A DNA stretch of 62,982 nt, the filler included, from Hausera hauseri (taxonomy: Eukaryota), in assembly GCA_046269625.1 (NCBI GenBank). It is 13 parts of 13 records of this genome, joined end to end, with 100 filler letters (N's around TTAATTAATTAA, not from the genome) between each part and the next. Parts side by side here need not be neighbours in the genome. Positions count along the whole stretch, not along the records: positions 54,581 to 58,934 come from JBJURY010620998.1; 12 more parts are not named here. One strand, 5' to 3'. The translations under genes were made by a program, and so were the position numbers. The notes under the pieces are model-generated. The model had not been told where the DNA came from, did no database searches, and worked only from the letters and a program-made list of their open reading frames with translations. The first letter of the stretch is position 1. Each line of letters opens with the position of its first letter. Positions 1 through 62,982 of the stretch are shown here, piece by piece.

Positions 1-44
1 TGTTACTGGAACTTTTTCAAGGTCACGTTTACATTTTGATTTAC

Positions 45-231
45 TGTCTTATTATTGAAAGACCTGGTCACGACAGGCAAAATGCAAGGAAATAGAAGTA
101 GTGGGTGACAGAGGATGAATTGCCGGGGTGGTTTGAGTGAATGGCTCGGAATTAAGTCAACAGCAGAGATGATTGCGCGAGAGATTGAGATCCACGACGA
201 CCTAGGCTTCATATCGTGGCAAGATGATTGA
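45..231 (+). mobile_element. 3' end remnant of an RTE-clade LINE
   Basis: Translates as LLKDLVTTGKMQGNRSSG*QRMNCRGGLSEWLG, matching the RTE C-terminal G-K-x-x-G-x-R-x-x-G-R-x-R motif; contains an in-frame stop. Confidence 0.65.
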
Positions 232-1179
232 AAGACCAGTTTCAGTAAGGTCAATCGAAAACTCACAAGAGATCTAATCAACAGGAGGATGTCTGATCAT
301 CAGAAGTATACCCCCTTCGGACAAGTATTTCGGCCCTCGCTTCTTGACACTCTAGGGGTCGGGCCCACCTGGGTCATGACTCCCAGGTGTCGCATCCTGT
401 TGATATTACCAGACCTGTCCTTCCACCTCATATTAAACCAGATGTCCATTTGGATTTGGCGATAACTTGAGAACCAAATTTATCGGGCAAAATCTTACAA
501 CGACCAGCGTTCAGCACTACCCTCCGGGAGGGTTAGTAATAACTGCGGACAACCTTCCGTATCTCGTGAGACTATCGCTACAACCTTCTGTATCTCTCGA
601 GTGTCTGACCCTGCGAATGACACTTCCCGTTTCGTTGCTCGCTGTGCAACTCTATCCATTTCGACAATTTCTTTCTTAATCGGAAAATATTCAATCTCAG
701 GGTAGACTTTCTGTACCCAACTAATAACCAAGAAAAAAAGACCTAACAAATGTAAAAGCTGTTAAGTTTAATATGTTCAGTCTAAAAAACAAAATGTTTA
801 TAAAAGCTAAACAATAAACATGTAATGCTACGTTAAACACTTAAAAAACTTCACAGTAAAAATTACATTGGGGACTCTGAAAGAAATTACAACTTAATAA
901 GGTGGACGAGTCCAGAAAAAAAAAGTCTCACACCCGAGAGTGACGACTGAGGTAGGTCTAAAACCCCTGCACCATGAAGCAAGGGCAAAAAACACTTGCT
1001 TACAAGGGGGTATTCATATAACGATTACTTATCATCCTGACTGCTATGATTAGATATCATCCTAGTTGATATGCTGTCTTCTGAATTTTCTTTTTATGTT
1101 CAACGATGTCAATTTATTCTCTTATCTGAAATTTTCCTTTGAGATTTCCATGAATTCTTGAATTGCCATTACGGCTTCT

Positions 1180-1307
1180 TTTGACCGACCGCTAACCAAA
1201 GGCAAACTGGCAGACAGGGGCCGGGATGACCGGCACACCGGTCTAGCGGCACCACATGATGGACCGGTTGCCAAAATGATGGCGACACCCATAACCGCGG
1301 CACCACG
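1180..1307 (-). mobile_element. 5' head of a Gypsy-family LTR
   Basis: Reverse complement (C)GTGGTGCCGCGGTTATGGGTGTCGCCATCA...GCTAGACCGGTGTGCC aligns with 43191-43320 and with the post-PPT sequence at 24476. Confidence 0.7.
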
Positions 1308-1929
1308 TTATTATCAAACTTTAAATACGTATAAGTTGTTAACATTTCAATTTATAATTATCAAATATGAAAAATAAAGGTTACTATTAAAACATGGACG
1401 GACGAGATATGCTTTCGTAACTTAAAGTAAATTTTATTTAAAATTCAAAACGTAACTATTAGTTTAACAATATATTCTGAGAATTTTAAAATTTTACCAA
1501 ATGGTTGGTTCAAATTCAAATTTAATTCGAGTAGATGAACTAAAAATTTAAATTTAATTTGAACTTCATAAAATTACAATAGAACTATCATTGTAGTGAT
1601 CAATTTCCAACCGTGAAAATATTCGTGCATATAGATAGTACCATAAGGATTTCGTTTCTGCAATCAGAAAATGCTGAGGATAAAAATCAGAAGAATGGTG
1701 AGTCAATCAATAATTCACGGATTCTGTGTCAGACAACCAAAAAGTAATACATTTTTGCTCAATTTTGCTTGGATTTTTGTATATCCTCTGACACACAAAT
1801 GAGACATACGTTCTATTACTGTTAATAAATACTTCCATATTTATCCAATAAAGATAAGAGAAATAAATTATCAACATAATTTATTCATCATTTGATGCTG
1901 TATATTCAAAGAATTCATGAAAGCAAAAT

Positions 1930-3198
1930 ATGTCTATTGTAAAACGTGATATTCAAAATTCGATGTATAATTCCATAGAAATATATCTTCTTATGGATTC
2001 AAACTACAAGTGTCCAGCGCAAGACTGTAAAATTGTTAAATGTGTTGATGGTAAAGAAATCCACATGGTCAAAGAAGAAAACAAAATGTCAAAAATTGAA
2101 TATCTTTCATGTGAACCACCAAAGTTCTCTTGTACTGTGTGTTTTAATTTTAGTTCCAGTAAGAAAGAAGAGTTAGAAACACATTTGTTTACAAATCATT
2201 TTGGTGTCAAGATGGTCAATTGCATTTATTGTTGTGTCAATATACAACTTGGGAAATATGCAGAACATATAGAAAGTCATTTTTTACATGAAAGTAGTCA
2301 TGCGTATAAATGTTTGTTATGTAATGATGATATTGACGTAAATAAAAAAAGCAATATTGTAAATCACATGACTGAAAAACATGCCAGTTGTATCCAATGT
2401 CCCATATGTTTATCGGAATTTTTAGAATATGCCGACCTTAAATGTCACATTGGTATCTATCGTTCAACTCTTTACCACTGCAAGAACAAAGACTGCATTG
2501 TTAAATCTCACAACAAAGAAAATTTTGAAGATCATATGAAATCCGAAGAACATGACCCACAATTATTTATTGAAGAAATTTATATGAGATGTTTAAACAG
2601 AAATGATGAATATAACTGTTGTGAATATACAAAAGCCTGTAACGTTATTCATACTGCTAATCCTAAAGAGGAATCTACAAATTCTCCATTATCAAGTATT
2701 AATTCTGCGAATGACTTTTTATTAACGTATCCTTTAACATATTCCAGAACCGTTTTGGAACGCGCTGCTGTCAGAAGAAACTATAATGATATTACCGATG
2801 TAAAAAACAAAATGGATGAATTTGAAAAGTACTCGTTCATATTGGATAAGTCAAAAGATAAAAATGTTTATCATTGCAGTGCATGCACATTTAGGTCGAG
2901 CGCGTCAGTAACGTACGTCCAAGAACACATTCTTTCCAGTCATTGCGGTATTTCGTGGAGTACAGTCAAATGGTGTCTATTTGCCACAAAGTTAAATAAT
3001 CATTATAAGCTGTGCTCGGATGAAGAATTGATTTATGCGATGGATAATTATCAGCCAAAAGTTTCTCCAACTAAAAGATATTCGGGTGATGTAAATTCAA
3101 CTCAAAGTGCAAGAAAGCTATGCAAACGAAAGTTGAGTGAAATGAAAACAGTTAAAACTCCAAGAACAAAAATAAGTAAAAAACGAAAGCTAAATTAA
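1930..3198 (+). CDS. Intronless multi-C2H2 zinc-finger protein (422 aa) with basic C-terminal NLS-like tail
   Basis: Repeated CxxC...HxxxH units (CTVC..HLFTNH, CIYC..HIESH, CLLC..HMTEKH, CKNKDC..HMKSEEH, CSAC..HILSSH); ends in KKRKLN; intact frame. Confidence 0.8.
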   Translation: MSIVKRDIQNSMYNSIEIYLLMDSNYKCPAQDCKIVKCVDGKEIHMVKEENKMSKIEYLSCEPPKFSCTVCFNFSSSKKEELETHLFTNHFGVKMVNCIYCCVNIQLGKYAEHIESHFLHESSHAYKCLLCNDDIDVNKKSNIVNHMTEKHASCIQCPICLSEFLEYADLKCHIGIYRSTLYHCKNKDCIVKSHNKENFEDHMKSEEHDPQLFIEEIYMRCLNRNDEYNCCEYTKACNVIHTANPKEESTNSPLSSINSANDFLLTYPLTYSRTVLERAAVRRNYNDITDVKNKMDEFEKYSFILDKSKDKNVYHCSACTFRSSASVTYVQEHILSSHCGISWSTVKWCLFATKLNNHYKLCSDEELIYAMDNYQPKVSPTKRYSGDVNSTQSARKLCKRKLSEMKTVKTPRTKISKKRKLN

Positions 3199-3399
3199 AA
3201 TTGTGATGATCATAAAAGGCCATTGTTAGTCTACGTCAAACGCCAATTGATACAAAATGGAAAGGGTATTCTTAAATTCGCAGCAATTAAAGAAATAAAA
3301 TAGTAAAATAATTTCCGTTGAAATACTAAATATATTTTCTATTTCTGTTTTCGATTATCTTTTTTTGTTTAATTAAAGCACAAACTAAATTAATATTAA

Positions 3400-4540
3400 A
3401 TTAAATTAATAATCAATATTAAGGTAAAATCTGTATTAATATTGGAACTTTTAGTGCGAGACTTGAATATTAGGAGAATTTGTCTTTTCTAAAAGTTGAA
3501 TTGGTTTTATTTGGATTGTATTTTGTATTATATTTGTATTATATAGAAGTAGTAATTAAAGGAATTAAATCTGCTAATGGAAAAATAGCACCTTCTTTCT
3601 TCTATTTTTCTTTAACATCACTAATAATTCTTTACTAATATAATATTTATTATTATTAATTTTTACAGTTTTGAACTTGTATTATTAATAATTTCTCTGA
3701 GTTGTTTTTTAATTTCACTCATTTTTAAGTGCATAATTTTAATCACAGAAGAGGTAACTTGCTAAAAGTCACTGTTTTTCAAAACAACAAAATAGTTAAT
3801 TTCAAACATGTGTTTCACCTTTTACTGGTTCAATAACCGTAATCTGATTTCCATATAAATTCCTTTTAGTTTTACATTCTTCTAATATTAAAACACATTC
3901 GTGGATTAAAATTAGTATCTTTTGTTAAAATGAATTTATGGCCAAGTTATCATCTGAATCACTAGTATCAATACAAAATACAGAATATAAATCTTTCCAA
4001 TCTCGTGCATTTAACTGTGCTTCAACCTTAAACTTTTTACATAATTTAACATATTCTTGGTAAGGAAATGTTATTCTTTGTTGCATCAAACCAAATTGGA
4101 TAAATTGGATAATAAATGTTATTCAATCGACTTTTAATTGATTTTAATTTATTAACACCTACTGGATTACCAACATCTTGTTTTTGAATAAATTTCTCAT
4201 TATTAATATTAAACTCATTATTTGTATTTTTGAATCCAATTATTATACAACGTGGTTTGTATGCCAAATTTCGTATTGAGTTAGAATAAAGTGTTCCTTC
4301 TAGAATGATATGTTCAAAATTTATTGTGTTTAGGTAATCAACATAAATTGGTTTATTAGTTGTTAATCTGTTAATTCATGAAACTTCTGATTTTGGATTC
4401 AATGTTAAAGCAGGAATCTATAATTCTAAATTTGTTAATTTTAGCTTTGCATTTGCTTTTGCTGTATTATCCTCTCCATAAAATATAAACTTATCATCTA
4501 TTTGTCTGCTTAAATGTAATTCAATATATGTGTTATGAAT
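3400..4540 (-). pseudogene. Decayed Polinton/adintovirus major capsid (double jelly-roll) C-terminal part, plus a small downstream Polinton ORF
   Basis: Fragments LKLTNLEL*IPALTLNP, KPRCIIIGF and LNARDWKDLYSVFCIDTS resemble Polinton MCP. Downstream KEGAIFPLADLIPLIT resembles the Polinton 'GG-FL' small protein. Many stops. Confidence 0.6.
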
Positions 4541-4589
4541 TATCCTATTATAAATTTTCAAAAATCTAACTAAATATTTCAATTCAAAA

Positions 4590-5265
4590 AGTTCGGTAAA
4601 TTTCTTAGTTTTATTGTATAATTCCAAATTTTATTTGGAATTCTTTGATCATTTTCAAATATTAGTTCAAATGATTTTCTTAGTGCTTATTGGGTTTTAT
4701 TTTGTATTGGAATTGCCCATCCCTATCTGGTGTATAAATCTATCACTACTCATATATATTTAAACTTTTTTTCATCTGTTGATTTGTTTGGCATAACTGC
4801 TAAATCTGCTGCCCATGTTTCGTATTTTTCATAAACACGAACTTTTAGCCATCGTTTTGGTCTTCTGTATTTATGAAGTAGCTCGTTTGCAAATTGTTTT
4901 TCATCATCTGTCAAATCCGGAATGGTCTTTGTTTCACATTCTTTGTAATCATCTGGATTTTTGTAAAGGTTTTCAATTGTTGTGGATTTTGCTAACCTAG
5001 CCAGCCCTTCACCATTCATCGAAATTCCATTTCCGAAAAGCAGCTTGCTTTTCATTATGAGTTTTACAAAAGCTCTTTCAATTTTTTCTCTTATTGAAGG
5101 ATTTGGAATATTGTTTAATTTATGACTCATTTTCACATCTGCAGTGTGCCGGCCTGGCATATCCTCAGAACGATATGCAATATAATGCCTTAGTGCAGCA
5201 GTATCTACTCGATTTATTGGTTTTGACCATTCATGTGGTTGATCATTTTCATTTAATCTAATATC
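4590..5265 (-). pseudogene. Polinton PLA2-like domain fused to retroviral-like (RVE) integrase N-terminal half, decayed
   Basis: One open frame reads RLNENDQPHEWSKPINRVDTAALRHYIAY (parvovirus-type PLA2 D-x-A-A-x-x-H-D-x-x-Y, with D>Y). It continues ANELLHKYRRPKRWLKVRVYEKYETWAADL...YI*VVIDLYTR*GWAIPI (integrase core). Confidence 0.75.
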
Positions 5266-5549
5266 TTACCTCGTTACACTTAAGATACTCTAGCACATCT
5301 TGGTAATTTATGAAGAATTCCGTGTTGCTGTAAAAATTGCACTCTTGCTTTATCGTACGTTTCTGTGGACAAATTCAATAAATTCATATCAATATGTAAG
5401 TACTTTTATTCGCACGTGATGTTTGATGTTTCGTTTGTAAATAGAATTAGGTCATCATTGTGTGGAAAATGCTTATGTTGCCCACTGACGCGTCCATGCC
5501 GTCCATACCGTCGTCCAGCTTGAGTAAGATTGGAAAATTCCCGCCTCCT

Positions 5550-5649
5550 NNNNNNNNNNNNNNNNNNNNNNNNNNNNNNNNNNNNNNNNNNNNTTAATTA
5601 ATTAANNNNNNNNNNNNNNNNNNNNNNNNNNNNNNNNNNNNNNNNNNNN
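5550..5649. other. Artificial contig-joining spacer N44-TTAATTAATTAA-N44. Also at 10229, 14704, 19425, 26797, 30859, 34858, 39786, 45437, 50172, 54481 and 58935
   Basis: Identical 100-nt structure 12 times; the core gives stop codons in all six frames. Confidence 0.98.
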
Positions 5650-6062
5650 CTCTTCTTCACCTCTTTTCTGCACTGTCCATTGCTCTGGATGGTTGACCCC
5701 AGATATTTGAAGTCTTCCACCTTTACCACCTCTACTCCTTGCATCTTTACCTTTCCATCTGCCTCCCTCTCATTCACACACATGTATTCTGTCTTATCTC
5801 GACTGACCTTCATTTCTCTTCTCTCCAGTGCAAACCTCCACCTCTCCATGTTTTCTTCCACCTGGTCTCTACTCTCACCACGGATTACAACGTCATCAGC
5901 AAACATCATAGTCCACAGGATTCCTCTCTGACCTCACCTGTTAGTCTGCCCATCACCAGAGCAAACAAGAAGGGGCTCAGAGTCAGTTCTTAATGCACTT
6001 CCACCTCCATTTTGAAGCTTTGTCACTCCTACAGCACATCCCATCACTGTCCTGCTGTCTTC
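5650..6062 (-). mobile_element. RTE LINE reverse transcriptase fragment (Rex3/Expander-like)
   Basis: MMFADDVVI catalytic motif and FKYLGS domain-7 motif. Confidence 0.9.
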
Positions 6063-6989
6063 ATCACGTAAAAGGAAAACGTCGGGAGAACGGAACGCCG
6101 AGTGTTCGCGGACGAAAGGCTGCAAACAGAATAGCGGGTAAGTCTGTTTACATCCGCCTCTCTGTCTTCGTGCCTTGTGACGGGTTTCCTGTTCCGGCTC
6201 TCCATTCTTATCTCGACCAGTGAAATGTTTTTGTAACATAAACCCAAAGCAGGAGCAACTCCAACCTGGTGTTTAACAGTTGAAGAATTGTTTGTTATAA
6301 AACTATGCATTTATTTTTTTCTTTGGACACACATTTGTTCAAAGCAAAAAAAAAAAAGAGAGAATTCTAAATTTTACTACTGCTTGTAGGGATTATTTTA
6401 AAAACGTTAAACTGCATTATTTTGTGCCTTCCAAATGAAGCAGTTGTTATAAGATATTACAACACCCCTTCTTTGATTCTGTCAAATATTTTTAAGGTCT
6501 TTGAAGTCAAACATACGTTTAATTTTTCTTGCATTTTTTTAATGCAGGTCTTTTAGAACGTTTTCTTTTCCCTTCAAAAACTCTGATTTTTTTTGACATC
6601 AACATTTTTTAATCTCAGTATACAGCTGATTGTTCTTTCAAATGAATGCTGTAAACAGACCTTTGAGGACATTAGCTGAAAAACTCCACAGTTTTGGGTA
6701 ACAGACTTTTGATTGAGCAAAATATTCTCTTGTCTGTCTAAATTGTACAATTGAAATAAATAATGCACTAATCCTGTCTTAAAAATCTTACCTTCTACTA
6801 CAGGGTGAAAACTCTGTAAATTTTTCTCTCTCAGTCTCAGTCATATCTAGAAATATACATGTTAGGTTAATTGGAGATCTAAATTGGCTTTAGGTGTGTC
6901 ATATCTGGTACTGATATTTTACCCAGAGTTCAGTGCATCAAACTAAAAAAGTAATAATAATTAAACAAACATCTCTCAGGGTTGCAGGG

Positions 6990-8370
6990 AGCTGGTGTTT
7001 CTCTTTGCTATGCGATTAGCCTCCCAGTACTCCTGCCTACTTTGTTCATCTCTCTGATTATCCCACTTTCTCTTAGCTGCCTTCTTCTTCTGGATGCTCT
7101 CCTGGACTTCCTCATTCCACCACCAACTGTCCTTGTCTTCTTTCCTCTGACCGGAAGAAACGCCCAACACCTTTTTGCCAGTTTCTCTCACTACCTTAGC
7201 TGTACTTTCCCAGTCCTCAGGTAACTCTTCGCTGCCACCCAGGGCCTGTTGCAATTCTTCACTGAACTGCCTGCAACAATCTTCCTTCTTCAGCTTCCAC
7301 CATTTAATCTTTGGCTCTGTCTTCACTCTCTTCCTCCTCTTTGTTTCTAATCTCATTTTACAGACTACCATCCTATGCTGCCTTGCTACACTCTCCCCTG
7401 GCACCACTTTACAATCTCCAATCTCTTTTAGGTGGCATCTCCTGCTAAGGATATAATCCACCTGTGTGCACCTTCCTCCACTCTTGTATGTCACCCTGTG
7501 TTCCTCACTCTTCTGAAAATATGTGTTCACCACAGCCATTTCCATTCTCTTTGCAAAATCTACAACCATCTGTCCTTCTGTATTCCTGTCTTTCACACCA
7601 TACCTACCCATCACTTCTTCATCTCCTCTGTTCCCTTCACCAACATGACCATTGAAGTCTGCTCCAATCACCAATCTCTCCTCTCTGGGGACACCTTCTA
7701 CCACTTCATCCAGCTTACTCCAAAATTCCTCTTTCTCCTCTAACTGACAACCAACCTGTGGTGCATACGCACTGACAACATTCAAAATGACACCATCAAC
7801 TTCCATCTTCAAGCTCATGATCCTGTCTGACACTCTCTTCACATCCAGAACACTTTTAACAAACTGTTCCTTTAAGATGACCCCTACTCCATTTCTCTTA
7901 CTATCTACACCATGGTAGAACAGTTTGAATCCACCTCCAATGTTCCTGGCCTTGCTTCCTTTCCATCTGGTCTCCTGAACACACAAAATATCTACCTTCC
8001 TTCTCTCCATCATGTCTGCCAGCTCTCTGCCTTTACCAGTCATTGTCCCTACATTCAGGGTCCCTACTCTAACCTCCACACTCCTGCCTTTCCTTCTCTC
8101 TCGCTGCCTTCTAACACGTCTTCCTCCTCTCCTCCTCGATGGTCTTCGACCAACAGTAGCCCAATTTCCACCAGTACCCTGCTGGTCAACAGCACCGGAG
8201 GCGGTCGTTGTTAACCCGGGCCTCTACCGATCCGGTAAGAAAGTCATAAATTTTGTGATCCGCATGTTTGTTTTGGCACAAGTTTTACGCCGGATGCTCT
8301 TCCTGACACAACCCTCACCATTTATCCAGGCTTGGGACCGGCACAAGAAGTACACAAAAGAGCACCCCCA
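6990..8370 (-). mobile_element. RTE LINE 5' part: 5' UTR and AP-endonuclease ORF (6976-8079), 3'-truncated; teleost Rex3/Expander-like
   Basis: GTLNVGT, ILCVQETRW, GVGV, SAYAPQ, GADFNGHVG, QVDYIL and HRMVV are APE motifs. Confidence 0.93.
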
Positions 8371-11300
8371 ATGACTGGTTTACAATAAATAAATACATGA
8401 ACAGTCATGACAAAAAACATCTTCATAAATAAGAAATTGTCCTGAGTGTCCAACCAATCACATACAAATATCACTAATGATGTAAAAAATCTACTAACTG
8501 TTCTTTTTATCACCATCAGTACCACATAAAAGAATTTAGACAAAAATCTGTAAATACAATTCAGAACAATTTTATACAATTTAAAATTGTTTCTCTAGTA
8601 ACCTTCTAGTGAAATTTGTTGTTCTACTTGTAGCAATTAATTTCTATACCTTTGTACCACTGAACTAGAGAAACACTTGAATGGCCAGCCCTTGTACAAT
8701 CTATGCAAGTGAGATGAGAGTTTGTGCTACCATTTTGAGAAGTTACCCATGTAGTAACATGTTTTGCTATTAATTGCTTTAATTATTGGAACCAACAGTT
8801 CAAAGAAAGTAGCATTATGTTTTATCTATGAGTATTATTTCACATTAGTTCATATAGTAAATCACTGAAAACATAACCTTTTCAGGTTTTGTTTTCTGTC
8901 TTTTCCATTGGTTTTTGAAAATGCAAATAGAAAATACTTCCTTATCTGTGCTAAAGTGACAAATTACACATTTATAATAATTAAAGGAAATTTCTACCTT
9001 CCAAAAACACAATTAATGATATTGATATTATTTTATCAGTCCTGATGTTCACTCAGTTTCCAAACTTGATTTAGTCCAGAATACAGTAGGTCAGAACTGT
9101 AGTGTGCTGACAGACAGGACAGAAAACTCATCTGTTTGATGGAACTGTTGGTTCCATCAACAAAGTTGTGTGGATTGCTGTTCTCTGTCCTGTACCCAGA
9201 CTGCATTACCGTTTAAAATTAGTAATATATTGCATGCTTTCTTACCAAAGCCCCACCATAAACATAAGAAAATTACCAAAAAGCAAAAGAACTTGCAATC
9301 CGCAACAACTTTTAATTTTTAACACCATGAGTCAAAAGTCTGTTTCAACAAATCACCTCCCCAAACTGCAATAATATGTGCTGTTCTGTGAAAGTATTTT
9401 GTTGTGCCAGTTGTTGGTAGTGTCATGCAAGAATGCTTCATGTTAGTACTGGAATGAATTCTGAGACTAACTTGCGCTTTAGCTTTCACTAAGTTTCCTG
9501 GGCGTATGTACTTTTGAACCTGCAGAGCTAAATTATTTGACAAGTGCAAAATTTGGCAACTAAATTTTGACTCAGCGTTGGCCCCACTGATTACCGTCTT
9601 GAGAAAACCTCATCAGAAATTAGCCCTTTGGTAGAATTTTTCTAAGCTCATGTCTTTGTGCAAATTTGCAGCACAAGAAACAAAAAGCATCCTTGATCAC
9701 AAGCTGGGGATGTAAAAGAGCATCCTCTCTCTGTGTTGGGTTACAACAAACTAATATTTGCTCTGATTTAATTAGTGTGTTTTATGTTTCAACGTTAGGA
9801 AAATGAGGAAAAATCCAGGATAATATGGTGTAGACGTAGAAAAAGAACACAAAGTTAAAACACAGATTTTCAATTTAGAAGCTGCTGCTCTCAGAGGAAA
9901 GACTATTAAATATGCAATTTCAAGTCAGCACCAGTAATGAGAAAGATTTATTTTACATATTTACACTGCTCTATTTTCTCCACCGTATAGTGGTAGTTTC
10001 ACGAAGGAGTGTTTTCATCTTGGTTTCTGTGGCACTATACAGAACCCCAACTATAATTTCTTGCCCTTTTTTATTATTGAGACTCACTTCAAGAGCATGA
10101 ACCTGAAGACAACCATCTTTTTCATCAACTTTTCAAAAAAATCCATCCTAAGAACTTTAGAAAACTGTTAAAAATGGAAGAAATAAGTCATTTTGGGTCA
10201 GATATAGTTACTAATTTTGACCCAATCANNNNNNNNNNNNNNNNNNNNNNNNNNNNNNNNNNNNNNNNNNNNTTAATTAATTAANNNNNNNNNNNNNNNN
10301 NNNNNNNNNNNNNNNNNNNNNNNNNNNNTCATTCTTTTGTCTAAGGATAGTAATCCTATCGTTTACGGTATTGGCATTTTTGTTTGACATTTTGTTTTCA
10401 TCTATAAGTCGTCACTAACTTTAAATGCTGGATAGAAATTTGAATAGCAAGGTGGTGGACTTATTTCATATGATTCTAGTAATTTTCTGGTTACTGGGTC
10501 TACAAATTTATACTCGCCTTTATATTCTGCTCTTAATTCATTGATGCAGTTCTCATGGGATACTATTGATGTCACTTGTACTGAGCATGTATATACGTGA
10601 AGTATTTCTCATTTACCTCTGACGAATGTTTCAAGTCTATAAGCCAAAATAGTTGCTATATGTTCTGGGAATTCTTTGACTAGTATTAATTCAAATTGAT
10701 TTAATTTTTGTGTAATTTTAAAATCTCGTAATACCATCTGTGGGCTCAATATAACCAACATAAAATTCAATAAATTTATTAAAATTTCAAAAAAAATTAC
10801 TTTCGTTTCTATTCATTTAGTTTCATAAAACAAAACATCAAAAACCTAGATAACAGTTATTACAATATTGCACGTATTGACATATTCCAGTACGGCACAA
10901 AAGCGCAAACCCCAAGGAAATCTGAACAAAACTGATGACACTGACACCTTCTCGAGTGCAAAATAACGCAAGTTGCTTCCCAGACACATTTCAATGTTGT
11001 ATTTACCGGAATTGAACGTTTCACAAATTCAATTTCTTTCACTGGTACAACATTATGGTAAAATAATTTAGAATAATGCACTCCTAAAGAAATTAATTAT
11101 GACACATTGAAAATCCTCTATACCCAAAATCAGAGAAGAAAGTTGTACTTTGATGAAAAATATAATCCATAACATCGGTAATATTTTCAATATTTAAATC
11201 TGAAGTTCAAAACTAAGAAATAAAGTTTAAATTTTCCTAACAGCATGCAGTTTTTACGATGCTTTGACGACACACATACGTTTTACGTACATGCATGTAC

Positions 11301-12413
11301 TTTAAAATATTGAACAGCATATGAAAGTCAAGATATGCACATATCCTTAAGTCTAACAGTAATGAATCCGTGACTTATTAGTTAATACAAAACTTTTTAA
11401 AAAGGATGGTAAGCCTATACAAAAGTAATTTTGTTTGATAATTAATAAATGTTAATATAAATACCTAATACTATTTGTTTTAAAATCTGCACAAATTATG
11501 GTATGTGACATGCACAGTCTGATCTAGGATTCCGAAATTTAATCTATGTAAATAAACAGTGTTTTAGTTTTTCACTGATTATCGTGTACACAGTCTGTCG
11601 CCTACTCGGTGTACCACTGGGTGATTTTGATGAATTTTGAAGTTTTATCTCGTGGAAATATTTGAAAAAACTTATCCATGTAGTATCAGCTTTTCACAAA
11701 ATTCTCTGTAATATAAATTTTTAAAATACTTTTTTACATACTTAATTACATGATTTAGACGTGTTTCAAAGTCATTCATGGTTTCCTTAAGGTGTTTGGT
11801 ATTATTCACTTGATTTGTAATTGGACGGATTCTTTTAATTTGATGATGTAGAATGTCCTTTTTTGAAAATGTTGACTTTCAGGTATCCCCATATAACTAA
11901 TCACAAGGATTAAAATCAGGTGAATAAATATACAATTTTTTCATTCAGTAGATTTCTCCTAGTCCATGTAACTTGGGTTTTACCCACGAGTTTAAACAAT
12001 TTATTTAAATAACATATTAGAGTAATAAAATGTTATTCGTGTATTTGCTTTGTACTCTGGGTGGTTTTCTTATAATTACTAAAGCCCGTAGTCATCGTGT
12101 CAATACGGAGAGCTCTTCGTTCTTTGTGGCTTGTCTGACTCGTTAACATAAAACTGTTGCCATGGAGGTTGCAAGAATATTTGCAAATGATACATCTTAT
12201 GTAACATAAAAATGAATTAAAAATCTAGTGAGTTCTCTAAGGTGGTTCAGCTGGCATTAAAGACAACCTACACCCAATAAATTTCTCTAAACTTATTCAA
12301 TACCTTTATCTACAATTATTAACTGACTTAGAGATAAATTAAAGTATATAAACCCATATCCTTGAGAGAGCATATAATCAAAATTTTCCTAAAATTACTA
12401 TTTAAGTCTGCAC

Positions 12414-12510
12414 TGTGGTACCGGCGTCGAATGTTGACCTCCTGCTCATTCGGTTGGGCACGGTCGGGTTTTTCGCCGCCGGCGCGTCGGGCGCATAGGC
12501 GAACCCTGAT
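12414..12510 (+). mobile_element. Probable LTR 5' head (TGTGGTACC, GC-rich)
   Basis: Abrupt GC-rich island starting TGTGGTACC; resembles the heads at 26100 and 42987. Confidence 0.45.
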
Positions 12511-12699
12511 TTTCTGCGTTGGAAGAAAATAAAAGCTTACAAAATTACGGATCTGGCCGATCCACTTCTTTCAACAAACATGCATACGCTAATTTGATTC
12601 AAACTCAGTCCGATATATCAAGTCACAAATATCAGAATGCATTTTGGTCTTCAAATAGGTTCTGTTTCCGCCGATTCGTCACCACAGTCTGTCAAGTCG

Positions 12700-13285
12700 T
12701 ACTCATCTGGTCGAGTAGTGTCATCATCGTTCACCAGAATATACAAATAAAAATTCGTTTGAAACGAAAAATTTGGCATTTTATTCCACCAAGGTAGTCG
12801 AAGGATCCTGTAAAGAAGTTGTTATTGCGATAGGAAATGCCACGGTAATCGGCAGAATAACGAATGTAGCGAATAGCTTGGACATGAAAATGACACCGAT
12901 TGTCAAAGAGATCAACTTATTCATTTACATAATAGAAATTATTTTGTCATTGATATTTATTATTTTAGTTTTCATTCTTGGCCACTATTTTGATTTGTTT
13001 CACATTGATTGCACGTCGTATGGCAAAGAAAACTGTTGGGTCAAAAAAAATCTTGAAGTTGTTGAAACCCTTGGATCGACTAGTGTTATTTGTTGTGACA
13101 AAACCGGTACATTAACCATCAATATGATGACTGTCTCCAATGCCTGTATTGACAATGCTGAACACCGTGTGCAATTGTTGGAAATGAAATGTAAAACAAC
13201 ATTGATACAAATCGTCCCACATAAAAAATTCTTTGTCGAGCAGCACTGTTGTGTAGCCATTCAACGTTATTCCCGTCGAAAATGA
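12700..13285 (+). pseudogene. Na+/K+-ATPase alpha subunit (P-type IIC) fragment with internal deletion
   Basis: RSPEYTNKNSFETKNLAFYSTKVVEG...TVIGRI...TPIVKEI...KNLEVVETLGSTSVICCDKTGTLT. The M4 PEGL segment is missing and the similarity breaks off after the phosphorylation motif. Confidence 0.85.
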
Positions 13286-14803
13286 AAGTGATCGAATGAG
13301 TCATGTCAATTGATTTACTCTTATTCATCGTTACATTTTTGTGGTACTTAGTCGTTTAGTGAGAGATGTTTCGATTTCTGTATGTATCAGTATATCATCT
13401 TGGTAAACCTTGAAGTATCGATTGCATCACTGCTTGGATTATTGTTGAAGAGCTTCAATGCCCATTATACGTCTGTTTGTATTGATTACAAAATGTTCTT
13501 GTGATTTTTTCATCCAATGAAATTTGCAAATCAATTTTGGTAGAGAATTCTGATTTCGTCAGTCACTGAAAATTTTCCTCTGATCTTGTTATTGGACATG
13601 CGTTGTTTAATATTTTATCATTCATATGAACTTTGTAATCTACACACGTTTTCAATTTTCCGTTAGGTTTCTTTACCAAAACAAATGGTGATCGATTTGG
13701 TGACGGCATCATTAAATACATGATTTCCAAGTGTTCATCATTGACCTATATATAAAACCTTGTAAAATATTTTATGTTGTTTAAATATTGTATAATAAAT
13801 ATACTTTTACGGCTTGCTTTTAAAAAATTTTCGCCATATTGTTAAAAAAACGTATTATTGCAGTTTTAATCCTGATTTTCCAGCCAGTTTTGTTTTAGGC
13901 GTTTATTTGTGTTTTGCAAATCTATAACTGTATTGATTGCAAATTTGGTGGTTATTTTTTCAGCGTTGCATTTTTATAAGTTCTTAATAGTGATAATTTG
14001 TGAAAAATTTTTATTCAATTACACTTAACATTAATTTTATTAATTTAATTAGCATTAATTTAATAAAAACCAGTTCCATTTTCTGATCAACATAACATAT
14101 ATTTCTATTCGAACTATGATGCAAACGTATGATGGTTCTAATTGTTATTCATTTGTCTAATATTATACTATATCTTTGGTTGTTTTGCTAGATCATTAAA
14201 GTTTTATAGTATTGGATTCTTTTTATTTCTACACATTGTATCGTTACTCGATCACATATTTACAAAAAATATAAGATATTAACTAGATGCATAAAGGAGG
14301 ACCCTATCGTGTATCGCGACCCGAAGGTCGCGTGTTTAAAATCTCACTAATTAAGAGGAAGAGCGACCAGTGCGCCCCCTGGTGTCGGACTCATACATTA
14401 AAACCATGTAAGTCAAAGCAACCCACAGGTTGCTGTTTAATTAAATAAAGGTTAAATTTTGAGGTCGAAGGACGCAATCCATTATCGATTTCTAAAACCT
14501 AAGAAAAATTCTGGATTTCTAGCAAGCCTTGACACATTATAAAAGTATTTCCAATGTCAATATTAAAATTAATTCATTGATTTAAATTTAATAAACGACA
14601 TGAATATGATTTGAATGGTTTTGTTAGAATAATCATATGCCGATTCCCAAAATTGTCGAAAGCATCCATTGAACTTGATAACATTTTCCCATACAATAAA
14701 CTGNNNNNNNNNNNNNNNNNNNNNNNNNNNNNNNNNNNNNNNNNNNNTTAATTAATTAANNNNNNNNNNNNNNNNNNNNNNNNNNNNNNNNNNNNNNNNN
14801 NNN

Positions 14804-14994
14804 GTATCGTTCAAATCCAGGTATTCATTGTCCGATGCCATAATGTTAAACTGAATGTCAATGTTATCATCCGTTGAAACCGAATCAACGGGGTAGATTT
14901 CTTCCAATGCCGCATTGTCAATAACAATTTGTGGTGCGGTTTTGTGGAATATACGCAATTCAGATTTTGCAGATGCTATTTGTCTGTCAATCAA
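14804..14994 (-). CDS. Polinton/adintovirus major capsid protein, N-terminus (cut by contig end)
   Basis: KSELRIF..PQIVID...EIYPVDS...IQFNIMASDNEYLDLND matches the SELxLF..PTQ...IEF....YLDL N-terminus of adintovirus-type hexon; position follows the core gene and minor capsids. Confidence 0.8.
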
Positions 14995-15353
14995 TCAATC
15001 GAAAATCGTACGTCAACGACGTTTGTTTACAGTTGAAAAGATAGCTGATCCACCACCACGTTTTCTCAAGCCACTATCAGCGAATTGTTTTTTGACCAAT
15101 TCAACGACTTCTGGTGCAGCGCTTTTATTTCTGTCAAGGTATGTTCCTTCAGTGATGGTAAAATCGATTTGTTTTCATACAGTACGTCCTGTGCACTTTT
15201 TGCTGCCATGGCTCCAATACGCTTCAACACTGGAAATGATAAGTGTACCAATGTACGCAACTATCCTGAGCCATACTGTTTACCAACGAAATACGGTAGT
15301 TCACCGCCTTTCTGGAGTTTACTGTAAATGAAAACGATTTCAGAATCGATCAT
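14995..15353 (-). pseudogene. Polinton/adintovirus small core (QxGxG-type) protein
   Basis: MIDSEIVFIYSKLQKGGELPYFVGKQYGSG*LRTLVHLSFPVLKRIG; basic C-terminus ending RTIFD*; contains a stop and a frameshift. Confidence 0.7.
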
Positions 15354-16414
15354 GTTGGATTCGACGGAAATGAAGAGTTACACTGGTTGTGATACCGTAC
15401 GTAAATTCAGTAAGGAAGCCCGCATCACATCGGATATTCACTTCAACATTTTTTGTAGATGTAAATGCCACAGGTAAGTACATTGTCACTGTCAAGCTCG
15501 ATAATCCATTGTCGCCGGCAGTATACATGCCACTTTCCGGACAAATTGCACGGAAAAGCGGTACACATATTCCACCGACAAAAATCGATTCGGTGACGTT
15601 CACGTAAATGTACATTTGACTTAGACCAGTTTTCATTTTGGGTTTAAGTGTTGCAACATGTGCCGTCTTCGTATTCACCTTAAACCGATGTTCTTCAAAA
15701 CCCAATACCATGGCCAAAGCTTTGTCAAATGAAATGTCGACAGTATCCTCAGCCAGTTCAAAATTAATGTACCCATTTGCATCTGACTCGAAAACTTTAA
15801 ATATCTCTGTACTTTGCATTTGAAGAAAACATGTTGACAGAGATGTGCTACAGATTCGCTATAGGCATTGTCTCCAATCGACACGTATGACTTTGACACC
15901 CTTTCTGCTGTATAGGTATATTTCACAGTAGTCTGGTAATATACGGGACTTAATCTTGGACCAACTACATATTCACTTTTAATATGTTTACTTTTGTACT
16001 CTGTATTTTGAATCCAAATTTCTGCGCCATCTCAGAGGACTCAAAGGTAAGAGTAAATTTAAACTCTTCCATAAAATGTAAATTTTGATCTAAAATAAAA
16101 ACACCGATCTTGCTGTGTGAACCGTAATTTTCTTTGGTCGTGCAAATGGCCGATTCTCCAACTGTTATTTTATTGTTAGTAAGTGTCAGAGGACTAGAAT
16201 TTGTTTTGATTTCAGTAACAGTCTTGTCGTACGTTATTTTCATACTACCTTTCAATGTCACCGGTGAGTAGGGAAAGTTAAATTCCGTCACTGCAACCTC
16301 CCATTTTCCAAATAAATCCAAAGGATTGTTCCGATCTACAACGTGTTCACTGGCTGAATTGTTCGGATGAGTCGTCGGACAACTGTTGCTCAGCAACACC
16401 ATGTAAATACTCAT
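15340..16414 (-). pseudogene. Polinton minor capsid (penton-like), copy 2
   Basis: N-terminus MSIYMVLLSNS..HPNN..PLDLFGKWEVAVTEF; C-terminus MYIYVNVTESIFVGG..PLFRAI..MYLPV..VTLHFRR; split by lesions. Confidence 0.82.
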
Positions 16415-16480
16415 GATCTTGATGATGATAATGACGATGATGGTGGTGATGATGATGGTAGCAATGACGCCGTTTGTTTA

Positions 16481-17544
16481 TTATCGACGACGACGACGAA
16501 AATGTAGCATCAAACGTGTCTTGGCTCCAAACAGAAATTTAATGGGTTTCAAAAATTCGTCTAATATATACACGGAAATACTGTGCACAACATTGTGAGA
16601 CAACGGTAAATACATGAGCCGGATGATATTTATATAAGCAGTTTCGCTCGTGTTTTGTACGTGTCCGAATCTAGTCCAATAGAGGCCAATAGTTGTTTAC
16701 GGTCTCCGCCAACGTATACGGGTTCGGTTAGATCCGTTAAAATATTGATTCGACGATATGCTTCGTAGAGACATAGTTTGTGTTTATCAACAATGGACCG
16801 TCCGCCGTTGGTTTAACCGAATTCTCGTTTGTTAAAACAGAGATTCCGTGCCAGTAGTTTATCAAAGGCAAAATATGTAACATTATCATGTAGCGGAAAC
16901 GAAATACGACCATCAGAGTTTAATTCAAATGTCTTGAGAGCCAATTTATCTACAACCTTGATGGTTGCGCACAATTCTGTTTCCGTTTCCATAAGAAAAC
17001 CAGTTCATGTTGCATGAGAGTAAAAGAATAATTCAGTCTTTTGCCAGTTCACTGTAATATCGGTGGTTTTCGTGGTGTTTTCGGAAAAGTTCAATTTTCC
17101 ACTAATTATACTATGTCCATAAAGCTGTAGACCTTTCGAGCGCACATTAACAGATTGAAAACCCCATGCCTGAGCTTCGGCTAGTGGTTTAAATTGCAAT
17201 TCAATCGGATGTTTATGTTTTAGAACCAATTGAATGCTTAAATGAAAGATATAAACCCGGAAATATTGCCGCTTGTAATCGCGAACGTGAAATGTTCCAT
17301 TAGAGTCTCGGACTAACTGCAAACGACTAGATGCAGGAGATTGTCTTAGTAGAGTATAGTATATTCCACTGTTCTCACGTATTGTAATTGGTAAAAATGT
17401 AAATGTGAATTCCGCCAAAGCCACTTCTCAGGCTCCTTGGCGTAAATCGACCGGTTGGTCCAACGCCATGGTAAACCGTTCAGTGGTATTGTTGTTGTCA
17501 TGTTCTGATAATCTTTTACTATCAAGTACCAAATAAATGCTCAT
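16481..17544 (-). pseudogene. Polinton minor capsid (penton-like), copy 1
   Basis: N-terminus MSIYLVLDSK..NNTTERFTMALDQPVDLRQGA*EVALAEF; C-terminus ILTDLTEPVYVGG..LLASI..MYLPL..LMLHFRRRR*. The ATG overlaps the integrase stop (TAATG). Confidence 0.8.
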
Positions 17545-18616
17545 TACTCAATCTGCGATGCAAATATCCAACTAGGTGTAGTGTATCCGTACCACTTGAC
17601 GAGATATTTTTTATTACAACCTTTGCAGAGTGAATGTAGAATTTCCTGAATACGATACACATCAGGTTTTCCGCTAGTAATTACAATTCCTGTTCGTAAA
17701 ATTTGCCACGTATTTCGTCACTATTTTCATCTTCTAAAACGTACATAACAGGTGTTTGATTTGTGTTGATTTCTGAAATTCGGAAAACCTCATCGCTCCA
17801 GTTCTGACTAAACTTCTTAACGAATGGCGTAGTACTTATTTTCGAAATACGTACGTAAGCACCGATTTTATATTTTGGGCGTTTAATTGTCTGTCGTTGT
17901 GTTCGGTTTTGATAAAGCCATATGACCAAATCATCGATTATATCCACAGGCTGTAAACCATTGATACCACGATGTTTCGAATGATTGTATGCATGGATAA
18001 TATCCGGTAGTACATCTACTCAGCGTTTGTTGCCCTGCTTGGTAAAGAATTTGTTCAGTCGATGTCGTAGGGTTCGATTAAATCGTTCAACAAGTGCAGC
18101 CTTGTATTGTGAAAACACCGAGTAGTGGTTTACATCGAACCGCCTCAAAACCAACGCGACATGGGAGTTGTAAAATTCTTTACTCAAATCCATTTGTACG
18201 TTTCGGCGGTTGTTTTTGTTTTTGTTCAATTAATCTGTGAACAGCTTCGGCAATCTCTTTACCGGATTTGGATTTGACAGCAACTGCACGTGCAAAACGA
18301 TTAAACACATCAACGCATGTCAGCACATACCGGTACCCATCGTGGATGCTGGCGTAAGAAATAATTTCCATCAGATCCATTTGACATACATTACTGATAC
18401 TTGCAGCACGGTAGGCACGAGTTAAAAACCGCCTTTCTATCAGTTTGTTTAGGATGTATGCTAACTGTTTTCTCAGCCAACGTTGGGTTTGTAGCCGACT
18501 CTGACAGTCTTTGACAGTTTGTCGACGCCAGTATACCCGACGGGATGACGCGGATCAAACCACACGTCGCCCATCGTTGTTGTCGGTGTTGTCGACGATG
18601 TCGTTTTTGTTAGCAT
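17544..18616 (-). pseudogene. Polinton RVE integrase with C-terminal chromodomain
   Basis: WFDPRHPVGYTGVDKL, MDLMEI, YVLTCVDVFNR, QMDLSKEFYN, KAALVERFNRTL, GKFYEQEL and KYLVKWYGY..SWI; several frameshifts and stops. Confidence 0.92.
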
Positions 18617-18726
18617 TACAGTAATTAGAACGAAACGCTAATGAAAGATTCGGTAAACTGGGACAAAATGATGAAGACCATGCATCCATATCGCTAAATC
18701 ATCATATACTTACCGTCATTGCTTAT

Positions 18727-19345
18727 ACTAAACTGTTCCACCAATGAGTCAACCCAGTAATGACGTGACAACCGGTAGAATTGGACCAAGGAATCCGACA
18801 TCTTGCTGGTACATGACCTCTCGTTTCAAACCTTTACTACGAGCGTTGGCAAGGTCAATGAGTCGTTTTCGATATTTTAGTAAATTCCGCTTTTCACTAA
18901 CAATATCAACATGACCCGCAATCGTCTACTACAAATTGCGCGAATGATCGTAGCATGTTTCGTTTATGTCTCGTAAGTGCCTTGAGCAAAGCAATAAAAT
19001 ACGGCTGACTACGTTTGAATCGCATTTTTGGACGTATTGATGCTGATACGTAGTTGTTCATAACCGTTGACACTGTGACAGTAATTTGCGTCTAGTAGCT
19101 GCTGCTGTTGTTCAAAGCATAGAATTGATTAATCGCTTGACTGTAGCGGTTCGTTTTGACACATGTTTCTTGCCGGACACCCGCTTGGTAGGTTTACGTT
19201 TAACAATTGTTTTTCTCAAATTCTTCATTTTATCACAATCATGTCGTCGATTTTCGAATCCTTTTATAGACATGTACACCTTTCTGTTCGTACAGAAGCT
19301 GTACATGTTCGTACATCTGTTCGTGCACGCATGTAATCTGAACAC
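18727..19345 (-). pseudogene. Polinton small basic protein(s) ending in amphipathic GFLGPILPVVTSLLG
   Basis: Lys/Arg-rich start, LLKYRKRLIDLA, and QQDVGFLGPILPVVTSLLG (Q-x-G-G-F-L-like motif); sits directly upstream of the integrase. Confidence 0.6.
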
Positions 19346-19719
19346 TGTTGCATAAAGTTAATAAACAGACATCCATGCTGTTTGTTCGTAGCATCATGAT
19401 ATGCATCGGTCAAGTAGGCTCGGTNNNNNNNNNNNNNNNNNNNNNNNNNNNNNNNNNNNNNNNNNNNNTTAATTAATTAANNNNNNNNNNNNNNNNNNNN
19501 NNNNNNNNNNNNNNNNNNNNNNNNCTTCTATCTCAAAGTTGTGGCGATGCCTTGTACATGGAAAAGGCGGGAAAATTCTTGATAAAGAAGGGAAACCAAG
19601 AAAAAGCACAAAGTCAAATTCAAAGTAATTTTATGTTTGGATATTTTTCTACATTTACGGCGCATTCGATAAACCGTATAGCTAAGGGACCGAGCGTGCC
19701 CGCCCCCGCTGTACTGCAT

Positions 19720-19947
19720 CCCTTTTCTCTTCTTACTTTTTCCCATAATAAACATGTGTACACATTGGAGGTTGCATACAAACATACGGCACACATCCTT
19801 TATTCTGCATTGCCTTCCTTTTTCGGCTTCTCCGATTTTTATTACATGCACAATGGCCTAACTCTGTTACCTTCCGACTCTCTGTCATCTTTTGCATCCG
19901 GGAAACATTCAATGATTCTCACAATCAATTTTCGTATCCGTGGTGGA
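19720..19947 (+). CDS. Ubiquitin-like domain (76 aa, ends RIRGG) fused in frame upstream of Gag
   Basis: VYTLEVAYKHT resembles Ub TITLEVEPSDT; FYYMHNGLTL..SLSSF resembles LIFAGKQLE..TLSDY; LTINFRIRGG resembles LHLVLRLRGG. Homologous segment at 56445-56663. Confidence 0.78.
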
Positions 19948-20994
19948 TCAGACCCTGACCCTTCCGCAGAAAATTTAACCAAAGCCAAACCTTGTCGTCG
20001 TCCTGCCGACCTCACATCAACTACATCTCCAAATCTCCATTACACATATTTTTTTCTTGATAAAACCAATTCGAGTCGCACTTGGTTACAGTTCAATTTG
20101 CAGTGGCTTAAAGCCAATCATATCACAGACTCCTTTTTGCGGGTGAACAGTTTGCTGCTACTACGTTCAGCCAATATCAAGCAGCAAATCAACAATCTTG
20201 CTGACATACTTACTTCTTCAGGCCCATATGATATGCTTTATGAATCAGTTCTGCATATCACCGACCCTTCCATTGACAGCATAATTCAGAAATATTTTAA
20301 TGAACACGCCATAGGTAATCAAAAACCGTTGGATTTCCTTAAAACTGCAATTTTGCAATTGAGCTCTTTGGGCCTCATTCCCGTAAACAATGCCGATCTT
20401 CTTCGTCGGTATTTTCTTTCATCCTTGCCAACCTTCATCAGAGCGCTGCTCACGGTAGTAGAAAAAAAGCCCTTGAAAAGATCGTCTTATTGGCAGAAAA
20501 AAGTTTTGACATTTTGCAATCTAATAGTTCAAAGTCAGTAGCTGCACTGACCGCTCACACGCCATCACACAGATAACACTATTTGCACAACAACTGCATA
20601 TGATGGAGAAGCAATTCGACACACTCCAATAGGCAATATCTGCGATCACGGCCAAACTCAGTGACTTATCCATGCCTCGAGGAAACAAAAACCGTGTTTC
20701 GCATAATCGTAGCTTTTCCAGGCATTATTCGCGGTCTAAATCTCGAGATGGTAGAATAATTTGCTTCTATCACAATAAATTCGGTATAGAAGCAAGAAAG
20801 TGTGTTTTACGTTGTCGATTCTACGATGAACGTTATGTAGTAGACAACCCGATCTGCATCTATCACACAAAGTATCAGTCCATGGCTAGGTCGTGTGTGC
20901 CAGGATGCAAATATTATAAAAAGAATTCTAGTTTTTCTCCATCTTCTTCGCCTTCTCGTACTCATAATTCCTCTTCTTTTTCCCAACAATCCTC

Positions 20995-21045
20995 AAAAAA
21001 CTAATAATGCCACCAGATGCCACGGCACATTCTGGTATAGGCAAT
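20995..21045 (+). promoter_or_regulatory. gag/pol -1 ribosomal frameshift site (A_AAA_AAC followed by stop and a GC-rich structure)
   Basis: tcA AAA AAC TAA is in the gag frame and the protease ORF is in the -1 frame. The same heptamer occurs at 46529-46535 (+) and 55361-55367 (-). Confidence 0.85.
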
Positions 21046-24000
21046 ATCGCTCAAATTTCTGGCCGCTTCGACACCGCCTCTGCAGTCTTTCTGTTGAAAG
21101 CTAAAATGTTATTTGTAGACATCTCACACATAGATTTCCTCATTGATTCAGGAGCTGCCTTTTTACTTCTTCCTTCGTCCTTTGCTCCTACATCTAACAC
21201 AGTTTACTTTCCTTCACTATTCACTGCCTGTGGTCAATCTTTGAACATTCTAGGTACCACTAAACTGTCTTTCACATTCTCCAACCTTCGAGGGAAATTC
21301 TCCTGAATATTTCACATAGCCAACATTAGATTGTCCAAAATAGGCTCCGATTTCCTGGCTGCATACGATTTGTTAGTCGACCGTAAGCATAGATGCCTTC
21401 TGCGTAAAAACTGTTGCAAATACCAACAAATTTTCACCAAAGGACCAGTCGGACACCTTGTCTTTCTCTGTTCATTCAAATGTCAATTTGACATGCTCCT
21501 CATCGGCTTATAAAAACACGCTTAATAATTCATCAATATTTTTAATTTCATCAAGTGAGAACAAATCAATCTTGAAACAATCGATTGAACCCAATATCAT
21601 TAATAAAATGTTCTGTGATTTTACATCAATTACAGCCACCGACTCTTCCACCAATATGCCCTCATCATTCTTATAGATGGAATCCAATATTAAATCCTTC
21701 ATCAAAACTTCTTGTTTCCGCATTCTCAAGAAGGACGTCAATTTCAAGCTGCACTCCACAACTTTTCACCACATAGTCACCGAACACTAAAGACCTATTA
21801 GACAAAAGGTCAGACCACTGTCACCTTGCATGCGAAAAGCTGTTGAATCAGAGTTCAATGAACTCAAAAAGGCTGGGATAATTCTACAGTCCAAATCACC
21901 ATGGGATTTACCATTGCATGTAGTAACAAAGAAAGATGGCAATTACAGACAATGTGGTGACTATCGTCAGTAAATAATCTAACAGTCCTGGATGCTTACC
22001 CTTTACCTATCATAATGACATTCTGCACAGCCTTACCAACATTAATACGTACTCTACAATTGACTTGCATAAAGCATATTATCAAATTCCTGTTGCACAG
22101 GATAATATTCCAAAAACTGCTACTATTACTCCATTTGGCCTCTACGAATATATCTTTATGCCAATTGGTTTACGAAGTGCTTCTCCAACTTTGCAACGAC
22201 ACATTGATACCGTATTCTCAGGCCTTGATTTCGCTCATTCATATACTGATAACATATTAGTTGCCTCTACGTCTGTCAAGCAACATCAAGAACACTTTCG
22301 TATTATCTTTCACAGACTATATTATAGAAATTTGCAAGTCAACTTGTAAAAATGTCATTTCTTTCAAAAATGTGTTAATTTCCTAGGTCACGTCATCACT
22401 CCTCACGGCCGCTCTCTACAACCTGATCGACTACAACAATTGAAGAACATAACTCGACCAATGAATACCACGGACATGAGAAGTTTCTTAGGCACACTCC
22501 ACTTCATCCACAAATACGTACCTCATTGTTCTGAGCTCACAGCACCTTTTGCACACTTGTCATCCGGAAACAAGAGGCAGTTGATTCACTGGACTCTTGA
22601 TTTAGTCACCAAGTTTGATCACTTACGCGATGGCCTAAAACCGTCGAAATACTGGCCTATCCAAAGCCCAACGCAGATCTTATACTTACCACAAATGCCT
22701 CGACCACAGCCACCGGTGCAGTACTACACCAAATTTCCAACGGTGTAGATGAACCCTTAGAATTTTACTCTAGGAAGCTTACACAACACGAAAGCCGCTA
22801 TTCAACATTTGACTGTGAGTTACTCGCCATAGTTCTGGCAGTAAAACGTTTTAAACATCTACTTCTCTCTCGTCCATTTGTGATTCAAAATGATCACAAG
22901 CCTCCTGCAAATCATGTCGTTAAAACAGCTATCATATCTCAAGCACAGGTAATTTGGTAGCAGATTTTCTATCGAAGTCGGTTGGTTCCTTCACTGTTGA
23001 GCCGATTTTTTCATCCGAAGTATTAAAGGCAAATCTACCGTCTTCTGACTTTCTTAGTTCTTTCAAATCCTTTGAGATCATCAATGGCATTGCATATGAT
23101 ACGTCGAATATCGGTAATAAAAAGATCATTCTAGCACCACTTTTACAAAAGTCAGCTTTCGTTCATACGCATTCACTACATCATCCAGGTTCGAAAGCAA
23201 CCTTTCGCCTGTTACAATGTCATGTAGTTTGGCCATCAATGCGTAAAGATGTACAGGGCTGGGTGAAAGAATGCATATGCTGTCAAAATTACAAAATCAA
23301 CAAACACCTTAAACCGCCGCTGTACAATTTACTTGCACATCACGCTTTCATACAGTTCATCTTGATCTCATTGGCCCTTTACGTGCTTATAAGGGATATC
23401 AGTATATCCTTACTATGATGGATCGTGCTTCGCGCTGGCCTGAAGCCGTTCCTCTTCGTTCAACAAACACTGATTCAGTAGCTGGTGCGTTTATAAAAAT
23501 CTAGATCAGTCGTTTTGGTTCACTACGTTACACAATAACTGATCACGGTCCACAATTTGAATCAAAACTATTCAAATTGATACTAAAACTCTTAGGGATA
23601 TCCCATTTCTACACAACTCCACATCATCCTGAAGCAAATGGCCTTCTTGAAAGGTTCCATCGAACAATAAAAATTTCCTTAAAAATCTTGGCTGACACTC
23701 ATCCCAATTGGACGTCCTTTCTAACATTTGTTCTCCTAGAGGGGCAAAACACAACATCGACCACTACTGGGTGTGTTCCAGACGAGGCACTCTTTGGAAC
23801 TCCAATTCGGGCCTTGTTTAAACTTTCTGACTTCGACGACAACCCCACAGACAAAAATATTCGTGCATCACAATTTCACTTCGTCGAGGTTAGCTCAGAT
23901 TCATTCTGTAGCCTCTTTAACAACAATAAATCTTATATTCCGAAGGATTTATACTCCGCCAAGTTTGTATGGCTGAAGAATCAATTGCCTTCTGGTTTTA

Positions 24001-24462
24001 GACCTCAATATGTCGGCCCATACAAACTGCTGAATCTTTCAAATCACACAACAACCTTCTTTTGCCAAGATAAACCTAACAACGTTCATATTTCGAATTT
24101 GAAGCCCGCTTCCTTCATTGACGACATTCCAGATGCCAATTCTACCTCAAACTCAAACTCAGCTAGCACTCCTATCGATTTTTTAAATGATTTTACATCA
24201 CCTCCAATTGCATCGTCCTTTTTGCTTCACTCATCTTCGCTATCATCCCCATTACAAAATATTACTCAACAGCCCAACACAAATCCATCGAGTAAGGTAC
24301 GCAGAGTGACATTCAGTACGTATATCAGAAAAACGTTCTTTGATGGTACACAACGCCTGACCTATACCAGGCACCGAACTTTGTTCCTTTTGCTACCCAT
24401 CGTTTTCATCCTTCTTATTTTCATCATTGTTTTTTGCCTTTAGATCGTTTCTTTTCTGCCAC

Positions 24463-24500
24463 AAGAGGGCGGTGATGTGGTGCCGCGGTTGCGGGTACAG
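24463..24500 (+). mobile_element. Polypurine tract and start of the 3' LTR of E1
   Basis: AAGAGGGCGGTGA followed by TGTGGTGCCGCGGTT. Confidence 0.8.
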
Positions 24501-25039
24501 CTCTCTTCCTCAGATTCGAAAATTCAACTTCAAGCGGAAATATCAATCTCTTTGACGTGTCTCTCTCATTTTATAAAGCATATTTCACCATCCATTATTA
24601 TTATTCATGGATAACAATTTCGACGATTCATAGGCAGAAGAATGATGTGATGATATGCATCAATAACGAGTTATTTCAACACGTGATTAGTAGCGGGTTC
24701 ACAGTCTGAAGATTTCAAGTGTAACAAATCATGCAGCTGACCAGCAAAACATTAGGTGAACAACAGACACCTGTTCAACAATAGAACAGTTATTTTGTCA
24801 AGGGTGACATATTCTGTACAGTCAGTTTTGAACTTCGTATTTCACCGTTCTAAATAAATGGTGACTTCTAGTCTCAAAGACGCCAATAACAACGCATAAA
24901 AATAATCCAGAAAACTCAATAATGACGAAAATGAATCGATATAGAGTCTGATAATGAAGATTATTATCAGTAATTTTTCAAAATTTGTAATATCTAAATA
25001 CTAATTAAAATCTCTGCTTAAATTATAACAATTGCAAAG

Positions 25040-25156
25040 ATGTAAGGAATTTTATGGAAAAGGACAAATTATTATAGCAGTTGGCAACCGAGATGGTTTA
25101 TTTTGCCAGATGGCATATTTTCGTATTATCGGAGTGAAGAAAAAGCAATAGTTAGG
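25040..25156 (+). pseudogene. FAPP/OSBP-type PH domain N-terminal fragment
   Basis: M*GILWKRTNYYSSWQPRWFILPDGIFSYYRSEE versus FAPP [30 protein letters not shown]; codon 2 is a stop. Confidence 0.8.
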
Positions 25157-25399
25157 TTTATATTCAAATTATCTTATTCATGCTGGCCCTAAAGACTATA
25201 TTATAATGTACATAGATTTTATATATAGACGTTTTGATTTTGGATAAATACGTTGTTAAAATTTTAAATTGAATTTAAAAAATAGACATGTGTTTGTCAG
25301 TCTGTTTCTTGTGGATTCATTTATTTTATTTTGTGGATTTATTTATCTCCTTTTATTCGTTAATCATTAGATTTATATTATACTAGCGTAATGACAGAC

Positions 25400-26210
25400 T
25401 TAAAGCTATTATCTCTAAAGACTGCAAAGAACTTACGGTACATATTACCAACCTAAAGCCCGCCTTCTTCGTCAATGACACTGCACCAATCGACACGTCA
25501 ACCCCTTTGCTCACTCCTACGCTTCCTCCTCTTCCTATTTCTATCGCTACACCTGTTCCACCTCCTCTTTTTGCTCCTAGTTCTGCTTCATCATCTTCCG
25601 CGCCTTCTCCTTCTGTTCCTATCTGTCTTCTATATCTATCACTACCTCTGTTTCATCTTCTACGTCTACTATTTTGCCTAATACATTTCCAATTTCCACG
25701 CCAACTTTCGTCTTTTCTCCTTCATCCGCTACTTCACCTTTTGTCACTCCTTCGTCTTCCAACACTTTCTTGAATACCTTTAACCATCCGTCTCCAACAA
25801 TCTTTCTCCCTCCTTGACCGTTTTCTTCTCTTCATTCTGACTCGTCTATGCACGACACAACACTAACAACAAAATCTTGCAATTTTTTCCCAACTTCAAC
25901 CTCTGCAAACAAACACATCTCATACAGACAAAACACGCGTAGTCACATTTAGCATGTATAGCAGGGACAAATCAATAGAAGGCTCCCAACGTCTTGTTCA
26001 AACTAAGACCAACTGACACAGGCACTTTTCGTTTATCGATTTTTTCTTTCCGTCTATTTTGATCTTTATAGTATTCACTTTTCCACGGGGGGGGGTTGAT
26101 GTGGTGCCCACGGTGGCCGGTGCACTTTGGCCTATTTAGTCTGGCGCGTTCGGGCGTCCGTTGCCGCCGCATCGGGCCCATAGTCGGGCCCGATCTTCCG
26201 CCTCGAAAAT
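25400..26210 (+). mobile_element. Second Gypsy 3' end: integrase tail, PPT and LTR head
   Basis: HITNLKPAFFVND, an S/P-rich linker, KTRVVTFSMY...TKTN*, a G-run PPT at 26087-26099 and TGTGGTGCC at 26100. Confidence 0.85.
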
Positions 26211-26947
26211 TTCTATATCTAAAGTTTTATGTATTTCTCATATTGAATTTCAAAAGTATTAAATTTGTCACTAATTTCAAACAAGTGAAACTTCAGGCAA
26301 TTTGCTTTTTACGTAGTGGGCAAAGATTATTCAGGTACAAATTTGTTCTACGTATTTCAGAACAATTATACAAATTTCTGTTAGTGGATGTCAATGTGCT
26401 GAAATTGTGTTTCGAGCATACATCAGATGTACCCGTTTTGGAATCGCTAGTTTTCAAATTGTTTAGACTAAACGAAACTTTCCTTGAAGACAATTTTGAC
26501 AAAATATTCTACTGCGGATCTCTGCAGTTAACTGTCGTAACATCATATTGTTGTAAAACTCTACTGTCATCTGAGAAACACATCGCTTTTAATATTTTTC
26601 ACGTTTTGGACATGCTTATGCAAAGTATAAAAGATCACGATTTGGAAACAATCGAACATTTCACTGATACCTCTTTGGATATCATTAAAAATAAAATCCT
26701 GATCTAAGAAAGGTTTTGCTAAAAATTATTTAGGCTATTTTTATATCTAAGCCTGTTTTTCAAGAAGCGATAGTATGGCTAAAGATTGTATCAACGNNNN
26801 NNNNNNNNNNNNNNNNNNNNNNNNNNNNNNNNNNNNNNNNTTAATTAATTAANNNNNNNNNNNNNNNNNNNNNNNNNNNNNNNNNNNNNNNNNNNNATAA
26901 TTATACTACTACCAATCATAATCTACTGCTCTAAGATAAGACGTAGA

Positions 26948-28714
26948 ATGCGCAAGACCCAAAATATTATACAGCAATTAAAATTATTAAGGGAAGGACC
27001 CCAAGATGAGGATTTAATTGATGATACAAGCGCACCCCCTCAAGCTGATAAGCTATCAAACTTTAAACGGCAATCTAAACCGTCAATGAACGTTGCACTA
27101 TATATGTGCACACATATGAAAAATAAGGCTGCAAATTTCTTAGCGACCTACAAAAATAACTATGATAAATTTCAGGCTGCAAAGCTTTATGCAACCTATC
27201 ATAAAATTATTTTCAAAAAATTTCCATGGTTATTATTGATGTGTTTTCTTTTAGTCCAAGAAGGTGCCGAAACAGTAGAGAGGGCCAAGTCCTTCTACTA
27301 CAACATATCCTCCAATTTGGAATCGACTCAACAAAAAGACTATATATACTACGCCAAAGCCTCACTCATACCGAACAACCTAAAGGGACATCTCGTGACA
27401 CAGAGAGCAGGATTGATTATAAAATTACCCAACACAACAACTACACTATCAGATTTGATAGACCTATCTACAAAAACAACATCTGTTTATTTATCAGTCA
27501 TCAAGGCTAGTTTGCAGCTAAAAAGTAGAAGTCACCGAAACAATATGACGGACAAGATGGACATTACACCTTTTTCCACTATTCGAATCGACCAACGTCT
27601 ATATAAAAATGCAACTATCACTTTGCGAACCTTCGGAGGACCTAGTCCTATAATATACATTGAGGTTACCCGACGAGAAACTATACCTCGCCCAGAGTAT
27701 GACACACCAATTTATAACCTACCTCTACCCCATAAAACACAATTGGAAATCGGATGTTCTTTTTCCAGAGTACCCACAGTTCCTCGAAATAAAGTCGTAG
27801 TTTTGTCTACTAATGTTGCCTATCTAATGAAAAGCAACCAGTCAGCAGCGACTCTCACAGAAATTACAATCATGGACTTGGATGGAAACATCATCTTTGA
27901 TCAGCTTGTTGTCCCTCGAGATCGTGTTGACAATTACAACACTCAAATAACAGGAATCAGAGAATCAGACCTAGTCGGCCAAGCCGACCAATATCAGATT
28001 TGGCCTACAATCCGATACCAATTAGTAGGAAAAATGATCGTTGGACTGACCGTATTCAACACTAACTTTCAAATCGCCCTTTTCAATATGGATCAAATAA
28101 TGGGCATTCGCGACTTATTTTATAATGAATCTATTAACCCAAACCAAATATTAACTCAAAAACAAATCTTCCTCAAATACAATAATATTAAGTATCCCAT
28201 GAGAACCAAAGAAAAGGCCTTCGTTTTACTAAAAATGTACAATACCCTTGAAGAATACCACAATGAAAAACCAGGTGTAAAGTCTACACCAATTATACGT
28301 CAAGTTCCAAATCAACTTCTTGAATCACCTATTCCTTGTCTCAGTAACATTTCGTCGGAATCTATGGATATTGATCCTCAATCAACAGACATTATAGCTA
28401 CCTCATCATTAGAACTCCCTTCTAATTTTGATAAACTTTCTAACACAGATGATCAACCAGAAGAACCAATTCCTTCTACATCAACTTTGTTTATTATGCC
28501 CGATAAAACGATAACGACAGATCCAAAGAGGAAAAGGAAGAAGATTCCGAAAGAAGAAACGATTACCCTGAAACTCAGATTTAAAAAAAGAGGCCAATGG
28601 CGTTGCTACGAATCTTCTTCCTATCGGTTAGAAAATGGCACCCTTGAAACCTACCCAGCAATGCTGCGGACAGCATTGTCTGAGGAGGGGGTTGTTGACA
28701 AAATTGACAATTGA
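26948..28714 (+). CDS. Intronless 588-aa protein with a REX4/ISG20-like DEDDh exonuclease fold lacking the catalytic residues
   Basis: KVVVLSTNV...LTEITIMDLDGNIIFDQLVVPRDRVDNYNTQITGIRESDL...LVGKMIVGL...IRDL aligns by eye to REX4/ISG20. ExoI DxE reads SxN and VGH reads VGL. Basic PKRKRKK NLS-like motif. Confidence 0.75.
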   Translation: MRKTQNIIQQLKLLREGPQDEDLIDDTSAPPQADKLSNFKRQSKPSMNVALYMCTHMKNKAANFLATYKNNYDKFQAAKLYATYHKIIFKKFPWLLLMCFLLVQEGAETVERAKSFYYNISSNLESTQQKDYIYYAKASLIPNNLKGHLVTQRAGLIIKLPNTTTTLSDLIDLSTKTTSVYLSVIKASLQLKSRSHRNNMTDKMDITPFSTIRIDQRLYKNATITLRTFGGPSPIIYIEVTRRETIPRPEYDTPIYNLPLPHKTQLEIGCSFSRVPTVPRNKVVVLSTNVAYLMKSNQSAATLTEITIMDLDGNIIFDQLVVPRDRVDNYNTQITGIRESDLVGQADQYQIWPTIRYQLVGKMIVGLTVFNTNFQIALFNMDQIMGIRDLFYNESINPNQILTQKQIFLKYNNIKYPMRTKEKAFVLLKMYNTLEEYHNEKPGVKSTPIIRQVPNQLLESPIPCLSNISSESMDIDPQSTDIIATSSLELPSNFDKLSNTDDQPEEPIPSTSTLFIMPDKTITTDPKRKRKKIPKEETITLKLRFKKRGQWRCYESSSYRLENGTLETYPAMLRTALSEEGVVDKIDN

Positions 28715-28739
28715 CGGTGAATCGAACAGAATTTTTGAC

Positions 28740-28822
28740 CTTATTTATGTGATCAAATTTAACAATTGTACTGATCTTATTTATGTGACTAACAATTACA
28801 CTGTTCTTATTTATGTGATCAA
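28740..28822. repeat. Three direct repeats of CTTATTTATGTGA (about 30-36 bp spacing)
   Basis: Seen at 28740, 28776 and 28806, directly after the stop codon of the 588-aa ORF. Confidence 0.9.
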
Positions 28823-30458
28823 CTGTATTTAAATTTAATCGTCTGTCTTTAATTATCTGTTTTGCCATTTTGCCTTAATCTTCATACGAATTTGTTTGGA
28901 ATTTTTAATTTTATTTGGAATTTTTAATTTTGTTGACCACTTTGCAAAAGGGTATATAAACCCACTACGTGCTAATATCTACACAGATTCTTCATCATGC
29001 ATATTGGTTACTATACTCGTGAGTCTTTTTGTTTTGTTATCTTTCTATCATATTGTAGTTTTGTGTAATATTTTGTTTTATTATTACTTCATATTTAATT
29101 TCATTAAAGTTTTAAGAGTATACTTAGTTATTGGTTTTCGCAATTAGTATCTTCTATAACAATATAAATAACTGTATACTAATAAGGTTTTATTATTAGA
29201 ATACCAAATAAAAGGGCCCTATTTCTTTTACGGACATAAAAATCCGTACAAATCTAAACTCATTTAAAATCTGGGAAAGACACCAGTGTTCCTCCTGGTG
29301 ATCGAGTTCACGAATATATTAATTCTATTTCTAGGCCGACCCCACAGGCGGCTTCTAAGAATAAATAAATTATCTTGGTTCGCGGAGACATACCTCGAAC
29401 TACCTCCACTGATCAAAGTAAGAATAAGTTTGAGGTTTAAGAACCCAAACTTCTAAAAATCCAATTTTATCGAATTTCTTTTATCTCAAACTTATCAGAT
29501 TCATATTATTGCACTTATCTATAGGACCATCATTCGATGTTGCACTACTTTTCTGTCCATGTTTTGCAATTCTGGTAGTTACTGGGAGAAAATTGTTTGC
29601 GACGCTCTTAGTACAAAGGACGTAAAGATGAATTTAAATATTCAATTGGAATGTAAAATATGGTTAAAGTTTTCTGATTGAAATTTCATAAATCAAAACT
29701 TTGAGAAAAGGCTAGCGAAAAATAATAAGCGTGTACCTATTATGTAACGACATATTTTACTATTTAAGGATGAAATTCTCACTAATAACCTGTGCAGAGG
29801 CCGAAACATGACGTGAAATTAAAATTTTAAAACAGAGTTTCCGTTTTTTATAATTCTTACTTAATTTTTAATATAATAATTAACTTCTAATCCCTTTTAA
29901 AAACCGAGAATTATAATAGACAACGATAAGTCGAATAAAAATGCAGTGCCCACTTCTTGTTAATCGAGAATATCATGAATATTTGAAATAAACTCTTGCC
30001 ATATTTGCAAAAAATCCAATGGATAGAGAAAATGTTTTACAAAACCGGTTTAGATCATCGACTTTTGAGAATTTCAGAAAATTAAAAGACGAAGGAGATG
30101 GACGAAATGAAATGAAAATCTATTTAATTTATCTGCTTTTTATTAAGTTAATTTTGTCGAATTGTTGTAAAGGAAAGTGGATATGATTCTGTCATTGTCA
30201 ATTAAATCATCTCTATTTTGGTAGTTAGTTTGATACTTAAGATTTATTAAAAAACCAATAAATATTTGTTGAAGAGATTTCTTGAATTGCATTTATCCAA
30301 ATATCAGTGCAGTCATAGGAAATTTGAGTTACGATTTGGACTGAAAAACGACTATTAATGTTACTTTATAATCGAGTTATAATTTTAACTATTTAAGAGG
30401 TTTTGTAATACGTTATGTGACATTATACTATAATATTACACAATACATTGATAATATT

Positions 30459-30858
30459 GGGCTGTTTGAAAAGTCCCGGACTTGAGTAATAAAAGAGCAT
30501 CTTTTTGAGAAAATTTACATTTATTTTTCAACACAGTTGCTGTCCAATTCGATATACTCATTTCAATGAGTTTCTAATAGCTTGAAGCCTTTTTATAGTA
30601 GTCTGTATTCAATTCCTCGAAATAGGCATTTGTTTCGGCAATAACATCTTCATTTGGACAAAATCTTCGGCCAGATAGCCACCTTTTCAAATTTGGTCAG
30701 ATAATAATCGCAGGGTGCCAAATTTGGAGAATACGGGGGATGGGGAAGCAATTTATAGACCATTTCAGTCAATTTGGTTGTCGCATTAATTGCCTTATGT
30801 GCCGGTCGAATAGATCGATCAATTAATTCACTGTAATATTACGCAGTAAATTGCCATA
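30459..30858 (-). mobile_element. mariner transposon 3' part with probable TIR
   Basis: LLPHPPYSPNLAPCDYYL...SNEDVIAETNAYFEEL; frameshifted; GGGCTGTTTGAAAAGTCCCGG at the end. Confidence 0.9.
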
Positions 30859-30958
30859 NNNNNNNNNNNNNNNNNNNNNNNNNNNNNNNNNNNNNNNNNN
30901 NNTTAATTAATTAANNNNNNNNNNNNNNNNNNNNNNNNNNNNNNNNNNNNNNNNNNNN

Positions 30959-33900
30959 CGAACGAAAGAACGGACGATCGAAAAAAAGAAAGAACGAATG
31001 AACCAAGGAAACAACGAACCAAATAACGAACAAACGAACGAACGAACGAACGAACGAATGAACAAACGAACGAACGAACGAAGGAAAGAACGAAAGACCG
31101 ACGAAAGAACAAACGAACCAAGGAAACAACGAACCAATTAACGAAGAAACGAACGAACGAACGAAAGAACCAACGAACGAACGAATGAACGAACAAACGA
31201 ACGAACGAACGAACGAAAGTACGAAAGACCGACGAAAGAACGAACGAACCAAGGAAACAACGAACCAATTAACGAAGAAACGAACGAACGAACGAAAGAA
31301 CCAACGAAAGAACCAACGAACGAACGAACGAAAGAACGAAAGACCGAAGAAAGAACGAACTAACCAAGGAAACAACGAACCAAATAACGAACAAACGAAC
31401 GAACGAACAAAAGAACGAACGAAAGAACCAACGAACGAACGAATGAACAAACGAACGAACGAACGAACGAAAGAACGAAAGACCGACGAAAAAACGAACG
31501 AACCAAGGAAACAATGAACCAATTAACGAAGAAACGAACGAACGAACGAAAGAAAGAAAGAACGAACGAAAGAATGAAGGAACGAACGAAAGAAAGAAAG
31601 AAGAAATGAAAGAACAAACGAATGAAAGAACGACCGAGCGAAGGAACGAAGGAAAGAACGAAGGAACGAACGAAAGAACGGACGATCGAAGAAAAGAAAG
31701 AACGAAGGAACCAAGGAAACAACGAACCAAATAACGAACAAACGAACGAACGAACGAAAGAACGAACAAAAGAACCAACGAACGAACGAATGAACAAACG
31801 AACGAACGAACGAACGAAAGAACGAAAGACCGACGAATGAACGAACGAACCAAGGAAACAATGAACCAATTAACGAAGAAACGAACGAACGAACGAAAGA
31901 ACGAACGAAAGAACGAACGAACGAACGAACGAAAGAAAGAACGAAAGACCGAAGAAAGAACGACCGAACTAAAGAAACAACGAACCAATGAAAGAACAAA
32001 CGATCGAACGAACGAACGAACGAAGGAACAAACCTGGAAGGAACAAAGGAACGAATGAACGAACGAACGAAACAACCAACTAACGAAGGAACAAAGGAAC
32101 AAAGGAACGAACGATCTAATGAACGAAGGAAAGAAAGAACGAAAGAGCGATCGAACGAGCGAAAGAAGGAATGGACGATCAAACGAAAGAACGAACGAAC
32201 GAACGAAAGAACGAACAAATGAACGAAAGAATGAACGAACGAATGACAGGAATAACGAATGAAGAAAGGAAGGAACGAAAGAGCGAATGAAGGAACGAAC
32301 GAACGAGCGCAAGAACAAACGAACGAACGAACGAGCGAACTAATGTACCAAAGAAAGAAAGAACGAACGAACGAACGAAGGACCGAACGTGCGAACGATC
32401 GAAGGAACGAACGAAGGAACGCACAAACGAACGAAAGAACGAAAGAAAGAACGAACGAATGAACGAACGAATGTACAAACGAATGAAGGAACGAACGAAC
32501 GATCGAACAAAAGAAAGAAACAACGAACGAAAGAACGAAGGAACGAACGAACGAACAAAAGAAGAACGAAAAAGCGATCGAACGAACGAAAGAAGAAATG
32601 GACGAACGAACGAAAGAACAAATAAAAGAAAGAACAAACGAACGAAAGAATGATCGAACGAACGAAAGGAAGAAAGAATGAAGAAAGGAAGAAACGAAGG
32701 AGCGAATGAAGGAACGAACAAACGAGCACAAGAACGAACGAACGAAGGAACAAATCTCAAAGGTACAAAGGAACGAATGAACGAACGAACGAACGAAAGA
32801 ACGAAATACCGACGAAAGAACGAACGAACCAAGTAAACAACGAACCAATTAACGAACAAACGAACGAACGAACGAAAGAACGAACGAAAGAACCAACGGA
32901 CGAATGAACGAACGAACGAACGAACGAACGAAGGAACAAACCTCGAAGGAACAAAGGAATGAATGAACGAACGAACGAATGAACGAAAGAACCAACAAAC
33001 GAAGGAACAAAGGAACGAAGGAACGAACGATCGAATGAACGAAGGAAAGAAAGAACGAAAGAGCGATCGAACGAACGAAAGAAGGAATGGACGAACGAAC
33101 GAAAGAACGAACGAACGAACGAAAGAACGAACAAACGAACGAAAGAACGAAGGACCGAACGTACGAACGATTGAAGGAACGAACGAAGGAACGCACGAAC
33201 GAACGAAAGAACGAAAGAAAGAACGAACGAATGAACGAACGAATGTACGAACGAATGAAGGAACGAACAAACGATCGAACGAAAGAAAGAACGAACGAAT
33301 GACCGAACGAATGTACGAACAAATGAAGGAACTAACGAAAGATCGAACGAAAGAAAGAACGAACGAACGAAGGAACGAAGGAACAAACCTCAAAGGAACG
33401 AAGGAACGAACGAACGAACGATGAAACCAACGAAAGAACGAACGAACGAACGATCGAACGAAAGAAAGAAGGAACGAACGAAGGAACGAAGGAACAAACC
33501 TCGAAGGAACAAAGGAACGAACGAACGAACGATGAAACCAACGAAAGAACAAACGAACGAACGAACGAGCGAACTAATGTACCAAAGAAAAAAAGAACGA
33601 ACGAACGAACGAACGAACGAAGGACCAAACGTACGAACGATCGAAGGAACGAACGAAGGAACGCAAGAACGAACGAAAGAACGAACGAACGAACGATCGA
33701 ACGAACGAAGGAAGGAACAAACCTCGAAGGATCAAAGGAACGAACGAACGAACGAACGAACAAACAAACGAACGAACGAACGATCAAACGAAAGAAAGAA
33801 CGAACAAACGAACGAACGAACGAACGAAAGAACGAACGAAGGATCGAACGAATGAACGATCGAATGAACGAACGAACGAACGATCAAACGAACGAAAGAA

Positions 33901-34857
33901 GGAACGGACGTACGGATGAACGAACAAACGAATGAACAAACGAACGAAGGATCCAACGAATGAGCGAACGAACGAACGAACGAACGAAGGAACAAGCCTC
34001 GATGGATAAAAGGAAGGAAGGAACGAAGGAACGAAGGAACCAACGAAAGAACGAAAGAACGAACGAACGAACGAACAAAGGAAGGAAGAAACCTCGAAGG
34101 AACAAAGGAACGAACGGACGGACGAACGAACGAACGTACGAACGAAAGAACGAAAGACCGACGAAAAAACGAACGAACCAAGGAAACAACGAACCAAATA
34201 ACGAACAAACGAACGAACGAACGAAAGAACGAACGAAAGAACCAACAAACGAAAGAACGAAGGAACGAACGAACGAACAAAAGAAAGAACGAAAGAGCGA
34301 TCGAACGAACGAAAGAAGAAATGGACGAAAGAACGAAAGAACGAACGAAAGAAAGAACAAACGAACGAAAGAATGAACGAACAAAAGAAAGGAAGAAAGA
34401 ATGAAGAAAGGAAGGAACGAAGGAGCGAATAAAGGAAAGAAAAAACGAGCGCAAGAACGAACGAACGAAGAAACAAACCTCGAAGGAACAAAGGAACGAA
34501 TGAACGAACGAACGAACGAACGAACGAACGAAAGAACAAACAAAGGAAGGAAGAAACCTCGAAGGAACAAAGGAACGAACGGACGAAAGAACGAACGAAC
34601 TATTGAAAGAACCAACAAACGAAGGAAAGAAGGATCGACGGAATGAATGAACGAATGAACGAAGGAAAGAAAGAATGGAAGAAGGATGGAACGAACGAAA
34701 GTAGGAACGGACGAACGGGCTAACGAACAAACGAACTAAGGAACGAACGAACGAACGAACGAGGGAACTAAAAAAAGAACAAACGAGAGAACGAAAGAAC
34801 GACCGAACGAAGTAAAGAACAAACGAACGAACGAAGGAACGAACGAATGACCGAACG
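30959..34857. repeat. (GAAC)n-derived satellite with higher-order units
   Basis: The whole contig is GAAC/GAAA/GAAG tetramers with recurrent landmarks such as GAACCAAGGAAACAACGAACCAA and AAACCTCGAAGGAACAAAGG. Confidence 0.97.
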
Positions 34858-34957
34858 NNNNNNNNNNNNNNNNNNNNNNNNNNNNNNNNNNNNNNNNNNN
34901 NTTAATTAATTAANNNNNNNNNNNNNNNNNNNNNNNNNNNNNNNNNNNNNNNNNNNN

Positions 34958-37571
34958 TAGTCAAAAATCCATTCGTTGATATTTTGTATCGTACAAAAAA
35001 TTCGAATGGTTCTGTAGTTAACTTGATGATTTTGGAGAATGATGAACACTTTCACTATGTTGCTGTACCCAATCTAAATCGGCTGTTGAACGTTCGATCT
35101 AAAAGCATATGAATTCAATGTAAACATTGGTGTAAAAATGTTTGCATGGTTTTAGGCTTGATACTGCTTATGTTAAGCATTTACCAATGTGCAATTCTTC
35201 TGCCAAGTTTATGAATTTATACAAAATGCCAGAAAATAAGTTCTATGAGTTTAAAAACTGGTCAAAATCTATTAGTCTTCCTTTTGTTGTATATGCCGAC
35301 TTTGAATCTGTTCTTTGTCCTGATGAAAAGGTTAAGCATATTCATTTACCTGCTGAAGCCGGTCTTTAGCTAATTTCATCAACAAGTATTGAATACAGTT
35401 TGTTGGTAAAAATGCTATAGTCAAACAGTGAAAAACGTAGTTTTTCCTTTCTATCAGAATGCCAAAAAGCCCATGATTCCTTTAACATCTGATGAATGGT
35501 CTTGTTTCAAAAATGCTATAGAATGTTACCCCTGTCATGAAACCGCTTCGCAATTTGTTAGAGATCACTGCCATGTTTCAGGTAAATTCTTAGGTCCTGC
35601 ATGCAATAAATGTAACTTAGCTCGTAAGATTAGATATAATTTGCATGTTATTTTCCATAGTTTTCGTGGATATGATCTCCATCATATCTTGAAACATGCA
35701 TTGAGTAAATTCAAAAGATGAAACTTGAACGTGATTCCACAAACAACAGAGAAATTTTTAACCATGCGGGCAAATATACAATGTTCATGTAAAAAGTCTG
35801 TCTCCGATTTCTAGACTCGTTGCAATTTTTGCCGGAATCACTTAAAACTTTGGCTTCAAAATTAGATAACTACCCATTAACTGAAACGGCTTTTCCTTCT
35901 GACATCATTAAGGGAAAAGGAACTTTTTCATATACTGCAGCCAAATCTTTCAATGACTTGCAGTTAATTAAGGACTTACCGGCAAAATGGGATGGTGTTA
36001 GTGACAGTGATTATGAGGAAACACAACTGGTTTGGTCAAAATACAGTTGTAGCTCACTTTTGGATTACATGTTGGTATGTGATGCTCGACGTCTACTTGT
36101 TAGGCGATGGCTTTAAACGGTTTAGACAGGAGGTTAAGTTGCAGGATGGTTTAGAAGCCGTTAACTTTGTCTCAATTCCAGGTTTAAGCTGGGCAACAGC
36201 ACTGAAAACCAGTCCTTGTAAGATTGAGCTTATCCAGGATCATGAGATGTATCAGTTCTTTCAGTCAGGTATTCGCGGTGGCATGACTTTTGTAAATAAG
36301 CATGGGATTGTCTCTAATGAAAGCACGAGTATTTTGTATATAGACGTAAATAATTTATATGGCTGGGCTTTATCACAACCACTACCATTTGCGAATTTGA
36401 CTTGGATTTACGATGAGGACGTCTTGGCCAGTCTGATCGAACAATTACCTTACATTGACTGTGTTAAGTAAAAAAGAGGCTTAGTCTTTAAAGTTGACTT
36501 GAGCATTCCAGCAGACAAACATGATAAGTTAGACCAACTGCCTTTAGCCCCAATCAACAAATGTCCACGCTGTTCAAAAGTAAATAAATTGTTAATGACA
36601 CATGAGCGTAAGTCCAACTATGTTGTTTACTATCGGCTCTTACAGTTGGACATCGAGTTAGGTGCTGTAGTTGAGAATGTGCATCGGGCCGTTGAGCTTG
36701 ACCAAGGCTATGTCTTTAAGTATTACATTGATCTAAATACTGCTAAGAGGGCTGCAGCGAAAAATCATTTTGAAAAAGACTTCTTTAAGCTCAAGAACTA
36801 TAGCTTATATGGTAAAACTGTCGAAAATCTCTTAAAAGGTCAAACTGGAGACTACGTAACAATGCTAATAAGATTGCTACATATGCTAGTAAGGCCCAGT
36901 TTAAAGAGAGTATTATAATAGACGATGATCTTGTTGCTGGTCTCCTTGAAATAGATATGGTCACCTTAAATAGACCCTCATACATCGGCCAGGCTGTACT
37001 TGATTTTTCCAAGTTGAAAATTTATGAACTCAATTACATAGAGTTAGAGTTATATAGGCATCAGTTGAATTGTGAACTAAATGTTGTTGCTGGTGACACT
37101 GACGGTTTCTTTCTTGAGTGTCGTGGTGTAAATTTGCGAATACAGCTCTTAGTGACAATGATAGCAAACGAGCAGTTGGACACTTCTAACTGTGATGCTA
37201 AAGACCCTCTTTATTCTACTTGTGTTGCATCTGTAATTGGGAAATTTAAGGATGAAAGTAAGGGTAGTGCTGAATATCAAGAAGCTATTTTCCTAAAACC
37301 GAAATCATAAGCCCTTAAAACCCAAATCAAACCAGTGCTCATATGCAAGGGTATCAATCTGAAACAAACGGATTTGCACTTTGATAACTACTTGCAAGCA
37401 TATAAAAATGGATGTGGGACAATTGTTGATCAAGAACGGATTGGGACAAAGAATCATCAACTGATGACGATCAGTACCAAAAAGAAAGCTTTGGACCCTT
37501 TTGATGACAAACGACACTGGATATCGAAAAACAAAAGTGTCGAATATGGACATTATTGTACAAATGTGTAA
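34958..37571 (+). pseudogene. Polinton/Maverick protein-primed family B DNA polymerase, fragmented
   Basis: VVYADFES, RDHCHVSGKFLGPACNKCNL, FHSFRGYD, GIRGG, YIDVNNLYGWALSQPLP, FFKLKNYSLYGKTVENL, GDTDG, GKFKDE and FDDKR, spread over several frames. Confidence 0.95.
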
Positions 37572-37949
37572 ATAATTGATTGCTTGTATGTGTTATATTA
37601 ATAAATATTTTGTAAAGACTTCTTTGTATTCTGTTTTGTCATAGCGTACATTTAAATTTTGACAAATTTTGAGAAATTTTATTCACAAGTGACACTTACA
37701 TAGGGTTATTTATATCAACTTTGCAAAATTTAAACAAAGTGGGGGTGGGAATAGTGAAACGCCGACTACGCCAGAAATTCCTTTGTCTACCGAATACTGC
37801 TCTCCCATTTGTCAGTTTTCCTCACCCCGATGACGTGTCCTCTTCTCATTGGCCTGTTTTCCAATTTCCAATGACGTGTTCTCCTCTCATTGGCTTTCTT
37901 CCTTCCCTGAGGGGGGGAGGTGGCATCATATGCTCCCATCTATTTACTA

Positions 37950-38710
37950 GTGGGTATCATGGTAATTTAATTATGAAAATACTGTACAAAACCATCAGCA
38001 AGTTCTACCCAAAAAATGAGTGCAAAGGAGACACAGAAAATATAAAAAATGAAAATTCTTCCAAAATAAGTCCATCAAAGAATTTACTTAATGAAAACAT
38101 TAGGTCCACTTATATATTGAAATTACCATATTCAGATAGCTCTCATATACTTAAAAACAGTATTAATAACTTGATCTCGGATAATTTTATTGATTTAAAA
38201 ATAAGATTCAAAGCAAGAAAAATTATTAATTATTTGAGCAACAAATCGCGAACCTCCAAAGAAATCTTAGCTAACTTGATCTATCAATTTAATTGTCATG
38301 AAGATAATTCTCCATATATAGGAGAGACCTCGCGTCATCTTTACACACTAGGTGGTGAACATTTAAATGGACAAGGTACGATATATGTTTATGACCATAT
38401 TAAGTCATGCAGTAACTGCATTTTGTTAAATGGTAAACAAATAATTTCAAAATTTAAAATTCTAAAATCTAATTTAAGTCATGAAAATGGAAGACAAATT
38501 ACAGATTCTATTTGTATTAAGAAGTTTACTCCAACAATTAATAAATAGACAGATTTTGTGAAGTCCGTTTTTCTATTTAATGATTAAATTACAATTCATT
38601 TACAAGTATTTCACGGATTCGTTCTGCTACAGTTTGACATTGCAATTTATTAGAGAAAAGCGATAGATAAGTTGTTTCTACAACATATTATTTTACTGAT
38701 GATGATGGGT
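37950..38710 (+). mobile_element. Penelope-like element 3' part, GIY-YIG endonuclease
   Basis: LKLPY...NLIYQFNC..YIGETSRHLYT...EH...HIKSC..C..FKIL...I....PTINK. Confidence 0.85.
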
Positions 38711-38949
38711 AATCCATCTTAATATATTTATAAATGGCGTTGTTTAAAAAAATATGTCTAATAATTTTCACCATGTCAAATACACAAAAACACAAATTTG
38801 TCAAAATTTTCTCTAATAGTTGTTTCAATAGATTATTATTGTGGGAATTTGTGAGAGTTAATTAGTAAATATAGTGCTCACTGGGAACTATTTGTAGTCT
38901 GCTGGGAAATATCCATGGGAATTTGTTTAACATCTCCCTCCTTAGTTGA

Positions 38950-39785
38950 AGCGGTTCTCGGCTTCAGGGATATTGTCTGTAATTGACAGAATCCACATAG
39001 CTTCAATTTCAATGGCCTGAAACTTTCTTCACACTCCTTTGACCAAAATAACTCTCTATACGTACTCCTGCAAGCCTGATGTAACGGCCCCAATGAGTGC
39101 GTAATTTTTGATAAACCTTCTGTAATAGTTGGCTAGACCTAAAGATGCTCTCAACGACCGAGTACACTTTGGGACTGGGAATTTCCGGATCTCATTTACT
39201 TTTACTTTATTTGTTGACACTCCGTAATTACTAATGATATGTCCAAAAAATATCAACTCCGAAAAACCAAATTTACATCTTTGGGGATTCACTTTTAGAT
39301 TTGCATTTTCAATCATTTCATTACCTCTTCTAGTAGTTTGCAATGTTCCGAAATCGTTTTTGAGTAAATCAGCACGTTTTCCAAGTATATCGCAACACAT
39401 GCAAACAGTAAGTCTTCGAACAATGTATAAATCAGCCACTTAAAAGTTCCAGGAGCCGTGGAGAGGCCAAATGGTACTCGGTTGAAACAATATTGTTGTG
39501 ATTTCGTGCAAAAGGCTGTTTTTTTGAGTCTTTATCCAACGCGACTTGATAAGATGTCTTACCGAGGTCTATTCTTGAAAAAAATTTTGAACCGCCTAAC
39601 GCATCAAATAAGGTTGAACTTTTCGGCATTGGAAAAAAAATTTTCTTTGCTATTTCATTTAACTTTCTAAAATGCAAACAAATTCGGATTCCTGCATCTT
39701 TCTTTCGAGATACCACTAAAGGCGAATTCCGTTCAATTTTTCATTTCCGAATAATATGCGCTTTCTCCAAGTCTTTCAAAAATTC
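38950..39785 (-). mobile_element. Decayed Ty3/Gypsy RT fragment (different family from E1-E3)
   Basis: SPLVVSRKKDAGIRICLHFRKLN, SKFFSRIDL, KCKFGFSELIFFGHII-like motif (QRCKF..), LGLANYYRRFIKNYA. Confidence 0.88.
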
Positions 39786-40294
39786 NNNNNNNNNNNNNNN
39801 NNNNNNNNNNNNNNNNNNNNNNNNNNNNNTTAATTAATTAANNNNNNNNNNNNNNNNNNNNNNNNNNNNNNNNNNNNNNNNNNNNTCGCCCTGCAAGAAA
39901 TTGAAAGAAGTGCCAAGTGAAAATAATCAAGGTAAAAATCTCGAGAAAGACGAGAAAAGAAAGATTCTTGACAATGTCGACAGGTCGAGAAATGAAATGA
40001 GAAACCAATGTTTGAAATTGATGACAGAAATGAATGAAAATACAATGCAGGCAATTGAACAAATGAATGATAATAAGGATATGGACGTAACAACAAATGA
40101 TCGAATGCAAATAGTAGAAAAATATTCAAATGGGGATAATCAAATGTCTGACCAGTTAAAAGGCATGTCACAGATTATGACCGATATATCTGTCAGTAAA
40201 TCCGAGAATATCAATGAATTCCAACGACGAATGGAGGAAAATTTGTAGAACAAGATAGCAGAATGAGTTAATTAACTTCAAACCATTAATAAAG

Positions 40295-40630
40295 TTACGT
40301 AACAAAGGTCGTTGTATGGATCAGATCAATAGTTTACACGTATCTGTCCACGTGGGATGCGAGGTCGATATTGCGACATAATTGTCGATACTTGTAAAAA
40401 TGTTAAATGCTAAAATGGAGGTATCTGTGAAAATTGGATCGGGGATTTTAGATGTTCTACCGAAAGAAAAATATGCATTCATAAAGTACGTCTGTTCAAC
40501 AAGTTATAAATGGATAGGAGCGCGAATAATTTGTATTTTTGAAAACAACATAACAACAAGTATGAATCACGGTGGCAGGAATTTGTGGGAATTCCCACTT
40601 GTACAATGTCAATGTGTATCAATAAAAATG
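40295..40630 (+). pseudogene. Decayed tandem EGF-like repeats (Notch/fibropellin-like)
   Basis: NKGRCMDQINS..ICPRGMRGRYCDIIVDTCKNVKC*NGGICENWIGDFRC; includes a frameshift and a stop. Confidence 0.75.
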
Positions 40631-41103
40631 GCTTATACCAAACATTCCGACCATTTTGTAAAAGTTCTCTTATTCATACAAAATTTGACCAGAATAATCC
40701 AAAGTACAAATGCATTCGTACTGGGCAACAGTCGTCCCCAGATTCCAAGTATCAATTCTATTAATGGCATCCACATCAGATAGCAGATTTTTCCCGACAC
40801 TGACGCAATCTGAACTCACAACAGTTCTGTCAATCTGCTCCACTGAGTCACAAGACCCATTACAACGAGCTCAAAAACGTCAACATTTACTAGAATGTTA
40901 CGTCTTATTCTGCAGGTATTTAACCTCTTTTCAGTTTCTAGTTGACCTTTAAAAAACTGAAACCCCGATATAAAAGAGTATATTTCTTTATGTCCAACTT
41001 CATTTAGACTTTAATTAAGAAACATAAAACCCAATATAAGCTGCTAAGCAGCTAATGATGAAATATTGATAAAATAAATTGAATTGTAATTTAGAATATT
41101 TTA

Positions 41104-42333
41104 ATGAATGTCCGTGAGATGATGAGACGGACCAAATCAACGATGTCCAATTATAAAGAAAATATTAAAAGAAACAAGAAAATTAAAGCATCAATAGATG
41201 CAGTTGGTTTTGGAGGATACACCTCTAAATTCTCCCTGAAGAACATGCAAAATTCAGGCCAGGAAGGGCCTCAAAAGTGCGGACAATTGAAAATGTCCCA
41301 ACCGCTTTATTTGCAGAAACAAATGCAACATTTTGAGGTAGAAAATTTTGAATATGAAATATTAAGAATGATTTTTGTGTATATATCTCAGCAAATTCCT
41401 GAAACTAAAAAGCAGTCTAAGGACGAAAAAATATGCGAGAAAAATATCTCAGATTTCAAAACTGATGATCTGTTGAATCCAAAAGACATTCCAAAACTCG
41501 TTCGTCGAGATGTGTACGCTTTATTTGGAGATCTCAATTCTTCAGATGATTGTGATTTAAATGAAGTTGGGGCTAAATTAAAAGACATTCAAAACTCCAA
41601 TTTAATACTGAAATGGAAACCCATTGATGCGTCTATGTTTGAAGTTGGAGACCAAGATGCTTCGAAGACGAACTACGTTGATTTATCACCCAGGACCGAG
41701 TTCCATTTGATCGTTCGAGAAACTTATAAGGTAGTTGTAGTGAGTTGCGTAAATAGCATCGTTATTCGTTATTGTTCTTCCTTTAGTTTGATAAACCCTG
41801 CCAGGGTTTGTGCATGTTTGAGAGTGTTTGTTAAAATCGGAATGTTTGGATTGGCCAATAAATTTAAAGGTGGTTTCATACCCCCGCAGAGGGACACTGC
41901 GACATCAATGGTCAGGTTTGATGATAAATTTAATGTCAATGTATTTTCATATTTATATATTTCAAGTAAGGGAAATTGGGGGTTTGGGACAACGTATGAA
42001 TCGAATCATATAAAGATGGTATTAAATTTAATTGGAAATGAATTAAAGGGAAATGTATACATTCTCAAGAGGAGCGTACACACACATGATAGTATGATAG
42101 GAAAGGGAAGAATTGTGAGCGATACGTCGAATCCTAAAGACAAAGCAAGACGCTTGGTTCGGAACGTTTTAAGAAGGGAAGAGAGGGTGTGCACGCTGAG
42201 GAAAAAATTATATGGGCCCAATAAAAGATTCGTCAATGGATGCTTCCAATCTGTAAATGAAACGTACATAACTAAAATTGAGTTGGCATGCGATATTTAT
42301 ATAAATCTAACAGACACTTCCATACTAATTTGA
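41104..42333 (+). CDS. Orphan intronless ORF, 409 aa
   Basis: 1.2-kb open frame in AT-rich DNA; no motif recognised. Confidence 0.55.
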   Translation: MNVREMMRRTKSTMSNYKENIKRNKKIKASIDAVGFGGYTSKFSLKNMQNSGQEGPQKCGQLKMSQPLYLQKQMQHFEVENFEYEILRMIFVYISQQIPETKKQSKDEKICEKNISDFKTDDLLNPKDIPKLVRRDVYALFGDLNSSDDCDLNEVGAKLKDIQNSNLILKWKPIDASMFEVGDQDASKTNYVDLSPRTEFHLIVRETYKVVVVSCVNSIVIRYCSSFSLINPARVCACLRVFVKIGMFGLANKFKGGFIPPQRDTATSMVRFDDKFNVNVFSYLYISSKGNWGFGTTYESNHIKMVLNLIGNELKGNVYILKRSVHTHDSMIGKGRIVSDTSNPKDKARRLVRNVLRREERVCTLRKKLYGPNKRFVNGCFQSVNETYITKIELACDIYINLTDTSILI

Positions 42334-42879
42334 AAGATCACAAATATGACCATTCAACATTTTGACAAGAGCATTCCAAATAGTTTTACTGTACATTCGG
42401 ATAACCTATATGTTCAGTAATTTCGGACAATGAATCAACATCAATCGAATGTGTTTCTGCAACCTTTAAATCTTCATTTTGTATGGATAATGATGCAGAT
42501 TGTTTGGATGCTTCATTTAGACGATTTTTAAGTTCATTTTCTATGTCATACTTGTCAGCTAATCTCTTTCAAATTTCGAATTTCTTTCATTAGTGTCTTG
42601 TTTTGGCTATTAATAAAAATTTGTGTTTTCTAAGTCATGCTATCTTCATTGATTCGAGAACTCTTTCCATCTCTTTAACCGATTCTTGTTCGACATGTGT
42701 AAATTCATTTACACTTTCTTCTCTTGGGAATGAATGAGAATAAATTTGATTGTTTCATAAACAAAGCCGAGTTTATTGACTCACTCTGCATATATTTCGT
42801 TGATGTTGCAACTTTCGAAGACTGGACTCCTTAATTAGATTTGAACGGTTGGGTGATTTCGACTGCAGCAGAAACGCCC

Positions 42880-42987
42880 GAAGGAGAAATCAAAGGTCCG
42901 GCCAATGTCGTCACTAGTGCGAAACAACGCATCCGGCTGTGTCCGGATAAAATGAGTCGTGGGGCGGCGAAGCATGTGGGCACCACA
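42880..42987 (-). mobile_element. LTR 5' head
   Basis: Reverse complement starts TGTGGTGCCCAC, identical to 26100; GC-rich island. Confidence 0.6.
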
Positions 42988-43190
42988 TTGTGTATTATGC
43001 GATTGATGCGCGATGTGATTGCTACGAGATGAAGATAATAAATCCTGTAATTCGTGAGGCTCTATCCTGAGCGCAGATAATCTTAATATTATCGGACCGT
43101 CATCGGACCTGCGAATAGAATGATACTCGAACGAGGGAAATCCAAAGAACGTTACGATGATGTTACAAAACGAATAACTGTAACAGTAGT

Positions 43191-43330
43191 TGTGGTGCCG
43201 CGGTTACAGGCGTCACCATCACTGGGACAACTGGTTTATCACTTGGTGCTGCTAGACTGGTGTGCCATTTGCCCCAGCCTCTGCCTGCCAATTCCCGTTT
43301 TGTTCGCGGTCGACCAGAGTTTTCAAACCG
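43191..43330 (+). mobile_element. LTR 5' head
   Basis: TGTGGTGCCGCGGTT, as after the E1 PPT; about 130-nt similarity to 1307-1180. Confidence 0.75.
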
Positions 43331-43759
43331 TGAATTAATCTTAATCTGATAATTTCACTAAAATTCCCAATTCACATTAAAAACCGCTATTTCGACAATT
43401 TCTAGTACTTAAAATCCATGAAAATTCCTTTATTTGTTCCTATGATTTATTATGATTTCGTCGAACGTCGACATGGAAGTTTTCGCACTATTATGTAATG
43501 AATNNNNNNNNNNAATGGATTCGTAAAACACAACAACACCAGCTGTGCAGTATCATATTATTTAAAAGATGAACTGTAAACGAAGAACTAATTAGGATTC
43601 CTTTGCGAAACAATCCTTTTACGTAAAGACTCAACATACCAGAAAGAGACACTATTGTCAATTGGAAATTGAAACTCAATAGTGATGCCCATAATGTTCT
43701 TCCAAAATCACGTTAATGGAACAACAATCGTCAAACCAATATACGTCGACGAAACCCAA

Positions 43760-44030
43760 TCTGATGAAGGATTAATCAGCATTCCTCAAATAATAAAAAT
43801 GTTACGAGAAAAGACTCACATAAAATTTTTATATCTCAGTCCTTGCTTCAGCAAGGAATCGACAAATTACAATTTTTACAGTTTAAAAGTTGTGAGTTAT
43901 CATAACGTGAACAAAGATGACTTTTACATTCTCAGTCTCAACGGTGCTACACACATGCTAACTGGTGATGAAATTGGTCAAATACCTTTTGATAGGTTTG
44001 AATTTGCTTATGCTCAATTTTGAGTTATTC
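43760..44030 (+). pseudogene. Axonemal dynein heavy chain (DNAH6-like) N-terminal fragment
   Basis: IIKMLREKTHIKFLYLSP...YNFYSLKVVSYHNVNKDDFYILSLNGATH...FDRFE resembles the DNAH6 N-terminus (GFLYL..YNPYNLxVV...DYYTIS..GVTH); recognised from memory. Confidence 0.65.
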
Positions 44031-45536
44031 TAAAGATTCTAAGACAAAAAACATTTTATTTACCATGTAAACAATCAGTGTGAATCTGAATAAGGGATCT
44101 AGTCGATAATCGGAATTTTGTCAGATTATATAAAAATGCTAAACCGGCATATTTAAATTCGAGTCATCAACAACACCACAATTGTGAAAGTTAAGAAAAT
44201 ATGTGAATAATAAATAAGTACATACTCGGTGATTTCACTTCTTTGCCCTACCTTTTGTATAAGTTTTTGTTTGAATATCGGTATATTCACAGAAGACAAA
44301 ATTATACTGAACTTTTTGGTGGAAATTTTTTCGATCGATTGGCAACACTATCAAATATTTTAACCATTTTGATTTTAATTTAGTTATTGGTACTTCTGTG
44401 ACAATTTCGAAAACACAAATTTATTCATTTATTTTTATTTGGAAAGTTTTCGGACATACGACAGAAAATTACACATCGCGAGCAAGATTATTCTATCAGA
44501 ATTTTATTAAATCCCCCTTGGCCATATATTACCATGAGTTCGGGAGTTTAAAGACCGTTGACGAGGGTCGGTCAAAATTCCCGAAACCCCTGGAAAATTG
44601 TGAAATATTCGGTTTTACAGTAATTACCGCCAATTGGCCAAATATTAAAAGAATAAGTTTACAATAAAAATACTAAGGCTAATGTGGGCAAATATGAATC
44701 ATATTTCTCATGTTAATCAATTTACAAATTTTGTTCCGCGTACATAGGTCCTCGATCTAATCTGGCAGCGGGTGAATAAGTACAAAATATATTATAGAAA
44801 TGTATTATTTCTGATTTATAAAATTGTTCCGGATAATGCCAGATCATGTCCAATTTCGTCGATTCCACAATTGGTTCCATATCGCTCAAATTCATTCGTT
44901 TCGGCGATTTAAACGAATCGGATCTGAGAAAGTTTTACTCCGAATTAGTCTGATTATGTATAATTCGCCTTATACTTAAATCACATATTACAGTCTCTAA
45001 TTGATCGGGTATTCCTTGAATAGTATCTCAGTTTTACCCAATCTATTCCACCTTCGACAATAACGTCAGGTATTGTTAAATAATGTAATGTCTAATGAAT
45101 TTGTAATTTGTTTTCAAACCTTTTTCTTTTTGCTAGATTTCCGTCTAATCATATAGTTAATTTACTCAATCCAATTATTAATTTTTTGGATCGAATATTA
45201 CCCTCCAGTGGTATTTATCATCGGTTACGTTTGTTAAAATTTAATATTCTATGAGAATTATCATTTATGATACATAATTTATTAATTTTAGTAGATCCTC
45301 GGGTTATGAACAATTTAGGTTACTAGCGTGTTGGCTTTCTGATACGTCGGGATAAACATGTTAATGGATAAAAAACATGTTTTGAGTGTAATCACAATAA
45401 AGTAAACAACAAATACATTGTGCGGTTTTTTAGTTTNNNNNNNNNNNNNNNNNNNNNNNNNNNNNNNNNNNNNNNNNNNNTTAATTAATTAANNNNNNNN
45501 NNNNNNNNNNNNNNNNNNNNNNNNNNNNNNNNNNNN

Positions 45537-48500
45537 AACTACACCCGCCGACATTCCTACTATTAGCGTACCTCTAAATTCACCTCTACCTCAGTCATCT
45601 ACCGTAAACCTCCCTTGCGTAGAATTCTTTGCTGAGAAGCAACATTCCAGCCGAACATGGCTGGACATCCATGCGGCTTGGTTAAAGTCAAATAATATCG
45701 TCGACTCTGCTTCAAGCAAACAGCTTGTTTATACTTTTGCCTTCCAACATTAAGTGGCAGCTTTCCAACTTGTCGGAAATCTTTCAAAGCAGTGACCCAT
45801 ACAAGACACTCTTTAACTCGATCTTAAAAACCACGGAACCATCTTTGGATAATATTATTCACAAATATTTCAACGAAAACACCAAAGGCACATTAAAACC
45901 CTCAGAATTTCTTCAAACTTCTCTTGGTGTTAATCAAGCAAACAACGTCGATTTATTACTCAGATATTTTCTGCATTCTTTACCTAGAGACATACGTGCA
46001 CTGTTGACAATAGTAGAGGATACATCGTCACGACAAAAACTAGCACAACTGGCTGATAAAAGCCATAAGATATTACATGAATATACAGCCCCAGTAGTCG
46101 CTGCTACGCTTCAAACATTAACAACACAACAGATTAACGACATATCACATTTTAACTGTCAAACAAATTCTTTACGTACCGAAAATGCCAATATACACTA
46201 AGCAATTTTAATACTCAAGTCTAAAACCGAAGCTCTGGCCATGCCTAGACGGAGTCGTTTTGATGCAAACCATAGCAGCACTTCTTCTCAAAGTTCGAGA
46301 CATGCGAAGTCGCCTACACGATCAATGGTGTGTTACCACCACATCAAATTTAAAGATAACGCCACTAGATGTTGCTTGGTTTGTAGATTTTATGCCCCAT
46401 TTCAGACGATCCGATAGTCTGCATACATAATAATAAGTTTAACTTTAAAGCACATAGGTTGCACCTTCTTTAATCGGTCCATTACATCACACCCTACTTC
46501 TTCCAATAACTTAAACCATGTGCCTCCAAAAAAACGTATAAAGCCCCAGATATTTCAGCACGTACGGCACAGGCAAACTTCTTCATTCTGATGGCCGTAC
46601 CTACGCCGTTTTCACATTAAAAGCCTCCTTAACATCCAAACCCAATCAATTAATCAACTTTTTTATTGATTCAGGGGCCGCTGTCTCTTTGTTATTACGG
46701 TCCATTAAAACAGCAGCCATCTCACCATGTAATACCAAGTTGTACATAGCTAACGGCCAAGCTTTACGTGTATTCGGCACGTCCAAGATTTCATTTACAT
46801 TACCACCATTCTCCGACATTTTCAATTGGACTTTCATCATCGCCGACACGCAATCCCCAATACTTGGCTCTTTCTACGACATTCTTGTTGACTGTAGACA
46901 ATGTCCGATCATTAAAAGCAGTTCAAGAAAGCCAACCTCTACAAGTAACCCACCGGTCACGCAGCCTATCTCGCCTATAAAATCGATATTAGAAAAACCC
47001 TCAGCCAACGTCAATAAAAAACTTATTAATACATATATAAGTAGTCCTACGTTTTTCTTAAAGTCCGATAATAAAGGAACAAAAAGCGTTAACAAGAACG
47101 ATTTAGGCGGCCCGATTTCTACCGTTTCTCGCACTAAATCCGATCAGTCCCCTGCAATAGCAACAACAGCCCTTACTACGCTTAGCCAAGAAATGCAACA
47201 ATATTTAACCGTCTTGTTTTCATACAATAAAAAAAGATACAGCATTTCGACCAGCTGACACAGCGTTTCATTATATAATCACAGAAAATCCTAGGCTCAT
47301 TAGGCAAAAACTCCACCCACTTTCACCACGTCGTCGACAGGCAGTCCAAGCGGAATTCTCTGCACTTGAGCAAGCTGGAATAATAAAACGCTTAAAATCA
47401 CCGTGGGTATCACCACTCCATGTCGTCCCAAAAAAGGAAGGCACATTCCGTCCATGAGGCGATTATCGCCAACTTAATAACGTCACAACCATGGATGCTT
47501 ATCCTCTACCTCTGATTAAGGATATATTACATTCTTTACACAAGACCACAATTTATTCGACCATCGATCTTGAAAAAGCCTAGCACCAAATACCGGTAGC
47601 ACTTGAAGACATCCAAAAAACGGCCATAATAACACTTTTGGTCTTTTTGAATATGCATTCATGCCGTTCGGTTTGAAGAACGCAGCACAGAATTTTCAAC
47701 GTCACACTGATTCAGTCCTTTCAGGCTTGCCATTTGGATATCCATACATCGATGATATACTAATTGCATCGGCATCGCCCAAACAATACGAAGAACGTCT
47801 CCCACTAGTTTTCCAACGCTTACACAGCTACAATTTGCAAGTGAACTCTTCTAAGTGTTCCGTCATTCAGAAAAAGTTCAATTTCCTCGGCCACGTCATC
47901 ACGCCTGACGGTCACAGTCCACAGCCTGATAGAATTCATGAGTTACGAAACATTGAACTACCAAAAATCACTACTGAAATGCGTAGTTTCCTTGGAACTT
48001 TAGATTTTGTACATAAATACGTCCCACACTGTAGCCAGTTAACTGCCCCTTTCGCTCACCTAGGAGAAGAGCCGAAAAAAAACTAATATGTTGGACGCCA
48101 CGTCTGTAAACCAGTTTGATAAACTCCACGACAAGCTTAAAACAGTTGAAATCTTAGCTTACCCAAAACCCGATGCAGACCTCATCTTAACAACCGACGC
48201 ATCAACGACAACAGTAGGAGCGGTTCTTTATTAAATATCTCAAGGTATAAATGAGCAGTTAAATTCTTTTCACGTAAGCTTCAGCCACAAGGACGCCGTT
48301 ATTCCACCTTCGACAAAGACCTCCTGACCATCGTATTAGCTCTTAAACATTTTTCACACTTACTGATCGCTCTTTCCTTCACCATTCAAAGGACAACAAA
48401 CCCCTCGTTCACGTAATGAACATGGAACAACCATCACTTCGACAAGAAAGCCATATCTCGTACCTGTCAACATTCAACTTTAAAATTTGCCATATTTCTG

Positions 48501-49990
48501 GCACAGACAATTTAATAGCCGACTTCTTATCACGCTCAGTTAATGCTATTAGTGTCACATGAATATTCTCTAAGGAACAATTAGTCCAAAATTCCCCTTC
48601 CGCTGAAACTCTTAAACAGTACAAATCCGTCCAAATCATCAATGGAGTAGCCATGGACACGTCGACACCTAGGCAACATTGCCAATCTTGGAACCTTCTC
48701 TACAACATTCCGCCTACTCAGACGTCACGTAAATTAAGCATAGATGAGGTCTGACGTACAAAGTCGGGTTAGACAATGCGTAGTTTACCAAAAGTTCAAA
48801 ATAGCTAAGCACCTGAAACCACCATTATTTCATTTCACATGTACGTCCCGTTTTGAATCAGTTCACCTAGATATCGTTAATCTATTACCTTCAGATAACG
48901 GCCACCAATTCGCTTTAGCAATGATGGACCGCGCATCTCGTTAGTCTGAAACTGTTCCTTTGCGTTCCATCATTATAGATTCAATAGCCGATGCATTCAT
49001 AAGAATTTGGATTAGTAAGTGCGGTTTACCCCGCTATATAATTACGGACCAAGGTTCTCAATTTGAATCGAATCTATTCAAGTCTTCATATATACACATA
49101 TATACACACAACTCCATATCATTCCCAGTCGAACGGCTTATTGGAACGTTTTCACCACATTCTCAAAGTCTCGCTAAAAATTTTAGCTAAAACCCATACG
49201 AATTGGACTACCATCCTTCCTTTCGTATTACTTGGGTGGCGCAACACACCGTCTACTACCACCGGTTGCGCACCAGCTGAAGCACTTTTCGGTACAACAA
49301 TTCGTGTACTTTTTGAACTAACTGATTTAGATAACACGCCGACTGTCGAAATCATTAGGTCTGCACAAAAGCATTTTGTTTAGTTAAGTCAGAACTCCTT
49401 CTGTAAAATAATACATGGTGACAAAACATACTTACCTGACACAATTTTTAACGCAAAATTCGTGTGGTTAAAAAATCCTTCACCTTCCGGATTCCAACCA
49501 AACTATTTAGGACCCTTTGAAGTTCTCAATATTACTTCACACACGGTTACAATACTCAAAAACGACAAAGAACAAAACGTGCACATATCTAACGTAAAAC
49601 CTACATTTTTCGTTAATGGCACACAGGATCCTTCGATTGATTCTACACAAACCATTCTTGACCTCTTCAATTCTTCTTCCACTCTACCAGCACGATAACT
49701 TGTTACTCTAAAATCCGCATCAACTCAAAAAACTATACCAAATGACATGCCGACCAATTCTCAACCTGCTGACAGAGCGAATCAAAATATAAATTACTCC
49801 CAACTACCTGAGCAAAAAATCAAACACGGTAAATAAAACAAGAGTTACCTTCATCAGATATAACAGAGAACAAAATATCGATAAGGTTCAACGTATTTAT
49901 CACACAAAGACTAAATAGGTAACACGCACCGTTCTATTTTGCCTTCTTGTTTCTGTTGCACAATATTTTTGATCAGTAGTTGATGAACCG
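45537..49990 (+). mobile_element. Ty3/Gypsy CsRN1-like element (copy E2), 5'-truncated by contig start, decayed
   Basis: Gag SSRTWLDIHAAWLKSNNI; AAAAAAC; FIDSGA; MPFGLKNA; YIDD; TTDAS; ITDQGSQFES; NGLLERFH; KTRVTF tail. Confidence 0.95.
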
Positions 49991-50094
49991 ATGGGATGGT
50001 AATACATCCTGAATACTGCTCACCACCACCCAGTTTCAGAGATTCTCTGCTTTTGCCTAGCATTAATGACTTTAGTCATTTGCGGAATCATGTA

Positions 50095-50171
<77 letters not shown>
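50095..50171. repeat. (ATCT)n microsatellite
   Basis: Perfect tetramer run up to the contig end. Confidence 0.98.
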
Positions 50172-50811
50172 NNNNNNNNNNNNNNNNNNNNNNNNNNNNN
50201 NNNNNNNNNNNNNNNTTAATTAATTAANNNNNNNNNNNNNNNNNNNNNNNNNNNNNNNNNNNNNNNNNNNNCACATGTGGCCCTCCAGATACGCCTTCTG
50301 CATTTGTCTGCAGAGATACTTGTTTCTGTGTGGTGTTTGCGTGTTCTACGTGTTTTCTATGTTTTCATGTTACTTGTTTGAACCTCTGTTACCCAAACGA
50401 TTTGAATACAACACGAGATGTGTATGTTTTCTGTACGTTTGTTATAGAGTTGTTGTTGTGAATAAGTCGTTTGTTGTTGTTAACGCTTCAATATTCAATA
50501 AAGAAAAAAGTAATGCTCGGAATTGTAAATGAAGTTTTTGAATACTACTTTTGTTCAATATAACAGAGGAAGTGTGATGTTTTCTAAATGTTTCCCATGT
50601 GATGTAAGTGAAAGTTTCTATATTTGATTTGAAGATGTAAACATTCCAAAGTGCTTGACAATGAGCATTGAAAGAAAACATGTGTAACTAAGCAAAAAGG
50701 CTGTAGCGTAAGCTCTCCTGTTACCTGCTCTGTGTTTGACAGTAAAAATAGCAACGACACATGAAAGCCATATTAGGTAAAGGACAAATGTAAAAGATTG
50801 TCCACTTGAAT

Positions 50812-50902
50812 GAGTCGGCGATTCGACTTAAGGTCAGGCTCGAACCCCGGTCGAGAGAGTCTGGAGTGGCAACCCAACGCGCTTCCACTGAGCCATCCAG
50901 AC
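50812..50902 (-). mobile_element. tRNA-derived SINE head
   Basis: A box TGGCTCAGTGG and B box GGTTCGAGCC on the minus strand; no proper cloverleaf. Confidence 0.6.
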
Positions 50903-52280
50903 CAAACTCAGCCAGCCGCAGTTCACACACACGGAGGATGACCAGCAGACCGCTGATACGTTATTCATACTTTTAGAAATGCTTGGAATTCAAATGAAGA
51001 AGCAGAAAATAATCCGAAGCCAATGATGTAAAACAAACAAAAGGCAAATGCCGCTGGCTTTAAAGGAAATACACTGGTTTTCAAAGCCTCAGGGCTGCAC
51101 TTCAATGCAAACAAATGGCAAAGTAGAAAAAAATTCAGAAAAACACTATTTCAATGGATCTATATAACCTGTAAATATATTGTCTTGTCTTTAATTATTT
51201 AGTTTTAGTAAATATATAAAATAAATGTTAAAAATAATAAAATAAATTTAAAAAATAATTTAAAATAAATTAATTAATTTAAAAAAAAAAGTGAAAAATG
51301 TTCGGGATGGCGTCGATCATTTGCGCGCAATGCGCCTGTCTGATTGCTGGACATGTCGTGCCGACATCCGTGTGGTTCTCCTACCATGCTGGCGTCTGAG
51401 TATTACCTACCTGAGACCACTCTCCACATGGCCCTAGATTCTCGTGCCATGCAAGTAGGCATGAACCACAATCCCTAACATCCCTTGCATCTGTCACAAC
51501 AGCCATCCCGAACACAAAATGCTCAGAACATTCAGCAGTTTATATGGACCTATTTTCAAACGGGACTTACGCTTACGGTTCTGACTAAAATATTCTGCGT
51601 TCAAATGAAACAGACACAGAAAAAACAGCAGGTCAGCATCAGGTTGAACCTTTCAGCTTTTATTTTCAGCCATTTTTCTTCTGTTTAACCGGTAGGGGGA
51701 ACAGATGCATTTTGGGTAATCGAAGCGCGCTACGTGACGTCATCAACGTCTGTGCCGTTGTTTCCTGGTCAAAGTAATAGAGGAACTGCAGTGAAACAAG
51801 TGGTCAAGTCCGCTTATTATAAACGAGTTTGGGCTTGTTTTTCGAGTGAAAGCAAAATATGAGTGGTAGGTAGTTTGTCCCTTCACGCCCCCCTTCCACG
51901 GCGGATGTGACGTACAATATTAGCGCAAGTAATGACGATTATCAGAGCTTGAGCAGAATACTGACAACTTGTTCTTGTAAGTTTCCTTGCACTGATGAGA
52001 AGGATAAAGATTGGTGTGTTTGTGTGTGTGTGTGATGCTTACACTGTTTCTTCCATCTTGATGAAGGTGTGTCACCAGGAATGTTGCAGTAAGAAATCTG
52101 CAGCTAGTAACGCGGGCAGTGAGCTGCGTCGTCTGTGCTAAGTGCAGCTTCATGCTAATGTGCTGCTTATCTGTATACATGTTACATATGCAAAATGTAT
52201 TTTTATGTTTTTAGAGCGTAAAGGTATGTTATTCAAAGTGTTTAGCATAATTTTGCTGTTCATATGTAATGCCATAATAA

Positions 52281-53483
<1,203 letters not shown>

Positions 53484-54580
53484 GTAACTGGGATTATGAA
53501 CAATTCACAATTGATACAAAGTTTTCCAAAGATTACTTGAGGCACAGATTGGCTCACAAGTCGTTTAAACGTCACAATCATTTAACAACGAAAAACAAAT
53601 TCTGTCTTTTTTTTCATCCATCTAAATGCTAATCAAAGTGAAGCTCTGTGTTTTGGAATAGAAATTACTGAGAGTTAACCAATCACGAGCACTGTGTGAA
53701 TTCACAAGCCTGCTTTCTTACTGAAAATGGCAGCAGCTCCACCATATTTTAAATCACTCATCCCCACATGGAAACGCTGGTTTGTCAGCTGTTGGGACTG
53801 TGGCCTTCCCAGGAGATGGCAGTGAGGCAGACAAGTCGTATCAATATTGTCATCCCGCTAGGGTGCTTGGTGTGGGTGTTGAGTCTATAAAGCTCAGCCC
53901 AGTGGAATGACTGGCACACAGTCTGTGAAACGACACATCACCGAGCAGTAAAGGAAAAGAAAGTGTCCTTGAACTGACATTTCCTTTTAGCTATCCATTT
54001 TTTTTTCAGAAACGACCCTCTTTGTAATACAGGGCTTGTTTTCTATTGGTTTTGAGAACCCAGTTTACGCCGCAACAATGAAATATATTTACTCAAGGTT
54101 AAAGCTTGATAGCGTTGATGCAGTACTCGTCACACAGAGGTCATTAAATTGGGAAAAAATACATTTATTCTGCATTCATTACATTGAAACAGAAGCCCCA
54201 TGGGCTGTAGAGTCAGGTGAATATTGGACCTATTTAGTATCTATAACCGGCAGCTTTGATTTGCCAGAGAGACCGTCAGCTCACATTTGTAGTCATTTGT
54301 ATATGGCCACATGTTCACTTTTTCTTTTTAATTTATTTTCTTCTTCTTCTTCTTGTCTTGTTTCTTCTAACTCTCTCTTTCCTATTTTCTTCCCTCTCTT
54401 CTGCCAGGGAGGAATCTACCATACTGCACAAGCTTATTCCTCTCATCAATGAATGAAATAAAGTTAATAATATAATAACTNNNNNNNNNNNNNNNNNNNN
54501 NNNNNNNNNNNNNNNNNNNNNNNNTTAATTAATTAANNNNNNNNNNNNNNNNNNNNNNNNNNNNNNNNNNNNNNNNNNNN

Positions 54581-57500
54581 TGATGAATTGTTGTAAGCTT
54601 ACGGGTAGTTGCTGGAATATTGTGAGTGACGATGAACCACGGCTGCTGGCAGTACTTTGTGTATGTTGATTGATTGTTGGTGAGGAATCGAGTGGAGTTT
54701 GAAGTAGAATGGTCGAGTTCGGGACCTTATTTGACTAAGTGTAGTTGTTCAATAATTTTACTGAAGATACCAGATCGTGAATGTCGACATTGAGCTATGA
54801 CTGACTGTCGACGTTGTCCTTTGGAAGCTTACGATGTAAAACGTGATAGTTAAGATAATTAGTATGAGGTATAGATCGTTTCAAAATTGACTGCCTACTT
54901 GCAGTTGGCTGTGTTGTCTTCGGGGTGCTGTCTATTCCTGTGCTACAGTCTTCAGGTGTATTTGATTTCAGGCAGCGTCGGTTACAATCGACTAGCAAGT
55001 TATAGTGTGACAGAAAATCGGAGCCAAGTATTGCCGTCTGGACGTTAGCGACTGTAAACGTCCAATGAGATGGTGAGGAAAATTTTGGCAGAGTGAAAGA
55101 TAATTTTCAAGTTCCGGCAATATGAAGAGATTGACCGAAGCGGTGTATAAAGGTTTTGTTTTAAGTGAAGAATGTTGGACCGGAAAATAGTGGGAATAGT
55201 GAGATCGCTTCAACGGTATCGATGAGAAAGTCTATCGATTGAATATTAGAAGTGGAGATAACAGCTTTTAGTGTAAAGACTGCAAAAGAAATGTGTCGGC
55301 AAGAGGAATTAGGTAAATTGCCTTTGCCAGAATCTGCCGAGAATACTGGCGGTGAAATCAGTTTTTTACGATTGGTGAGATAGGACGGTTACTGTTAGAG
55401 GAACTTACACGTCCATCAGTGGTGTAGTTATTGTTATTTTTATAGTTACAGCCTGAAATACAATTCCAAACATTAGATCCAAATTTTGCGTGATAGCTGC
55501 AAACTATGTTATCTGAGTGTAGATTCGGCGAATAAAATCTACACCCTAATTTGCTTTATTATTAAATTTGTTATGGTAATAACATATAAATGACCGCGTT
55601 GGTGACGGTATTCGATTTCTGGAAAGAGAACGCGTTCGATGAGGGGAGGAACAATTCCGTCGATGTAAGGAAAGATCATTTAGTTTATCATTGATGGTGT
55701 TGATTGTGTGTTGTAGTGCCGCATTTTCGGCGCGTAAATGGTTCAGTTGGTTCTCTATAGATGTATGTCGCTGTTTGTCATATGTCGTAATTGCAACTGA
55801 TATGATGGTTTGTGATTGTATTTGTAAGACTTCGTGTGTTTTATCGGCCAATTCAGCTAGTTTATCCAAAACTGTAGAATCTTCAATAACAGGAAGTAAA
55901 GCTCTAATTTGAATGGGTAAAGCATTAGGGAAATATCGGCGAAGTAGATCCGGGTTGTGCTCCTTGATGACATCCTAGGTACGTAAGTGGGCCAACGAAG
56001 TGCGTAAGAAATCACTAGGTTTTTGTGTCCCCATTGCGTTTTCATTAAAGAAGCGTTGCATTATCTAGTCAAGTGGTGGTTCTGTCAGTTTTAATACAGC
56101 ATTGAACAATTGCGTATAAGGGTCAGTGTTGAAAGATGTCTAGTAAGTTATGGACTGGGGTCTTTATGGAGTTTGGTAGCAGGCAGAGTAGATTATGGGC
56201 CTTGGTTAGCGAGTCGGTGATGCCGTTGGATTGTAACCAAAGTTGATGGCAGTGGAGCCAAGTCTTACTAAAATTTTCATCGTCTAAAATATTCAGAGCA
56301 ATGGTAGGGTGTAATTGTAGCGTTTTTGTGAGGAGAGATACTATCGGATGAAGTAGGTGGATGGTTTGATTTGGGATAATAGAGAATGGATTTGGATTTT
56401 GTGGTCACCTTATCTGTGATGTTACTGGTTGATGAAGAAATAACACCGCCACGGATTCTAGGGTGAATGTGAATAGAGAGGTAGTAATGTGAGAACATGA
56501 TGTGTGGGAGGTCAGTTAAAATAAAACCATTGTGAGTCAAATAGAAATCGTTGAAGGCGGTGGTATCATGAATGAAGGCATATAATTGTAATGGGTCGAT
56601 ACGCCGTGTGATGTGTACGGTCTGTATTAAGTTACTATTGACAAAAATGTAGAAGGAAAACGGTGGTGATAGACGGCAAACAGGATAATGTGGTATCTCG
56701 ATGTGATCATTAGAAGCCAAGAGGGTTGTTATTTCTTTTAAGGGATCTGATCGATAATTGTGGTTTGACATCCAATCTAAAACGGCGCTCGAAATATTTC
56801 TTTGAAATCCTTTTCGAATATTGAAGTTAAAATTTCGTGGATATTGTCTTAGTCGAAAAAGTTTATTGGATGTCGAATCGTTGCTGGTGTTTATTAAATA
56901 TGCCGCGTTTAGGTTGATGCTGATAGGTATAGCCTCCGTTGATCTGCCATCAAAGTCCGTGGAATTAGAAAGGAAATCCCCATACGGCATTTGGAAACAA
57001 CTGCCCGTTGGTAGATACGAATTAACGACGGGATTATCGTCGTTCGTTTGCAACGATATGTTTGCTTTGCTGGCTGCTAACGAATTGGGTATTGCTGTTG
57101 ATGCATGGCACAGAATTTAATCCGGAATAAATCGGCTTTTGCCGGGTTTTCTGCTGGTAGTTAGAAACTGAGAATCGATGGATCCGCCAATCTCGTTCTG
57201 CAGTGATGCAACGGCATCACTGGCGGTGTTCTGGCTGCCGGAATTTAACTTGTACAGTCCGTGAGAAGAGCCAATTTGTGATGAGGGAGACAGTTGGGAC
57301 GAGGGAGATGACGTAAACATGCAGTACACAGCTGAGTCGATGGATTTCATTCATGTGAGAACGATGTCCGCCGAATGGAAATAACAGTCGGATTTGCCGA
57401 CGGTCAGATTAAATAGATTGTGTCCGCCATTTGTCACAACAACATTGTGTCTGATAAACACTACATTACAATTGGTAAATATGACTGCCGATGAAAACAC

Positions 57501-57600
57501 ATCAGCGCAACTCGCATAGGAATCTATTGGGCGCATTGCAGAGTCGAATCGAATATCCTCAACATTTGAATAATGAATTATTTCGATGTCACTGCGTCCA
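54581..57600 (-). mobile_element. Ty3/Gypsy CsRN1-like element (copy E3): long leader, Ubl, gag, frameshift, protease, start of RT linker
   Basis: SKTWLHCHQLWLQSNGITDS, DKLAELADK, CYYHNKF, CSYHAKF..CISGC, GTA AAA AAC TGA, DFLIDT. Confidence 0.9.
56445..56663 (-). CDS. Ubiquitin-like domain (73 aa, ends RIRGG) upstream of Gag in E3
   Basis: PFSFYIFVNSNLIQTVHI...FIHDTTAFNDFYLTHNGFIL...LSIHIHPRIRGG; colinear with the E1 domain and with ubiquitin (QIFVK, IQDKEG, LRLRGG). Confidence 0.78.
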
Positions 57601-58431
57601 AATACTTTTTTAATTTAAAAAATGAGTTCGTCCAAAGTTCCTTCATTTGAATCCAACTGAATCCTCTCCAAAGAAGATTCCTCATGTTCAGTTTCATTTT
57701 TGTCTGAGAAAACATTACGCGTCCACCTTATAAATTGTTTACGTCAATCTGAATTACGGAACAAAAGTATCAGTCTAGCTGTTTCAGAGCTGTGTTCATC
57801 ATCTCGGCAGTTAAGAGCGACCCATTGATTAAACGAACCAATATACATTATAAATGTGCGATCTGTTTCCAATATCATACAGATCTTAGTCACGAAACTC
57901 CGCTATCCTGTTGATCCGTCTCAAGGTCACTGTAAGATTCACACTCGCCCGGCTGTTTACATGACAACACTGAGGACCAATTGGGCAGAAGGGTATCTAC
58001 TTGAATATCAATCTGCCTCCTGCCCGACCTAAAATCGTTAGAAAAGAAAGCATTGGTTCTTGAAAATTGATAGAATCCCAAAGAAGTAAATGGGGATGCA
58101 GTTGAGAGAGATGCAGATAGTAAATTGCTGGCTGATAATTTCCTTGATGCGCTAAAGTAATCGTAAAGTCGCTCGTCCACAAAAAACGACATTTGTCTTG
58201 TTACAGCAACTGTCATGGACAGCTGAAACTCGTTGTTACTTTAACGTGTCCGTTCACAAAACAGAATTACACGTTCATTATCTGTGCTTATTCCAGTCCG
58301 TTTTGATTCAGACAATCCAGAAGCCAAATCAAGGCGCCGAATATCGTTGTAGGGCCAACACCATCTGGGTGGCACATACATGGAATATTCACCGTACCAA
58401 TCATATAATGTTATCTTTCAGATTATCGCAA

Positions 58432-58896
58432 CTACCTTGACACATTTTCCTGGTTGCGGGGATAAATCATCCAAATAACCATCATCCAATTGTATGTTAA
58501 TGAAGAAGTAAATATCAGAACAATAATATATGGTAAAGGAATCAGTACTGCTGCTGTGGTACTTGTGATAAGACAATCAGTTTGATTTGCATGGGTAATA
58601 TTGTAAGTCAATGTTTTGTAAACTGAACTATTGTAAACAATTGCCAAATAATTTTGAACTGCTTTTACTAATTGTGGTGTGTTTTGAGTGATGATTGATA
58701 TTACAACATCTCTGATATTCACTGTTAATGTTGAGTTCGATATTTGAAAATGTATATATTGAAGTATTCCGAGTCTTAATGGTTGAGTCAGACCTGATTG
58801 CCTTAACGAGCGGGAAAAATTGTTCACTTCACTTTGAGTTAGTGACTGCGTTATGGTCATGTTTGGATCTATGACGAATTGCATGGAATTGTTCAA
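58432..58896 (-). CDS. Fragment of a possible membrane protein (N-glycosylation sequons followed by a hydrophobic stretch)
   Basis: Several NxS/T sites, then AAVLIPLPYIIVLIF...WMMVIWMI; no family recognised. Confidence 0.3.
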   Translation of the reverse strand: MNNSMQFVIDPNMTITQSLTQSEVNNFSRSLRQSGLTQPLRLGILQYIHFQISNSTLTVNIRDVVISIITQNTPQLVKAVQNYLAIVYNSSVYKTLTYNITHANQTDCLITSTTAAVLIPLPYIIVLIFTSSLTYNWMMVIWMIYPRNQENVSR

Positions 58897-59761
58897 AGCA
58901 TAATATGCGTTCTTTTGGAGTATGAAGGAACAAGNNNNNNNNNNNNNNNNNNNNNNNNNNNNNNNNNNNNNNNNNNNNTTAATTAATTAANNNNNNNNNN
59001 NNNNNNNNNNNNNNNNNNNNNNNNNNNNNNNNNNGAAATTTCCAAAACAGAAATGACAAACAATAAATTAAAACTGCTGTAACACTTTGGAATAGAAAAA
59101 AAAACATTAATAATTGTTTTAAAACGCAATAAGTCCTAATAAAAGTCATTTAAAATCAAATTAGGACCAGGAAAGTTTTCTGAAACATTTACGTTTTAGA
59201 TAATGTTGGGCTATGTTGTTGTTTGATCTCCTCCCTCGCCGAGCGTCAGCTCTTCTGGATGAACCCTGATAAGGGCTGTAGTCCTAAGAAGGACTCAGGA
59301 GTAGTAGTTGCGTTGGGCATTCCTTCTGTCCAAGTGGAGTCTAGTAGGAGACCGGGGTCCTCCAGGCTTCAGTGCAATGCTTGGCCTCCTAGAAGTGATC
59401 CATTTCTGAACTGGGGACTATAAGAATCCTTCCAACGTTGGCCAGAATTGCTTCTGTTTCCAGAACTCACTACGAGTAAGTGTTGAATGGTCTTGGCCAG
59501 TATGTTACTGGCCCCGACTAATGTTCGGATCTAAACATAACTCTGGCACTCTCAGTTTTTGGCGGGTGTGCGCCTGGTGAGGGTAGGTGGGTACATTTTG
59601 CGATGTAGCGGTAAATGACCAATGCAGCTAACGAGCCGCTCCCACCGTCAGAAGCGAACATCAAATTTGGGAGTACGTATGACCGTAAACGTCGCTTAAC
59701 GTGTTATTTCCTTACTGCTGCATCACCTGATCTTTTAATTTCTGTACAGCAATGATGGAGT

Positions 59762-59990
59762 GTGGTCCGCCGTGGCCGAGTGGTTAGTGCACTTGGCTGC
59801 TGAGTTCAATTCCGGCCGCCGGACCTCAGGTTCACCCAGCCTTAAATGGGTACCAGGGTAAAACTTGGGAAATAAATGCGGCGAGAAAGGTTGTGGCGTC
59901 CCTACTCACAAAGCCGAAGCCTAGAAAAATGAAGGCACTAACACTTCATTCCCCTACAGCATTCACCAATGCTACGGGAGTGGCTTTTTT
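59762..59990 (+). mobile_element. tRNA-headed SINE with MetaSINE-like core; a second partial copy lies at about 62080-62235
   Basis: A box TGGCCGAGTGG, B box GAGTTCAATTCC, core CACCCAGCCTTAAATGGGTACC (CACCCAGCCTCAAAAATGGGTAC at 62091). Confidence 0.75.
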
Positions 59991-60499
59991 AATGATGGAG
60001 TTGCCTCTCCATTCTACACATTTTCTGCATGCCTGGGCTAGCAATATGGAGAAAGTATCGCGCCACTGTTGCACTACCCACTCTCATCCTCACTGATATG
60101 ACACAGTCGATACACCTGGGAATCAGACAGAGATGCAGGGGATGTCAGAACACAGGTTGAGACAGACCTCTCTATCTACTGCCTTAGAGTCCCTCCCTAC
60201 GAATTTTTCAGAAAGCCCCAAATTCTGCTTCAACTTTACCGAATTATCAGATTTTGTGTGACATTCCGTACAGAATACTGCGCGAGACTTCAGATTCTGC
60301 GTAAAATTCCGCACATGCAGAATTCCAGCAGCACTTGATCAACTCACAGAAGATGACTTCAGCTTCTTCAGTCTTTCTATGCACCTTTCAGCATTTACTG
60401 TTCCTCTACTGCAGCATGACGAGAAGAATCACACCCTTCTTCTAGAAAACGTAGGCCATGACTTCCCCAGCCGATGGTGCGCTTTGTTGTTTTTTTTCT

Positions 60500-60995
60500 T
60501 TTCCTTGGTTATATTCTTCCTCTTCTGTGATCCTCGGTTATGGATACAGCTCTGCTTGAGACATGAACGAGGCTCTCCTTCCCAGGTCGTCGGGGCTTCC
60601 TGCTGAACTCTGTGTCTGTGGAAACATATCTGCCGGAGAGTTGTGTAATATATGGCATGGAGTCTGAACATCTGTGCCGGTACGCAAATAGGAGACTGCT
60701 GGCGATGCATGTTATTTTAGGCCGCAGTGCCCAGTTCTGAGCCTTTATTCTTTTCTTTCCAGCTTGGGTATCTTGTATTGTGCCATTCCAATGCCTTTTC
60801 TTGTCTTGGCTCCGTAACCTAAATGGTCGTCGGGGCGTCAGCTATTAAACGCCTGACTGTGTTCCCTCATAGCTGTCTAATGTCATACATCTTCTTTAGT
60901 TCTCAAACGACTTTCATGCCCACGTTTGGACCTTTGTCCATGCCAGAGCTTCGGTCTCTTTTTCGTCTTTTTTTGACCGGCACCTTCAGGATGGC
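60500..60995 (-). mobile_element. Decayed non-LTR retrotransposon C-terminus (I/Nimb-like CCHC region)
   Basis: RLRTGHCGLK*HMHR..SPIC..(fs)QTPCHILH. Confidence 0.6.
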
Positions 60996-61414
60996 ATCTG
61001 CCAGTCCGTTTGTTCCACACCTTTGTAACTTACGTGTTTCAATTTTTGTTAGTGGGTCTCTATATTGCCCTATGTTTTTTTCCGATTTTTTTTGCGTACT
61101 TCAACATTGTAATAAGATCTGTGTATGATATTTCCGTGATTGTTTTGATGCATCATGATACAACTGTTTGTATTTTACTCTCAAATTCGCTAGTTAATGT
61201 CCATGTCTTACATTCATATAGAAATATGTAGATGAACATTGTATGAATCGTTTCATCCCAGCTTTCAATCAATTATCATTATTAATTCGAAAATGGGTAA
61301 ACCATAACGGCCACTACCTGGGAAACAATTCCAATTGAGAATCTACCTAAGACGATATCCTCAAGGTGGGGGGGGGGGGGGGGTTTCACCGAGTCGTTTA
61401 CCAAACTGGGATCC

Positions 61415-61585
61415 TCTGATCATCATCAGGTGTCGAGATATGCAGTGTAAGTCGTCATGGATCTCCATCTTGTACAATTCCTGATGTCCCCAATCATCTC
61501 TGCCATTGACCGTCTTCCAAGCCATCCACTCGGACCATCTAAACACTCCATTCTCCACAGTCCACCACTGTTTTTTCACCAGTAT
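61415..61585 (-). mobile_element. RTE LINE 3' end remnant
   Basis: WRMECLDGPSGWLGRRSMAEMIGDIRNCTRWRSM...T* followed by a TGA-repeat tail; similar to 45-231. Confidence 0.7.
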
Positions 61586-62982
61586 TTAGCCTGTTATGAT
61601 ATTACGGAGGAGAGTGAAGAGCTTATGGATTTATATCCGCGTGCAAAGATGCTGATCGCTCGACTAAATTATGCGCCGGTGGTCAAGTACAAATTTGGAA
61701 ACTACTAGTTCCATGTTCCCTTAATCATTCCCAGAATGCACTCCAGACAAGCAGTATCACAGTGACGGGGAGCCACAGTAGTGAAGTGATTAACACTTGC
61801 TTGCCGATTACTCAGCTTGATTTAATATAAGCTGTGATGAGTTGGATTTACTTCAACCGGCAGTCATCCGTTAAAAATACTTTGGCAGTTGAAAATTGAA
61901 AAAGAGTAGGCCTAACGGCCGCTGTCCAGGAAAAATTCTAGGAAAAACCTACCCAACCTACAGGATTCCCTGAGTAGGTGCACTGCGCTGAGATATTCCA
62001 GAATGGAGAACATATGGATACATATCCGTGTGCAAAGATATTGACCTTTGACTAAACTAAATTAATTCAACCAGTTCGGCTCCAGGGGCTCACCCAGCCT
62101 CAAAAATGGGTACGAGAGAAATTCTCTGGGAAAGTAAAGGTATCCTTTCGTTACTCTGACAACACTTTTTTGTGCAAGGAAAATATATGGATACTCACTC
62201 CCCATTCCCTTATGCTCCTGGCTTTAGGCATGGATGGTCGTGTCTTATTGCCTCATCAACTGTCTGACCCATGTATTAACTAATTGACATGACAAAGAAA
62301 AGATCACTCAGATCTTGCATCACCAGAAGCAACCAATCCAGGCTCACACTTTACAAAATTTATTCTCTGTCTGTACAAACAATACTTAAACAAAAAAATC
62401 ATGTCTTAAAGTTGGTCCGTACGTGTTTGTCTTGTCTTGTTTTTGATCCAGTCATCGAGCGTCCAGTGTGACAGAGTGAGATTTATGACATAAGCGGTAT
62501 AAATAGAAAGTAAGTGAGAGTAAGTTCCCTTTTGACCCGAGAATATTCCCGTTGATCTGATTGGTTAAGAAGTGTCATGTGACCTTAGAGGATATCCCGA
62601 CTTAGTCATTGAACATGCTAAGGAGACAGGCAGTTTCAGCTCAGAAGTCGAGGGGATAAGATGTAAGACTTTCCCTGGGCAAGACGATGTCCATCTTGTC
62701 GTCGGACCAGACCACGTTGGTCTAGTCTAGAGCTGGAAGATGTTTCAAGAAGCTTTCCAGTAACCATTTTCTCCATTTCGTGGCGGTTGAAAACTCGAGT
62801 AGGCCATTTTTGGTCTTCCCTGAACAACAGATGGGTGTTCGAGCAGTATACAAGTTTGTGAAAGCAATTATTTCTACACGACGTGCCGATCTTGTGGTCT
62901 ACACAAGGGTATAGAATAAGCATTCCAGTCAACGAGATGAAGAACCATATCAAGGCTGTAAGTAAGAACTAAATCATTCATT

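Follow-up and report, generated by a model that had tools for sequence, protein, structure and literature searches.

The question raised by this locus is why a decayed retrotransposon gag should be preceded by a Ubl domain ending in GG, and what the long in-frame sequence ahead of that domain is. The window, meaning the whole stretch of 62,982 nucleotides analysed here, consists of 13 short contigs with N-spacers between them, and holds three related element copies. E1 (19525-26796, plus strand) and E2 (45537-50171, starting within gag) are decayed Ty3/gypsy-like copies with RT and integrase Pfam matches in both. The copy under study, E3, lies on the minus strand of the contig at 54581-58934, matches gag and PR of E1 and E2, and terminates with its contig at 54581, ahead of RT; gag and protease are alignable among all three copies. 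Judged by the type of element, the host is probably an animal. We read this region as probably the 5' portion of a CsRn1-like Ty3/gypsy copy, now dead, with the layout leader-Ubl-GG-Gag, in which host deubiquitinases would cut after the GG. Describing the E3 leader as an "accessory protein" is doubtful.

The E3 leader was delimited in the Ubl frame at 56700..57902 (minus strand), where 401 codons contain only four stops (57744-57746, 57615-57617, 57351-57353 and 57117-57119), against 21 and 29 stops in the other two frames. In 5000 dinucleotide shuffles of 57902-56700, the mean was 19.2 stops (P ~0.0002 for the best of three frames). The span considered in the original prediction (57536-56700) gave P 0.0012, and the two short ORFs alone (57117-57614) gave only P 0.07. 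The ORFs at 57351-57536 (ATG), 57117-57350 (ATG) and 56277-57053 (TTG start) were recovered on the minus strand as predicted, in one frame with a single stop between each, and the frame is stop-poor beyond the span they cover. A single decayed ORF with about 300 aa ahead of the Ubl had been proposed; the in-frame leader holds, the length does not, being at least 400 codons. The 140 codons adjoining the E3 Ubl are open straight into it. Similarity between E3 and E1 starts only at 56693/19690, which bears out the claim that their leaders are unlike. At 57348-57353 (minus strand), the upstream ORF ends in a stop with the ATG of the next ORF immediately behind it, perhaps by chance or perhaps as a stop-restart site.

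Two more long frames extend up to the contig edge. The first, at 57893..58576 (minus strand; 52+58+116 codons, 2 internal stops), is stop-poor and offset from the Ubl frame, gave no significant family match, and probably continues the decayed leader. The second, at 58435..58932 (minus strand; 166 codons, open at the contig edge), carries 8 N-glycosylation sequons and one hydrophobic segment, and had no match in Pfam, PDB or a homologue search; in the ESM Atlas its best score was 0.93, to unnamed eukaryotic clusters, with prominin and Tweety as minority Pfam leads of low recognition value. This ORF may be a fragment of a host gene for a membrane protein, and may also form the far end of the E3 leader. 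With both frames counted, the E3 leader may exceed 700 codons.

On the other side of the GG, a linker, the Gag capsid region and a broken CHCC knuckle were located at 55540..56444 (minus strand) by tblastn to E1 and E2. The Ubl frame is not in frame with the capsid region, with frameshifts near 56285 and 56125, and the CHCC motif starts and is then interrupted by a stop; since gag is split over three frames after the GG, the E3 copy is dead. A decayed aspartic-protease region follows at 54795..55410 (minus strand; tblastn to E1 20995-21399, 44%), placed as in the intact relative L003.

The diverged E3 Ubl occupies 56445..56666 (minus strand) and ends in RIRGG (56459-56445), with the GG at 56450-56445 and V as the next residue. 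Its counterpart in E1 lies at about 19717-19947 within a Ubl-GG/Gag region at 19525..20541 (plus strand), likewise ends in RIRGG, and is preceded by ~55-65 codons in a frame that is open at the contig edge, 19525. Over the 88 aa ending in RIRGG the two are 32% identical, and neither alone had a Pfam match. An HMM was built from the Ubls of 28 relatives, with rows trimmed at their own GG and thus biased toward that motif, and returned E1 and E3 as the top two of 1132 window ORFs; the E3 Ubl scored E 3.6e-9, and 2.8e-5 after removing the three closest relatives. A model of the E3 Ubl from a 30-row alignment reached pLDDT 74, and gave no Foldseek match at E<=0.001. VIA-align returned Z 3.9-5.1, with ~30 of 50 rows being ubiquitin-fold by title. 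These rows all score Z 3.9-4.8, below the best match, which has Z 5.1 and is not a Ubl. By way of the relatives' HMM, and thus indirectly, the E3 Ubl appears homologous to ubiquitin.

Relatives were collected by phmmer with E1 as the query, which gave 41 proteins, of which 40 were kept after P0012, an unrelated repeat protein, was removed. A further protein, P0003, has a bacterial-looking N-terminus (PF19089) fused to a family Gag half; it is probably an assembly chimera and was not counted. Locus searches yielded nothing in viral contigs and nothing in the first metagenome scan, and the sole GTDB locus match, L005, was spurious. Eight of the 40 relatives start at or inside Gag, and 32 have preceding sequence. 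All 32 carry xxGG a short way ahead of the capsid region of Gag, recognised by pattern in 25 and by reading in 7, so that Ub/Ubl-GG directly ahead of Gag is family-wide. P0011, one of the eight, has LLGG just upstream in its DNA (locus L004), where a truncated Ubl lies behind AT-rich sequence.

DUF7041 is carried by relatives in the Gag region, and L003 encodes gag and then an intact 1128-aa Pol with PR-RT-RH-IN, a gene order by which the family can be placed in Ty3/gypsy (Metaviridae). An A6C run was found at the gag-pol overlap of all three loci (L001 4034-4040, L003 2380-2386, L004 1286-1292), and is likely a -1 frameshift site. A PPT and a TGTGG start follow pol in both E1 and L003. On the E1 contig, the integrase tail, PPT and TGTGGTG start are duplicated (24300-24500 and 25387-26120, plus strand; starts at 24476 and 26100), which suggests nested or tandem related copies. 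At the E1 3' end, a 202-codon open frame without a Pfam match runs from the PPT/LTR-start motif (26099-26707, plus strand) and may be cargo within an LTR.

Within Ty3/gypsy, the CsRn1 clade (CsRn1, PwRn1, AgCR) is described with a CHCC Gag knuckle as its signature and a tRNA-Trp PBS (PMC2582038). The present family resembles that clade in having the CX2HX9CX3C (CHCC) knuckle in 33 of 40 relatives and CCHC in none, and in the gag, PR-RT-RH-IN order of L003 (PMC2582038). It differs in that the knuckle is usually doubled (by eye), and in that Ub/Ubl-GG and a long variable leader precede Gag, whereas ubiquitin does not appear in the main text of the clade description (PMC2582038). The PBS may differ as well, being tRNA-Trp in CsRn1 (PMC2582038), while PBS-like peptides in 11 of 32 relatives instead fit a tRNA-Leu PBS. 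The family is thus called CsRn1-like and is not filed as a CsRn1 member, an assignment set by knuckle and gene order.

Relatives also carry leaders. At least 90 residues precede the Ubl in 19 of the 32, at least 250 in 10, and fewer than 90 in 13, counted on cluster representatives that may favour long proteins and with the DNA, from four loci, checked for 3 of the 40 relatives only. In L001, a single 1303-codon frame runs from the leader to the end of Gag, with protease next in another frame, and the 853 leader codons contain 0 stops against 37 and 49 in the other frames; L003 has 349 open codons before the Ubl. Gene-prediction artefacts were ruled out by DNA for the long leaders of P0034 and P0032, and are unlikely for P0033, which has 1323 aa on a 4274-bp contig. 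Between P0033 and P0034, identity is 91% along the 450 aa from the first Ubl strand to the end of Gag, while their leaders (873 and 822 aa) gave no significant alignment, the unrelated leaders of this pair bearing out the term "swappable" of the original prediction. Among 18 leaders compared, similarity was found in two pairs only, in both cases in the Ubl-proximal part. This pattern in the aligned proteins shows leaders exchanged at the N-terminal edge of the Ubl, so that close relatives carry long in-frame leaders that differ from one another.

Seven leaders contain pieces of host genes, truncated in each case and from unrelated parents. A mosaic of DIS3L and CNOT1, the latter contributing half a domain, is present in P0004 and also in P0044; the others are an H2A piece (P0025), a 5'-nucleotidase piece (P0031), a STAG HEAT piece (P0034), an LRRC47 piece (P0030), a 39-aa Hsp90 piece (P0022) and a 36-aa Arp8 piece (P0021, E 0.001). 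The pieces are intron-free inside the element, as seen in the relatives and, for L001, in DNA. For 12 of the 19 long leaders no host match was obtained, PDB searches having covered five relatives only. Single-gene pieces may instead stem from in-frame insertion of the element into host exons, an origin that leaves the two-gene mosaic unexplained.

Peptides resembling a PBS translated in any of the three frames were found ahead of the GG in 11 of the 32 relatives and behind it in none, with patterns chosen post hoc, the sequences already being in view; they presumably correspond to a tRNA-Leu PBS. Since these peptides lie within the leader frame, many of the ORFs begin ahead of the PBS. The original prediction had taken a PBS within the leader to mean that the leader is untranslated, which is contradicted by these 11 predicted ORFs running through PBS-like sequence. 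Three relatives have their host pieces ahead of the PBS-like site, and one has them behind it.

These observations can be assembled into a mechanism. Host pieces would be acquired when the reverse transcriptase switches template to a host mRNA. The leader would stay open since ribosomes begin within it, in many cases ahead of the PBS, and have to arrive at Gag, and not through any need for the leader product. USP/UCH-type cleavage after the GG would then discard the leader, and Gag would gain a fixed, stable N-terminus regardless of what precedes it. More tentatively, the lineage as a whole may be a natural "ubiquitin fusion" system, with repeated capture of host mRNA including start codons, swapping of the 5' module at the Ubl edge, an occasional fresh ubiquitin, and Gag released by host deubiquitinases.

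That leaders of 250-880 aa remain open, and that the same DIS3L+CNOT1 mosaic is kept in P0004 and P0044 on two contigs, could also be explained if the leader were a functional, selected accessory protein that the cleavage at the GG sets free, such as a membrane protein or a host-mimicking suppressor. The far-upstream E3 ORF has sequons and a hydrophobic segment, and several of the pieces belong to RNA-decay or chromatin genes. We consider this reading unlikely, as the Hsp90, Arp8 and CNOT1 pieces are all partial, leaders in close relatives are unrelated, and the likeness among the 18 leaders is confined to the two Ubl-proximal pairs. The original prediction of a [variable accessory protein]-Ubl-GG/Gag architecture thus stands for the variable leader, which extends to the whole family, and not for the accessory protein, only truncated and unrelated host pieces having been found, and those in relatives.

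For the E3 leader itself, no host-gene piece was found by homologue, Pfam, PDB-sequence or ESM Atlas comparison. A word-based search (lengths 297-947 only) found no homologue, there was no Pfam match and no match among PDB sequences, where the best hit, an antibody light chain at E 0.08, was rejected, and local BLAST against the fetched relative proteins gave matches over the Ubl only. The ESM Atlas returned only ubiquitin leads for 56280-57116, all sub-0.9, and a single-sequence AlphaFold model of the 229-aa leader-Ubl had pLDDT 34. No convincing PBS or LTR end was located in the E3 leader, no paired LTR on any contig of the window, and no tRNA or Rfam match. PBS candidates at 58363, 57429 and 56774 are a poor fit to tRNA ends and were set aside.

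Other copies of E3 were sought by comparing contigs of run X1, which contains the E3 contig and may be its source sample, with that contig at 80% likeness, a comparison in which depth is no copy number. At the listed sites, a differing letter is common to 25-90 contigs in gag, protease and Ubl, and to 2-9 in the leader. Every bin is covered, which suggests that the E3 leader belongs to a small subfamily. Among the differences listed, X1 copies differ from E3 at five break points (near 56125, 56284 and 57893, at 58241-58249, and within the stop 57744-57746), as would be expected if those five breaks are private to the E3 copy; at the two gag frameshift sites, the listed difference is present in only 10-14% of X1 depth. 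Over the N-terminal edge of the Ubl (near 56700-56770), X1 depth drops by more than an order of magnitude, from ~1900 to ~100, and this drop, together with the E3 leader being unlike that of any relative and with no PBS or LTR found, could mean that an unconnected decayed gene or repeat happens to adjoin the element in frame. Such a chance junction is improbable, given that the frame enters the Ubl with no LTR-like break, that the leader is multi-copy with one X1 contig joining 56699 to 57033, and that the leader-Ubl-Gag layout is the rule in relatives.

Cleavage after the GG is suggested by the manner in which the Ubl has diverged. The tail (R/K)-(L/I)-x-GG has R/K at P5 in 26 of 32 relatives and L/I at P4 in 31 of 32, and its GG is invariant in 30 of 30 alignment rows, while the Ubl body drifts, with a median pair identity of 16% against 31% for Gag. 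Immediately after it stands one of S, M, N, G, A, T, D, V and Q. Under the N-end rule and the Pro rule, destabilising residues and Pro matter at the residue after the GG; Pro or R/K/H/F/L/W/Y/I was found there in 0 of 32 relatives, which are not independent, against a linker background of 32%. A conserved tail, a drifting body and this choice of residue are the pattern of a cleavage signal as read from the alignment, and the conserved tail and following residue fit the analogy with pestiviruses made in the original prediction. It is improbable that the Ubl remains attached to Gag and serves in its folding, targeting or degradation, with the GG a relic. Although most Ubls are far from ubiquitin and the E3 fold match is weak, so that deubiquitinases may fail to recognise them, the motif at the tail persists while the body drifts, and a capsid would be unlikely to assemble with an uncut 800-aa leader.

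PF00240 matches of the relatives range from E about 1e-22 (P0037, P0040) down to weak. P0037 and P0040 have near-true ubiquitin among relatives with diverged Ubls, to which they are 59-69% identical in Gag and 21-23% in the Ubl, suggesting that host ubiquitin was re-captured; faster drift in the other relatives is the alternative.

Among known systems, captured ubiquitin in the polyprotein of the cytopathogenic pestivirus BVDV CP Rit is described as a signal for processing by ubiquitin C-terminal hydrolases of the cell, whose cut gives the next protein its authentic N-terminus, with flanking host sequence carried along (PMC8310069). The retrotransposon family shares with these insertions an internal ubiquitin moiety before the next protein, with cleavage here only inferred from sequence; pestiviral insertions are sporadic, of true ubiquitin and in an RNA virus, whereas the present Ubl is fixed lineage-wide, mostly diverged, and placed before the capsid protein of a retrotransposon (PMC8310069). 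In LTR-mediated retroposition, pieces of host mRNA, sometimes from at least two genes, are captured by template switching, often in frame (Tan et al. 2016; PMC5131818). Host pieces in an LTR element, including a two-gene mosaic, are common to both, whereas in retroposition the chimera is a retrocopy with discontinuous element sequence on either side and the pieces here lie in frame ahead of an intact Gag with Ubl-GG between (PMC5131818). The layout may thus work like pestiviral ubiquitin insertions combined with LTR-mediated capture. Passages of PMC2836005 deal with OTU/Ulp1 in Ginger transposons. No description of a leader-Ubl-GG/Gag architecture was found among the publications listed in literature searches, Repbase, GyDB and subscription journals being outside their scope.

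The Ub-GG/protein precursors Ub-eS31 and Ub-eL40 are also similar, and the family Ubl profile, which includes two near-ubiquitin rows, matches Ub-ribosomal fusions in PDB; ubiquitin is N-terminal in these, with no leader, whereas it is internal here and follows a variable one. Retroelement Gag normally has a fixed start codon and is matured by the element's own protease. If the proposed mechanism is true, N-terminal maturation would be left to host deubiquitinases, leaving the lineage free to vary its 5' end and to take up host sequence in frame without loss of autonomy, with chimeric proteins made in bulk. On the more tentative reading it would amount to a standing exon-shuffling machine, and the leader-Ubl proteins set free might affect host complexes for RNA decay and chromatin. 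The family would also supply a natural set of diverged cleavage tails, and it calls for care in annotation, as such ORFs resemble host genes fused to Gag. This significance rests on the family more than on the decayed E3 copy.

Several other features were noted in the window. At 37673-38548 (plus strand), a Penelope/GIY-YIG-like C-terminus was recognised by eye, without a Pfam match; its frame has an SLRGG motif further upstream, which may be a ubiquitin-like tail in a different kind of element. A 605-codon open frame at 26897-28714 (plus strand) has a DEDDh-exonuclease-like region by eye and no Pfam match, broken DNA polymerase B-like frames at 35968-37310 (plus strand) are Polinton-like by eye, and a 415-codon frame at 6976-8223 (minus strand) resembles, by eye, the endonuclease of an RTE-type non-LTR element. 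The entire contig at 30959-34857 is an A-rich 8/12-base satellite.
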